A DNA stretch of 17,464 nt from a virus (taxonomy: Duplodnaviria > Heunggongvirae > Uroviricota > Caudoviricetes). Where the stretch lies: the IMG/VR virus record IMGVR_UViG_2778261165_000010; one strand, given 5' to 3'. The notes beneath the pieces were generated by a model. The model was not told where the DNA came from. It saw only the letters and a list, made by a program, of their open reading frames with translations, and searched no databases. Both the position numbers and the translations under genes were made by a program. Shown here in pieces: positions 1-17,464 of the stretch; positions within the stretch are counted from its first letter, which is position 1, and the number at the start of each line of letters is the position of its first letter.

Positions 1-19
1 GCTGGGAAGGCTGGGTCAT
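1..19 (-). CDS. 5' end of the next tail gene downstream of the tape measure (partial, runs off window)
   Basis: ATG at 19..17 on the minus strand preceded by GGAGGG; only 6 codons (MTQPSQ) are visible. The short Shine-Dalgarno spacing makes this uncertain. Confidence 0.3.
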
Positions 20-124
20 ATCCCTCCGGCAGAAGCAGAAAAAGCTTATTATGCTTCCATCAGAAACGATGATCTGGCAGCCTGAGTTCACAGATAAAAC
101 ACTCTCCAGGAAAACCGGGGCGGT

Positions 125-1963
125 TCACTGTCTGAGTTCAATTCCTTCCTGTTGTCGCTTGTTGTAATCGTTTATTGATGAATTTAGTACGTCCTGAGCA
201 ATTTTTTCTGCTTGAAGTACGCCCAATTGCTGCTTTAATCGTGCCAGCCTTTTATTTTGAGCTCCGCCATCTCCAATGCCACCTAACCCGAAAACTCCGG
301 GTCGGGTATTTTTTTCTATTTCATCAATTTGACGGAGAACATCTGAGATTTTTTGATCAAGGGAGGCCTCACGGCCAATATCCAGCATGGAATCCCATGC
401 CCATTTTGCGGAGTCTGCGACAGCTTTCCATGCAGTCTCAAGATAACCAAGATTTTCTTTAATCTGGTTGGTGCGCTGGATCATTGAGGATGAGTATTCT
501 TCTGTCGCAATGCGGGCGGCCTCCTGCTGGTTCCCTTCATCCTGTAGCGCCTTAATCTGGTTATAAGTCGCAAGTGTCAGAAAATGGTACTGATCATTAA
601 GTTTTGATATGGCACTGACAGGATCCTTTGCAATTTCATTGAAGTCATTAACCAGTTGTTCGGTTGATATTCCTGTTACTTCGCTCGTTTTTACTATCGC
701 TGTCGTCACTTGCTCCAGCGAACTGCTCGCTACCTTTCCCGAACGCACAAGCTGATTTAATACTGCCGCCGCAGCACCAGTTGTCGAATCAGCCGCATTC
801 CCGGCACGTTGAGCTATATCGCCCAATTGCCCGCTGGTTGTCCCCAACTGATTTCCGGTAAGAATAAGAGATTTATTAAATTCGTCCTGCTCCTGAGAGC
901 CTTTATAGTAAGCCAGTCCTAAGACCCCAACGGCTGCTGCGGCCAGGGTAAAAGGATTAATTAATCCCAGCACATAAGAACCTACACCTTTGATCGCCGG
1001 GCCAATCCCACCGAACATATCTTTTAGCTGGCCGCCCTGCTGCATTAACACCATAAATGGCGACTGACCAGTGGACAACCCAACAACAATATCCGTCATT
1101 TGTGCAGGCAACATGCGCATAGCAAAAGCCGTTTGTTTTGCCGACATTCCGGTTTTGCTTAATTGTGATTGAGTAACCTCAAGCTCACTCCGCATAGCAC
1201 GAAGTTTTCCAGAAAGCTCCTCATACATTTCAGGAGAAAGCATCCCCTTAGCTTTTGCTTCATTGAGCTGTTTCTGTTGTTCTACCAGACGATTAAAAGC
1301 AGTTCCGACAGGATCAAGTTGAGCAATCAGACGTTGCAAAGCAACAACCTGTTCATCATGCGCTTTTGCTGCTTCTCGCTCTGCCTGAGCCTCTCCGGTA
1401 AGCTCTCGCCGTGTTTCCTGTATTTTTCGGCTATAATTCTCAAACTGAGAACCATTTATTTTCCCGGATGCAAACGCAGCATTAAGTTCATCATGCTGTT
1501 GTTCAAGATTTCTTAGCGCCGCAGCCAGAGGGTCGATCTTGTCCAGCATTCTTTGAAAGGCCTGAGCCTGCGCTTCCTGCTGGGCGGCAGCAAGTTTTCC
1601 GGCCTTCTCGGCTTCTCTCTGCGCTTGCGCAACCCCGCTCAATTCCTCTGTGGTTTCATTAAGTTTACGGACAAGAAATTCATATTCTTCTTTATCAATA
1701 AGCCCTTTATCGAAAAATTTCTTTAATTCAGAATAGCGTCGACCGACAGTATCAATTGCGGCACCAACTGGATCAATAGCTGCTTTTAATTTTGCGAGCG
1801 CGTTCTTCTCATCTTCTGTTGCCTTAGTCACTTTCCCTGCGCTATTTGCAGCAGTTTCCCCAGCCTGCGTCATTTTGACTAATGAGGAGGTCAGATTGTC
1901 AGCATTATTTTTCGCTCCAGTGCTATCAATAATTATTGCGAGACGCGAGGTTTGCTCTGCCAT
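125..1963 (-). CDS. tail tape measure protein (612 aa)
   Basis: Long ORF with ATG at 1963 preceded by AGGAG. Extended Ala/Gln/Glu-rich coiled-coil repeats (e.g. [24 protein letters not shown]), a hydrophobic Gly-rich central segment ([22 protein letters not shown]), and a position immediately after the G/GT chaperone pair. Confidence 0.85.
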
Positions 1964-1986
1964 TTATTAAAACTCCTGACAACAAA

Positions 1987-2008
1987 AAACCCACCGCGAA
2001 GTGGGTTT
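1987..2008 (-). terminator. stem-loop with following T-tract in the GT-tape measure spacer (candidate intrinsic terminator or attenuator)
   Basis: On the minus strand: AAACCCAC-TTCGCG-GTGGGTTT (8-bp stem, 6-nt loop) followed by TTTGTT, then the AGGAG ribosome-binding site of the tape measure gene. Confidence 0.5.
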
Positions 2009-2128
2009 CAGGCGACATAATAGTAGATATAGCGATTACGAGGCCACGCAATGCTTTTCTCCAGGAGCATCATCGATTTAATTAAAGACACCATCACATC
2101 TCTGTAACAGAGTGTACGTAATTAACAA

Positions 2129-2449
2129 CTACACACACTGCTCCTGAAAATACTGGTCATCCAGTGCAAAGATCACTGCTTCAAATTCATCGCGCTCAAT
2201 CAATACCGGATGAGTGGCTAAATATTCATTTATCTCTGTCAGAGATAAAGGCAAAGGCACCCCAGCCATTCCAGCATAACGTCGGGCACGGGATATTACC
2301 GAATAGGCGTACAACAACTCCTTAAGCACCGGGTCTATTTCTGGTTCCGGTATCGGTGGCAACCTGAGTTTTTCTCGCTTCCATCTTGCCTTTTCCCCCC
2401 TTTCTCCCCCGAACTCCGATAACCACCGCTGGGCAGCTATGGCTTTTTT
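2129..2449 (-). CDS. tail assembly chaperone GT, -1 frameshift extension (T portion)
   Basis: The -1 frame relative to G is open from inside the 3' end of G through to the stop at 2129 (about 105 codons). The 77-aa track ORF 2129..2362 is the distal part of this frame. Arrangement matches lambda G/GT. Confidence 0.7.
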   Translation of the reverse strand, partial: KKAIAAQRWLSEFGGERGEKARWKREKLRLPPIPEPEIDPVLKELLYAYSVISRARRYAGMAGVPLPLSLTEINEYLATHPVLIERDEFEAVIFALDDQYFQEQCV

Positions 2450-2898
2450 ATCGTATCCTGCTTCTGCTGCTCTTTACCCTGGGCGATGCTGGCTGCTTCT
2501 GCAAGGATCTGCCAGTACAACTCTGGATTCTGCTTAAGCAGCGCGATCCCTCGTTCTGCCGTATATTCCAGTGCAACCTCAACACCATTAACCAGTTCAC
2601 CAACCCCTTTCCAGTCTTTCAGCAGATAACGAGCGGCATTATCAATGAGTAAATCATCAACAGAATCCACCTCGGAAACCTTTGAAATATCAAACTCCTT
2701 CGTTCCGACGTGCAAACTGGCATCCATTTTCTCAATGTGGCGACGGATTAATGCATTACGGGAGCGATACTGATCGTTATCGCTGCTTGCCACCAACAGT
2801 TTTAACCCGTCTACAGGTTTTAAGTCCTTCATTGGCGTAAACCAGCGTTCTCCACCAATGATAATTTTCTGATTAAGAATAAACATCCATAACCTCAT
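2437..2898 (-). CDS. tail assembly chaperone G
   Basis: ORF of about 150 aa between the major tail and tape measure genes, ending ..QDTIKKP* with the slippery site at its 3' end. An alternative start at 2886 (MFILNQK..) has a better-placed GAGG ribosome-binding site. Confidence 0.7.
   Translation of the reverse strand: MRLWMFILNQKIIIGGERWFTPMKDLKPVDGLKLLVASSDNDQYRSRNALIRRHIEKMDASLHVGTKEFDISKVSEVDSVDDLLIDNAARYLLKDWKGVGELVNGVEVALEYTAERGIALLKQNPELYWQILAEAASIAQGKEQQKQDTIKKP
2443..2449 (-). promoter_or_regulatory. programmed -1 ribosomal frameshift slippery heptamer A_AAA_AAG
   Basis: Plus strand 2443..2449 is ctttttt, so the minus strand reads A AAA AAG in the G reading frame (..ATA AAA AAG CCA TAG). 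This is 2 codons before the G stop, and the -1 frame is open downstream. Confidence 0.7.
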
Positions 2899-2946
2899 TC
2901 AATGCGTCCCCCTGTAGGGCAGTACCACAGGAGGATTAACGGAAAA

Positions 2947-3909
2947 TCAACTAATCGCCTCAGCACTGGCTTTTGCGATCACGGCAGCCGGGGAATTTTT
3001 TTTTCTGGTTATCGTAGGTGCTTCATCTGCTGCGGTAATGCTCAATTGAACCTGGATAATGTCGCTATTACCCCCATCAGGCCATTCACCTGACACCTGA
3101 ACCTTCGGGAAACTGAAAGTGTATGCCCCCTCTCCATTCGAAAGCGTGAAGCTGAACGGAACTGTTTCTCCAGTCAGTGTTTTACTCCAGATTTCCCACG
3201 CGGCTTTAGACCATGAAAGCGTCACCGTACCGGACGGTGTAAAAGTAGTCGGAATATTTGCTCCTGCATAAGGCGAGCCAGTCCCGATACAACGCTGTGT
3301 CTGGAGTTTGTTATCGAACTGAATATCAAAACTGTCGATACAAAAACCGTTACCTCCGGCAACACCATTCAGGCTTACTGCTGAAACCTCCTTAAACGAA
3401 TAACGTAGCTTTCCTGCACTATCCACAGGTTCGCCTTTGATAAAATTCGTATCATCGGCCTTTGATTCCCAGTCCAGTCCGGCAAAGGTTACGGTCGCTG
3501 TAATATCGCCGTCGTTAGGGATCTGCATTTTCCATGAGCCAACCTGCGCTCCTCTGACGACAGAGGCAATTCCGACATCGGACGCATAGGTCGCCAGAGA
3601 AAATGTTATTCGCTCATTCCCCATTGTCAGAGAATCGCCTGACCATTCCGCGCCGAAACAGGATGCAAGAAAATCATCATGTTGACCCCAGCGAAATTTG
3701 GTACCAACATCACCGCCGACATCCACAGTGCCAGGCGTCGCCCCCTGAGCCATCCGGGAGCCACCAATCTCATTATTTTCGCCTTTATTCTGGGTGGGTT
3801 TTACTCCCCAGCTTGTGCGTTTTAATAAACTCCAGTCACCACTTGCTGGCGTAGTGCCTGCAACCGTCTCCCGGATAAATGCCGAGATAACCTTTGCACC
3901 TGAACTCAC
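2947..3909 (-). CDS. major tail tube protein (320 aa)
   Basis: GTG start at 3909 with AGGAGG 6 nt upstream. Lies between the tail terminator and the G/GT chaperones. Gly/Thr/Ser-rich beta-type sequence with a C-terminal extension that may be an Ig-like domain. Confidence 0.7.
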   Translation of the reverse strand: MSSGAKVISAFIRETVAGTTPASGDWSLLKRTSWGVKPTQNKGENNEIGGSRMAQGATPGTVDVGGDVGTKFRWGQHDDFLASCFGAEWSGDSLTMGNERITFSLATYASDVGIASVVRGAQVGSWKMQIPNDGDITATVTFAGLDWESKADDTNFIKGEPVDSAGKLRYSFKEVSAVSLNGVAGGNGFCIDSFDIQFDNKLQTQRCIGTGSPYAGANIPTTFTPSGTVTLSWSKAAWEIWSKTLTGETVPFSFTLSNGEGAYTFSFPKVQVSGEWPDGGNSDIIQVQLSITAADEAPTITRKKNSPAAVIAKASAEAIS

Positions 3910-3935
3910 AGGAGCCTCCTATGTCATTAATTGCG

Positions 3936-4328
3936 CTAGAGCGCGCGATATGGAATTTGAAGATTAAGCTGGAACCAGCCATTCTTTTCGCCAACGGCTA
4001 TTGAGGAAACAGCCTGGTAACTGAGACGATCGTCATCCTGAAACTCAAACAGTTCCCGCAATTTATCGGCTGTCTCAGTAATGAGTTTTGAACCAGAACC
4101 TGCGGGGACAAATAACTGAATAATGATTATCCCCGTGCGATAAACAATCGGCCCCGCGCCAATTTCATTAACTCCAGCCTGCCCGGGAATATTACTTAAC
4201 CGCGCCCAGATTAACTTACCGGAAGGATCGAACGTTGGCGCGTTCGGATACAATACGTCTTTTCCATCAATAATCGTCTGTGCCGTCATTCTGGAAATAA
4301 CCGTATTTCTGATTTCAGTAAACGTCAT
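3936..4328 (-). CDS. tail terminator protein (lambda gpU-like by position)
   Basis: 130-aa ORF immediately upstream of the tail tube gene; its start overlaps the preceding gene by 4 nt. Called by synteny. Confidence 0.5.
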   Translation of the reverse strand: MTFTEIRNTVISRMTAQTIIDGKDVLYPNAPTFDPSGKLIWARLSNIPGQAGVNEIGAGPIVYRTGIIIIQLFVPAGSGSKLITETADKLRELFEFQDDDRLSYQAVSSIAVGEKNGWFQLNLQIPYRAL

Positions 4329-4705
4329 TTGTAAGCCTGTAAAACACCATGAAAAGCGTTGGCATACACGCCAGTTGGCGCTTGTTGTGAATGACCGTTT
4401 TCAAGAGCCTCTGCATAAGGAAGGTTATTCTGGATATAAATAACTCCGTAATTTGCAGCTTTCGAAATAACCCCGATCCCACGCTGAACAGCAATCGTAC
4501 CGTTCGGATCCACGTTATCAGATATACCAAAATCGGGATGCTGTAACGACACCAGGTTGTTATTTCTGAAACGTCCGGTATCAACCGGAGCAGCAATATC
4601 AATAGCAGTAAGAATCTGAATAGCGATGTAGCGAATCTTCAGCCCTACATCTTCCTCAATCATCCCGGCAAATATTGACGGTTCTATATCCCATGCCTTT
4701 GCCAT
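4325..4705 (-). CDS. HK97 gp10-like tail completion protein
   Basis: 126 aa containing a PVDTGRFRNN motif characteristic of the HK97 gp10 family; abuts the upstream gene. Confidence 0.65.
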   Translation of the reverse strand: MAKAWDIEPSIFAGMIEEDVGLKIRYIAIQILTAIDIAAPVDTGRFRNNNLVSLQHPDFGISDNVDPNGTIAVQRGIGVISKAANYGVIYIQNNLPYAEALENGHSQQAPTGVYANAFHGVLQAYK

Positions 4706-5089
4706 TTACGCTCTCCTTAACTGGATAGAGTAAACTGATGCGGAAGGATCTACACTTGCTGTAATTACCTCGTATCGTTGTAACTGCCTTGATACAGGAT
4801 CATAAATCTCAATAATATGGTCGACAGCTGGTTTATCCGTAACCTCGCATACCAGAGCGGTTAATTTAAGGTCACCATGCAAAATATTAATCCCATCAAT
4901 TCTGCCCAGCTTATAACGTGTCAACACGCCTCGCCCGGTATAGATTGCGGTGGATTCGCCGCCAGTTTCCGTCACAGGATCCCAGTGCCGGTGCGTAACG
5001 TAAGAACCAGAAAAATCACTCACGGCGTCCGCTAAATCCTCATCAAAAGCAGCGGCAACCTCTGACTGAATCTCTTCACGAAGCCCCAT
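4706..5089 (-). CDS. head closure / head-tail joining protein (putative)
   Basis: 127-aa ORF whose ATG (5089..5087) overlaps the upstream stop as TAATG. Called by synteny between adaptor and tail completion genes. Confidence 0.45.
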   Translation of the reverse strand: MGLREEIQSEVAAAFDEDLADAVSDFSGSYVTHRHWDPVTETGGESTAIYTGRGVLTRYKLGRIDGINILHGDLKLTALVCEVTDKPAVDHIIEIYDPVSRQLQRYEVITASVDPSASVYSIQLRRA

Positions 5090-5483
5090 TATCCCCCCCT
5101 CACAACCCTGACTTGTGAGCGACTAAGTCCGTACGGTTTCAGCAGTGCTATCGCAAGCTGTAAATCGGGTTCAAGCAATGCAGTGCTGTTTGCTGGCAAC
5201 TCAGAAAATGATTTCGATACACTGACCCCGTCAGCCGACACGGCTTTACTGATAACAACGCCAGAATCATTTTTCTGCTGAAACAACTTACCGAATGAGG
5301 CAATTCTGGCTGCATATGCTCCCGCAAGTTTTACCTCTTCCGGAATACGGGATGGGTTAATTTTCAGGTTGAGCCATTAAGCCAGGCATTAGCCATTAAA
5401 ACAGCTTTATTTTTAGCGTTCTCACTCGTCCAGGCGTTCCCAAACGCATTATCAACGTCATCACAGGTCACGTAAGTGATCAT
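5089..5483 (-). pseudogene. head-tail adaptor/connector gene interrupted by a frameshift
   Basis: ATG at 5483 with AGGAG 6 nt upstream opens a frame (MITYVTCDDVDNAFGNAWTSENAKNKAVLMANAWLNGST) that stops at 5364. A second frame, open from 5376 to 5089, continues (WLNLKINPSRIPEEVKLAGAYAARIASFGK...VRVVRGG). The two overlap by about 12 nt and differ by -1. No slippery heptamer is present. Confidence 0.55.
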
Positions 5484-5486
5484 GTG

Positions 5487-5663
5487 TTACTCCTGAGTTT
5501 TCCAGCCCATAGCCTTCCAGTTGTCAACTTCATCAGGATGAACATTAGCGATAGTTGGTGCGCCGGGAAACATCTGATAATCGGTCACCATAACCACTAA
5601 CTCAATTTGCGTTTTTTGTGCGGCTTCACGCTGTGCTCTTTGCTCTTTAGTTAATCCGGCCAT
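5487..5663 (-). CDS. small hypothetical protein (58 aa) downstream of the capsid gene
   Basis: ATG at 5663..5661; translation MAGLTKEQRAQREAAQKTQIELVVMVTDYQMFPGAPTIANVHPDEVDNWKAMGWKTQE. Its stop lies 3 nt before the next ATG. Below the length cut-off of the ORF track. The Shine-Dalgarno is G-rich only. Confidence 0.45.
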   Translation of the reverse strand: MAGLTKEQRAQREAAQKTQIELVVMVTDYQMFPGAPTIANVHPDEVDNWKAMGWKTQE

Positions 5664-5671
5664 ATGCCCCC

Positions 5672-5696
5672 CATTAAAAATGGGGCCGAAGCCCCG
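5672..5696 (-). terminator. intrinsic terminator after the major capsid gene
   Basis: On the minus strand: GGGGC-TTCG-GCCCC hairpin (plus 5682..5695) followed by ATTTTTAA, 10 nt after the capsid stop codon. Confidence 0.65.
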
Positions 5697-5705
5697 TTTG
5701 AATGT

Positions 5706-6845
5706 TTAACCAAGAATCAGACAACCATGTGCCGGCTTCACTGATGAAACACCCCATGCCAGTCCAACTTCATAGCGCACCTGGCGATACTGACGATACA
5801 GTGCAATCTGGAACGTAATCCCTGAAATCGGGTCCGTAACATTCATTACATCATCAGCATTATCGCCACCTTCCGGCATTGCCGGAGTACGGGATGCCAG
5901 CAGAAACGCGTTGCGATCAAACGCCATATTTGCCGTAAAGGCCCCAACAACTGTGATGGCAGTATCATCGGCCAGATCCTGACGCAGTCCGGGCGCTGCA
6001 AGAGTAATCAGATTGCTGGTCGCTGCTGCCACAACATACTGATTCGGATCACCAGCGAACGTAACAATCTGACCTGCAGAAATACTCCCCGAACCAGTAT
6101 CAATGGAAATAAGAACATCGCCTTCTTTTTTCTCTCCATTCACGAGATAACCAGTTGCAGCAACCTTTGGCGCTCGTTTCACACCTGCCGAACTGTGAAT
6201 ATTGAATCCCTCCAGACACCCCAACACGCCCTCACGCAGTAGCTGTTCAGTGCCGGATTCATTCACTTTAAACAATACAGACTGTTTTCCGCGCAAATTA
6301 GCAATGGCAGTGGAGCCAAGCACCATCTGCAGATCGGTTGTCGGTGCGCCGTTATCCTCCAGAACCTGACGAGCCAGAGCAGCATCAGAAAGATCATCTT
6401 TAACACCAAACGGCGTTGTCCCTGCGGTTCCCACGGCGCGGGAAGCACCGAAATACAACGCACCAAGATCAGCCTCAACCTCGTTTGCAAGGGCGCGAAA
6501 AGCCTGCTTGAACTGATCAGCCAGAATGGTGTTGTAAGTCCCTGAAGGGCCAAGAGCCAGTTGTTCTTCACCATTCCATTTAACCGGTGCCATTTTGGAT
6601 TTAGTAATTTTTACATCAACAGTGCCAATATTTTGATCACCGGTATTCGGAGCTGACGGCCCCGGTACGATATCTTCGGTTTTCGCCTCAGGCGCAACTG
6701 GCGCGGTTACCGTCTGATCTTTTGCTGCGGCGTCAGCTTTTGCGTTTTTTGCTACCGCAGGGATAAAACCTACCTGCTCACGGGATACAACATCCAGGGC
6801 GGTATAAATAGTCGGGATCAACCCGGTCAGGGTATTTCCAGCCAT
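5706..6845 (-). CDS. major capsid protein
   Basis: ATG at 6845 with AAGGAA ribosome-binding site (MAGNTLTGLIPTIYTAL..). About 380 aa, directly after the scaffold gene and followed by a strong terminator. The track ORF extends to 6938 from a non-ATG start. Confidence 0.8.
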   Translation of the reverse strand: MAGNTLTGLIPTIYTALDVVSREQVGFIPAVAKNAKADAAAKDQTVTAPVAPEAKTEDIVPGPSAPNTGDQNIGTVDVKITKSKMAPVKWNGEEQLALGPSGTYNTILADQFKQAFRALANEVEADLGALYFGASRAVGTAGTTPFGVKDDLSDAALARQVLEDNGAPTTDLQMVLGSTAIANLRGKQSVLFKVNESGTEQLLREGVLGCLEGFNIHSSAGVKRAPKVAATGYLVNGEKKEGDVLISIDTGSGSISAGQIVTFAGDPNQYVVAAATSNLITLAAPGLRQDLADDTAITVVGAFTANMAFDRNAFLLASRTPAMPEGGDNADDVMNVTDPISGITFQIALYRQYRQVRYEVGLAWGVSSVKPAHGCLILG

Positions 6846-6943
6846 AATTAAATATTCCTTAAAAATTTGCGTAATTGTGAATAGATGGAGTAATGAGCTA
6901 TCCAGCCCTGACACCAGCTCCCATCCGGAAGCTGACAAATGTG

Positions 6944-7708
6944 TTAATCAACGATTGTGATACCGTCTTTCAATGCGTTTTGCTTACCTGCAACATCCAG
7001 TGCATCAAAAGCAGAGCGTTTCATCGTTTTCTGACCAATATCATGCTGTGTCGGACGGGAGCCGCCGCCATTGTTGCCACTGGCTTTCAGGATGTAGTCT
7101 TTCTGAGGGTAATTTTCGACAAGGAACTCCAGCGCCTCATCAAACTGCGCCAGTTCGCCAGGCTTCGCGCGGGAATAAATTTTGTTGCCGGAAGCGTCAT
7201 AAGCAACGATCCTCCCTTCTTCCACTTTGAATGCCTGCCCGAAGCGGGCTTGTAATAAATCTGCCGGGATCGCAATTTTATCGGCAATATATTTTGAACC
7301 CGCAAAACTACCGCCAATCATAGAATCGTAAAGCTGCTTCTCCAGCATCTGAGAGCGTTGCTTTTCTTCATCTAATTGCTGCTGAAAATTTTTCGTAATT
7401 TCTGCCTTAACCTGGTCAACCTGTCCCGCATCGAGCAGCTTTTTCTGGTCGATTTTTGACAGCATTTCCAGTGCCTCGATCGCCTTCTTCGGGTCTTCGA
7501 TAGCGGCAAACTTAGCCAGTTTTTCCTCTGCAGCTTCTTTAGCCAGGCGATGATTTTTTGCCTCGCCATTAAGCTCTGTAATTTTTTTTGTCGCCAGCGG
7601 TGCATCGAAGCCAATTTCTTTACCATCGTCGTGCACATAAACTGGCAGGCCAGCAGTATCAATTTCTGCGTATTGTTTTCCGTTAATCTCGACCGTTTTC
7701 AGTTTCAT
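6944..7708 (-). CDS. scaffolding protein (putative)
   Basis: ATG at 7708 (MKLKTVEINGKQ..). Charged, coiled-coil-rich 254-aa protein between the head morphogenesis and capsid genes. The track start at 7780 would run through the terminator hairpin. Confidence 0.55.
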   Translation of the reverse strand: MKLKTVEINGKQYAEIDTAGLPVYVHDDGKEIGFDAPLATKKITELNGEAKNHRLAKEAAEEKLAKFAAIEDPKKAIEALEMLSKIDQKKLLDAGQVDQVKAEITKNFQQQLDEEKQRSQMLEKQLYDSMIGGSFAGSKYIADKIAIPADLLQARFGQAFKVEEGRIVAYDASGNKIYSRAKPGELAQFDEALEFLVENYPQKDYILKASGNNGGGSRPTQHDIGQKTMKRSAFDALDVAGKQNALKDGITIVD

Positions 7709-7765
7709 ATTAGTACCTGGTTTAAGTCTTCCGACAGTTACGCTGCTCACCATCCGGATCGCAGC

Positions 7766-7792
7766 AATAAAAAAGGCCACCCGAAGGTAGCC
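7766..7792 (-). terminator. intrinsic terminator between the Mu F-like and scaffold genes
   Basis: On the minus strand: GGCTACC-TTCG-GGTGGCC (7-bp stem with one G-U pair, TTCG loop) followed by TTTTTTTATTG. Confidence 0.65.
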
Positions 7793-7812
7793 TGTTGTAA
7801 TAAATGATTTAT

Positions 7813-8928
7813 TTAAATCCCTGCTTTTCTGAATACCTGTGCATCACGCTCACGGAGCTGCTTCAGCGTCAGCCATTCGCCTTTATCGGTGTAAAATTCA
7901 TCTGGCGACATACCACCATCCCGAATCAGCTTTGCTCGGGTTTCCCCCACAATCTGTTTTTGTCTGGTGTAAGGCTGACGCAAAAACCATTCCCTGTAGG
8001 TTGTATCTCCGGCCACCACGCCATCCATGCTGGCCCGCTCAGCCGGGGAAATATCGCGAACATCAATACCCAGTTCCTTCGCTGATTTCAGAATGAACGT
8101 TTCCGTTGAGCGGCAGCAGAAATGAATTTTTCCCGGCCCCTGCAAATAAGGCACGCTGTGACCTACAGGTTTATTATTCAGCGTATATTTGAGGCGATCC
8201 CTGATTCGACATTGTGGCGTAGTACGATTATCAAGCGTTGATAACCATTGCTTACCCTTAATCAAATCATTATTCGCGCTGGCAAAACTCTCACGGGCAG
8301 TAGCAGCAAGATGTCCAACCGCTGTTTTTGCAATGCTGGCCGCATTAGCCCGGCTCATCTGCAATGCACCATCCTGAAATCCCTTACTGACATGTCCCCG
8401 AATTTTTCTTGCGATCTGCTCATTGGTATCCCCCAGCAAAAAACCCTGACGCACTGTATTTGTTATGCGTCTGAGCCGATCCGCCTCAAGATCTGAGGCC
8501 CACTCACTGAGCAGTCGTCCCTGGAATGGTCGCGCCATTGCAGCGGCATAAAGTGCATCAGGAGAGATACCAACCAGAGGGTGAACATCAGCAACAAAAT
8601 CAGGTAGCATAGAATCAAACAGACTTAACTGATAACCAGCCTCATAAATTGCCAGCTCGTTCAGCTCTCCGGAGAGACTGGTAAACATGCTGTTAATAGC
8701 AGTGCGGTTAACCTTTCTGACGCTCGCCAGAAGTGACTCCAGGCGCTTAACGGTAAAATTACCTGGATCGAGGCTGTCCAGTGCTATCAGCAGGCGAGCA
8801 GTAAGTTCCGCATCGCTGTCATTCAGTATTTTCACCATTCTGGCAGCCACGCCAGTGCTATAGCGGGATATCCAGACTGCATGAGCAATTGATTCATCAC
8901 GCAGCCGTTCATTCACGGTTTGCATCAT
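7813..8928 (-). CDS. head morphogenesis protein, Mu F / SPP1 gp7-like
   Basis: 371 aa immediately after the portal gene, with an LDNRTTPQCR motif matching the LD.RT..C signature of this family. Confidence 0.75.
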   Translation of the reverse strand: MMQTVNERLRDESIAHAVWISRYSTGVAARMVKILNDSDAELTARLLIALDSLDPGNFTVKRLESLLASVRKVNRTAINSMFTSLSGELNELAIYEAGYQLSLFDSMLPDFVADVHPLVGISPDALYAAAMARPFQGRLLSEWASDLEADRLRRITNTVRQGFLLGDTNEQIARKIRGHVSKGFQDGALQMSRANAASIAKTAVGHLAATARESFASANNDLIKGKQWLSTLDNRTTPQCRIRDRLKYTLNNKPVGHSVPYLQGPGKIHFCCRSTETFILKSAKELGIDVRDISPAERASMDGVVAGDTTYREWFLRQPYTRQKQIVGETRAKLIRDGGMSPDEFYTDKGEWLTLKQLRERDAQVFRKAGI

Positions 8929-10315
8929 TGATTTCCATCAGCATTACACTCTGATTTTTTAATTCATCGATCACTTCCTCTGGACGGGAATCCTGATCGA
9001 TAAATTTCAACGCCTGCAACACCCGAACCGCATCAATCTGACGTATATCACCGCCCTGACGCAATGACTGAACAGCCAGCGCGGAGGATGAGTCAAACAC
9101 CTGGGCAGATACATCCAGTTCAGTGCGCACATCCACATTGCCACCGCAACTCTCTCCGATCCATTCCGCCATTATCTGGAGAATATTATCGAGGGCATCT
9201 TCGAGGGAGTTCGCCATTGTATAAAGCGGCGAGTTTTCCTGCATTCGCTCTTCATTAGTCTGATCAACAGATTTGGTGGATGTATTTTCAGCACGCAGAA
9301 GTTTAGCGCCGGCATGACGCATCTGATTTTCCAGCTTCTCAAGTGATGTTTCGCCAGATTCTATCGCTGCGCCACTATGTTCAACATATTCGAGGCCATT
9401 TTTTGTTCTGTCCTCAAAAATCGTAGCGGTGGATGCACCAACCGTCAGTTCTTCATTCCTGTCCAGCCCGTAGGCCACCAGCAATGGAACGCGGGTAACA
9501 TGAAGAATATTGTCCTGCTCGCTCTGGCTTTGCCAGTGCTTGATATTCAGCAAGCCAAGATTAAGCAATGGCGGTGTACCACGCATAAATCCTGTTTTCT
9601 TCGTGTACAGTGTTACCAGAGGAATATCATCACGGCTGGTATTCCATGACTCATGAAGCGTCCAGACAGATTCGCCATTAGTGCCTTCGCTACGTCGATA
9701 AATTTCAACTCGACGGGGCATAATATGGCGGATCTGCTCCACCTTCTTCTGCCCGAAATCATCACCATCAATAATGATGACCTCTTTTATACGCAAATCA
9801 GTGAGAACAACTTTCCCTTTTTCAACTTTCGATTTCCATCCAATAACCTGGCGTGGATTCAGCATCGTAACGTACGGACGACCACCGGTCGCGTTTTCAT
9901 CGGCTTTTGTACGAATCTCTTTCATATCCGTTCGTGGATAGTCCACCAGCGCATGTGCCACACCATACTGAAATGCGAGGCTGAAAAATTGCTGCGCCCA
10001 CACATCCAGTCGGCTCCCCTCCATGTCGATATTTTCTGCATATTCCCTGATTTTTGCCGGCGTTTCCTCACTCAATACTGTCGGCTCTGCAAATATGCGC
10101 CCAATATTTTGCTTGATGCTTTCTTCATACACAGGAAGTAGCGTAGCCACAGACAGGCGTTTTTTATAAGCGTCTTCATCTTCGTTAGGCCATTTTGGGA
10201 GATAATTTTCCCCCTGCCTGCGCATTTCAAGCGTACCGCCCATCAGTGCGTCGTTAATATCCCACGCCTCCAGCATATCGTTATAGTCGAGGTTGGGTGT
10301 TGATATATCAGCCAT
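8909..10315 (-). CDS. portal protein
   Basis: 468-aa ORF directly downstream of the terminase large subunit and overlapping the head morphogenesis gene; size and position are canonical. Confidence 0.8.
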   Translation of the reverse strand: MADISTPNLDYNDMLEAWDINDALMGGTLEMRRQGENYLPKWPNEDEDAYKKRLSVATLLPVYEESIKQNIGRIFAEPTVLSEETPAKIREYAENIDMEGSRLDVWAQQFFSLAFQYGVAHALVDYPRTDMKEIRTKADENATGGRPYVTMLNPRQVIGWKSKVEKGKVVLTDLRIKEVIIIDGDDFGQKKVEQIRHIMPRRVEIYRRSEGTNGESVWTLHESWNTSRDDIPLVTLYTKKTGFMRGTPPLLNLGLLNIKHWQSQSEQDNILHVTRVPLLVAYGLDRNEELTVGASTATIFEDRTKNGLEYVEHSGAAIESGETSLEKLENQMRHAGAKLLRAENTSTKSVDQTNEERMQENSPLYTMANSLEDALDNILQIMAEWIGESCGGNVDVRTELDVSAQVFDSSSALAVQSLRQGGDIRQIDAVRVLQALKFIDQDSRPEEVIDELKNQSVMLMEINDANRE

Positions 10316-10317
10316 AA

Positions 10318-11628
10318 TTAAATCCGAAGTGATGTGACTCTTCCGGTCGGTTTGACAATAGGGAATTGCTTAACGATGAAATAACCTCCGGCATCATTCG
10401 GGTGATCATTGCCAGATTTTTTATCAGGCTCCCCCTTCTCATCCCAGACCTGTTGCTCCAGAGATTCGGCATATAACGGGCAACGCTTCACATTAACTTT
10501 ATAGCGACGCTCACCATTGGCATTGCAGAACATTGCATTCATTGAGTTAACGCGATCTTTTACTGGCGGGTTCGAGCTGTTCACCACAACGTTAAAACCA
10601 GCCTGCTTAAGCTGGGCTATATCCGTCGTACTTGCGTTACTTGATTTTCTGGAATCCCCGGAAGCATCTGGATAAATATAAATTTCCCTCACTTTCCGGT
10701 AATCATTCCCATCATACAGCCAGAAGCGTTCTTTAATGATGCGGATCATATCCGGCGTATCGTAGGCATTGATGATTTCAGTTACCGCACATGGAAGCCC
10801 CAAACGCAGCACATGGACGATTCCCGCCATCTTTCCAACGTTAAAATCCATCCCAATATAAATCGGCTCCCCTGGCTGCTCCACTTCTTCGCAATTATTC
10901 AGTTTCCGGTCAAACTGATGGTAAACAGTACCACTTGTCAGGTTAGTAAACTGTCCTCGAAGATAGGCTTTAATCAGCTCTGGAGGGTATGATTCAAGAA
11001 GCGAAGGAATGTAATCTGCTGGCAGGTTCTTTTCATTATCGAAAGTAGATGCCTGCACCAGACCATACAGTGAGGCCAGCTCTGTTTTTTCACGCACGGC
11101 TTTAACAAACTGCTCGTAGACAAATTTGAATCCTTCCGGCGTGGTTGTAACGTCAATACCGTTGCGAAGTCCATCAATCTTATAACGCATACGTGCAATT
11201 ATCTTGCGCCACGCCGTTCTGGCTTTTTCCTTCGGCAAAATGTCCAGTTCATCCACCAACGCATTACCAATTTTGAAACCGACGATCGTTTGTGGCTTCT
11301 CCATCGATCTGCAGATAGTGGTTCCCCGATACTGGCGTCCGTAATAAAAGTGAACCTCTTTATTTCCCTCATTAATTTTTACGTTCAATCCCCAGTCAGC
11401 AGCAACTTCTTCCACTGTAGGGTAAAAAATATCGCGAATTTGGGGATACGTTGGCGCAAAATATCCCTGATTTATACCTGGATGCTCCCAAATCCCCTTG
11501 CATATGCCGCCACACCCAACCCATGTTTTGCCCGAGCCAAAACCAGCAATATAGGCTTTAAATTTATGGGGCATTGAAAGAAATCGCGCCTGAGGCACAT
11601 TAAGCGTCGGAGAGATCATCTTCATCAC
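10318..11628 (-). CDS. terminase large subunit
   Basis: N-terminal Walker A-like GFGSGKT; acidic nuclease-type motifs in the C-terminal half; lies between the small terminase and portal genes. Start may be one of the Met codons at 11628, 11625 or 11619. Confidence 0.9.
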   Translation of the reverse strand: MMKMISPTLNVPQARFLSMPHKFKAYIAGFGSGKTWVGCGGICKGIWEHPGINQGYFAPTYPQIRDIFYPTVEEVAADWGLNVKINEGNKEVHFYYGRQYRGTTICRSMEKPQTIVGFKIGNALVDELDILPKEKARTAWRKIIARMRYKIDGLRNGIDVTTTPEGFKFVYEQFVKAVREKTELASLYGLVQASTFDNEKNLPADYIPSLLESYPPELIKAYLRGQFTNLTSGTVYHQFDRKLNNCEEVEQPGEPIYIGMDFNVGKMAGIVHVLRLGLPCAVTEIINAYDTPDMIRIIKERFWLYDGNDYRKVREIYIYPDASGDSRKSSNASTTDIAQLKQAGFNVVVNSSNPPVKDRVNSMNAMFCNANGERRYKVNVKRCPLYAESLEQQVWDEKGEPDKKSGNDHPNDAGGYFIVKQFPIVKPTGRVTSLRI

Positions 11629-12694
11629 TCCTTACTCTGGCATCAACCACATTAATATTGATCGCCACAGGCTGGGGATGTTCATTATCTTCCACCGTTT
11701 CGATCTCTTTGCGCAGCTTCTGGTTTTCCATTCTGCGCCGTTCAATTTCCAGTTCCTGTAGCCGTTTATCTGCACATAAAGCCCCGCCAGCAGAAAACAA
11801 ACGCAACAATTCACGCCGGGCGGCAGCCTTATCCTCCAGCAGGATCTCAACGCCGAATTTTCCGAATTTTGCCCCTGCATATAATTGCCGCGCATCCCCA
11901 TCAAGCAGAGTGGTATCAGCCATATAAAGCTGTCCCGTTCCCTCACCGCAGCACTTCGGGCAGTCCGGATTGGGTATGGCGTTATCAACAAAGCCGAGGC
12001 CTCCATATTCCGGTTCGGGTTTGCCATCTCTGGAAGCCTGCGCCGCTGCCTTGTCGAATTCTGCTATATCGCGCCACTGGTAGAGATGATTCTCGCCCCA
12101 GCAATAACGGCAGTTAACACGGCGAAATTGTGCAAGCTGATTGGGGTCGGCCAGGACAATAGCCATCAACTGACTCACTAGTAAATCCAGGTCTGCGGTA
12201 TAGCGTTTCTGGTACTGATTGCGGAAGTAGCTGATAGCGCGAAAAACCCTGGCATTTCTAAGCATACGACTGGCGTTGCTGTTAGCTGTCGCACCTTGCC
12301 CCTCATAACCGGCTAGTCGGTACGCCTCTGTCGGCTTTTTACCCTGAGCAACAAGCATCGCAAACTTAGCCTGCTGGTCAGAAATGCCGAATTCATCGGG
12401 ACAGAACGAAAATTCCTCCGCGTCGCCCTCATTCAGGCCCGCATCGAATACTGGCTTTTTTTCCTGAGATTTTTCGTTCCGCTTTTGTGCAGTCTGCGCA
12501 GATTTTTTCTGCGCACTTTTTTGCGCAGTTTTGCACATTTCTGTCTGCGCATTTTTCGGAGTTTTTTTGATGTAACGACGGGCTGTTGCGTAATTCAGTC
12601 CCCTTGCTTCACACCATGCCACCGGAGATATACCGGAGCGGGTGTATTCAGCAATATACTCCTGCTGCAACGCCCCCCAGTCCGGTCTGCTCAT
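11600..12694 (-). CDS. terminase small subunit (HTH, Terminase_2-like core, C-terminal 4-Cys ribbon)
   Basis: ATG at 12694 with AGGA ribosome-binding site. N-terminal HTH (ISPVAWCEARGLNYATARRYIKK); low-complexity KTAQKSAQKKSAQTAQKR linker; core FAMLVAQGKKPTEAYRLAGYEGQGATANSNASRMLRNARV typical of small terminases; CRYC...CPKCC cysteine cluster. Confidence 0.8.
   Translation of the reverse strand: MSRPDWGALQQEYIAEYTRSGISPVAWCEARGLNYATARRYIKKTPKNAQTEMCKTAQKSAQKKSAQTAQKRNEKSQEKKPVFDAGLNEGDAEEFSFCPDEFGISDQQAKFAMLVAQGKKPTEAYRLAGYEGQGATANSNASRMLRNARVFRAISYFRNQYQKRYTADLDLLVSQLMAIVLADPNQLAQFRRVNCRYCWGENHLYQWRDIAEFDKAAAQASRDGKPEPEYGGLGFVDNAIPNPDCPKCCGEGTGQLYMADTTLLDGDARQLYAGAKFGKFGVEILLEDKAAARRELLRLFSAGGALCADKRLQELEIERRRMENQKLRKEIETVEDNEHPQPVAININVVDARVRSDEDDLSDA
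12495..12551 (-). repeat. array of five TGCGCA/TGCACA motifs separated by T-tracts inside the 5' part of the small terminase gene
   Basis: Plus-strand motifs at 12495, 12510, 12522, 12532 and 12546, each followed by T4-6 runs; spacing 10-15 bp. Confidence 0.6.
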
Positions 12695-12697
12695 CAG

Positions 12698-12949
12698 TTA
12701 GTCCTGATTTTTATCCACCCTGAGTAGTTCGCGCAGAGCAAAGGCATCCCCTTTTCTGGCAAGCTTAAACAATGCCGCTCGTAACTCGGCTTCACCTTTC
12801 GCTCTGCCCTTACGGATGGCCGCATAAAAATCTGTCATTGCTTCCCGATTTTCTTTCAGTCGGTTCAGATCAACATCCAGAACGTCAGCGATTTGTTGTG
12901 CAGTCATCCGGCACGCTGCCAGAGACTCGACTTTCGAATACGGAATCAT
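12698..12949 (-). CDS. small hypothetical protein (83 aa), possible HTH DNA-binding protein
   Basis: ATG at 12949 with GGGGGTGA upstream; stop 3 nt before the small terminase ATG. Contains MTAQQIADVLDVDLNRL, which looks HTH-like. Overlaps the 3' end of the upstream gene by 65 nt. Confidence 0.5.
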   Translation of the reverse strand: MIPYSKVESLAACRMTAQQIADVLDVDLNRLKENREAMTDFYAAIRKGRAKGEAELRAALFKLARKGDAFALRELLRVDKNQD

Positions 12950-13817
12950 TTGTCACCCCCATTGATATGCAGGGTGTCTTCTTCCTGTATTTTTCGTGAA
13001 GGATTTTTACTGCAGCGTTGTTCCAGGTGACCTGATGGTGAATGCGTTTATGGCTGGCACCCATCAGTGAGATTTTTACGCACGACGGCGCATACATGAC
13101 GGAGTAAAAACTTTTAACGTAGGTTCCGGAATCCAGATACAGCTCGGTCATTCCGCCGCTGTTTTTCTGCGTCTGTTTCTGCCCTAACTGGACAGCACCG
13201 ATCGTCATAAACAATTCACCACAGCGACCGAGATTCGTGTACGTATTCACATCCTCGTTAATGCGCCCCATGAATGAGAACGGTCGATCAACCGAACAGA
13301 TAAAGCTGTTCATTGCCTTGCGTTTCACCCACGAAGCATGGCCGCCATTGTCACCAAGAAAATCCCCGCCCTGCGACATAGCGATGGAAAGAGCAGGTAT
13401 TGATTCGTAGTACGCCAGCATTTCAGAAAGGATCGCATCCAGTTTCCTTATCGGAAAATAGGCCTGGTCATAGTTGCGATCCACCCGAAACTGGAACTCG
13501 TGATAATCATCATCGAGCTGAATGAAGTATTTACACCCGACCAGTTTTGCCAGGTCGAAACAGGCATTACGGGCGTAAAAAATTGAGCGGCGGTCACAGA
13601 AATTATCGGCTTCGTCAAAACGACTGGCGATATCGGCTTTGGAAAACACCAGCACCTGTTCACCAAATTCAGCCATGTACTGATTTCGTGTCTTATCTTC
13701 ATCATCAACAACGATAAAAATTTTCCCGGTATAGCCAGCACGACGCAACGTCCGGTAAGTCAGAACTTTGTCCGGTCGCCCGTGAGTCAGAATAAAGGCG
13801 CAAAAATCATCACGCAT
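12885..13817 (-). CDS. hypothetical protein with GT-A-like glycosyltransferase features
   Basis: ATG at 13817 directly after a GGAGGAGGAGG ribosome-binding site, overlapping the upstream stop by 8 nt. N-terminus CAFILTHGRPDKVLTYRTLRRAGYTGKIFIVVDDED resembles the GT-A beta1-alpha1-beta2 'VVDDxx' pattern. A DxD-like IQLDDDYHE lies about 90 residues further on. No transmembrane segments. Confidence 0.45.
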   Translation of the reverse strand: MRDDFCAFILTHGRPDKVLTYRTLRRAGYTGKIFIVVDDEDKTRNQYMAEFGEQVLVFSKADIASRFDEADNFCDRRSIFYARNACFDLAKLVGCKYFIQLDDDYHEFQFRVDRNYDQAYFPIRKLDAILSEMLAYYESIPALSIAMSQGGDFLGDNGGHASWVKRKAMNSFICSVDRPFSFMGRINEDVNTYTNLGRCGELFMTIGAVQLGQKQTQKNSGGMTELYLDSGTYVKSFYSVMYAPSCVKISLMGASHKRIHHQVTWNNAAVKILHEKYRKKTPCISMGVTNDSVFESRVSGSVPDDCTTNR

Positions 13818-14601
13818 ATTCCTCCTCCTCACCACCATGCATGATCTCCACCATGCGCTGCGTCATCCGGACAAATCCATTTTCAATAGCCTGCTGATAA
13901 TCAATGATCACCAGCGCCGACTCCTCGAAAAAACACTGAATTTCAGAGGGGGCGTGAGCGTAATAGTCCGCAATTCTGCTGAAATTAAACACCGTGTGAC
14001 GTTCTGCCGCACACAGGAGGAATTTCTCAATATCAGGCTCAAGGGACGCCGAACGTATCCGGCTGATCAGCTCCTGAGTTTTCGTATCGTCGTACAGTTC
14101 ACTGATATCCGGTTTACCGCCCGACGGCTCATAAACAGGCGTATCAATTTTCGTCGTATACGGCTCCTCCTCATTTCCTGTACCGGGCAAAACATCCGTC
14201 AACAGTTCATCAATTTCTGTCGGGATGAAGCCTGTCAGGGAGACATCAAAATCAGCATTGATTAGGTCCGACAGCTCCATCCGCAACAGATCTTCATCCC
14301 AGCCAGCATTCATCGGCAGGCGATTATCTGCCAGGCGGTACGCCTTTTTCTGCTCATCCGTCAGGCCAGACAGAACAATGACCGGAACAGAATCCATTTT
14401 GAGCATTTCAGCCGCCATAACACGACCGTGACCCGCAATAATTTCGCCCTTTTCGTCAATCAGCACCGGATTAGTCCAGCCGAATTGCTTAATACTTTCT
14501 ACCAGTTGTGCCACCTGCTCAGGGCTGTGCGTCCTGGCGTTGTGCGCATACGGTGACAATTCTTGTAATGGGCGATAGACTATCTTTAATTTCTCGCTCA
14601 T
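13810..14601 (-). CDS. ParB N-terminal domain (ParB/Srx-like) protein
   Basis: ATG at 14601 with AAGG upstream. N-terminal KLKIVYRPLQELSPYAHNARTHSPEQVAQLVESIKQFGWTNPVLIDEKGEIIAGHGRVMAA matches the ParB/sulfiredoxin fold, with GHGR in place of the GERR arginine patch. C-terminal 170 aa unassigned; acidic tail GGEEEEYA. Confidence 0.7.
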   Translation of the reverse strand: MSEKLKIVYRPLQELSPYAHNARTHSPEQVAQLVESIKQFGWTNPVLIDEKGEIIAGHGRVMAAEMLKMDSVPVIVLSGLTDEQKKAYRLADNRLPMNAGWDEDLLRMELSDLINADFDVSLTGFIPTEIDELLTDVLPGTGNEEEPYTTKIDTPVYEPSGGKPDISELYDDTKTQELISRIRSASLEPDIEKFLLCAAERHTVFNFSRIADYYAHAPSEIQCFFEESALVIIDYQQAIENGFVRMTQRMVEIMHGGEEEEYA

Positions 14602-14617
14602 ACAGCCTTGCTTTATG

Positions 14618-14652
14618 AATAAAACGCACCCCAGCAGCCAGTGCTACTGGGG
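14618..14652 (-). terminator. intrinsic terminator downstream of trkG
   Basis: On the minus strand: CCCCAGTAG-CACTGG-CTGCTGGGG hairpin (plus 14629..14652) followed by TGCGTTTTATTC, about 85 nt after the trkG stop and 17 nt before the ParB-like start. Confidence 0.6.
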
Positions 14653-14738
14653 ACGGAGGGGTTGCTGGTAAAGTTAGGTATTGGATCAATGAGTGAGTCA
14701 ACATAATATTAAACTCACAATTATAAATCAGCCATATA

Positions 14739-16214
14739 TTAGGAGCGCCAAAAAAAACCTGAAAACAATATAATAACAGGATAAATTTCAAGGCGACCAA
14801 GAATCATAGCTATGCACATTAAACATTTTGCAATGTCATTAAGCACTCCGAATGACGATGCAGTAGCCCCAAAACCTAATCCCATATTATTAATACATGC
14901 AGCCACTGTTGCAAATGATGTAAGAAAATCATATCCCATACCATTTAACACCAGTATAAAAAACACCGTGAAGAGAGTATAAAGAAAAAAGAAACTCCAT
15001 ACAGACCTCATTACACGATCTGTAACTATCTTCCCTCCTACATTTACACTCAACAACGCTCTGGGATGAGAAAGCTGATTTATCTCGTGTTTGCTTTGTT
15101 TGAAAAGTATAAGAAATCGAAGTGACTTAATTCCACCACAAGTTGAACCTATACATCCCCCAAAGAAACTTGACAACAGCAAAAACACTATCGTGTGCGT
15201 GGGCCAACTTGCATAATCCTGCGTAGCTAAACCATTATCAGTGAGCATGGAGCTGGCAAGAAAAAACGAATGAATAAAACTTCCATGCAAGTCATACATA
15301 CCTATATGCCAGACCTGGAAAGAGGTAACAATGATCACCCCTAAGGCTATTAACAGAAAGAAACGAAGTTCAATATCTCTGATTAAAGGTTTTATCGTTT
15401 TCCTGCTAATAACAATATACCAAAGAGTGAAGTTGAAAGCCGATAGCAGGGAAAAAGAACCAGCCACCAGCTCAACCAAATAGTTATTAAAATATCCGAT
15501 ACTCTCGCTATGAGTTGAGAAACCACCAAGCGAAACTGTGGAAATCCCGTGACAAATAGCATCAAACAAAGGCATTCCTGCAAGTCTATAACAGACAATA
15601 CAAGCAATACCTAATAAAGAATAAGTTATCCACAGTGTCCGTGACGTATCGGCCAGGCGGGGAGTGAGTTTGTCATCCTTAAATGGCCCCGGCATTTCTG
15701 ACTGATAAAGCTTTGCACCACCAATACCCAATAATGGCAATACAGCAACCGCCAGAACAATAACTCCTAAACCACCTATAAAATTTAACTGTGACCGATA
15801 GTACAAATATGCCCGAGGTAATGAACTAACATCATCAATTACAGTTGCTCCTGTTGTTGTTATTCCAGAAACCCCTTCAAACAGAGCATCAATGAACGTT
15901 AAATTAAGTTCTGAGTCAATCCATAAAGGGAATGCACTAATAACAGAAAACAAAATCCAAAACATTACAATTATAATAAACCCATCACGGGTACGTAATT
16001 GAATGCCAGATTTCTTAGTTGTATACCACGCTCCGCCACCAATGCAAAAAAATATAACGAAAGTTATAAAGAAAACGAACAGGCTTTTTTCTTTATAAAA
16101 CAATGCTACAACCATTGGTGGCAACATTGAAAGACTATAGAGCCAAACCAGGAACCCACACATATGAGTAACAACTCTTACATGAGATGTATTCATATCT
16201 AAATATTCTTTCAA
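14739..16214 (-). CDS. trkG: TrkH/TrkG-family potassium uptake membrane protein
   Basis: Polytopic membrane protein with repeated Gly-rich selectivity-filter-like segments (GVSGITTTGATV, IGGLGVIVLAV, STVSLGGFST, GSTCGGIK). From memory it matches E. coli TrkG, which is prophage-borne in K-12. Markedly AT-rich compared with its neighbours. The true start may be Met7 at 16196 (MNTSHVRVV..). Confidence 0.88.
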   Translation of the reverse strand: MKEYLDMNTSHVRVVTHMCGFLVWLYSLSMLPPMVVALFYKEKSLFVFFITFVIFFCIGGGAWYTTKKSGIQLRTRDGFIIIVMFWILFSVISAFPLWIDSELNLTFIDALFEGVSGITTTGATVIDDVSSLPRAYLYYRSQLNFIGGLGVIVLAVAVLPLLGIGGAKLYQSEMPGPFKDDKLTPRLADTSRTLWITYSLLGIACIVCYRLAGMPLFDAICHGISTVSLGGFSTHSESIGYFNNYLVELVAGSFSLLSAFNFTLWYIVISRKTIKPLIRDIELRFFLLIALGVIIVTSFQVWHIGMYDLHGSFIHSFFLASSMLTDNGLATQDYASWPTHTIVFLLLSSFFGGCIGSTCGGIKSLRFLILFKQSKHEINQLSHPRALLSVNVGGKIVTDRVMRSVWSFFFLYTLFTVFFILVLNGMGYDFLTSFATVAACINNMGLGFGATASSFGVLNDIAKCLMCIAMILGRLEIYPVIILFSGFFWRS

Positions 16215-16333
16215 TTATAACCACCTTGCTGCAATATTATGATTATACTGTATAAAATTTAACTCCTCTTAGATCTTACTTCACTGTTCCTTATGAAACA
16301 ATCATCAAAATGAATCATATTGTAGTTAAGATT

Positions 16334-16798
16334 TTACTTTAAACACTGCTCGGTTATGTATTGCTGAGCACCTTCAAGTTGGGCCTGCATCATTACCAGT
16401 CGTTCCCGGAGGGTGAAATAATCCCGTTCAGCGGTGTCTGCCAGTCGGGGGGAGGCTGCATTATCCACGCCGGAGGCGGTGGTGGCTTCACGCACTGACT
16501 GACAGACTGCTTTGATGTGCAACCGACGACGACCAACGGCAACATCATCACGCAGAACATCATTTTCAGCTTTCGCATCAGCTAACTCCTTCGTGTATTT
16601 TGCATCGAGCGCAGCAACATCACGCTGACGCATCTGCATGTCAGTAATTGCCGCGTTCGCCAGCTTCAGTTCTCTGGCATTTTTGTCGCGCTGTTCTTTG
16701 TAGGCGATGGCGTTATCACGGTAATGATTAACACCCCATGACAGGCAGACGACGATGCAGATAACCAGAGCGGAGATAATCGCGGTTACTCTGTTCAT
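16334..16798 (-). CDS. Rz i-spanin
   Basis: ATG at 16798 overlaps the endolysin stop as ATGA. N-terminal transmembrane segment ([18 protein letters not shown]) followed by a coiled-coil periplasmic domain. The track ORF starts 4 codons upstream. Confidence 0.85.
16393..16578 (-). CDS. Rz1 o-spanin lipoprotein, embedded in Rz in the +1 frame
   Basis: [20 protein letters not shown]: signal peptide with lipobox and Cys, then a proline-rich mature region ([18 protein letters not shown]). Entirely inside the Rz gene in a different frame. Confidence 0.85.
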
Positions 16799-17292
16799 TG
16801 CTGACCCCACAAACAGATTTCACGCTCAATCTCACGACGAGTCATGAGACCTTTCCATTGCTTACCGCCAGCATATGTCCAGCGACGTAGCTGATCACAT
16901 GCGCCTTTGATATCGCCCTGGTTTATTTTGCGAAGAAGCGTCGATGTTCTGAAATTGCCAGCACCCACGTTGTAAACGAATGAGTAAAGAGCGCCGCGCG
17001 TTGTTTCCGGTATATCGACTTTGATGTACGGGTTAATTTGTCTGGCGACCGTGGCAAGGTCTTTATTCAGGAGGGCTTTGCATTCTGCTTTGGTATACGT
17101 TTTACCGAGCATGATGTCTTTTCCTGTATGCCCGTGACATACAGTCCATACACCAACAATATCTTTGTATGGTATGTAGCTGACACCTTCCAGACCATCG
17201 TTACCACTTGGGCCAGTGATTAACACTGATGCTATAGCAATTGCTCCGCCACCAATAGCAGCAGCAACGACTTTTCGTAATGATGGAGGCAT
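16795..17292 (-). CDS. SAR endolysin (phage 21 R-type lysozyme)
   Basis: 165 aa with an N-terminal Gly/Ala-rich signal-anchor-release segment ([20 protein letters not shown]). From memory it is near-identical to E. coli cryptic-prophage lysozyme RrrD. ATG at 17292 with GAGAGGTGA ribosome-binding site. Confidence 0.9.
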
Positions 17293-17337
17293 TATTCACC
17301 TCTCGCAGCCTTGCGCTTATCTTCTTTAATCTTGAAA
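17292..17337 (-). pseudogene. 3' remnant of a pinholin (S21-like) gene truncated by IS2
   Basis: The frame ending at TAA (17294..17292, overlapping the endolysin ATG as TAATG) encodes ..[14 protein letters not shown], which from memory resembles the C-terminus of phage 21 pinholin. The frame is broken at 17337/17338 by the IS2 terminus. Confidence 0.6.
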
Positions 17338-17464
17338 TGGATTTGCCCCTATATTTCCAGACATCTGTTATCACTTAACCCATTACAAGCCCGCTGCCGC
17401 AGATATTCCCGTGGCGAGCGATAACCCAGCGCACTATGCGGATGCCATTCGTTATAATGCTCGA
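17338..17464 (-). mobile_element. IS2 insertion sequence, terminal 127 bp (remainder outside window)
   Basis: Plus strand from 17338 reads TGGATTTGCCCCTATATTTCCAGACATCTGTTATCACTTAACCC, which I recognise from memory as the IS2 right terminal inverted repeat. It is followed by the 3' end of the transposase reading frame. Confidence 0.75.
17349..17464 (-). CDS. insD: IS2 transposase OrfB, C-terminal fragment (partial)
   Basis: The minus-strand frame translates to ..[37 protein letters not shown], the conserved C-terminal tail of IS3-family DDE (rve) transposases. The stop is at 17351..17349. Confidence 0.7.

What the first reader, a model, noticed from the sequence alone, without database searches (positions are those of the whole stretch)
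2129..2449. Canonical -1 programmed frameshift site for G/GT tail chaperone expression
The heptamer A_AAA_AAG lies two codons before the G stop, and the -1 frame is open for about 105 codons to 2129. This reproduces the conserved G/GT recoding of long-tailed phages, which sets the ratio of G to GT chaperone for tape-measure-directed tail assembly. It is a good internal check that the tail module is lambda-like and probably functional.
Basis: partly seen in the sequence, partly recalled or inferred. Interest (0 to 1): 0.45.

Follow-up and report, generated by a model that had tools for sequence, protein, structure and literature searches.

The report
Tail chaperone G/GT frameshift site
This is a genuine but ordinary phage "slippery site" that lets ribosomes occasionally shift frame to make a longer tail-assembly chaperone, and it sits in a Rac-like E. 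coli prophage copy whose tail genes are broken by an insertion element.

Summary
On the minus strand, the heptamer A_AAA_AAG (2449..2443) lies in the phase needed for slippage. It sits at the end of a 149-aa tail assembly chaperone gene (ydaY family, PHROG 313) that reads ATA AAA AAG CCA TAG. The -1 frame stays open for 104 codons to the stop at 2131..2129.

The arrangement lies between the tail tube gene and the tape measure gene. In 95 of 96 related loci the second ORF is in the -1 frame. Of those 95, 90 carry a canonical heptamer at the homologous lysine: A_AAA_AAG in 84 and G_GGA_AAG in 6. A_AAG is the only invariant block.

The 27 codons after the slip site precede any start codon, yet they evolve as coding sequence in the -1 frame. 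I found no downstream RNA structure; a conserved AGGA upstream is a weak candidate stimulator.

This is a new sequence family within the well-known G/GT recoding class. It has no detectable similarity to lambda G/T, and E. coli RefSeq records do not annotate the slippage. K-12 Rac keeps the identical cassette.

"Probably functional" fails for this copy. An IS3-family element truncates the tape measure gene at codon 612 of 1077, and a head-tail gene has a 1-nt deletion.

The parts
2443..2449 (-). Slippery heptamer A_AAA_AAG, in phase with the G frame (AT[A AAA AAG] CCA TAG)
   Evidence: Read directly. Among the 95 related loci with T in the -1 frame, 84 have this heptamer at the homologous position and 6 have G_GGA_AAG. 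A_AAG is the only invariant 4-nt block in 32 distinct junction segments.
2437..2886 (-). G gene: tail assembly chaperone, ydaY family, 149 aa from ATG 2886. GAGG lies 6 nt upstream. An alternative ATG at 2898 would give 153 aa. Stop TAG at 2439..2437.
2129..2443 (-). T segment: -1 frame extension of 104 sense codons (AIAAQRW...QEQCV) plus stop TAG 2131..2129. It is reached by re-reading G2443.
   Evidence: PHROG 1189, E 1e-36. The GT fusion matches PHROG 313 profile positions 20-246 of 258 at 174 bits, against 159 bits for G alone. Sub-threshold match to Pfam Phage_TAC_18. The first 27 codons show a coding signature in this frame.
2362..2364 (-). TTG, the first possible start codon in the T frame, 27 codons downstream of the slip site. 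This is the start used by RefSeq for the separate 'hypothetical protein'.
   Evidence: the ORF listing, (ORF 2129..2362). L001 annotation 6639..6872.
2456..2459 (-). [quoted passage not shown]
   Evidence: Sequence. It fits the SD-like criterion of Sharma et al. 2014. CAG GAN is kept in every enterobacterial A_AAA_AAG segment, but this cannot be separated from conservation of the encoded Gln-Asp/Glu.
2947..3909 (-). Tail tube (major tail) gene immediately upstream of G
   Evidence: Pfam Phage_tube_2, E 9e-32. PHROG 290.
125..1963 (-). Tape measure gene, truncated after codon 612 of 1077. Its stop TGA (127..125) is supplied by the inserted element.
   Evidence: Pfam TMP_2, E 5e-82. The intact 1077-aa gene is in L001 and L002. 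Homology to L001 ends at window position 128.
1..127 (.). End of an IS3-family insertion element that interrupts the tape measure gene
   Evidence: 100% matches, annotated as IS3 family transposase. Present in 4084 of 5426 E. coli genomes, up to 49 places per genome.
1986..2009 (-). Terminator-like hairpin plus T-run in the 165-nt gap between the T stop and the tape measure start
   Evidence: An equivalent hairpin ends 18-27 nt (mostly 21-24) before the tape measure ATG in 34 of 38 distinct relatives, against 2.4% in shuffles. It is also present in Sakai prophage Sp9.

Best explanation
This is a -1 programmed ribosomal frameshift cassette of the phage tail assembly chaperone (G/GT) class.

Most ribosomes translating the G gene read ...ATA AAA AAG CCA and stop at TAG, giving the 149-aa chaperone. 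In a small fraction, the tRNA-Lys pair on A_AAA_AAG slips back one base. At the least, the A-site tRNA-Lys moves from AAG to AAA. Those ribosomes continue in the -1 frame for 104 codons and make a 252-aa G-T fusion (...DTIKK-AIAAQRW...).

By analogy with lambda, the shared G part would coat the tape measure protein and the T part would recruit the tube protein. The slip frequency would then fix the G:GT ratio.

Inferred: the actual frameshift frequency, the protein interactions, and the ribosomal rather than transcriptional mechanism. No strong stimulator is present, so the frequency is probably low, from tenths of a percent to a few percent.
For: Site and frame:
- Heptamer phase, G stop and 104-codon -1 ORF.

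Gene order and family:
- Order is tube, G, T, tape measure.
- G matches PHROG 313 'tail assembly chaperone' (E 4e-46).
- The GT fusion aligns over profile positions 20-246 of 258 with a higher score than G alone, so that family already contains fusion products.

Conservation in relatives:
- T is in the -1 frame in 95 of 96 related loci from Escherichia, Salmonella, Klebsiella, Citrobacter, Erwinia, Mixta, Pseudomonas and Acinetobacter.
- Of those 95, 90 carry a canonical heptamer at the homologous site.
- Two different canonical heptamers are used: A_AAA_AAG and G_GGA_AAG.
- The heptamer-to-stop distance varies from 0 to 105 nt.
- The junction lysine is invariant in the GT alignment.
- A_AAG is the only invariant block in the junction.
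- The homologous pair in Acinetobacter phage TRS1 is annotated in RefSeq as a joined CDS.

Coding signature:
- The 27 codons between the slip site and the first start codon in the T frame keep 17-21 of 27 residues in that frame, against 5-10 of 26 in the other frames, in relatives at about 36% nucleotide divergence.
- Across all the comparisons, differences fall at codon positions 1, 2 and 3 as 152, 163 and 340.

Literature:
Against: - There is no protein-level evidence.
- No significant downstream RNA structure was found (z about 0).
- No Rfam frameshift element matched.
- In a reporter, unstimulated A_AAA_AAG gave only 0.29% frameshifting (PMC4066793 supplement). That is about tenfold below the roughly 1:30 GT:G ratio of lambda.
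- No Pfam family in the local library reaches threshold for G or T.
- This copy sits in a defective prophage, so the cassette need not be under selection in this genome.
Confidence: 0.9

Rival explanations
1. G and T are two separate proteins. T would be initiated independently at TTG 2362 (77 aa), as RefSeq annotates it, and the heptamer would be incidental.
For: RefSeq and GenBank records annotate ydaY and a separate 'hypothetical protein', never a joined CDS. An ORF with a TTG start exists at 2129..2362.
Against: - The 27 codons upstream of that TTG are conserved as protein in the T frame starting exactly at the slip site.
- The sequence just before the TTG (...AAAAACTCAGG) has no properly spaced Shine-Dalgarno motif.
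- The slip site is conserved while the G stop position moves.
- The GT fusion matches PHROG 313 across both parts.
Confidence: 0.04
2. The fusion arises by transcriptional slippage of RNA polymerase on the A run, which would add one A to some mRNAs, rather than by ribosomal slippage.
For: The site contains a homopolymer run of six A. Transcriptional slippage is known in bacteria and phages (PMC5009743).
Against: - Slippage in bacteria is described for runs of about 9 A or T, and this run has only 6.
- Homologous sites in Acinetobacter and Mixta use G_GGA_AAG, Pseudomonas uses G_GAA_AAG and Erwinia uses C_GCA_AAG. These have only 3-4 A but keep the tRNA-Lys A_AAG motif.
Confidence: 0.03
3. The arrangement is a decayed gene. 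An originally single GT gene would have been split by a frameshift mutation in a dead prophage, and the heptamer would be a chance match.
For: - This prophage copy does carry inactivating lesions.
- Homopolymer indel variants of this gene exist in databases (P0002, P0027).
- One E. coli strain has an in-frame G-T fusion made by a deletion (P0009).
Against: - The same -1 split occurs in 95 of 96 loci across at least seven genera, including isolated phages.
- G ends at different stops while the slip site stays fixed.
Confidence: 0.02

Closest known systems
Phage lambda G/GT tail assembly chaperone frameshift (Levin, Hendrix and Casjens 1993; Xu, Hendrix and Duda 2004, 2013, 2014, as cited in PMC5009743)
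   Same: - Two overlapping ORFs lie between the major tail gene and the tape measure gene.
- There is a -1 shift on a heptamer ending in A_AAG near the end of G.
- The fusion is roughly twice the length of G.
- Mixta and Acinetobacter members of this family use lambda's own heptamer, G_GGA_AAG.
   Different: - There is no detectable sequence similarity to lambda GT (hhalign probability 0.1%).
- The heptamer here is A_AAA_AAG, 3 nt before the stop. Lambda has G_GGA_AAG, 15 nt before the stop.
- T is 104 aa here, against about 144 aa in lambda.
- T does not overlap the tape measure gene. It is separated by a gap with a terminator-like hairpin.
ECs1801/ECs1802 of E. coli O157:H7 Sakai prophage Sp9: cluster A_AAA_AAG_25, 'tail assembly chaperone [true]', in Sharma et al. 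2014 (PMC4066793)
   Same: - The heptamer A_AAA_AAG sits at the very end of G (AGA AAA AAG TAG).
- The -1 extension is about 102 codons.
- A terminator-like hairpin lies just before the tape measure start.
   Different: It is an unrelated sequence family, with no meaningful BLASTP similarity (the only alignment is 6 residues at E 0.7). G is 124 aa and GT 226 aa, against 149 and 252 aa here.
Acinetobacter phage vB_AbaS_TRS1 genes TRS1_18 and TRS1_19 (RefSeq joined CDS)
   Same: It is a homologue of this G and T at about 25% identity over GT. The slip lysine is homologous and the frameshift is already annotated as a join.
   Different: It uses G_GGA_AAG, 78 nt before the G stop. Cargo genes lie between T and the tape measure gene.
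E. coli dnaX and IS3-family orfAB A_AAA_AAG frameshift cassettes
   Same: The heptamer is identical, and the same tRNA-Lys (mnm5s2U34) slippage chemistry is expected.
   Different: Those cassettes rely on a 3' stem-loop or pseudoknot, and in several cases also an upstream SD-like sequence, to reach 15-50% or more. Here no 3' structure is detectable and no Rfam model matches. Only a short AGGA lies upstream.

Membership tests
Tail assembly chaperone G/GT -1 programmed frameshift class (Xu, Hendrix and Duda 2004) | A pair of ORFs located between the major tail (tube) gene and the tape measure gene | tested here: met
   Tube 2947..3909, G 2437..2886, T 2129..2443, tape measure 125..1963, all on the minus strand.
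Tail assembly chaperone G/GT -1 programmed frameshift class (Xu, Hendrix and Duda 2004) | The second ORF overlaps the end of the first in the -1 frame and has no start codon of its own near the overlap | tested here: met
   The -1 frame is open from 2473 to 2129. The first start codon in that frame is TTG 2362, 27 codons after the slip.
Tail assembly chaperone G/GT -1 programmed frameshift class (Xu, Hendrix and Duda 2004) | An in-phase slippery sequence within the overlap | tested here: met
   A_AAA_AAG at 2449..2443, offset 2 in the G frame.
Tail assembly chaperone G/GT -1 programmed frameshift class (Xu, Hendrix and Duda 2004) | The frame arrangement and slip site are conserved in diverged relatives | tested here: met
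   T is in the -1 frame in 95 of 96 loci, and 90 of those 95 carry a canonical heptamer. A_AAG is invariant. [quoted passage not shown]
Tail assembly chaperone G/GT -1 programmed frameshift class (Xu, Hendrix and Duda 2004) | Both G and GT proteins are made, at a fixed low GT:G ratio, and both are needed for tail assembly | not testable with these tools
   This needs a reporter assay, mass spectrometry and genetics in an intact relative.
Tail assembly chaperone G/GT -1 programmed frameshift class (Xu, Hendrix and Duda 2004) | The G part has the tail assembly chaperone fold (HK97 2ob9-like) | tested here: inconclusive
Lambda gpG / gpT sequence families | Detectable sequence homology to lambda G and T | tested here: not met
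   hhalign of the GT alignment A1 against lambda GT gives probability 0.1% and E 0.41.
PHROG 313 (tail assembly chaperone) and PHROG 1189 | Significant profile match of G, T and the fusion | tested here: met
   G to PHROG 313, E 4e-46. T to PHROG 1189, E 1e-36. GT to PHROG 313, E 8e-51, over profile positions 20-246 of 258.
dnaX-type stimulated A_AAA_AAG cassette (Rfam DnaX frameshifting element) | A 3' stem-loop a few nucleotides after the heptamer, plus an upstream SD-like sequence | tested here: not met
   Downstream folds are no better than shuffles (z 0.3 to 1.1) and are not conserved in Klebsiella, Erwinia or Pseudomonas. No Rfam match was found at the gathering threshold or at E<=1. Only AGGA lies 7 nt upstream (criterion).
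Sp9/ECs1801-type chaperone (Sharma et al. 2014 cluster A_AAA_AAG_25) | Sequence homology to ECs1801/ECs1802 | tested here: not met
   BLASTP of the window GT against the ECs1801 GT gives only a 6-residue match at E 0.7.

The most novel reading that the evidence does not exclude
Chaperone dosage in this group of phages may be controlled at two levels. Besides the frameshift that sets G:GT, a conserved intrinsic-terminator-like hairpin sits about 18-27 nt upstream of the tape measure start codon, behind a variable cargo slot of 38 to 2311 nt. It could uncouple transcription or mRNA stability of G/GT from the tape measure and distal tail genes. It could also insulate the tail genes from cargo genes expressed in the lysogen.

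A further possibility is that the cassette is still decoded in E. coli K-12. There the cryptic prophage Rac keeps the identical heptamer and an unannotated 104-codon T frame after ydaY.
Probability: 0.2. Interest if true: 0.4.

Novelty: new member of a known kind. Interest (0 to 1): 0.15.

Why it matters
The practical value is for annotation. The same 800 bases occur in 1073 of 5426 complete E. coli genomes, including K-12 Rac. In every record inspected they are annotated as "protein YdaY", sometimes with a separate "hypothetical protein", and never as a slippage join. Recognising ydaY as the G gene of a G/GT pair assigns a function to a K-12 y-gene remnant and predicts an unannotated fusion product.

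The family also gives a clean comparative series at one homologous lysine codon: A_AAA_AAG, G_GGA_AAG, G_GAA_AAG and C_GCA_AAG followed by a stop. That series could be used to ask how much P-site re-pairing matters for low-level frameshifting.

It does not change what is known about the mechanism.

Tried and rejected
- Downstream stimulatory RNA structure. Folds of 48-103 nt after the heptamer were no better than shuffles. The one local hairpin (-11.8 kcal/mol) starts directly at the heptamer and is not kept in Klebsiella, Erwinia or Pseudomonas.
- Rfam. Nothing matched at the gathering threshold across the whole window. At E<=1 around the site, the only match was a chance hit to sroH on the terminator hairpin.
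- Homology to lambda G/T and to solved structures by sequence. None was found.
- Pfam. There was no hit for G and only a sub-threshold Phage_TAC_18 match for T, including when every member of the alignments was scanned. The precomputed family PF27119 listed for the homologues is not in the local library, so its name is unknown.
- NCBIfam. No hit.
- Identity with the published A_AAA_AAG chaperone cluster of Sharma et al. 2014. ECs1801 has the same architecture but is unrelated in sequence.
- Literature linking ydaY to frameshifting or to tail chaperones. None was found in the searchable library.
- Locus L009, the one locus where T appeared in the G frame. It has the same junction sequence as the window and an indel further downstream, so it is a damaged or mis-sequenced copy and not a counter-example.

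Full report
**1. Observation**

All genes in the window run on the minus strand. The ORF at 2437..2898 ends ...CAG GAT ACG ATA AAA AAG CCA TAG.
- AAAAAAG occupies 2449..2443, and its first A is the third base of the ATA codon. The motif is therefore in the X_XXY_YYZ phase needed for tandem -1 slippage.
- One sense codon (CCA) separates it from the TAG at 2439..2437.
- The -1 frame is open from 2473 to the TAG at 2131..2129. That is 104 sense codons beyond the slip, starting AIAAQRW.

The site is more than chance would give.
- The 17 long minus-strand ORFs (5206 codons) contain 22 in-phase X_XXW_WWZ heptamers.
- Only this one is followed by a long -1 ORF: 104 codons against at most 33 elsewhere.
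- The median open -1 run from any codon is 8 codons, and only 1.4% of codon positions see 104 or more.

**2. What the genes are**

- The upstream gene (2947..3909) is a tail tube protein: Pfam Phage_tube_2, E 9e-32, and PHROG 290.
- The downstream gene (125..1963) is a tape measure protein: Pfam TMP_2, E 5e-82.
- The G-like ORF matches PHROG 313 "tail assembly chaperone" at E 4e-46.
- The -1 extension matches PHROG 1189 at E 1e-36.
- The conceptual fusion aligns over positions 20-246 of the 258-position PHROG 313 profile, with a higher score than G alone (174 against 159 bits). That family therefore already contains fusion products.
- The likely G start is ATG 2886, with GAGG 6 nt upstream, and homologues align from there. 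ATG 2898 is an alternative.
- The rest of the window is an ordinary siphovirus late region: spanin, ParB-like protein, terminase, portal, scaffold, capsid, connectors and tail terminator.

**3. Where it comes from**

- The 1.1-kb region is 100% identical to prophages in many E. coli genomes and 99.9% identical to Salmonella phage SPF_0923.
- An 801-nt query covering G and T matches 1073 of 5426 complete E. coli genomes.
- RefSeq calls the first ORF "ydaY: protein YdaY". It either ignores the second ORF or calls it a hypothetical protein. No listed record carries a slippage join.
- In K-12 MG1655 the cryptic prophage Rac keeps an N-terminally truncated ydaY (b1366, 119 aa). It has the identical heptamer, an intact but unannotated 104-codon T frame, the same gap, and a tape measure remnant, ynaA.

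**4. Comparative test**

tblastn of the fusion against phage genomes, together with scans of viral and bacterial contigs, gave 96 loci. They come from Escherichia, Salmonella, Klebsiella, Citrobacter, Erwinia, Mixta, Pseudomonas and Acinetobacter.
- In 95 of the 96 loci the T homologue lies in the -1 frame relative to G.
- The exception, L009, has the same junction sequence and an indel further downstream.
- Among the 95, 84 carry A_AAA_AAG at the homologous site.
- Six carry G_GGA_AAG, which is lambda's heptamer: five Acinetobacter loci and one Mixta locus.
- Five carry only N_NNA_AAG: G_GAA_AAG in Pseudomonas, and C_GCA_AAG directly followed by TAA in Erwinia.
- The distance from the site to the G stop ranges from 0 to 105 nt, so the stop is not what is conserved.
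- In a phased comparison of 32 distinct 91-nt junction segments, A_AAG is the only invariant block of more than one base.
- In the protein alignment of six fusions, the junction lysine is invariant.
- The Acinetobacter phage TRS1 homologue is annotated in RefSeq as a joined CDS.

**5. Independent initiation of T is unlikely**

The first start codon in the T frame is TTG 2362, 27 codons after the slip. Those 27 codons nevertheless evolve as protein in the T frame.
- In relatives at about 36% nucleotide divergence from the window, 17-21 of 27 residues are kept in that frame. Only 5-10 of 26 are kept in the other two frames.
- Across all the comparisons, differences fall at codon positions 1, 2 and 3 as 152, 163 and 340.
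- These comparisons are phylogenetically related, so the counts are descriptive rather than a formal test.

**6. Mechanism**

The review by Atkins et al. (PMC5009743) supplies the background.
- A_AAA_AAG is the most shift-prone heptamer in E. coli, and G_GGA_AAG is also highly shift-prone.
- The sole tRNA-Lys pairs more weakly with AAG than with AAA.
- Z_ZZN tetramers such as A_AAG can suffice, as at G_CGA_AAG in IS1222.
- Lambda G:GT is about 30:1.

That fits this family's pattern of an invariant A_AAG with a variable P-site codon.

Transcriptional slippage is unlikely. The run is only six A, whereas slippage is described for about nine. Relatives also keep the site with only three or four A.

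Stimulators appear weak or absent.
- I found no downstream stimulator. Folds are no better than shuffles and are not conserved.
- No Rfam frameshift element matches.
[quoted passage not shown] This is within the 6-17 nt window and motif list used by Sharma et al. 2014.
- AGGA is kept in every enterobacterial A_AAA_AAG member. Because it encodes a conserved Gln-Asp/Glu, this remains only a candidate.

Sharma et al. measured 0.29% frameshifting for unstimulated A_AAA_AAG, 4.3% with IS911 stimulators and 39% with the IS3 pseudoknot. The values for G_GGA_AAG were nearly identical. I therefore expect a low frequency here, from tenths of a percent to a few percent. This is an inference.

**7. Comparison with known systems**

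- Function and architecture match the lambda G/GT class, but membership of the lambda G and T sequence families fails (hhalign probability 0.1%).
- No solved structure matches by sequence.
- An AlphaFold2 model of G is of low confidence (pLDDT 63.5).
- Sharma et al. list a prophage cluster, A_AAA_AAG_25 (ECs1801, "tail assembly chaperone [true]").
- I fetched it from Sakai prophage Sp9. It has AGA AAA AAG TAG and a 102-codon -1 extension, but it is unrelated in sequence to this GT.
- I found no paper linking ydaY to a frameshift or to a tail chaperone.

The finding is therefore a new sequence family, unannotated in E. coli records, within a well-known kind.

**8. "Probably functional" is not supported for this copy**

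- Homology to the intact prophage in strain SLK172 stops at window position 128.
- Bases 1..127 are the end of a multi-copy IS3-family element. From memory, the terminal sequence resembles IS629/IS1203; this was not tested.
- The element truncates the tape measure gene at codon 612 of 1077 and supplies its stop codon.
- The 131-aa gene at 5089..5483 has a 1-nt deletion near position 5372 relative to phage SPF_0923. RefSeq marks it "frameshifted" in SLK172.
- Database variants show the same decay elsewhere. They include N-terminal chimeras with ParB-like or terminase fragments, and one in-frame G-T fusion made by a deletion.

**9. Side observation**

- G/GT and the tape measure gene are separated by 165 nt containing a terminator-like hairpin at 2009..1986.
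- Across relatives this gap ranges from 38 to 2311 nt and often holds extra ORFs.
- A GC-rich hairpin plus T-run ends 18-27 nt (mostly 21-24) before the tape measure ATG in 34 of 38 distinct sequences. The rate in shuffles is 2.4%. The stems differ in sequence, with 25 distinct hairpin sequences in all.
- The same element precedes the tape measure gene of Sakai Sp9, whose chaperone genes are unrelated.
- It probably travels with the TMP_2-type tape measure gene. It may insulate cargo genes or tune tail gene dosage. This was not pursued further.

**10. Verdict**

This is a real, conserved and textbook-type recoding site. The added inference about module integrity is wrong for this copy. Interest is low, mainly as a correction to annotation.

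Noticed in passing
window 1..127, and the tape measure gene at 125..1963 (-): The window begins inside the end of a multi-copy IS3-family insertion element. The element interrupts the tape measure gene at codon 612 of 1077 and supplies its TGA stop. The tail module of this prophage copy is therefore broken.
   Followed up: yes
window about 5372, within 5089..5483 (-): There is a 1-nt deletion (GGCTTCAAC becomes GGCTCAAC) in a 131-aa head-tail gene relative to Salmonella phage SPF_0923. The same lesion is flagged 'protein singed, frameshifted' in E. coli SLK172.
   Followed up: yes
window 1986..2009 (-); loci L001-L095 and L098: A terminator-like hairpin plus T-run ends about 18-27 nt before the tape measure start codon in 34 of 38 distinct relatives, with differing stem sequences. 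The gap between the T stop and the tape measure start varies from 38 to 2311 nt and often holds cargo ORFs. The hairpin is also present in Sakai Sp9, whose chaperone genes are unrelated.
   Followed up: partly
window about 2008..2094 (-): A 28-codon ORF (MVSLIKSMMLLEKSIAWPRNRYIYYYVA) fills most of the gap between the T stop and the tape measure start, and it ends at the foot of the terminator-like hairpin. It could be a tiny cargo gene or could mean nothing. Its conservation and ribosome binding site were not examined.
   Followed up: no
window 2996..3004 (-), in the tail tube gene: There is a run of nine A (ACC AGA AAA AAA AAT) 48 nt before the tube gene stop. That length is at the threshold reported for transcriptional slippage. 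The alternative frames give only short tails (11 and 4 residues), so no extra domain can be appended.
   Followed up: partly
L097 (E. coli K-12 MG1655, 1425621..1426289): The cryptic prophage Rac keeps the identical A_AAA_AAG and an intact 104-codon -1 frame after ydaY (b1366). The -1 frame is not annotated in the K-12 record, and ynaA downstream is a tape measure remnant.
   Followed up: partly
proteins P0009, P0013, P0016, P0043: Database relatives include one E. coli protein in which a deletion fuses G to T in frame (…ILAEAGYDKKAIAAQRW…). There are also several chimeras of the G C-terminus with ParB-like or other phage N-termini. These are snapshots of prophage decay like that in Rac.
   Followed up: partly
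L004 (Erwinia phage Gungnir39), and L005, L006, L091, L092 (Pseudomonas): These family members lack a canonical heptamer at the homologous site. Erwinia has C_GCA_AAG directly followed by TAA, and Pseudomonas has G_GAA_AAG. This suggests single tRNA-Lys slippage, helped in Erwinia by the adjacent stop codon.
   Followed up: partly

What the first reader, a model, noticed from the sequence alone, without database searches (positions are those of the whole stretch)
5089..5483. Head-tail adaptor gene split by a -1 frame change at a 9-bp direct repeat
A well-initiated ORF stops after 39 codons, and the downstream 90-codon frame continues in the -1 frame with a 12-nt overlap. No slippery heptamer is present, so this looks like a mutation or sequencing error, not recoding. 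The break sits in a locally repetitive stretch (TTAATGGCT..10 nt..TTAATGGCT on the minus strand), which suggests slippage. If real, the prophage cannot join heads to tails, consistent with decay also suggested by the IS2 insertion.
Basis: seen in the sequence. Interest (0 to 1): 0.5.

Follow-up and report, generated by a model that had tools for sequence, protein, structure and literature searches.

The report
Frameshifted head-tail adaptor pseudogene in prophage
A Rac-like E. coli prophage has lost one base from its head-to-tail adaptor gene, an inherited inactivating mutation that public annotation already marks as a pseudogene, so it is ordinary prophage decay.

Summary
On the minus strand, an ORF with a good ribosome-binding site (ATG 5483) stops after 39 codons (TGA 5366-5364), and the rest of the gene runs on in the -1 frame to TAA 5091-5089. 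Alignment with intact copies shows the cause: one T of a TT next to window 5372 is missing, giving 395 nt instead of 396 nt (131 aa). Of 740 complete E. coli genomes that carry this locus, 20 have exactly this allele. They come from at least 11 sequencing projects, so it is an inherited mutation and not a sequencing error. 619 genomes have the exact intact sequence, and sampled members of the other 101 keep the intact length. RefSeq already annotates the allele as a "frameshifted" pseudogene. The restored protein matches PHROG 493 "head-tail adaptor Ad1" over its full length (E 7e-49), sits just upstream of the head-closure, Neck1 and tail-terminator genes, and its predicted fold best matches solved phage adaptors, including HK97 gp6. 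There is no slippery heptamer, and all homologues sampled are single ORFs, so recoding is excluded. The 9-bp repeat is real, but it is also present in every intact copy checked and is probably coincidental. The same prophage copy also has a tape-measure gene truncated by an IS element and an IS2 in its lysis cassette. Verdict: a known, ordinary pseudogene of low interest.

The parts
5089..5483 (-). Whole head-tail adaptor (Ad1) pseudogene, 395 nt against 396 nt in intact copies
   Evidence: Alignment with the intact copy. RefSeq annotates identical DNA as 'protein singed, frameshifted'. The restored protein matches PHROG 493.
5364..5483 (-). N-terminal remnant ORF: 37 native residues, then Ser-Thr, then stop TGA (5366-5364)
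   Evidence: Compared with the intact 131-aa protein.
5089..5376 (-). Rest of the gene in the -1 frame (native residues 38-131), with no usable start codon or Shine-Dalgarno of its own
   Evidence: translation; scan for start codons and SD-like motifs.
5372..5372 (-). Site of the lesion: the single T that remains of the TT in intact copies (an A of AA on the + strand). Intact GGCTTCAAC has become GGCTCAAC.
5391..5399 (-). First copy of the 9-bp direct repeat TTAATGGCT (codons L-M-A)
   Evidence: Present in the intact alleles too.
5372..5380 (-). Second copy of the 9-bp direct repeat TTAATGGCT (read in another register as L-N-G)
5491..5495 (-). Shine-Dalgarno AGGAG of the adaptor gene, inside the end of the upstream 58-aa ORF
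5487..5663 (-). Upstream 58-aa ORF (PHROG 1514, function unknown)
4706..5089 (-). Head-closure protein Hc1. Its ATG overlaps the adaptor's TAA (ATAATG) and it has its own GAGGGGGGG Shine-Dalgarno.
4325..4705 (-). Tail completion / Neck1 protein (HK97 gp10-like)
3936..4328 (-). Tail terminator
125..1963 (-). Tape-measure gene truncated to 612 of 1077 codons by the IS3-family element at 1-124
   Evidence: compared with the 3234-nt full-length gene.
1..124 (.). End of an IS3-family insertion sequence
17340..17464 (.). IS2 terminal inverted repeat, inserted between lysozyme rrrD and the holin gene

Best explanation
The region is the head-tail adaptor (Ad1; HK97 gp6 / SPP1 gp15 class) gene of a Rac-like lambdoid prophage of E. 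coli. It was inactivated by loss of one T from a TT dinucleotide at codon 38 (TTC, Phe). Translation from the normal start yields a 39-residue peptide holding only the first two helices, then terminates. The remaining 94 codons lie in the -1 frame with no start signal and are not made. Without the adaptor ring on the portal, filled heads cannot be sealed and joined to tails, so this mutation alone prevents this prophage copy from making infectious particles. The mutation arose once, on a prophage background otherwise near-identical to intact copies, and is inherited vertically in one E. coli lineage. In the window's strain it was followed by IS insertions in the tape-measure gene and in the lysis cassette. 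Shown here: the deletion, its population frequency, the family and fold of the protein, and the lack of recoding signals. Inferred: the loss of head-tail joining, the single origin, and the order of events.
Against: No read-level data are available for the window's own assembly. Function is assigned by homology and a moderate-confidence model: Foldseek against PDB found nothing, there was no PDB sequence hit, and Pfam gives only a sub-threshold DnaT_2 match of 19.5 bits against a cut-off of 27. No experiment shows that the intact version of this prophage makes particles at all. The E. coli 'phage' records that carry the gene appear, from the title of bioRxiv 10.1101/2022.06.29.498070 found, to be prophages found within clinical isolate genomes rather than isolated phages.
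Confidence: 0.93

Rival explanations
1. The missing base is a sequencing or assembly error in the window, and the gene is intact in the real organism.
For: Single-base indels are the commonest assembly error. Other single-assembly indels in this prophage sit in T6-T9 or G7 runs and look like errors.
Against: The identical allele is present in 20 complete genomes from at least 11 unrelated projects and platforms. It lies in a TT dinucleotide, not a long homopolymer. The window is 100% identical to several of these genomes over the 1 kb around it.
Confidence: 0.03
2. Programmed -1 ribosomal frameshifting or transcriptional slippage restores a full-length adaptor from the split gene.
For: The two frames overlap by 13 nt. 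A modest hairpin can form about 20 nt downstream (-19.4 kcal/mol).
Against: There is no X XXY YYZ heptamer or A/T run in TGGCTCAACCTGA. The hairpin is not exceptional (z = -1.7; 11 of 200 shuffles fold as well) and is poorly spaced. 619 genomes have the exact intact sequence, the sampled remainder also keep intact length, and all phage and other-genus homologues checked are single ORFs. The two-frame layout is therefore not conserved.
Confidence: 0.015
3. The two pieces act as separate functional genes: a split adaptor, or a C-terminal fragment re-initiated after the stop.
For: The Pfam DnaT_2 match covers only residues 41-129. CTG (5367) and ATT (5361) codons lie at the stop.
Against: There is no ATG, GTG or TTG with a Shine-Dalgarno anywhere near the start of the second frame. 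No homologue is split. The N-terminal helices are the most conserved part and belong to the helical bundle in the model.
Confidence: 0.015

Closest known systems
HK97 gp6 / SPP1 gp15-type head-tail adaptor (PHROG 'Ad1'; solved examples HK97 gp6 3jvo, Mu gpJ 5ydn, Bxb1 and Douge adaptors)
   Different: Sequence identity to solved adaptors is only 11-16%. There is no Pfam Phage_connect_1 hit. In this window the gene is broken and cannot make the protein.
Frameshifted pseudogenes in cryptic E. coli prophages such as Rac in K-12 (named from my own knowledge of E. coli genomes)
   Same: The prophage type is the same (trkG, ydaY and a truncated ynaK are annotated in the closest genomes; rrrD is also present). 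It decays through point lesions and IS insertions. PGAP annotates the allele as 'frameshifted'.
   Different: Unlike K-12 Rac, which from my own knowledge has lost its head genes altogether, this copy still has a complete-looking head and neck module apart from this one base.
Programmed -1 frameshift in tail assembly chaperone genes (lambda G/GT type)
   Same: Two overlapping frames within a phage structural operon.
   Different: It is a different gene, there is no slippery heptamer, and the split is not conserved. The resemblance is superficial only.

Membership tests
Head-tail adaptor Ad1 (HK97 gp6 / SPP1 gp15 class) | Sequence membership in a curated adaptor family | tested here: met
   The restored 131-aa protein matches PHROG 493 'head-tail adaptor Ad1' at E 7.4e-49 over profile positions 1-127 of 128.
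Head-tail adaptor Ad1 (HK97 gp6 / SPP1 gp15 class) | Pfam gp6-like connector domain (Phage_connect_1) | tested here: not met
   The only Pfam hit is DnaT_2 at 19.5 bits, below the 27-bit cut-off. Some homologues carry precomputed PF20557.
Head-tail adaptor Ad1 (HK97 gp6 / SPP1 gp15 class) | gp6-like fold (helical bundle plus hairpin) | tested here: met
   [not shown]
Head-tail adaptor Ad1 (HK97 gp6 / SPP1 gp15 class) | Gene position between the capsid gene and the head-closure / neck genes | tested here: met
   Gene order is major capsid, 58-aa ORF, this gene, Hc1, Neck1, tail terminator, tail tube.
Head-tail adaptor Ad1 (HK97 gp6 / SPP1 gp15 class) | Forms a 12-mer ring on the portal in virions | not testable with these tools
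   This needs cryo-EM or biochemistry of particles from a strain with the intact allele.
Frameshift pseudogene | Differs from intact orthologues by an indel that is not a multiple of 3, giving a premature stop | tested here: met
   A 1-nt deletion is the only difference, and a stop follows 2 codons later.
Frameshift pseudogene | The allele is reproducible in independent assemblies, so it is not an error | tested here: met
   20 complete genomes from at least 11 projects carry it.
Programmed -1 ribosomal frameshift site | Slippery heptamer X XXY YYZ in the overlap | tested here: not met
   The overlap TGGCTCAACCTGA contains none.
Programmed -1 ribosomal frameshift site | Two-frame architecture conserved in homologues | tested here: not met
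   The homologues are single ORFs in E. coli, in phage-collection records and in other genera.
Programmed -1 ribosomal frameshift site | Stable stimulatory structure 5-9 nt downstream | tested here: not met
   The only hairpin starts about 20 nt downstream at -19.4 kcal/mol, with z = -1.7.

The most novel reading that the evidence does not exclude
Probability: 0.02. Interest if true: 0.5.

Novelty: already known. Interest (0 to 1): 0.07.

Why it matters
It matters little beyond correct annotation. The locus should be recorded as a frameshifted pseudogene of a head-tail adaptor, not as two small ORFs, and the prophage as defective. The shared 1-nt deletion is a convenient lineage marker for a set of human, poultry and wildlife E. 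coli isolates. The family's RefSeq product name, 'protein singed', could usefully be replaced by 'head-tail adaptor'.

Tried and rejected
- **PDB sequence search:** the restored protein gave no hits even at E <= 10.
- **Pfam:** only a sub-threshold DnaT_2 match.
- **Rfam:** no family reached its gathering score anywhere in the window.
- **Literature:** the search on Rac, trkG and head-tail found nothing relevant. The E. coli 'phage' records carrying the intact gene trace to a preprint on phages located in clinical isolates, so they do not show that the prophage is active.
- **'Protein singed' as a pseudogene marker:** rejected. The name also labels intact 131-aa variants.
- **Repeat-driven slippage:** rejected as the cause, because the repeat is present in all intact loci checked and is not rare in the window.
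- **Recoding and re-initiation:** considered and rejected.

Full report
**Observation**

Reading the minus strand of 4900-5700, listing ORFs and translating all three frames confirms the description.
- An ATG at 5483 is preceded by AGGAG at 5495-5491.
- It opens a 39-codon ORF (MITYVTCDDVDNAFGNAWTSENAKNKAVLMANAWLNGST) that ends at TGA 5366-5364.
- The -1 frame is open from 5376 and runs to TAA 5091-5089, which overlaps the ATG of the next gene (ATAATG).
- The frames overlap by 13 nt (TGGCTCAACCTGA, stop included), and this stretch has no X XXY YYZ heptamer.
- TTAATGGCT occurs at 5399-5391 and 5380-5372, separated by 10 nt.

**Cause of the break**

A megablast of the surrounding 1 kb against 5,426 complete E. 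coli genomes found the locus in 760 of them. Some were 100% identical, while many aligned over a record stretch one base longer. Alignment of the window with an intact copy (strain 7/2) and an identical copy (SLK172) shows a single difference in 412 columns. Intact GGCTTCAAC has become GGCTCAAC, so one T of a TT is lost next to window 5372, which is one A of AA on the plus strand. The intact gene is 396 nt and encodes a 131-aa protein, WP_000634214.1. In the window the product keeps 37 native residues, adds Ser-Thr and stops.

**Real allele or sequencing error**

- An 80-nt probe centred on the lesion matches exactly in 20 of the 740 genomes that carry the site.
- The corresponding intact 81-mer matches exactly in 619. 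Of the other 121, 20 are the frameshift allele, and the members of the remaining 101 that were listed keep the 81-nt intact length.
- The 20 carriers include human, chicken, frog and giant-panda isolates from China, Vietnam, Korea and Singapore, plus NCTC9080. That is at least 11 independent projects.
- The site is a dinucleotide, not a long homopolymer.
- RefSeq/PGAP annotates every carrier examined as 'protein singed, frameshifted'.

A sequencing artefact is therefore very unlikely, and the feature is already in public annotation.

**Origin of the allele**

I aligned the 17.2-kb prophage segment of the window, six carriers and six close non-carriers.
- Five carriers differ from the window by 3-9 positions, and the nearest intact copy differs by 6.
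- No informative site conflicts with a single origin of the deletion.

Carriers such as 2017.03.02CC, NCTC9080 and ET665 have neither of the IS insertions seen at the window's ends. The frameshift therefore probably predates those insertions. This ordering is an inference from parsimony.

**What the gene is**

- *Sequence family:* the restored protein matches PHROG 493 'head-tail adaptor Ad1' at E 7.4e-49 over the whole profile.
- *Neighbours:* the three genes downstream match head closure Hc1, tail completion/Neck1 and tail terminator. The upstream 58-aa ORF is PHROG 1514 of unknown function.
- *Pfam:* only a sub-threshold DnaT_2 hit for the adaptor (19.5 bits against a cut-off of 27), plus Phage_tail_terminator_5 for the terminator.
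- *PDB by sequence:* nothing.
- *Structure:* I collected homologues, aligned 32 of them and predicted the structure of a 97%-identical full-length member, P0003. Mean pLDDT is 66, with 80-86 over residues 1-60, and low confidence in a beta-hairpin at 70-102.

Family match, gene position and fold agree that this is the Ad1 adaptor. The 39-residue remnant holds only helices 1 and 2 of the model.

**Recoding and split-gene alternatives**

- The overlap has no slippery site.
- The only downstream hairpin is unexceptional (-19.4 kcal/mol, z = -1.7) and starts about 20 nt away.
- The second frame has no ATG, GTG or TTG with a Shine-Dalgarno near its beginning.
- All 31 phage-collection homologues (Escherichia, Salmonella, Klebsiella, Erwinia, Pseudomonas, Acinetobacter, Moraxella) align in one frame over at least 89% of the protein.
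- The 30 full-length Enterobacterales homologues in the alignment are continuous across the break, and the N-terminal 40 residues are the most conserved region.

**The repeat**

TTAATGGCT-N10-TTAATGGCT is present in all 19 loci fetched, including the 10 with the intact allele. It therefore pre-exists the mutation. It falls in the conserved LMANAWLNG motif, read in two different registers. Pairs of 9-mers this close are not rare in the window: 6 observed against 2.2 +/- 1.9 expected. Slippage between the copies would delete 19 nt, not 1. The lesion is best described as the loss of one T from a TT that starts with the last base of the second repeat copy. A causal role for the repeat is unsupported.

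**Context**

The window is a Rac-like lambdoid prophage segment. The closest genomes annotate trkG, ydaY, rrrD, terminase, portal, a P22-family capsid protein and the neck and tail genes.
- Window 1-124 is the end of an IS3-family element that truncates the tape-measure gene to 612 of 1077 codons.
- Window 17340-17464 is the IS2 inverted repeat, inserted between the lysozyme and holin genes.

This prophage copy therefore carries at least three disabling lesions.

**Mechanistic consequence (inferred from established phage assembly knowledge)**

The adaptor ring binds the portal after DNA packaging and provides the platform for the head-closure protein and the tail. Without it, heads cannot be completed and joined to tails. 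Hc1 has its own strong Shine-Dalgarno, so downstream expression need not be abolished.

**Verdict**

The feature is an ordinary, already-annotated frameshift pseudogene in a decaying prophage, of low interest and with no novelty.

Noticed in passing
[not shown]
   Followed up: partly
window 17340-17464: An IS2 terminal inverted repeat (TGGATTTGCCCCTATATTTCC...) is inserted between the lysozyme gene rrrD and the holin gene. This separates the lysis genes.
   Followed up: partly
L008 (DXMF6-3R) 570-880; proteins P0066, P0018, P0001: The same adaptor gene carries other, independent lesions or variants elsewhere. These are an IS1203 insertion inside it (on top of the same 1-nt deletion), an internal deletion variant seen on 9 contigs, a junction variant, and a stop-to-Lys fusion with the upstream 58-aa ORF seen on 8 contigs.
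   Followed up: partly
L014, L016, L017, L019 (window equivalents 9214, 12016, 11058, 2996, 7956): Close relatives with an intact adaptor gene have single-assembly frameshifts in the portal and small terminase genes, the large terminase gene, the tail tube gene (a T9 run) or the minor head protein gene (a T6/T7 run). Some are probably assembly errors and others real decay.
   Followed up: partly
[not shown]
   Followed up: no
[not shown]
   Followed up: no
RefSeq annotation of the family: The product name 'protein singed' is applied to both intact and broken members of this family across Enterobacterales. It is uninformative. PHROG and the fold evidence indicate a head-tail adaptor.
   Followed up: partly
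[not shown]
   Followed up: no

What the first reader, a model, noticed from the sequence alone, without database searches (positions are those of the whole stretch)
12440..12560. Phased TGCGCA / T-tract repeat array inside the small terminase gene: candidate pac or bent-DNA site
Five TGCGCA-like motifs alternate with T4-6 runs at roughly helical spacing. They lie in the region encoding the low-complexity KTAQKSAQ linker of the small terminase. pac-type phages often place their packaging recognition site inside the small terminase gene, and phased A/T tracts produce intrinsic bends that the small terminase could bind.
Basis: inference. Interest (0 to 1): 0.4.

Follow-up and report, generated by a model that had tools for sequence, protein, structure and literature searches.

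The report
P1-type packaging site in Rac terminase gene
A cluster of TGCGCA hexamers inside the small-terminase gene of an intact E. coli Rac prophage is conserved as DNA rather than as protein and matches the layout of the phage P1 packaging (pac) site, so it is most likely where this phage's terminase recognises its own DNA.

Summary
The repeat is real, but it is not helically phased. There are four exact TGCGCA hexamers (+ strand 12495, 12510, 12522, 12546) and two one-mismatch copies (12486, 12532), alternating with T runs at a 12-bp (four-codon) period.

They lie in terS (11600-12694, minus strand), in the DNA that encodes a disordered Lys-rich linker just after a 45-residue N-terminal three-helix domain.

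The constraint is on the DNA:
- Across 137 distinct homologous genes the hexamer occurs in all three reading frames (436/109/30).
- xAQ tripeptides are encoded T-GCG-CA in 92% of linker cases, against 8% elsewhere in the same genes.
- Synonymous-codon randomisation gives P about 5e-5.

The N-terminal domain is homologous to the N-terminus of P1 PacA (hhalign 97.6%). In P1 the experimentally mapped pac site is TGATCA/G hexamers at the same place in pacA.

Hexamer identity co-varies with helix-3 residue 39: Arg goes with TGCGCA and Lys with TGCGAA (108 vs 20 genes, no exceptions). 933W carries GATCA hexamers at the same position.

Verdict: this is very probably a P1-type pac recognition array with a new hexamer. 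It has no Dam site and no second arm, and it is grafted onto an SF6-type TerS. The A-tract bending idea is not supported. No packaging experiment exists for this phage.

The parts
12546..12551 (.). Hexamer 1, exact TGCGCA (terS nt 144-149; codons aaT GCG CAg = N-A-Q)
12532..12537 (.). Hexamer 2, degenerate here: TGCACA on the + strand, TGTGCA on the coding strand (terS nt 158-163, aTG TGC Aaa = M-C-K). Most close relatives have the exact TGCGCA in a different reading frame (aTG CGC Aaa = M-R-K).
12522..12527 (.). Hexamer 3, exact TGCGCA (terS nt 168-173; T-A-Q)
12510..12515 (.). Hexamer 4, exact TGCGCA (terS nt 180-185; S-A-Q)
12495..12500 (.). Hexamer 5, exact TGCGCA (terS nt 195-200; S-A-Q)
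12486..12491 (.). Hexamer 6, degenerate here: TGTGCA on the + strand, acT GCA CAa on the coding strand (terS nt 204-209). It is an exact TGCGCA in about a third of close relatives.
12456..12568 (+). Eight T runs of 4-7 bases, which are AAA/AAG Lys codons on the coding strand. They interleave with the hexamers at a 12-bp period.
12560..12694 (-). Coding sequence for TerS residues 1-45. This is a three-helix N-terminal domain homologous to the N-terminus of P1/D6 PacA, and the proposed reader of the hexamers. Helix 3 is Y-A-T-A-R-R-Y-I-K-K.
12395..12559 (-). Coding sequence for TerS residues 46-100, a Lys-rich linker that is predicted to be disordered. Its first half is the hexamer array. The second half is the most variable part of the 5' region among relatives.
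12215..12394 (-). Coding sequence for TerS residues ~101-160, a second helix-turn-helix domain. It matches the DNA-binding domain of the Bacillus phage SF6 small terminase G1P (PDB 3ZQP, 4ZC3, 2CMP).
11600..12694 (-). terS, the small terminase subunit (364 aa; Pfam Terminase_2, PHROG 51)
10318..11628 (-). terL, the large terminase subunit (436 aa; Terminase_6N and 6C). This is the nuclease/ATPase that would cut near the array.

Best explanation
The TGCGCA array is the recognition part of the packaging (pac) site of an intact Rac-type prophage, built on the plan of the phage P1 pac site.

Proposed mechanism:
1. TerS carries an extra N-terminal three-helix domain (residues 1-45) of the PacA type. 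This step is shown.
2. Each copy of this domain in the TerS oligomer reads one TGCGCA hexamer through helix 3. Arg39 is the specificity-determining contact. This step is inferred.
3. The hexamers lie about 12 bp apart in the DNA that encodes the flexible linker right after that domain. Several domains of one TerS ring can therefore load cooperatively on phage concatemers and on no other DNA.
4. The SF6-type HTH and ring core hold the DNA and recruit TerL.
5. TerL cuts nearby. By analogy with P1 the cut would be some tens of bp downstream, in the variable spacer.
6. Headful packaging then runs in the direction of terS transcription, towards lower window coordinates.

What is shown: the DNA-level conservation, the co-variation with the helix, the homology to PacA and to the P1 pac layout, and the headful-type relatives. 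What is inferred: binding, cleavage position and packaging direction.
For: 1. The clustering is non-random. Four exact copies lie in 57 bp; 0 of 300 simulations reach this. It is the only cluster in 49.7 kb of the same prophage.

2. The constraint is on DNA, not peptide.
- Given the linker peptide, synonymous randomisation with the window's own codon usage yields four or more TGCGCA in 1 of 20,000 trials.
- In 117 intact TGCGCA-class genes, xAQ is encoded T-GCG-CA in 436/475 linker cases, against 17/207 outside residues 41-140.
- Across 137 distinct genes from E. coli, Klebsiella, Enterobacter, Citrobacter, Pantoea, Proteus, Providencia, Xenorhabdus, Aeromonas and Vibrio, 575 linker hexamers fall in frame 2 (436, xAQ/xAH), frame 1 (109, [MVL]R[KTN]) and frame 0 (30, CAx).
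- A frameshifted copy keeps five hexamers.

3. Homology to an experimentally mapped site.
- The N-domain profile matches the P1/D6 PacA N-terminus: hhalign probability 97.6%, E 3e-12.
- In P1, TGATCA/G hexamers lie at pacA nt 194-228 and 324-375 and flank the annotated cleavage points.
- Recoding the P1 hexamers synonymously lowers P1 packaging (PMC10028697).
- In this window the hexamers lie at terS nt 144-209.

4. Specificity co-variation.
- Helix-3 A-R-R goes with TGCGCA in 108 genes and A-K-R with TGCGAA(T) in 20, with no exceptions.
- Residue 39 is the only perfectly discriminating position.
- 933W (T-A-R-T-R) has four [CT]GATCA hexamers at exact 12-bp spacing.
- Phage pPE4 has an 83%-identical core with a different N-domain, and carries GTGGAAAC/GTTTCCAC repeats instead.

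5. Rac-SA53 terS has lost the N-domain by deletion, and three of its hexamers carry point mutations.

6. Headful context.
- TerL is 51% identical to that of Ro145clw, which PhageTerm calls headful with a pac site.
- 933W is terminally redundant and a generalised transducer.
- The TerS core matches the pac-phage SF6 G1P.

7. The AF2 model shows residues 1-44 as three helices (pLDDT 73-81), residues 45-95 disordered, and residues 100-160 helical.
Against: - There is no experimental packaging, binding or terminus data for this phage or any TGCGCA-class relative. The GenBank 'phage' records nearest to it are in-silico prophage calls.
- The window lineage lacks the second (right) hexamer arm that P1 and the Klebsiella-type relatives have.
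- It lacks a consensus IHF site.
- TGCGCA has no GATC, so the P1 Dam control cannot apply.
- Two of the six hexamers are degenerate in this particular copy. The prophage may be drifting.
- The HTH and the array are physically adjacent, so part of their perfect co-occurrence reflects linkage and shared ancestry rather than independent events.
- Within the Rac lineage, polymorphism in hexamer positions (0.040) is only slightly lower than in the inter-hexamer linker (0.057).
Confidence: 0.75

Rival explanations
1. The array is a binding site for the TerS N-domain (or another protein), but it serves autoregulation or another non-packaging role, such as repression or attenuation of terS-terL expression. 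The true pac signal would lie elsewhere.
For: - The DNA-level conservation and the HTH co-variation show a protein-DNA interaction, not its purpose.
- The site lies inside the gene it could regulate.
- The window lineage lacks the second arm and the IHF site of P1 pac.
Against: - The homologous array in P1 is the mapped pac site.
- TerS is the pac-recognition subunit in the known systems.
- No other repeated element was seen in or upstream of terS.
Confidence: 0.1
2. The DNA repeat is only the shadow of a low-complexity [KTS]AQK peptide repeat: a flexible or basic linker encoded with common codons.
For: - The motif sits in a Lys/Ala/Gln-rich linker.
- GCG, CAG and AAA are common E. coli codons.
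- The spacings of the exact copies are multiples of three.
Against: - Synonymous randomisation gives P about 5e-5.
- T-GCG-CA usage is 92% in the linker against 8% elsewhere.
- The hexamer is kept in three reading frames encoding unrelated tripeptides, and in a frameshifted copy.
- The peptide varies (TAQ, SAQ, NAQ, PAQ, MRK, LRT, CAE) while the hexamer does not.
Confidence: 0.04
3. Phased A/T tracts make an intrinsically bent DNA segment, and the bend rather than the hexamers is what the terminase uses.
For: Eight T runs lie in 113 bp. Bent DNA is part of the SPP1 and P1 pac models (general knowledge; the P1 bend is mentioned in PMC10028697).
Against: - There is no 10-11-bp periodicity. R(10.5) is 0.21 and the AA/TT power is unremarkable; the period is 12 bp.
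- Spacing is not conserved among relatives: 7, 9, 10, 12, 14 and 16 bp are all common.
- Relatives with few Lys codons (Aeromonas, Pantoea) keep the hexamers without the A tracts.
Confidence: 0.04
4. The array is a neutral product of replication slippage, or a hairpin / antisense terminator formed by the palindromic hexamers.
For: - Tandem Repeats Finder reports weak 12- and 15-bp tandem units.
- TGCGCAGA-TTTTT-TCTGCGCA followed by a T run scores as a terminator-like site on the + strand.
Against: - The array is conserved across proteins only 36-45% identical, from many genera, with irregular spacing.
- The hairpin is not conserved, because the spacing varies.
- No + strand gene lies here for a terminator to serve.
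Confidence: 0.03

Closest known systems
Phage P1 pac site and PacA (pacase small subunit)
   Same: - The site lies inside the small-terminase gene, in the DNA just after the N-terminal HTH.
- It is made of several copies of a T-G-N-N-C-A hexamer spaced about 7-15 bp apart.
- The N-terminal domain is homologous (hhalign 97.6%).
- Gene positions are similar: P1 nt 194-228, here nt 144-209.
   Different: - The hexamer is TGCGCA, not TGATCA/G, so there is no GATC and no Dam control.
- There is only one arm in this lineage; P1 has 4+3 (the P1 sequence shows TGATCA x4, then TGATCG, TGATCA x2 and TGATCG).
- No consensus IHF site was found.
- The rest of TerS is SF6/Terminase_2 type, not PacA type.
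- TerL is unrelated to PacB by BLASTP.
Stx phage 933W small terminase
   Same: It has the same N-terminal domain family (tblastn 40% identity over 43 aa). A hexamer array sits directly after it, with a 12-bp period. 933W is terminally redundant and a generalised transducer.
   Different: The hexamers are [CT]GATCA (Dam sites, as in P1) encoding IDHEIDHKTDHEIDH. Helix 3 reads T-A-R-T-R-I-K-M. The protein is shorter (268 aa). I found no published pac mapping for 933W.
Bacillus phages SPP1/SF6: G1P small terminase and its pac site
   Same: The TerS core and its HTH DNA-binding domain match SF6 G1P (PDB 3ZQP E 1e-8; 4ZC3; 2CMP; Pfam Terminase_2). In those phages pac lies in the 5' part of the TerS gene, and they package by headful (general knowledge).
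   Different: SF6/SPP1 G1P has no PacA-like extra domain and no hexamer array. Their pac uses different repeated boxes with intrinsically bent DNA (general knowledge, not tested here).
Lambda cosB R sites bound by gpNu1
   Same: Several copies of a short site are read by the N-terminal (winged) HTH of the small terminase, next to the cutting site (general knowledge).
   Different: Lambda is a cos system with 16-bp R elements that lie outside the Nu1 coding sequence and with an IHF site. There is no sequence relationship.
P22 / Sf6 pac sites
   Same: The pac site is embedded in the small-terminase gene of a headful phage (P22 pac sequence quoted in PMC11260489).
   Different: P22 has a single asymmetric ~22-bp site in the middle of gene 3, not a hexamer array. 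Its TerS fold has no defined HTH domain.

Membership tests
P1-type pac site (hexamer array in pacA) | The site lies within the 5' part of the small-terminase gene, downstream of the N-terminal HTH coding region | tested here: met
   Hexamers lie at terS nt 144-209; in P1 they lie at pacA nt 194-228
P1-type pac site (hexamer array in pacA) | Multiple copies of one hexanucleotide (P1: TGATCA/G) | tested here: met
   There are four exact and two near copies of TGCGCA. The form T-G-N-N-C-A is the same but the central dinucleotide differs.
P1-type pac site (hexamer array in pacA) | The small subunit has a PacA-type N-terminal domain | tested here: met
   hhalign probability 97.6%, E 3.2e-12 over 40 columns
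P1-type pac site (hexamer array in pacA) | Two hexamer arms flank the cleavage region | tested here: not met
   The window lineage has only the left arm; its next TGCGCA is at nt 980. Klebsiella-type relatives do have a right arm at nt 348/360/386.
P1-type pac site (hexamer array in pacA) | The hexamers contain GATC, so cleavage is controlled by Dam methylation | tested here: not met
   TGCGCA has no GATC. 933W-type relatives keep GATC.
P1-type pac site (hexamer array in pacA) | An IHF binding site lies next to the cleavage site | tested here: not met
   No WATCARNNNNTTR match anywhere in 12000-13000. This was a consensus scan only.
P1-type pac site (hexamer array in pacA) | A PacB-type large subunit | tested here: not met
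   BLASTP of TerL against P1 PacB gave a best E of 0.82
P1-type pac site (hexamer array in pacA) | The terminase binds and cuts at the site, and packaging starts there | not testable with these tools
   This needs virion DNA termini, EMSA/footprinting or recoding experiments
SF6/SPP1-type small terminase (Pfam Terminase_2) | A Terminase_2 profile match and a G1P-like HTH DNA-binding domain | tested here: met
   PF03592 scores 34.5 bits against a cut-off of 26.1. PDB 3ZQP, 4ZC3 and 2CMP match residues ~103-180.
Headful (pac) packaging phages | The large terminase groups with phages known or predicted to package by headful | tested here: met
   TerL is 51% identical to Kagunavirus Ro145clw, which PhageTerm calls headful with pac (PMC6627115), and 40-44% to Jersey- and Dhillon-type phages
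Headful (pac) packaging phages | A terminally redundant, circularly permuted virion chromosome | not testable with these tools
   No virion sequence data exist. The nearest GenBank records are in-silico prophages.
Intrinsically bent DNA from phased A tracts | A/T tracts repeat in phase with the helical turn (10-11 bp) | tested here: not met
   R(10.5 bp) is 0.21 against a null mean of 0.31, and R(12 bp) is 0.83. AA/TT power at 10.5 bp is at the 74th percentile and at 12 bp the 100th.

The most novel reading that the evidence does not exclude
On this reading:
- The cassette is widespread in Enterobacterales, Aeromonas and Vibrio prophages, and P1 pac is just its one studied member.
- It has been joined to different TerS cores: SF6/Terminase_2-type, 933W-type and a short 235-aa type.
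- It exists in at least four specificity classes: TGATCA, TGCGCA, TGCGAAT and, with a different N-domain, GTGGAAAC.
- A single helix-3 residue (Arg39 vs Lys39) tracks the TGCGCA vs TGCGAA switch.

If true, it would allow pac sites, and hence the start points of lateral transduction, to be read from sequence for Rac prophages (16% of complete E. coli genomes) and for Stx phages.
Probability: 0.55. Interest if true: 0.7.

Novelty: new variant of a known kind. Interest (0 to 1): 0.6.

Why it matters
Few pac sites have been mapped, and they are hard to predict from sequence. This analysis gives three things.

- **A predicted pac site for the intact Rac prophage.** Its terS 5' region is present in 883 of 5,426 complete E. 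coli genomes. By extension it predicts pac sites for Stx phages of the 933W type and for many Klebsiella, Enterobacter, Proteus and Yersinia prophages.
- **A simple recognition code.** Arg39 goes with TGCGCA and Lys39 with TGCGAA, and this can be tested with a few mutants.
- **An example of a binding site co-encoded with the linker of its own reader.** This explains how packaging specificity can move between phages in a single recombination event.

Knowing where and in which direction packaging starts also tells which flanking host genes a resident prophage would mobilise by lateral transduction. The full-text searches I ran found no description of a TGCGCA pac site or of P1-type arrays outside P1. 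The library does not cover subscription journals, so prior description cannot be excluded.

Tried and rejected
- **Within-lineage polymorphism** (31 distinct Rac-type sequences). Hexamer positions are only slightly less variable than the inter-hexamer linker (0.040 vs 0.057), and indels blur the alignment. The test is not discriminating.
- **IHF consensus scan.** No site was found near terS.
- **PDB sequence search with the N-domain profile.** Nothing significant was found, so the fold assignment rests on the AF2 model and on homology to PacA.
- **AF2 model.** Only residues 1-44 and 100-160 are confident, and the core is poor (mean pLDDT 49) because the alignment is shallow. No fold search was run on it.
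- **GenBank phage records as evidence for termini.** ON4705xx are in-silico prophage predictions. SPF_0923 contains host genes. Neither gives termini.
- **Search for a second (right) hexamer arm in the window lineage.** None was found.
- **Clustering of C-terminal cores by single-linkage BLAST.** It merged most types, so I claim only that both hexamer classes occur in at least two unlinked core groups.
- **Literature searches** for a TGCGCA pac site, a 933W pac site, P1-like pac elsewhere, and the Yersinia phage termini found nothing relevant.
- Searches were script errors or time-outs. One search was a search-term error.
Full report
**Context.** All long ORFs of the window are on the minus strand and form the late region of a lambdoid prophage. 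In order they are:
- endolysin (16795-17292) and Rz spanin (16334-16810);
- a TrkG-type K+ transporter (14739-16214);
- a ParB_N protein (13810-14601) and a TAGT glycosyltransferase (12885-13838);
- an 83-aa ORF (12698-12949);
- small terminase TerS (11600-12694, 364 aa, Pfam Terminase_2, PHROG 51) and large terminase TerL (10318-11628);
- portal, Mu-F-like protein, scaffold, P22-type coat, tail tube and tape measure.

Records that are 99.6-99.8% identical show the full element. It has an integrase next to ttcA, then ydaQ, ralR, recT, recE, racC, kil and racR. This is an intact Rac prophage. The 5' region of terS is present in 883 of 5,426 complete E. coli genomes.

**The observation.**
- On the + strand, exact TGCGCA starts at 12495, 12510, 12522 and 12546. 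One-mismatch copies lie at 12486 (TGTGCA) and 12532 (TGCACA).
- T runs of 4-7 bases lie between the hexamers.
- The window has 10 TGCGCA in all. Four in 60 bp was never reached in 300 Markov-1 simulations. In 49.7 kb of the same prophage no other pair lies within 80 bp.
- The claimed helical phasing is wrong. Spacings are 9, 15, 12, 10 and 14 bp. Phase coherence (resultant length of the positions at a given period) is 0.09-0.21 at 10.5 bp, below random, and 0.81-0.83 at 12 bp. AA/TT power at 12 bp is the highest in the window.
- On the coding strand the array reads aaT GCG CAg, aTG TGC Aaa, acT GCG CAa, agT GCG CAg, tcT GCG CAg and acT GCA CAa. The T runs are AAA Lys codons.

**DNA or peptide?** Four tests say DNA.
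1. Randomising synonymous codons of the linker peptide with the window's own codon usage gives four or more TGCGCA in 1 of 20,000 trials.
2. Homologues only 36-45% identical in protein keep the hexamer, and in other reading frames. They come from Klebsiella prophage-derived phages, E. coli phage PHB10 and Aeromonas phiARM81mr. In Klebsiella phage ST11-VIM1phi8.2 the hexamers are at gene nt 138, 147, 159, 173, 180 and 196. They encode TAQ, TAQ, PAQ, LRT, TAQ and CAE.
3. I collected 137 distinct genes from IMG/VR contigs and from one genome per species. They cover Escherichia, Klebsiella, Raoultella, Enterobacter, Citrobacter, Pantoea, Tatumella, Xenorhabdus, Providencia, Proteus, Morganella, Serratia, Erwinia, Vibrio and others. 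The 575 linker hexamers fall in frame 2 (436), frame 1 (109) and frame 0 (30). All frames share an A-rich flank, A-A-n-TGCGCA-r-a.
4. As an internal control, xAQ tripeptides are spelled T-GCG-CA in 436 of 475 cases in the linker, but in only 17 of 207 outside residues 41-140 of the same genes.

Most close relatives of the window have aTG CGC Aaa (Met-Arg-Lys), an exact TGCGCA, where the window has aTG TGC Aaa. So the window copy carries a C-to-T change in one hexamer. Relatives carry 4-6 exact copies. A frameshifted copy (L035) still has five.

**Who reads it?**
- TerS residues 1-45 form a separate small domain. AF2 models it as three helices with pLDDT 73-81, followed by a disordered stretch (45-95, pLDDT below 50) and a second helical domain (100-160, pLDDT 78-87).
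- The second domain and the start of the core match the SF6 G1P small terminase, including its HTH DNA-binding domain (PDB 3ZQP E 1e-8; 4ZC3; 2CMP). The first domain plus linker is therefore an add-on to a complete SF6-type TerS.
- A profile of the add-on domain matches the N-terminus of P1 and D6 PacA: hhalign probability 97.6%, E 3e-12. The alignment pairs '...GLNYATARRYIKK' with '...NLNPNTARRYLRA'.
- In the P1 record, pacA carries TGATCA at nt 194, 201, 213 and 228, and TGATCG/TGATCA at 324, 336, 347 and 375. The annotated IHF site and pac cleavage points lie between them, at nt 256-285.
- A paper in the library describes the 161-bp P1 pac with seven TGATCA/G repeats bound by pacase. It shows that synonymous recoding of the repeats lowers P1 packaging about nine-fold (PMC10028697).
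- The window's array (nt 144-209) therefore occupies the position of the P1 left arm. Klebsiella-type relatives also have a right arm of three hexamers at nt 348-386. The window lineage does not.

**Co-variation.**
- Among the 137 genes, helix 3 with A-R-R always goes with TGCGCA (108 genes) and A-K-R always with TGCGAA(T) (20 genes). The only A-R-R genes without an array are four truncated pseudogenes.
- Residue 39 is the only position of the domain that separates the two classes perfectly. Residue 44 nearly does: K versus V/I/A/T.
- 933W TerS (helix T-A-R-T-R-I-K-M) has four [CT]GATCA at nt 141, 153, 165 and 177, encoding IDHEIDHKTDHEIDH.
- Two natural experiments fit. Actinobacillus phage pPE4 has an 83%-identical core but a different N-domain, and its linker DNA carries GTGGAAAC/GTTTCCAC repeats instead. 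Rac-SA53 terS is annotated as a fusion by deletion. It has lost the N-domain, and three of its hexamers carry point mutations (TTCGCA, TGCGCT, TGCCCA).
- A caveat applies. The domain and the array are adjacent, so linkage and common descent inflate these counts. Both classes do occur in at least two unlinked groups of C-terminal cores.

**Packaging mode.**
- TerL has Terminase_6N and 6C domains.
- It is 51% identical to Kagunavirus TerL. Phage Ro145clw of that group was called headful with a pac site by PhageTerm (PMC6627115).
- 933W has a terminally redundant chromosome and is a generalised transducer (PMC3752737).
- TerL shows no BLASTP similarity to P1 PacB. Only the N-terminal TerS module is shared with P1.

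**Mechanism proposed.** Several PacA-type domains of one TerS oligomer bind the hexamers, which are spaced about 12 bp apart. The flexible linkers allow for the irregular spacing seen among relatives: 7, 9, 10, 12, 14 and 16 bp are all common. The SF6-type HTH and ring hold the DNA and bring in TerL. TerL then cuts nearby and starts headful packaging. By analogy with P1 (my recollection of the P1 literature, not tested here), the cut would lie some tens of bp downstream in the variable spacer. Packaging would run in the direction of terS transcription, towards lower window coordinates and, in an unexcised prophage, into the host DNA beyond the tail genes. Because TGCGCA has no GATC, the Dam switch of P1 cannot operate here. 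The loss of a G:C pair at hexamer position 5 in the Lys39 class suggests that Arg39 contacts that guanine. This last point is inference.

**Rivals.**
- A pure peptide repeat is excluded by the frame and codon tests.
- Intrinsic bending by phased A tracts is not supported.
- Slippage or a hairpin/terminator is not conserved. The + strand terminator-like hits come from the palindromic hexamers.
- The one serious alternative is that the array is a TerS operator with a regulatory rather than a packaging role. The P1 precedent argues against it, but only experiments can settle it.

**Novelty.** The layout is that of P1 pac, so the kind is known. The hexamer, the missing second arm, the absence of a Dam site and an IHF site, the fusion to an SF6-type TerS, and the wide distribution with a residue-to-hexamer code were not found in the literature I could search. 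I rate it a new variant of a known kind, with interest 0.6.

Noticed in passing
window 12698-12949 (-): An 83-aa ORF ends 3 nt before terS. It starts like an HTH (MTAQQIADVLDVDLNRL) and matches the middle of a different small-terminase family (phrog_309 positions 145-218 of 319, E 8e-23). It has no Pfam hit. It could be a remnant of a displaced terS or a small packaging accessory protein.
   Followed up: partly
window 12885-13838 (-) and 13810-14601 (-): A TET-associated glycosyltransferase (TAGT, PF20691, E 8e-35) and a ParB_N-domain protein sit directly upstream of the terminase genes. The window shows no TET/JBP dioxygenase or DNA methyltransferase. This may be a DNA-modification module or a remnant of one.
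   Followed up: no
window 11951-12112 (-), TerS residues 195-248: The TerS core carries CxxC (195-198) and CxxC (245-248), invariant in homologues only 36-45% identical in protein. This looks like a zinc-ribbon insert that the SF6 G1P structure match does not cover.
   Followed up: no
window 12532-12537: The window's copy has ATG TGC AAA (Met-Cys-Lys) where most relatives have ATG CGC AAA (Met-Arg-Lys). This single C-to-T change destroys one hexamer. Copy number ranges from 4 to 6 among Rac-type relatives.
   Followed up: yes
L002/L004/L007 gene nt 348-398 (Klebsiella phages): Klebsiella-type relatives have a second cluster of three TGCGCA about 165 bp downstream of the first, inside the coding region of the SF6-type HTH. 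This gives a two-arm layout like P1 pac. The Rac lineage lacks it.
   Followed up: partly
L173 (Escherichia phage Rac-SA53, KU052037) 126-2379: Rac-SA53 carries the heat-labile enterotoxin IIa genes where this window has trkG/parB/TAGT. Its terS is annotated as a fusion by deletion, lacks the PacA-type domain and has a decayed hexamer array.
   Followed up: partly
L174 (Actinobacillus phage vB_Apl-pPE4, PP818812) 1231-2322: This phage has the same TerS core (83% identity) with a different N-terminal domain. Its linker DNA carries about six GTGGAAAC/GTTTCCAC-type repeats, apparently another specificity cassette of the same design.
   Followed up: partly
L171 (Salmonella phage SPF_0923, ON032529) 28143-35262: This 'complete genome' consists of Rac late genes followed by host genes (sitABCD, uspF, ompN, pyruvate-flavodoxin oxidoreductase). 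It has no early genes. It may be a mis-called prophage fragment, or DNA packaged in situ from the prophage. How the record was obtained was not established.
   Followed up: no
window 12484-12515 (+): The palindromic hexamers plus T runs form hairpins (for example TGCGCAGA-TTTTT-TCTGCGCA followed by CTTTTTTG) that score as terminator-like on the + strand, antisense to terS. The spacing is not conserved among relatives, so this is probably a by-product.
   Followed up: partly
window 14739-16214 (-): A TrkG-type potassium transporter gene lies between the lysis and packaging genes. It is the hallmark moron of Rac prophages.
   Followed up: no
L035 (IMG/VR contig) gene nt 1-267: One relative has a frameshift at an A run at the start of the linker, giving an 88-aa product. 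All five hexamers are still intact. This could be a sequencing error or a recent pseudogene.
   Followed up: no

What the first reader, a model, noticed from the sequence alone, without database searches (positions are those of the whole stretch)
12885..14601. ParB-like / GT-A-like gene pair between the lysis cassette and the terminase: candidate uncharacterised accessory module
Two translationally coupled genes sit in the moron slot between Rz/trkG and the small terminase. The first has a ParB/Srx N-terminal domain with a degenerate arginine patch (GHGR instead of GERR) and 170 residues of unassigned sequence. The second is a soluble protein whose N-terminus and downstream DDD motif fit a GT-A nucleotide-sugar transferase fold. 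Neither is needed for lambdoid morphogenesis or lysis. A soluble glycosyltransferase-like enzyme paired with a ParB-fold NTP-binding or nuclease protein next to the packaging genes could modify DNA or virion proteins, or act in counter-defence. I do not recall a characterised function for this pair; from memory, E. coli K-12 Rac carries only truncated remnants here (ynaK, ydaY).
Basis: partly seen in the sequence, partly recalled or inferred. Interest (0 to 1): 0.72.

Follow-up and report, generated by a model that had tools for sequence, protein, structure and literature searches.

The report
Conserved phage ParB–glycosyltransferase gene pair
Two overlapping late genes of an intact E. coli Rac prophage encode a DNA-type sugar transferase and its obligate partner protein; the pair is widespread in viruses just upstream of the DNA-packaging genes, probably adds sugars to phage DNA, but lacks the enzymes that normally prepare DNA for such sugars.

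Summary
Two translationally coupled minus-strand genes (14601-13810 and 13817-12885) lie between trkG and the terminase genes of a full-length Rac prophage.

- **Gene 2:** a GT-A glycosyltransferase of Pfam family PF20691 (TAGT, E 8e-35). Its R...DDD...ED active-site residues are 99-100% conserved.
- **Gene 1:** a ParB/Srx N-domain of the type fused to phage DNA methyltransferases, followed by a C-terminal domain (CTD) that matches no Pfam family or solved structure.

Pairing was complete in both directions. All 80 viral loci seeded with TAGT had the partner upstream, and all 80 seeded with the CTD had TAGT downstream. In 50,697 phage genomes the same 28 records hold both genes; their hosts span Proteobacteria, Firmicutes, Actinobacteria and haloarchaea. 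Some Vibrio phages keep only CTD plus TAGT.

The pair nearly always precedes terminases, which belong to at least five unrelated families. Relatives add a second TAGT, a sugar epimerase, a UDP-galactopyranose mutase or a radical SAM enzyme.

No TET-type or thymidylate-synthase-type enzyme accompanies the pair. The most likely function is late DNA glycosylation before packaging, but the acceptor is unknown. I class it as a new variant of a known kind. It can be tested directly in E. coli.

The parts
13810..14601 (-). Gene 1 (full-length ynaK), 263 aa plus stop: ParB/Srx N-domain, acidic helical middle, conserved linker motif, and the C-terminal domain (CTD) that always accompanies TAGT
   Evidence: ORF; Pfam ParB_N and PHROG 620; directly upstream of TAGT in 80 of 80 TAGT-seeded loci; net charge about -25, pI 4.5
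14194..14601 (-). ParB/Srx N-domain plus helical middle segment (residues 1-136): the same module that forms the N-terminus of many phage DNA methyltransferases
   Evidence: Foldseek hits to Noc, ParB, PadC and KorB N-domains at E about 1e-6; PHROG 498 DNA methyltransferase E 1e-50; PADLOC MTase_II N-terminus E 2e-38; tblastn finds 426 phage records, most of those listed annotated as DNA methyltransferases
14422..14433 (-). GHGR motif (residues 57-60), the counterpart of the GERR nucleotide-binding box of ParB
   Evidence: Translation; alignment to Spo0J. Among 129 unique homologues: AGHGR 63, AGHTR 15, AGNGT 12. G57 is 100% conserved, the arginine is not
14125..14160 (-). Conserved linear motif YTTKIDTPVYEP (residues 148-159) in a segment predicted with low confidence; a candidate TAGT-docking or acceptor site
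   Evidence: Translation; Y148 100%, P155 96% and Y157 99% conserved over 135 unique sequences; pLDDT below 50 for residues 137-169
13813..14175 (-). CTD (residues 143-263), an uncharacterised domain and the obligate TAGT partner. Invariant residues: R201, H202, Y214, D234
   Evidence: No significant Pfam or PDB sequence match; 80 of 80 CTD-seeded loci have TAGT downstream; occurs without the ParB N-domain in Vibrio phages; 1189 cluster representatives in the 50% library; conservation figures
12885..13817 (-). Gene 2: TAGT-family GT-A glycosyltransferase, 310 aa plus stop (the ORF could extend to 13838)
13506..13514 (-). DDD (DxD-type) metal and nucleotide-sugar binding motif, residues 102-104 of the 310-aa protein
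   Evidence: Translation; 99-100% conserved in 147 unique homologues; part of the R...DDD...EDY/F signature of DNA GT-A enzymes and JGT
13251..13256 (-). ED of the NEDVNTY motif (residues 188-189), a candidate catalytic acid/base region
   Evidence: Translation; E188 92% and D189 100% conserved
13569..13571 (-). Arg83, the 'R' of the R...DDD...ED signature
   Evidence: Translation; 100% conserved
13810..13832 (-). Coupling junction: GAGGAGGAGG Shine-Dalgarno sequence inside the end of gene 1, and ATGCGTGA where the start of gene 2 overlaps the stop of gene 1
   Evidence: Sequence read directly
14629..14652 (-). Terminator-like hairpin (10-bp stem, 7 G-C pairs, T-rich tail) between the trkG stop and the start of gene 1; it may insulate the pair from trkG transcription in the lysogen
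   Evidence: Pattern scan and sequence; a consensus match only, function not shown
12698..12949 (-). Flanking 83-aa ORF overlapping the 3' end of gene 2 by 65 nt; resembles part of a small terminase subunit. A packaging gene, not part of the pair
   Evidence: PHROG 309 E 8e-23; conserved downstream of the pair in the enterobacterial loci that retain intact sequence downstream of TAGT (within L002-L065) but absent from distant ones

Best explanation
The two genes form a conserved, late-expressed viral module for glycosylating DNA.

Gene 2 (TAGT) is the catalytic GT-A enzyme. It would transfer a sugar from a nucleotide-sugar donor.

Gene 1 supplies an obligate partner domain, the CTD. I infer that the CTD binds TAGT and provides acceptor recognition or part of the chemistry. 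In most lineages the CTD is tethered to a ParB/Srx N-domain of the kind phages also fuse to DNA methyltransferases. That domain presumably brings the enzyme to DNA or to the replication and packaging site.

The pair is made together by translational coupling at the head of the packaging operon, and would modify progeny DNA just before it is packaged. The likely benefit is protection from host nucleases or other defences in the next host.

Shown here:
- the fold, family and conserved active site of TAGT;
- the strict two-way gene linkage;
- the exchange of CTD and methyltransferase on the same N-terminal module;
- the position next to terminases;
- the nucleotide-sugar enzymes that join the pair in relatives;
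- the lack of any annotated enzyme that makes hydroxymethyl bases.

Inferred, not shown:
- that the two proteins form a complex;
- that DNA is the acceptor;
- which atom receives the sugar;
- the counter-defence role.
For: **TAGT family, fold and active site**
- Pfam PF20691 at 121 bits against a cut-off of 27.5.
- R83, DDD102-104 and D189 are 99-100% conserved over 147 unique sequences. This matches the R...DDD...ED signature reported for DNA-modifying phage GT-A enzymes and JGT.
- Characterised family members act on DNA.

**Linkage**
- 80 of 80 TAGT-seeded loci have the ParB-CTD gene abutting upstream.
- 80 of 80 CTD-seeded loci have TAGT downstream: 79 abutting, one 550 bp away.
- The 28 phage records with the CTD are exactly the 28 records with TAGT at 39% identity or more.
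- Vibrio phages keep CTD plus TAGT without the ParB N-domain.

**Link to DNA**
- Residues 1-137 are homologous, at up to 57% identity, to the N-termini of phage DNA methyltransferases.
- One such fusion sits in the same position upstream of the terminase.
- In the Vibrio phage the pair lies among primase, ligase and nuclease genes.

**Real sugar chemistry**
- Relatives add an NAD epimerase/dehydratase, a UDP-galactopyranose mutase, a radical SAM enzyme, or second and third TAGT copies directly after TAGT.

**Timing**
- ATGCGTGA overlap with a strong Shine-Dalgarno sequence.
- The pair lies upstream of terminases of at least five Pfam families.
Against: - **No acceptor pathway:** the complete Rac prophage, phage phi jlb1 and phage c5 have no annotated TET/JBP, thymidylate-synthase-like hydroxymethylase or DNA methyltransferase. 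None appears among the common neighbour families. Every characterised TAGT-type enzyme needs a hydroxymethyl base or a sugar already attached to one.
- **Acidic partner:** it has pI 4.0-4.7 and lacks the helix-turn-helix domain of true ParB proteins, so it is not an obvious DNA binder.
- **Variable ParB N-domain:** its nucleotide-binding arginine is not universal, and the domain is absent in some lineages.
- **Weak models:** the CTD and the C-terminal third of TAGT were predicted with low confidence, and no complex could be modelled.
- **Dispensable:** the module is often deleted or broken in E. coli prophages and in Lactobacillus delbrueckii phages, so the phage can do without it.
- **No direct data:** no experimental evidence of modified DNA in any carrier phage was found.
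Confidence: 0.5

Rival explanations
1. Protein glycosylation. TAGT glycosylates a protein rather than DNA. The most specific version is that it glycosylates its own partner on the invariant tyrosines of the YxxKxxxPxYEP motif, as glycogenin does to itself, with tandem TAGT copies extending the chain. Alternatively it glycosylates terminase or virion proteins made from the same operon.
For: - The motif has Y148 and Y157 at 99-100% conservation and lies in a segment predicted as flexible.
- No DNA acceptor pathway is present.
- The partner is acidic, unlike a DNA binder.
- The pair is co-expressed with structural genes.
Against: - Sequence family membership points to DNA glycosyltransferases.
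- The N-terminal module is shared with DNA methyltransferases.
- The pair occurs with unrelated capsid and terminase types and, in Vibrio phages, among replication genes. That argues against one specific virion target.
Confidence: 0.15
2. Packaging accessory. The ParB-like protein is a nuclease or NTPase that helps the terminase recognise or cut phage DNA, and the transferase is an unrelated passenger.
For: - The position immediately upstream of terminase genes is nearly universal.
- In phage c5 the pair lies directly after the cos site.
- ParB-like N-domain proteins without the CTD also sit upstream of terminases.
Against: - The partner is linked to TAGT in 160 of 160 loci, but to at least five non-homologous terminase families.
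- The CTD, not the ParB N-domain, is the invariant part.
- In Vibrio phages and HHTV-2 the pair is not adjacent to the terminase.
- Phages with broken copies are still isolated as viable phages.
Confidence: 0.08
3. Small-molecule target. The pair glycosylates a nucleotide or nucleotide-derived molecule rather than polymeric DNA. Examples are a nucleoside triphosphate held by the ParB/Srx pocket, or a host immune signalling nucleotide, as a counter-defence.
For: - ParB/Srx folds bind CTP or ATP and include small-molecule kinases (Foldseek hits to Srx and free serine kinase).
- The radical SAM enzyme joined to the pair in many relatives most resembles MoaA-like and viperin-like enzymes, which act on nucleoside triphosphates. 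The similarity is far below family cut-offs.
- No DNA acceptor pathway is present.
Against: - The ParB N-domain is dispensable in some lineages and its arginine box is degenerate.
- The radical SAM enzyme is absent from the E. coli module.
- The other genes in the same slot (epimerase, UDP-galactopyranose mutase, extra TAGT copies) suggest that it tailors the sugar donor instead.
- No match to known defence or counter-defence families.
Confidence: 0.1
4. Lysogenic conversion. A prophage glycosyltransferase alters a cell-surface glycan, as TarP or the Gtr systems do.
Against: - The protein is soluble, with no membrane segments or flippase partners.
- It lies in the late operon behind a terminator-like hairpin.
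- It is present in non-temperate phages such as c5 and the 191-kb Vibrio phages, and in an archaeal virus, whose hosts have unrelated envelopes.
Confidence: 0.03

Closest known systems
TET/5mYOX-associated phage GT-A DNA glycosyltransferases (Pfam PF20691, TAGT; Pyle et al., bioRxiv 10.1101/2023.12.21.572611)
   Same: - Same Pfam family and GT-A fold.
- Same R...DDD...ED active-site pattern.
- ParB-like neighbours, extra transferases and sugar epimerases also occur in those clusters.
   Different: - Those enzymes act on 5hmC made by an adjacent methyltransferase plus dioxygenase. Here no such enzymes occur in the prophage or in small complete phage genomes.
- This subfamily has an obligate partner domain (CTD) and a fixed position before the terminase.
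- The third residue of the last motif is V rather than Y/F.
T2/T6 beta-glucosyl-HMC-alpha-glucosyltransferase (the name PHROG 842 and many phage annotations give this protein)
   Same: Same Pfam and PHROG family. A soluble phage enzyme that uses a UDP-sugar.
   Different: - It adds a second glucose to DNA that is already glucosylated on hmC. Rac has no hmC pathway and no alpha- or beta-glucosyltransferase.
- tblastn from the Rac enzyme, and from an Aeromonas T4-like bridge sequence, did not list T2 or T6 among its hits. The annotation is therefore a family label, not a function.
JGT (base J glucosyltransferase) and GREB1 relatives
   Same: PGAP names the Rac protein 'GREB1-related'. JGT shares the GT-A fold and active-site signature with phage TAGT-type enzymes.
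   Different: - JGT needs 5-hydroxymethyluracil made by JBP dioxygenases.
- I could not compare structures directly: the AlphaFold database library was unavailable.
Phage DNA methyltransferases with an N-terminal ParB-like domain (PHROG 498; PADLOC MTase_II)
   Same: - The first ~140 residues of gene 1 are homologous, at up to 57% identity.
- At least one such fusion occupies the same position upstream of the terminase.
   Different: The methyltransferase domain is replaced by the CTD, and the catalytic activity is supplied by a separate, translationally coupled glycosyltransferase.
Chromosome and plasmid partition ParB, Noc, KorB (CTP-dependent DNA clamps)
   Same: The fold of the N-terminal domain (Foldseek E about 1e-6).
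   Different: - GHGR instead of GERR.
- No helix-turn-helix DNA-binding domain and no C-terminal dimerisation domain.
- No ParA partner.
- Strongly acidic.

Membership tests
Pfam PF20691 TAGT (DNA-type GT-A glycosyltransferases) | Sequence match above the curated gathering score | tested here: met
   121 bits against a cut-off of 27.5, covering profile positions 4-205 of 205; PHROG 842 E 1e-103
Pfam PF20691 TAGT (DNA-type GT-A glycosyltransferases) | GT-A fold | tested here: met
Pfam PF20691 TAGT (DNA-type GT-A glycosyltransferases) | Active-site signature R...DDD...EDY/F, as reported for phage DNA GT-A enzymes and JGT | tested here: met
   R83 100%, D102-D104 99-100%, E188 92% and D189 100% conserved in 147 unique sequences. 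The residue after ED is V, not Y/F.
Pfam PF20691 TAGT (DNA-type GT-A glycosyltransferases) | Genomic association with an enzyme that makes the acceptor (TET/JBP dioxygenase, or a thymidylate-synthase-like hydroxymethylase) | tested here: not met
   None annotated in the complete Rac prophage or in the whole genomes of phi jlb1 and c5. None among the 25 commonest neighbour families. The test rests on annotation and Pfam, so hidden remote homologues are not excluded.
Pfam PF20691 TAGT (DNA-type GT-A glycosyltransferases) | Sugar transfer to DNA | not testable with these tools
   Needs nucleoside mass spectrometry or an enzyme assay
T2/T6 beta-glucosyl-HMC-alpha-glucosyltransferase (specific function) | Glucosyl-hmC substrate pathway (hmC synthesis plus alpha- or beta-glucosyltransferase) in the same genome | tested here: not met
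   Absent from Rac
T2/T6 beta-glucosyl-HMC-alpha-glucosyltransferase (specific function) | Close sequence similarity to the T-even enzyme | tested here: not met
   tblastn did not list T2 or T6. Only Aeromonas T4-like phages appeared, at 23% identity and E 2e-4.
Partition-type ParB (CTPase DNA clamp) | ParB/Srx N-terminal fold | tested here: met
   Pfam ParB_N; Foldseek hits to Noc, ParB, PadC and KorB
Partition-type ParB (CTPase DNA clamp) | GERRxRA nucleotide-binding box | tested here: not met
   GHGR in the window. Variants AGHTR and AGNGT are common, and the arginine is not universal.
Partition-type ParB (CTPase DNA clamp) | Helix-turn-helix DNA-binding domain and C-terminal dimerisation domain | tested here: not met
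   No such Pfam hit. Residues after 136 match nothing significant in Pfam or in PDB sequences.
Partition-type ParB (CTPase DNA clamp) | ParA partner | tested here: not met
   No ParA-like gene is annotated in the 42-kb stretch of an identical prophage that covers the window region, nor in the remaining early region of that prophage
ParB-domain DNA methyltransferase fusions (PHROG 498; PADLOC MTase_II) | Homologous N-terminal ParB-like module | tested here: met
   E 1e-50; E 2e-38; 426 phage records
ParB-domain DNA methyltransferase fusions (PHROG 498; PADLOC MTase_II) | Methyltransferase catalytic domain | tested here: not met
   No methyltransferase domain in gene 1. The matches stop at about residue 144.
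Known anti-phage defence systems (PADLOC-DB 2.0) | Match of the transferase or the pair to a defence-system model | tested here: not met
   TAGT has no hit. Gene 1 hits only the N-terminus of a methyltransferase model.

The most novel reading that the evidence does not exclude
The CTD-TAGT complex glycosylates ordinary, unmodified DNA directly, with no hydroxymethyl-base precursor. The target could be a canonical base, the backbone or a DNA end. That would be a DNA modification chemistry not yet described, present in lambdoid prophages of E. coli and in viruses of Firmicutes, Actinobacteria and haloarchaea. Lineage-specific epimerase, UDP-galactopyranose mutase, radical SAM and extra-transferase genes would then diversify the sugar.
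Probability: 0.22. Interest if true: 0.9.

Novelty: new variant of a known kind. Interest (0 to 1): 0.62.

Why it matters
- **Scale:** the module is very common. The CTD alone has about 1,200 cluster representatives at 50% identity. A stretch covering at least 80% of the region is present in 867 of 5,426 complete E. coli genomes. Carrier phages infect hosts from four phyla, including archaea.
- **Open question:** a 2026 study lists 'solitary' TAGT homologues in 288 of 753 TAGT-encoding phage genomes as having undefined function.
- **What this adds:**
  - This subfamily always comes with a specific, uncharacterised partner domain.
  - It has a fixed place before the packaging genes.
  - It has no visible way of making the hydroxymethyl acceptor.
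- **If DNA is the target:** a new route to sugar-modified DNA would exist in ordinary temperate phages. That would affect restriction evasion, sequencing artefacts and phage host range.
- **Tractability:** E. coli K-12 naturally lacks the transferase, so it is a clean background for expressing the pair and reading out DNA nucleosides.
- **Annotation:** the common label 'beta-glucosyl-HMC-alpha-glucosyltransferase' is not justified for these genes.

Tried and rejected
- **Iyer et al. 2013:** I tried to read the paper that defined TAGT (NAR gkt573), but it is not held. What it says about ParB neighbours could not be checked.
- **Literature searches:** combinations of TAGT, ParB, GREB1, ynaK and ydaY found no study of this pair.
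- **PDB sequence search for TAGT:** no relatives.
- **CTD profile against PDB sequences and Pfam:** only chance-level matches.
- **Foldseek on the ParB-like model:** only the N-domain was assigned.
- **AlphaFold database search for JGT/GREB1:** the library was unavailable.
- **Bridge to the T2/T6 enzyme:** a search seeded with an Aeromonas T4-like homologue did not list T2 or T6 among its hits.
- **Rosetta-stone fusions:** none between CTD and TAGT among the top 150 CTD representatives.
- **Radical SAM neighbour:** it could not be placed in any named family. All NCBIfam hits were far below cut-off, and the pVip similarity is limited to the radical SAM core.
- **Rejected: partition function.** There is no helix-turn-helix domain, no ParA partner, and the protein is acidic.
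- **Rejected: the PHROG functional name,** for the reasons given under membership.
- **Rejected: ydaY as a transferase remnant**.
- **Not possible:** a complex prediction of the two proteins.
Full report
**What is in the window**

All long ORFs of the window lie on the minus strand. In order of transcription they are:
- lysozyme (17292-16795);
- Rz/Rz1 (16810-16334);
- trkG (16214-14739);
- a 263-aa ORF (14601-13810);
- a 317-aa ORF (13838-12885);
- an 83-aa ORF (12949-12698);
- small terminase (12694-11600);
- large terminase (11628-10318);
- portal and downstream structural genes.

The DNA is 100% identical to E. coli chromosomes. There it forms part of a complete Rac prophage inserted at ttcA, with intR, xisR, recET, kilR and sieB. 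E. coli K-12 carries a deleted version in which trkG is followed by an 87-aa ynaK remnant, then ydaY and a tape-measure fragment. So ynaK is the stump of the first gene. The second gene is missing from K-12 altogether. ydaY is a tail-region gene, not a remnant of the transferase.

**Checking the observation**

The first protein reaches Pfam ParB_N above threshold. Its AlphaFold model matches the N-domains of Noc, ParB, PadC and KorB (E about 1e-6), and sulfiredoxin and free serine kinase more weakly. GHGR sits where ParB has GERR. Nothing after about residue 136 matches Pfam or PDB sequences at a significant level.

The functional start is almost certainly ATG 13817, not 13838. It follows GAGGAGGAGG and overlaps the upstream stop as ATGCGTGA, and database gene calls give 310 aa.

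**The pair is one unit**

- I seeded a scan of IMG/VR with an alignment of the transferase. All 80 loci returned (57-100% identity) had a homologue of the first gene abutting upstream.
- I then seeded a scan with only the C-terminal domain (CTD, residues 143-263), using a Lactobacillus phage sequence as reference. All 80 loci had TAGT downstream: 79 abutting and one 550 bp away.
- Among 50,697 deposited phage genomes, the 28 records with the CTD are the same 28 that hold TAGT at 39% identity or more.
  - They include Lactobacillus phages c5, phiLdb and phi jlb1, Nocardia phage NTR1, 191-kb Vibrio phages and the haloarchaeal virus HHTV-2.
- In the Vibrio phages, and in two metagenomic loci, the partner is the CTD alone, without the ParB N-domain.

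Conservation follows the same order:

| Domain | Unique sequences | Columns at least 90% conserved | Notable residues |
|---|---|---|---|
| TAGT | 147 | 54 | R83, DDD102-104, D189 |
| CTD | 135 | 29 | Y148, Y157, R201, H202, Y214, D234 at 99-100% |
| ParB N-domain | 129 | 12 | the arginine of GHGR is not universal |

The CTD family has 1,189 representatives in a library clustered at 50% identity. The core of the system is therefore CTD plus TAGT, and the ParB N-domain is a frequent but optional addition.

**What the ParB N-domain indicates**

Residues 1-137 are homologous to the N-termini of phage DNA methyltransferases:
- PHROG 498, E 1e-50;
- a PADLOC type II methyltransferase model, E 2e-38;
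- 426 phage records by tblastn, most of those listed annotated as methyltransferases, at up to 57% identity.

In Verrucomicrobia phage P8625 such a fusion occupies the same place upstream of the terminase. The same N-terminal module is thus attached either to a DNA-modifying catalytic domain, or to the CTD that always accompanies a DNA-type glycosyltransferase. This is the strongest indirect argument that the pair works on DNA.

The protein is not a partition ParB. It has no helix-turn-helix domain and no ParA partner, its nucleotide box is degenerate, and it is strongly acidic (net charge about -25).

**Position and accessory genes**

In ten divergent loci, and again in a census of 51 non-redundant loci, the genes after the pair are terminases and portals. 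The large terminases belong to at least five different Pfam families: Terminase_6N, Terminase_3, TerL_ATPase/nuclease, GpA and T7-like. Upstream lie the last early genes, such as SSB, RusA and HNH. The pair therefore heads the packaging operon whatever the packaging machinery. That fits a shared time of expression better than a specific interaction with the terminase.

In the window, a terminator-like hairpin (14652-14629) separates the pair from trkG.

Some relatives insert further genes directly after TAGT:
- a specific radical SAM family, in 34 of 80 CTD-seeded loci and in none of the TAGT-seeded (largely enterobacterial) loci;
- an NAD-dependent sugar epimerase/dehydratase;
- a UDP-galactopyranose mutase;
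- one or two additional TAGT paralogues.

These genes argue that the transferase really uses nucleotide sugars, and that the sugar or glycan varies between lineages. Diversification of that kind is already documented for phage DNA glycosylation.

**The unexplained part**

Characterised members of this family add sugar to 5-hydroxymethyl bases, or to a sugar already on them. I found no TET/JBP dioxygenase, thymidylate-synthase-like hydroxymethylase or DNA methyltransferase in:
- the complete Rac prophage;
- the complete 38-kb phi jlb1 and 32-kb c5 genomes;
- the common neighbour families.

This rests on annotation and Pfam scans, so remote homologues are not excluded. As it stands, the acceptor is unknown.

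**Most likely mechanism**

I favour a late DNA-glycosylation module (confidence 0.5). TAGT would be the catalyst. The CTD would be an obligate subunit giving acceptor recognition or part of the chemistry. The ParB/Srx domain would be a tether to DNA.

The rivals are:
- protein glycosylation, most specifically of the partner's invariant tyrosines (0.15);
- glycosylation of a nucleotide or other small molecule (0.10);
- a packaging accessory role (0.08);
- surface-glycan conversion (0.03).

The evidence for and against each is set out in the rival-explanations section.

**Comparison with what is known**

- The transferase is a member of Pfam TAGT by sequence, fold and active site. It fails the contextual feature of that family, an adjacent enzyme that makes the acceptor.
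- It is not the T2/T6 enzyme whose name it often carries.
- ParB-like neighbours of phage DNA glycosyltransferases have been noted statistically in a 2023 preprint. A 2026 paper flags solitary TAGT homologues as undefined.
- I found no description of the obligate CTD partner, of the exchange between CTD and methyltransferase domains, or of the fixed position before the terminase. However, I could not read the 2013 paper that defined the family.

I therefore rate it a new variant of a known kind, of moderate to high interest. It is very widespread, mechanistically unresolved, and easy to test in E. coli.

Noticed in passing
L099:1167-2189, L101:9987-10943, L125:9210-10148, L131:7216-8133 and 30 further loci: One specific radical SAM family (CNNxCxYC cluster motif, about 306-341 aa, one member with a SPASM domain) abuts TAGT in 34 of 80 CTD-seeded viral loci. 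It is absent from all TAGT-seeded (largely enterobacterial) loci and from the window. It fits no named family; its similarity to MoaA, viperin and the tungsten-cofactor maturase lies far below their cut-offs.
   Followed up: partly
L101, L102, L131-L135, L141, L157, L159 (for example L131:5571-6419 and 6419-7264): Two or three tandem TAGT paralogues follow the CTD gene in some phages. The copy next to the CTD is the more divergent. This suggests stepwise building of a di- or trisaccharide.
   Followed up: no
L094:5649-6725; L158:1638-2774: An NAD-dependent sugar epimerase/dehydratase, or a UDP-galactopyranose mutase, directly follows TAGT in some loci. This implies a dedicated supply of unusual nucleotide sugars, including a furanose.
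   Followed up: partly
L083:3950-4369 and 4363-5379 (Vibrio phage phiKT1024); also L142 and L147: Here the partner is a 139-aa protein made of the CTD alone, with no ParB N-domain. In the Vibrio phage the pair lies among primase, ligase and nuclease genes rather than next to the terminase.
   Followed up: partly
window 12698-12949 (minus strand): An 83-aa ORF overlaps the last 65 nt of the transferase gene and resembles an internal part of a small terminase subunit (PHROG 309). Together with the 364-aa TerS it may form a split small terminase. The E. coli transferase carries a C-terminal extension of about 25 residues, absent in other genera, that covers this overlap.
   Followed up: partly
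window 14629-14652 (minus strand): A terminator-like hairpin with a T-rich tail lies between the trkG stop and the start of the ParB-like gene. It could keep the pair silent in the lysogen while trkG is expressed.
   Followed up: no
Proteins P0004-P0045 and P0193-P0234; K-12 locus L174:4378-4981: Many E. coli database proteins are chimeras. They have a 97-100% identical N-terminal part of the ParB-like or TAGT protein fused to tail, Lom, NlpC/P60 or terminase fragments. This points to many independent deletions with end points inside these two genes, as in K-12 Rac.
   Followed up: no
K-12 ynaK (the remnant corresponding roughly to window 14341-14601): A 2026 overexpression screen (PMC12924614) reports that the 87-aa ynaK remnant raises the MIC of six antibiotics 3- to 6-fold. 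No mechanism is known, and the relevance to the full-length protein is unclear.
   Followed up: no
window 13810-14601; homologues in L082, L084-L086: The ParB-like partners are unusually acidic (pI 4.0-4.7, net charge -18 to -53). The C-terminal region of TAGT (residues 216-285) is basic (pI 9.7). The charge pattern would suit a complex, or a DNA-mimicking role for the partner.
   Followed up: no
Lactobacillus phages Ld17, LL-Ku, Ld25A (hits H82-H87, H94-H95): Close relatives of phage c5 carry fragmented or truncated TAGT genes and no detectable CTD. The module therefore decays in some lineages of dairy phages.
   Followed up: no
L068:7111-8118: In one divergent locus a DNA methyltransferase (PHROG 67) lies between the pair and the large terminase. 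This is one of the few cases where the pair is accompanied by a methyltransferase.
   Followed up: no

What the first reader, a model, noticed from the sequence alone, without database searches (positions are those of the whole stretch)
14618..16333. AT-rich trkG moron with its own terminator inside the late operon
A potassium-transporter gene is embedded between Rz/Rz1 and the packaging genes. Its base composition is strikingly more AT-rich than the flanking phage genes. It has an AT-rich upstream region (16215..16333) and a hairpin plus T-tract terminator downstream. This marks it as an independently acquired, probably lysogen-expressed cargo gene. Prophage carriage of trkG is established for E. 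coli K-12, but here it sits in an otherwise near-complete late region.
Basis: partly seen in the sequence, partly recalled or inferred. Interest (0 to 1): 0.4.

Follow-up and report, generated by a model that had tools for sequence, protein, structure and literature searches.

The report
Rac prophage trkG cargo gene
This is the well-known potassium-transporter gene trkG carried as an AT-rich, self-expressed cargo gene by the E. coli Rac prophage, here in a fuller but still defective copy of that prophage, so it is ordinary.

Summary
Window 14618-16333 has 37.3% G+C against 47.9% for the rest (z = -8.9). It holds one minus-strand gene whose protein is identical to E. coli K-12 TrkG. A 25.5% G+C spacer precedes the gene and a stable hairpin plus U-tract follows it.

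It is the Rac prophage trkG locus. The DNA is 99.7% identical to K-12 Rac, and the spacer is identical. The cassette is in 1541 of 5426 complete E. coli genomes. About 940 of those genomes have the full-length downstream neighbour ynaK, so the "complete late region" context is common.

Published K-12 work already shows a sigma-70 promoter at trkG, activity of the upstream fragment in a reporter, partial H-NS repression, and expression without any late promoter. The moron reading is therefore supported and already in the literature.

I add four refinements:
- The terminator hairpin belongs to the phage backbone. Relatives without trkG share homology up to window 14671 and have a terminator at the same place.
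- The trkG-specific DNA is about 14672-16333.
- Relatives of TrkG in other Enterobacterales are chromosomal, not phage-borne.
- This copy of the late region is broken by an IS2 in the holin gene, an IS3-family element in the tape-measure gene, and a frameshift.

A conserved TTG with a good ribosome-binding site suggests a 491-residue protein.

The parts
16795..17292 (-). R endolysin (lysozyme), part of the late lysis cassette upstream of trkG
   Evidence: Pfam Phage_lysozyme E = 1.3e-45. Annotated rrrD in the identical DNA of CP148483 and CP033250.
16334..16810 (-). Rz i-spanin gene, with Rz1 embedded at 16578..16393. G+C is 52%. It is 99% identical to DLP12-type Rz only down to 16409.
   Evidence: Pfam Phage_lysis E = 3.1e-52. 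Homology break points at 16409 and 16356. Composition.
16215..16333 (-). AT-rich leader and promoter region of trkG (about 25% G+C), found only linked to trkG. It holds TATAAT at 16247..16242 and a 9/12 sigma-70 match at 16343..16314. The transcription start site is not mapped.
   Evidence: Composition. Identical to K-12. At least 98.5% identical in 136 loci. Not shared with the E. fergusonii trkG locus. The K-12 reporter fragment covers it. Promoter scan. TATAAT read from the sequence.
16212..16227 (-). Shine-Dalgarno AAGGTGG (16227..16221), 6 nt, then an in-frame TTG (16214..16212). This is a candidate true start that would give a 491-residue TrkG.
   Evidence: Sequence. The TTG is in frame in all 142 loci. 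The TTG/GTG is conserved in E. fergusonii, Citrobacter, Pectobacterium and Enterobacter, and in Citrobacter the position of the K-12 ATG is CTG. 491-residue homologues align over these six residues. phrog_1916 is 491 positions long.
14739..16196 (-). trkG coding sequence as annotated in K-12 (485 codons plus stop), for the Na+-dependent K+ transporter subunit TrkG.
   Evidence: Pfam TrkH E = 5e-145. TIGR00933 scores 415 bits against a cut-off of 331. The protein is identical to K-12 TrkG. PDB TrkH 3pjz/4j9u E = 1.2e-120. The ORF is intact in 137 of 142 loci, with 49 synonymous and 28 nonsynonymous variant codons.
14672..14738 (-). AT-rich 3' tail of the trkG-specific segment. It has a weak AT-rich hairpin (14718..14693) and no U-tract.
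   Evidence: G+C is 27-28% in the 60-nt windows 14670-14759. Fold is -8.1 kcal/mol, z = -0.8. Relatives without trkG lose homology exactly here.
14618..14655 (-). Intrinsic-terminator-like hairpin: 13-bp G+C-rich stem, ACUG loop, then UUUUAUU. It belongs to the phage backbone just upstream of the ynaK ribosome-binding site.
   Evidence: -22.5 kcal/mol, z = -3.3. It lies inside the DNA shared with trkG-less relatives (homology up to 14671). Those relatives have their own hairpin plus UUUUUUAUU at the same place (-25.1 kcal/mol, z = -3.6).
13810..14601 (-). ynaK, a ParB/Srx-like nuclease-domain protein. It is full length here (263 aa) and truncated in K-12 by a deletion of window 2789..14347.
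   Evidence: Pfam ParB_N. phrog_620 E = 8.5e-91. K-12 comparison.
17339..17464 (.). End of an IS2 element inserted in the holin gene S. It separates R-Rz-trkG from Q and the late promoter in this genome.
   Evidence: 100% match to IS2 copies. In the otherwise identical CP148483, IS2 lies between rrrD and a class II holin gene.
1..124 (.). End of an IS3-family element that truncates the tape-measure gene (ORF 125..1963).

Best explanation
This is the trkG locus of a Rac-family lambdoid prophage of E. coli. A foreign, AT-rich segment of about 1.66 kb (about 14672-16333) lies between the end of the lysis cassette (Rz/Rz1) and the first gene of the packaging-side module (ynaK). It carries a TrkH-family potassium-transporter gene and its own AT-rich leader.

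Shown by published work on near-identical K-12 DNA: the leader holds a sigma-70 promoter. This promoter drives trkG in the lysogen independently of phage late transcription, and H-NS partly represses it. TrkG works with the host proteins TrkA and SapD as a Na+-dependent K+ uptake system.

Inferred: transcripts from the trkG promoter stop at the hairpin plus U-tract at 14655..14618. This keeps the packaging genes silent in the lysogen. The hairpin is a pre-existing backbone terminator in front of ynaK, not DNA that arrived with trkG.

Inferred: in intact relatives, Q-modified late transcription would read through trkG and this terminator, because trkG points the same way as the late operon.

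Inferred: the gene was captured from a chromosomal trkG-type gene of another member of the Enterobacterales. It is kept by purifying selection as a lysogenic-conversion gene.
For: Identity:
- The protein is identical to K-12 TrkG.
- The DNA is 99.67% identical to K-12 Rac over 2431 nt, with no difference in 16197-16333.
- The K-12 annotation is rzpR-rzoR-trkG-ynaK.
- The same DNA in CP033250 and CP148483 lies in the prophage next to uspF-ompN.

Foreign origin:
- G+C is 37.3% against 47.9%, z = -8.9, with GC3 at 32%.
- The Enterobacter orthologue encodes a 70%-identical protein at 57% G+C, so protein composition does not force the AT-richness.
- TrkG-clade relatives sit in non-phage chromosomal contexts.

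Right boundary: 20 viral contigs have ynaK, the glycosyltransferase gene and terS at 91-97% identity but no trkG. They align to the window only up to 14671.

Autonomous expression:
- Genomic SELEX found a constitutive promoter at trkG (PMC5811629).
- The lux reporter used the fragment equal to window 16707..16197.
- Transcript level in K-12 is similar to trkH and rises in an hns mutant (PMC9898762).
- K-12 lacks Q, S, R and the 5' part of Rz upstream of trkG.

Terminator.

Selection:
- 137 of 142 copies are intact.
- There are 49 synonymous and 28 nonsynonymous variant codons.
- Divergence is about 0.2% across the cassette, against 2-5% in the 5' part of Rz.

Prevalence: 1541 of 5426 complete genomes carry the cassette.
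Against: - No transcription start site or 3' end was available to me, so the exact promoter and the use of the hairpin as terminator are inferred.
- Consensus promoter matches are not enriched in the region.
- The reporter fragment also contains 374 nt of Rz, so the promoter could lie in Rz and not in the spacer.
- No strict empty site (Rz joined directly to ynaK) exists in 5426 E. coli genomes or in the other collections searched. The left boundary is therefore defined only by composition and by loss of homology to other Rz alleles (16356-16409).
- IS elements interrupt trkG in several genomes, so the gene is dispensable.
Confidence: 0.9

Rival explanations
1. trkG has no autonomous expression. 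It is simply one more gene of the Q-dependent late operon, transcribed only on induction, and serves the lytic cycle.
For: trkG points the same way as S-R-Rz and the packaging genes, and follows Rz by 137 nt. No convincing consensus promoter stands out.
Against: K-12 Rac has lost Q, the late promoter region, S, R and the 5' part of Rz. It still expresses trkG at about the level of trkH. Its upstream fragment drives luciferase, and RNA polymerase holoenzyme selects this site in vitro. In this window an IS2 separates the late promoter from R-Rz-trkG.
Confidence: 0.04
2. The low G+C is a by-product of encoding a hydrophobic membrane protein, not a sign of foreign origin.
For: TrkG is rich in Phe, Ile and Leu. 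GC1 is low (42%).
Against: GC3 is 32%, against 38-55% in the neighbours, while GC2 is ordinary. The non-coding flanks are even more AT-rich, at 25.5%. A 70%-identical Enterobacter orthologue is 57% G+C with GC3 at 72%.
Confidence: 0.02
3. trkG was not inserted on its own. It arrived as part of a larger exchanged module (lambda-type lysis cassette plus trkG) that replaced a different lysis cassette by recombination at the junction near 14671.
For: The trkG-less relatives differ in everything upstream of 14671. They have a Phage_holin_8 holin, an M15 endolysin, another spanin and a 115-aa ORF in place of S-R-Rz-trkG. No Rz-ynaK empty site exists.
Against: The AT-rich block stops sharply at the Rz stop codon. 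Rz upstream of 16409 is 99% identical to Rz in many phages that have no trkG. Rz alleles vary by 2-5% among trkG-bearing loci while the cassette is nearly invariant. The lysis genes and trkG therefore have separate histories. The module swap explains the present-day alternatives, not the origin of the AT-rich DNA.
Confidence: 0.2
4. trkG here is a decaying remnant without function.
For: The prophage copy is defective. IS elements disrupt trkG in some genomes.
Against: The ORF is intact and identical to the experimentally active K-12 protein. It is intact in 137 of 142 loci, with an excess of synonymous variants. It is one of the best-conserved Rac genes (PMC5700373).
Confidence: 0.02

Closest known systems
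trkG of the cryptic Rac prophage of E. coli K-12 (b1363)
   Same: The protein is identical. The DNA is 99.67% identical from the middle of Rz to the middle of ynaK, and the upstream spacer is identical. The immediate neighbours are the same: Rz/Rz1 remnant upstream and ynaK downstream.
   Different: K-12 has deletions on both sides. Q, S, R and the 5' part of Rz are lost upstream. Window 2789..14347 (3' part of ynaK through the tail tube gene) is lost downstream. The window keeps these genes but has its own lesions: IS2, an IS3-family element and a frameshift.
Lambdoid-phage morons in the interval between Rz and the terminase genes (for example bor of phage lambda; moron concept of Juhala, Hendrix and colleagues, from my own knowledge)
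   Same: It is an extra gene of deviating composition between the lysis and packaging modules. It is expressed from the prophage and followed by a terminator. Another E. coli prophage carries DUF1398 and YnfO-family genes in the same interval.
   Different: trkG is co-oriented with the late operon, whereas bor is on the opposite strand. It encodes a large 12-helix transporter instead of a small surface protein. Its terminator is shared backbone DNA.
TrkH of E. coli and Vibrio parahaemolyticus (PDB 3pjz, 4j9u)
   Same: It belongs to the same Pfam family over its full length, and matches the solved TrkH with E = 1.2e-120.
   Different: It falls far below the NCBIfam TrkH equivalog cut-off (450 bits against 866), so it is a paralogue. 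The literature reports Na+-dependent K+ uptake for TrkG but not TrkH, and H-NS repression of trkG only (PMC9898762).
Chromosomal TrkG-clade genes of other Enterobacterales (E. fergusonii, Citrobacter, Pectobacterium, Enterobacter, Serratia)
   Same: They share 66-79% amino-acid identity over the full length and have a conserved TTG/GTG start region.
   Different: None of them lies in a phage late region. Their G+C is higher, at 42-57%. DNA homology to the nearest of them ends 23 nt before the ATG and 4 nt after the stop codon, so the flanks are unrelated.

Membership tests
TrkH/TrkG potassium-transporter subunit (Pfam PF02386, TIGR00933) | Full-length match to the family profile above the curated cut-off | tested here: met
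   PF02386 scores 484 bits (cut-off 27), covering positions 3-500 of 502. TIGR00933 scores 415 bits (cut-off 331).
TrkH/TrkG potassium-transporter subunit (Pfam PF02386, TIGR00933) | Identity with the experimentally characterised TrkG | tested here: met
   There are no amino-acid differences from K-12 TrkG.
TrkH/TrkG potassium-transporter subunit (Pfam PF02386, TIGR00933) | K+ uptake activity dependent on TrkA | not testable with these tools
   Known for the identical K-12 protein from the literature (PMC9898762).
TrkH orthologue (NCBIfam NF008020 equivalog) | Score above the equivalog cut-off | tested here: not met
   It scores 449.7 bits against a cut-off of 866. It is the TrkG paralogue, not TrkH.
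Phage moron | Base composition different from the flanking phage genes | tested here: met
   G+C is 37.3% against 47.9%, z = -8.9, with GC3 at 32%.
Phage moron | Gene absent between the same two neighbours in related phages | tested here: inconclusive
   Relatives without trkG share the downstream backbone up to 14671 but have a different lysis cassette upstream. No Rz-ynaK joint exists in 5426 E. coli genomes.
Phage moron | Own promoter, with expression from the repressed prophage | not testable with these tools
   The sequence scan is not significant. The literature on the identical K-12 sequence shows a constitutive sigma-70 promoter, reporter activity and lysogen expression.
Phage moron | Terminator directly downstream | tested here: met
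   The hairpin is -22.5 kcal/mol, z = -3.3, and is followed by UUUUAUU, 84-121 nt after the stop codon. By homology it is backbone DNA, not part of the insert.
Rac prophage | Sequence identity with K-12 Rac segments | tested here: met
   99.67% over 2431 nt and 99.94% over 1760 nt.
Rac prophage | Integration at the ttcA locus, next to uspF-ompN | tested here: met
   This cannot be seen in the window itself. DNA identical or 99.9% identical in CP148483 and CP033250 lies in the prophage adjoining uspF-ompN and carrying recE, kilR and sieB. ON470595 shows ttcA-int at the other end.
Intrinsic (Rho-independent) terminator | G+C-rich stem, short loop, U-tract directly after the stem | tested here: met
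   The stem has 13 pairs with one bulge, the loop is 4 nt, and UUUUAUU starts directly after the stem.
Intrinsic (Rho-independent) terminator | Termination in vivo or in vitro | not testable with these tools
   No 3'-end data were available.

The most novel reading that the evidence does not exclude
In intact Rac-like phages trkG may be more than a lysogenic-conversion gene. It sits co-directionally right after the lysis cassette, so Q-modified late transcription would express it in the last minutes of infection. A Na+-coupled K+ uptake system made at that time could alter membrane energetics, and with them holin triggering, lysis timing or burst size. A smaller point is that the real protein may start at the conserved TTG at 16214 and be 491 residues long, six more than annotated in K-12.
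Probability: 0.1. Interest if true: 0.4.

Novelty: already known. Interest (0 to 1): 0.1.

Why it matters
It matters little as a discovery. Foreign origin, prophage carriage, own promoter and H-NS repression of trkG are all published for E. coli K-12, and the same cassette is in more than a quarter of complete E. coli genomes.

The window is useful mainly as the ancestral-type layout from which the K-12 Rac remnant derives by deletion. It also gives three small corrections for annotation:
- The terminator after trkG is phage backbone, not part of the insert.
- The trkG-specific DNA is about 14672-16333.
- The start codon may be the conserved TTG.

Tried and rejected
- I looked for an empty site by joining the two flanks without trkG and searching 5426 complete E. 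coli genomes. No genome covers both halves in one place.
- A scan of one genome per species with YnaK found only trkG-bearing Escherichia and Shigella relatives, plus distant alphaproteobacterial ParB-like genes.
- The phage collection holds only 10 records with this late module. All carry trkG, and at least one is a prophage region cut from a chromosome with host flanks, not an isolated phage.
- Rfam found nothing in the window.
- The consensus promoter scan gave no enrichment and only one weak site upstream of trkG. I did not try to name the promoter.
- The original 1991 trkG sequence paper (PMC207911) is not held.
- Searches for trkG together with 'moron' gave nothing relevant.
- The small AT-rich hairpin just after the trkG stop codon is not a credible terminator (z = -0.8, no U-tract).
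- I rejected the idea that amino-acid composition explains the AT-richness.
Full report
**What is in the sequence**

All genes in this part of the window are on the minus strand. In the direction of transcription the order is:
- R lysozyme, 17292..16795;
- Rz, 16810..16334, with Rz1 embedded at 16578..16393;
- a 137-nt spacer;
- trkG, 16196..14739;
- a second 137-nt spacer;
- ynaK, a ParB/Srx-like protein, 14601..13810;
- a TAGT-like glycosyltransferase gene;
- a small ORF;
- the small and large terminase subunits, portal, head and tail genes.

The trkG product matches Pfam TrkH over its whole length (E = 5e-145). It passes the TIGR00933 cut-off but not the TrkH equivalog cut-off. It matches the solved TrkH structures with E = 1.2e-120. 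It has no amino-acid difference from E. coli K-12 TrkG.

**Check of the observation**

The compositional anomaly is large.
- Window 14618-16333 is 37.3% G+C, and the rest of the window is 47.9%.
- The 259 same-length windows to the left have mean 47.7%, sd 1.2 and minimum 45.5%, which gives z = -8.9.
- The shift is in silent positions. GC3 is 32% against 38-55% elsewhere, while GC2 is ordinary.
- The shift is stronger still in non-coding DNA. The upstream spacer is 25.5% G+C.
- Synonymous codon usage lies about twice as far from the pooled phage genes as that of genes of similar length.
- The block begins abruptly at the Rz stop codon and ends near 14670.

The downstream hairpin is also real. 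It has a 13-pair G+C-rich stem at 14655..14625, a 4-nt loop, and then UUUUAUU at 14624..14618. Its energy is -22.5 kcal/mol, z = -3.3, and 1 of 200 shuffles folds as well.

Sequence alone does not show a promoter. Consensus matches are fewer than in shuffles (5 against 8.6). The only listed site upstream of trkG is a 9/12 match that overlaps the Rz stop codon. Two perfect TATAAT hexamers (16247..16242 and 16219..16214) can be read in the spacer, but both have poor -35 partners.

**What it is**

This is the trkG locus of the Rac prophage.
- The window is 99.67% identical to K-12 MG1655 from the middle of Rz to the middle of ynaK: 8 differences in 2431 nt, none in the upstream spacer, and two synonymous ones in trkG.
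- K-12 annotates rzpR (pseudogene), rzoR, trkG and ynaK in the same order inside 'cryptic prophage Rac'.
- K-12 differs by deletions. Its homology starts only at window 16778, so Q, the late promoter region, S, R and the 5' part of Rz are gone. Window 2789..14347 is also missing, which fuses a truncated ynaK to ydaY.

The fuller layout seen here is common.
- The cassette with both flanks is in 1541 of 5426 complete E. coli genomes.
- 942 of 5426 genomes hold at least 80% of the probe that spans full-length ynaK and the 3' end of trkG. A few of these are trkG-less relatives that match only the ynaK part.
- It is also present in E. ruysiae and Shigella flexneri.
- At least 138 IMG/VR viral contigs carry it.
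- A deposited prophage record shows the whole element: ttcA-int ... recET ... racR ... Q, two tRNAs, S, R, Rz, trkG, ParB-like gene, terminase ... tail. Everything from Q onward is on one strand.

**Boundaries and origin of the insert**

Twenty viral contigs carry ynaK, the glycosyltransferase gene and terS at 91-97% identity but have no trkG.
- Their homology to the window runs up to position 14671 and stops there.
- Upstream they have a different lysis cassette, made of a Phage_holin_8 holin, an M15 peptidase and another spanin, followed by a 115-aa ORF of unknown function.
- The right edge of the trkG-specific DNA is therefore about 14672, which coincides with the G+C step.

On the left, Rz is 99% identical to DLP12-type Rz in many phages only down to 16409. 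It matches another allele down to 16356. The AT-rich spacer occurs only linked to trkG. No genome has Rz joined directly to ynaK.

The nearest relatives of the protein outside E. coli are 79% identical (E. fergusonii), 77% (Citrobacter), 75% (Pectobacterium), 70% (Enterobacter) and 66% (Serratia).
- All of these sit in non-phage contexts. In Enterobacter the context is a core-looking neighbourhood next to parC and plsC. In Serratia it is a P4-like island.
- Their genes are 42-57% G+C.
- DNA similarity to the nearest of them ends 23 nt upstream of the ATG and 4 nt after the stop codon, so neither spacer is shared with it.

In the collections searched, a phage late-region context for this gene clade appears only in the Escherichia/Shigella Rac lineage.

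**The terminator is backbone, not cargo**

The hairpin and U-tract lie inside the DNA that trkG-less relatives share with the window (14671 downward). Those relatives have their own stable hairpin, with a different stem sequence, at the same place. It is -25.1 kcal/mol, z = -3.6, followed by UUUUUUAUU. It abuts the same conserved TTATTCATAAAGC(A/G)AGG that carries the ynaK ribosome-binding site.

The element is thus a conserved feature in front of ynaK. It now also serves as the first terminator downstream of trkG. The only structure inside the trkG-specific tail is weak and has no U-tract.

**How it most likely works**

Steps shown by published work on the near-identical K-12 DNA:
- RNA polymerase sigma-70 holoenzyme selects a site at trkG in genomic SELEX. 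This is one of very few constitutive promoters inside K-12 prophages, and the authors conclude that the gene was inserted with its promoter (PMC5811629).
- A fragment equal to window 16707..16197 drives luciferase (PMC9898762).
- trkG mRNA in K-12 is about as abundant as trkH mRNA. It rises in hns and hns stpA mutants and does not respond to osmotic stress.
- TrkG mediates Na+-dependent K+ uptake and some Na+ uptake.

Steps that I infer:
- The promoter lies in or near the 25% G+C spacer. The reporter fragment also includes 374 nt of Rz, so this is not proven.
- Transcripts end at the backbone hairpin, which shields the packaging genes.
- On induction of an intact relative, Q-modified polymerase reads through trkG and the hairpin.

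The population data fit a maintained gene.
- 137 of 142 copies are intact.
- There are 49 synonymous and 28 nonsynonymous variant codons.
- Divergence is about 0.2% across the cassette, against 2-5% in the 5' part of Rz.
- An earlier survey also found trkG among the best-conserved Rac genes (PMC5700373).

**State of this particular copy**

The window is identical to E. coli Z1323CEC0004 (CP148483), except that that genome has an IS50R inside trkG.
- Window 17339-17464 is the end of an IS2 inserted in the holin gene.
- Window 1-124 is the end of an IS3-family element that truncates the tape-measure gene.
- A 1-nt deletion at 5372 frameshifts a head-tail gene.

The late region is therefore complete in gene content but not functional. 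Late transcription from upstream would have to cross an IS2 to reach trkG.

**Start codon**

An in-frame TTG at 16214..16212 lies 6 nt after AAGGTGG (16227..16221). The annotated ATG at 16196 has no comparable ribosome-binding site.
- The TTG is present in all 142 loci.
- It is conserved in E. fergusonii, Citrobacter and Pectobacterium, with TTG or GTG in Enterobacter. In Citrobacter the codon at the position of the K-12 ATG is CTG.
- Many homologues are 491 residues long and align over the extra six residues.
- Serratia and Buttiauxella proteins start near the K-12 ATG position, so the point is open.

**Verdict**

My additions are the right-hand boundary, the backbone origin of the terminator, the chromosomal relatives, the defects of this copy and the possible TTG start.

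Noticed in passing
window 17339-17464: This is the end of an IS2 element inserted 46 nt upstream of the R start codon, inside the holin gene S. In the otherwise identical genome CP148483 the rest of the holin gene lies on the far side of the IS2.
   Followed up: yes
window 1-124 and ORF 125..1963: This is the end of an IS3-family element that truncates the tail tape-measure gene to 612 codons.
   Followed up: yes
window 5372 (ORFs 5089..5327): A 1-nt deletion relative to strain ECCHD184 frameshifts a head-tail gene of about 131 codons. The gene is annotated as frameshifted in CP148483.
   Followed up: partly
window 16212-16227: A conserved in-frame TTG with a strong Shine-Dalgarno sequence lies 18 nt upstream of the annotated trkG ATG. 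It is conserved in relatives, one of which has CTG at the position of the K-12 ATG. TrkG may be 491 residues long, not 485.
   Followed up: partly
window 12885-14601: ynaK (ParB/Srx-like N-terminal domain, 263 aa, full length here) overlaps a gene for a TET-associated or beta-glucosyl-HMC-type glycosyltransferase-like protein (Pfam PF20691, phrog_842). The pair sits just upstream of the terminase genes. It could be a DNA-modification or packaging-associated pair. No TET/JBP gene was seen in the window.
   Followed up: no
window about 15338-15348; hits H1-H6; L193: trkG or its immediate flanks are interrupted by IS1, IS3, IS5 or IS50R in several complete E. coli genomes. These include the genome that is otherwise identical to this window.
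   Followed up: partly
L172 2337-3233 and 4767-5114: In the trkG-less relatives an AraC-family regulator gene sits between the Q-like gene and the holin gene. A 115-aa ORF of unknown function (phrog_1935) occupies the slot before the ynaK terminator. The same intervals therefore carry other cargo in sister phages.
   Followed up: partly
window 2789-14347: This 11.6-kb stretch is exactly what K-12 Rac lacks. The K-12 joint fuses ynaK codon 86 to the ydaY region, so the K-12 genes ynaK and ydaY are deletion products of this layout.
   Followed up: yes

Follow-up and report, generated by a model that had tools for sequence, protein, structure and literature searches.

An IS2 insertion splits the pinholin-type holin gene directly upstream of an intact SAR endolysin gene in a Rac-type Escherichia coli prophage

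The DNA analyzed here, referred to as the window, is a prophage stretch of 17,464 nucleotides. All genes in its open reading frame list are located on the minus strand. The right-hand end of the window is occupied by a lysis cassette and by one end of an insertion sequence (IS), and a second IS end is present at the opposite side. The relevant features are as follows.

1-124: end of an IS3-family element, adjoining a tape-measure gene (125-1963, minus strand) that is truncated to 612 aa, as seen by comparison with relatives
16334..16810, minus strand: Rz-type i-spanin gene, intact (PF03245, E=3e-52)
16393-16578, minus strand: embedded Rz1/rzoD o-spanin gene, intact (rzoD is annotated at 6094-6279 of L001, the corresponding locus of strain Z1323CEC0004)
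16795..17292, minus strand: SAR endolysin gene of the R21/RrrD type, 165 aa, intact (PF00959, E=1.3e-45; matches to 4zpu and 3hde)
17297..17304, minus strand: Shine-Dalgarno sequence of the endolysin, GAGAGGTG, read from the sequence and kept downstream of IS2
17292..17336, minus strand: 3' remnant of an S21/EssD-type class II holin gene, from F58 (duplicated) to E71 and the TAA stop, its translation being the C-terminus of the intact 71-aa holin
17333..17337, minus strand: one of the two 5-bp repeats made by target-site duplication (TTTCA in minus-strand reading); TTTCA is present at both IS2 ends in L001 and as a single copy at the empty site in locus L002
17338..17464, minus strand: right end of IS2, with the tip of the right inverted repeat (IRR) at 17338, 100% identical to the RefSeq-annotated IS2 in NZ_CP148483.1

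The identity of the element at 17338-17464 was established from its 100% match to a copy that is labeled 'IS3-like element IS2 family transposase' by RefSeq. The stretch includes the 3'-terminal part of orfB (insD) and its stop codon at 17349-17351, as well as the characteristic terminal inverted repeat of IS2. On the minus strand the last 127 nt of the element start at 17464 and end in ...GGGTTAAGTGATAACAGATGTCTGGAAATATAGGGGCAAATCCA at 17338, the right tip reading ...GGGGCAAATCCA; the plus strand from 17338 reads TGGATTTGCCCCTATATTTCCAGACATCTGTTATCACTTAACCC, the reverse complement of this tip. IS2 runs off the end of the window, and its transposase genes point in the same direction as the late genes of the phage. 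An IS2 right end had been reported at this place in an earlier note on the same DNA. Its presence was confirmed, and the sequence places the tip at 17338 and not at 17339.

Direct reading of the sequence also confirmed that IS2 adjoins a frame coding for the last 14 residues of a holin, and that this frame overlaps the endolysin start. The 14-residue translation of 17336-17292 (minus strand) reproduces exactly the C-terminal end of the 71-aa EssD/S21-type holin that is intact in the related genomes described below, and the holin TAA (17294-17292) shares its last A with the endolysin ATG (17292-17290) in the sequence TAATG. A coincidental match can be dismissed, because positions 1-17338 of the window are 99.5-100% identical at the DNA level to many genomes whose holin is uninterrupted. 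The earlier note had the holin interrupted about 15 codons from its end. The interruption near the end was upheld, while the count was not: 13 complete codons are severed, and codon 59 is cut after its first base. The remnant codes for 14 residues although 13 codons were severed, because F58 lies within the duplicated 5 bp.

The endolysin belongs to the GH24 phage lysozyme family (PF00959). It has two mismatches in 165 aa to the crystallized K-12 RrrD (4zpu, E=2.5e-111) and matches the 165-aa lysozyme chain 3hde (E=1e-110), which we take to be phage 21 R. Residues 1-27 are rich in Gly and Ala, with one difference from the RrrD chain (V8 for A8), and this N-terminus is predicted to be a signal-arrest-release (SAR) domain. 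The GAGG core of the Shine-Dalgarno sequence is situated 6 nt upstream of the ATG at 17292. Further downstream the window carries an intact, AT-rich trkG gene (14739-16214, minus strand) for a TrkH-family K+ transporter (PF02386, E=5e-145), which is cargo between the spanin and terminase genes, as in K-12 Rac.

To find the other end of IS2, a 1165-bp query (window 16300-17464) was compared with complete genomes, and a 101-bp query across the junction was compared with 5426 complete genomes. The longer query gave a one-piece match at 100% identity in two complete genomes, those of Z1323CEC0004 and Z1323CEC0002 (chicken isolates, South Korea), and it detected the cassette without the IS in ~900 genomes. 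The exact junction was found in one piece in the same two genomes only (2 of 5426). The whole window is 100% identical to both of these sister genomes apart from an extra IS50R copy, which splits their otherwise identical trkG. Because trkG is intact in the window and split in the sisters, the window derives from a very close relative without IS50R.

In Z1323CEC0004, IS2 is exactly 1331 bp long, orfA and orfB are open, and the programmed frameshift is annotated. The left end of the element, TAGACTGGCCCC, directly follows ...ACAAACCTTTATTTCA; in both sister genomes this end comes after holin codon 58. TTTCA flanks IS2 on both sides in this genome and occurs once at the empty site in L002. The empty site, ...aacctttatttcaagattaaag..., belongs to one continuous 71-codon holin that is uninterrupted in hundreds of genomes, including sibling isolates; in SLK172 and many others it reads ...aacctttatttcaagattaaagaag... 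within a single 216-bp ORF whose product begins with MKSMDK. By this comparison, that ORF ends, in frame, with the 45 nt found to the left of the IS tip. In both sister genomes the holin 5' part (residues 1-58) lies beyond the far IS2 end.

The other IS2 end, the 5-bp duplication and the holin 5' portion, which the earlier note had suggested looking for upstream, were thus all present in the two sister genomes. The two outcomes that it had named as counter-evidence were looked for and did not occur: the holin 5' portion is not missing, and IS2 is not intergenic next to a separate intact holin, the empty site being one holin ORF. IS2 is located within the pinholin-type holin gene, directly upstream of the SAR endolysin gene and in the orientation of the late genes, as proposed. 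We infer the left IS2 junction of the window itself from these near-identical genomes, the window ending 127 bp into IS2.

The intact 71-aa holin matches Pfam PF04971 ('Bacteriophage P21 holin S') over residues 5-67 (E=2.1e-35). Its features, read from a sister genome outside the window, are the dual start in MKSMDK, a segment of low hydropathy rich in Gly, Ala and Ser (residues ~9-28), and a strongly hydrophobic segment (residues ~36-58). The characteristic features of the S21 68 pinholin include a short, highly charged C-terminal domain (PMC9671378). In the insertion allele, the ORF upstream of IS2 has 74 codons and consists of holin residues 1-58 followed by 16 residues, IDWPPESPDNQYHLNK, encoded by the left inverted repeat (IRL) of IS2. 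The dual start MKSM, the weakly hydrophobic TMD1 and the full TMD2 are present in both the intact holin and the chimera, and the hydropathy of TMD2 is kept. The tail after F58 has 13 aa and a net charge of +3 in the intact holin, and 16 aa and a net charge of -2 in the chimera, in which the PF04971 match is confined to residues 5-58 (E=3.7e-29). The net-basic, charged C-terminal domain of S21-type holins is lacking in the insertion allele, its tail being detached and replaced by the IS2-encoded residues, and on its sequence this holin gene is classified as a disrupted and not an intact member of PF04971.

RefSeq gives the chimeric ORF (WP_096935520.1, 74 aa, L001 8320-8544) the usual label 'class II holin family protein', a small annotation trap by which its truncation by the IS is concealed. 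In a collection of ~15 billion proteins, the chimeric protein was present on 4 contigs, compared with at least 1000 for the intact holin. As the junction and the chimera are rare and the neighboring lysis genes are intact, the insertion appears to be a recent, clone-restricted event. For lambda S, Blasi et al. reportedly found in 1999 that basic tail residues set holin timing and that function needs at least one of them. Extrapolating from this rule for the lambda S C-terminal domain, triggering by the chimera would probably be mistimed or lost. An altered lysis timing is plausible for a protein in which both TMDs are kept and the charged tail is swapped.

The gene order around the cassette was derived from relatives, in which all genes from the YbcO-like gene to the tail genes are co-oriented. 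A YbcO-like gene (DUF1364) and a DUF1133 gene are followed by ~1.2 kb of unannotated DNA, a tolA' pseudogene, a TolA-C cargo gene and a hairpin terminator, and then by holin, endolysin, Rz/Rz1, trkG, ynaK', terminase, portal, capsid and tail genes. No second holin ORF was found between the TolA-C cargo gene and the endolysin in the sister and relative loci. The DUF1133 protein, encoded ~2.4 kb upstream, has a borderline match to PF06530 (Phage_antitermQ; 26.1 bits against a cutoff of 26), and consensus scans predicted promoter-like and terminator-like sites downstream of this Q-like gene. The TolA C-terminal-domain gene (PF06519, E=1e-14) and the tolA-like pseudogene (L001 8796-9602) are possible cargo between the Q-like gene and the holin. 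In Stx phages, stx sits between Q and holin. No tRNA genes, as are present there in Stx phages, were found between the Q-like gene and the holin.

By gene order, IS2 separates the endolysin and all genes downstream of it from the presumed Q/late-promoter region, in agreement with the earlier note; the promoter itself is guessed from the consensus scans. No intrinsic terminator was predicted within IS2 on the late-gene strand, including the right end of the element. The promoter scan did not find a sigma-70-like promoter spanning the IS2/endolysin junction, and a hybrid outward promoter at the IS2 right end was ruled out on this basis. The polarity caused by IS2 depends on Rho (PMC3737525), and polarity is suppressed by Q proteins (PMC12360218). 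Of the polar effect on late transcription that had been predicted, extra silencing is still to be expected in the lysogen, but a strong effect is doubtful in view of the Rho-dependence and Q, the lack of a terminator and the endolysin's own Shine-Dalgarno sequence. Because the late operon is presumably transcribed by a Q-modified, polarity-resistant RNA polymerase, we expect weak polarity on induction; its main effect would be added silencing in the uninduced lysogen.

The prophage is of the Rac type. Its flanks are the ompN/uspF side and the ydaS/ydaT side, and it carries trkG, ynaK, ydaY and tfaR. In relatives a 1077-aa tape measure is followed by M and L; SLK172, whose holin is uninterrupted, has an intact tape measure together with M and L. 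The clone of the window lacks the 3' part of the tape-measure gene, M and L, and in it the IS3-family element adjoins a K-like C40 peptidase gene. RefSeq marks an 'AL1L pseudoknot' frameshift site in the IS3-family copy at window 1-124. The junction between the tape-measure gene and the IS3-family element was found only in the same two genomes as the IS2-split holin, and either event may have come first. The BLAST cover of window 1-124 in IS2-free siblings came from IS copies elsewhere and does not place the tail junction before the IS2 event.

The prophage region of Z1323CEC0004 contains 16 annotated IS copies (IS903B, five ISVsa5, five IS3-family elements, IS50R, IS2, IS100, IS1A and ISNCY), several of which interrupt cargo genes. 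Having lost M, L and the 3' end of the tape-measure gene, the prophage is unable to make tails, whatever its lysis phenotype. The earlier note had described it as partly domesticated through the IS2 insertion. With the tail-gene deletion and 16 IS copies, the holin being one of many sites hit in an IS-expanded lineage, 'decaying' is the better description, and the defectiveness of the prophage does not rest on IS2, since the IS3-family event removed tail genes in the same clone. Separately, a gene in the head-tail region (window 5089-5483, minus strand), named 'protein singed' in RefSeq, is annotated as frameshifted in every relative examined, seemingly intact prophages included; an old pseudogene, a programmed frameshift and an annotation artefact are all conceivable.

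Very probably, the allele goes back to a single, recent and simple transposition in one avian E. coli clone, in which IS2 entered holin codon 58/59 of a lambdoid prophage of the Rac type. It would be one step in a neutral process of decay driven by IS elements. IS2 (1331 bp, IS3 family) generated the 5-bp TTTCA duplication and split the holin gene into an upstream 74-codon chimera and a downstream orphan tail of 14 codons, leaving the endolysin, Rz and Rz1 intact and the endolysin Shine-Dalgarno sequence in place. With the basic cytoplasmic tail lost (net charge from +3 to -2), the chimera would probably trigger pinholes at the wrong time or not at all. Read-through of IS2 by Q-modified RNA polymerase is probable on induction, so that expression of the endolysin and late genes would continue; in the uninduced state IS2 would add a Rho-dependent barrier. 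SAR endolysins act slowly without a holin by stochastic membrane exit, and R21 alone leads to slow growth inhibition or lysis (PMC12642591; PMC7312051). As SAR endolysins leak without a holin, a holin defect is not equivalent to an absence of lysis, and lysis would be delayed, gradual and desynchronized rather than abolished. That clone is also without the tape-measure 3' end, M and L, which were removed through the IS3-family element. The recurrence of IS2-family insertions in other lineages leaves room for selection or target preference over pure neutrality.

This recurrence across E. coli lineages came up in the genome searches for the cassette. The copies mapped were full-length (1331 bp) IS2 elements or IS2 variants of 95-97% identity, each with its own 5-bp duplication. 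Among the ~900 complete genomes with the cassette, they amount to at least 12 independent insertions of the IS2 family, of both orientations, in the cassette or within ~620 bp of it. The mapped insertions are given below with their position relative to the holin ATG, duplication, orientation relative to the late genes, and strain.

-619, CTTTT, same orientation: 13C1079T
-139, AATAC, opposite orientation: ET490 (mapped), and ET670 with the same BLAST span
-86, CATAT, same orientation: MS 119-7
-83, ATATA, same orientation: 13KWH46
-55, GTCTG, opposite orientation: EC21Z-048
-53, CTGAA, same orientation: 2017.17.03CC
-40, CATAA, same orientation: DSM 103246 and CP53, two different IS variants at one site
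holin codon ~7, AAGTT, same orientation: PK8566, in which the IS2 end donates a new ATG
+171, TTTCA, same orientation: the allele of the window
+284, in the endolysin SAR domain, GTTAA, opposite orientation: 2018-01-1CC

Two insertions in other lineages lie in coding sequence, at the holin 5' end (PK8566) and in the endolysin SAR domain (2018-01-1CC). Six insertions are concentrated between -86 and -36 (~50 bp) of the holin ATG, just downstream of the terminator-like hairpin. This cluster region (L001 ~8579-8670 and its counterparts in loci L004-L006 and L011-L017) belongs to the ~250 bp upstream of the holin, just outside the window. By a rough estimate, with a median of 2 IS2-end matches per genome, ~14 genome occurrences fall into ~0.9 kb across ~900 genomes, compared with a uniform expectation of ~0.3. 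By this rough estimate the region is over-hit, yet it is naive to expect uniform insertion where prophage DNA is dispensable. A target motif resembling the IS2 inverted repeats was considered behind the cluster and rejected: the best local alignment of the 160-bp region with the repeats had a score of 17, which was reached in 125 of 500 shuffles and in 67 of 220 control windows and is not significant.

In PK8566 (L004 2503-2730), an in-frame ATG comes from the right end of IS2 (MSGNIGANP...), and RefSeq calls a 75-aa holin. This protein does not have the native dual-start motif and is possibly an antiholin-less allele.

That IS2-family elements truly prefer the lysis cassette of Rac-type prophages and their lambdoid relatives as a target, and especially the ~50 bp upstream of the S21-type holin, is a tentative proposition, and we consider it rather unlikely. 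If it were true, IS2 insertion would be a recurrent and possibly selected route by which prophage lysis is blunted in E. coli, and the allele of the window would be one instance of it. No relevant publication came up when the literature was searched for IS2 in combination with holin and prophage.

An adaptive domestication, in which an IS2 knock-down of the lysis cassette was selected because killing on induction became less efficient while cargo such as trkG was kept, would account for the at least 12 independent insertions near the cassette, far above the uniform genome-wide density of IS2 in our rough calculation. However, the allele of the window is confined to one clone, which also has IS copies in unrelated genes (trkG in the sisters, flxA, BCCT and DUF2254 genes). 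Most of the recurrent insertions spare the holin, endolysin and spanins, and a regional target preference of IS2 combined with tolerance in prophage DNA accounts for the clustering without selection. We therefore regard this explanation as improbable.

It is far less probable that IS2 is intergenic, or that the junction is an assembly or recombination artefact and a separate intact holin exists elsewhere. IS copies are classic misassembly sites and the left junction lies outside the window, which stops within IS2, but two independently assembled complete genomes contain both junctions with a perfect 5-bp duplication and an IS2 of exactly 1331 bp, and the empty site is one 216-bp holin ORF with no second holin ORF between TolA-C and the endolysin. 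Very improbable, too, is a gain of function in which an outward promoter or start codon of IS2 drives constitutive expression of endolysin, spanins and trkG independently of the late promoter: the PK8566 allele implies that the IS2 right end can donate translation signals, and transposase transcripts could read out through an end without a predicted intrinsic terminator, but the IS2-derived ATG of the window opens a frame of 12 codons that differs from the frame of the holin remnant, the promoter scan is negative across the junction, and constitutive expression of a SAR endolysin would be toxic.

A single IS2 transposition within neutral decay is therefore the reading that we retain. IS2, the S21 pinholin, SAR endolysins and IS-driven prophage decay are all textbook subjects, and this is an ordinary IS insertion. 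The allele is already public, annotated piecemeal in two complete genomes. It could serve as a natural tail-swap mutant for probing the role of the basic C-terminal tail of pinholins, and the clustering of IS2 around the cassette is a small population-genomic question of target preference versus selection against lysis.

Among known systems, the cassette is most directly comparable to S21-R21-Rz/Rz1 of phage 21 and essD-rrrD-rzpD/rzoD of the K-12 prophage DLP12. The gene order and the overlapping stop and start codons are the same, the intact holin has the MKSM dual start, two TMDs, the basic tail and the PF04971 domain, the endolysin is nearly identical to RrrD, and RefSeq names the cassette genes essD, rrrD, rzpD and rzoD. 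Unlike in these systems, the holin gene in the clone of the window is split after codon 58 into a 74-aa chimera without the basic tail and an orphan 14-codon end. Classical IS2 makes a 5-bp target duplication and is 1331 bp long, as is the case here. The insertion also resembles the classical polar IS2 insertions (galEP3/gal3 in the gal operon) in that a full-length IS2 is placed between a promoter and downstream genes, which does not imply a match to the classical 'orientation I'. It differs from galEP3 in that the interrupted unit is a lambdoid late operon, presumably transcribed by a Q-modified, polarity-resistant RNA polymerase (PMC12360218).

With K-12 Rac (ydaS/ydaT ... rzpR-trkG-ynaK-ydaY ... 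stfR-tfaR) the prophage shares its chromosomal neighborhood and trkG, ynaK, ydaY and tfaR. In contrast to K-12 Rac, from which the holin, endolysin, terminase, portal, capsid and tail-tube genes have presumably been lost, the prophage of the window retains these genes, and its decay proceeds by IS insertion rather than by large deletions. IS-mediated inactivation of prophage genes is well established in E. coli, for example by IS629 in O157 prophages, and accumulated IS copies make inducible prophages cryptic. Compared with such inactivation in general, the present case differs only in the element, IS2, and in the target, holin codon 58/59.
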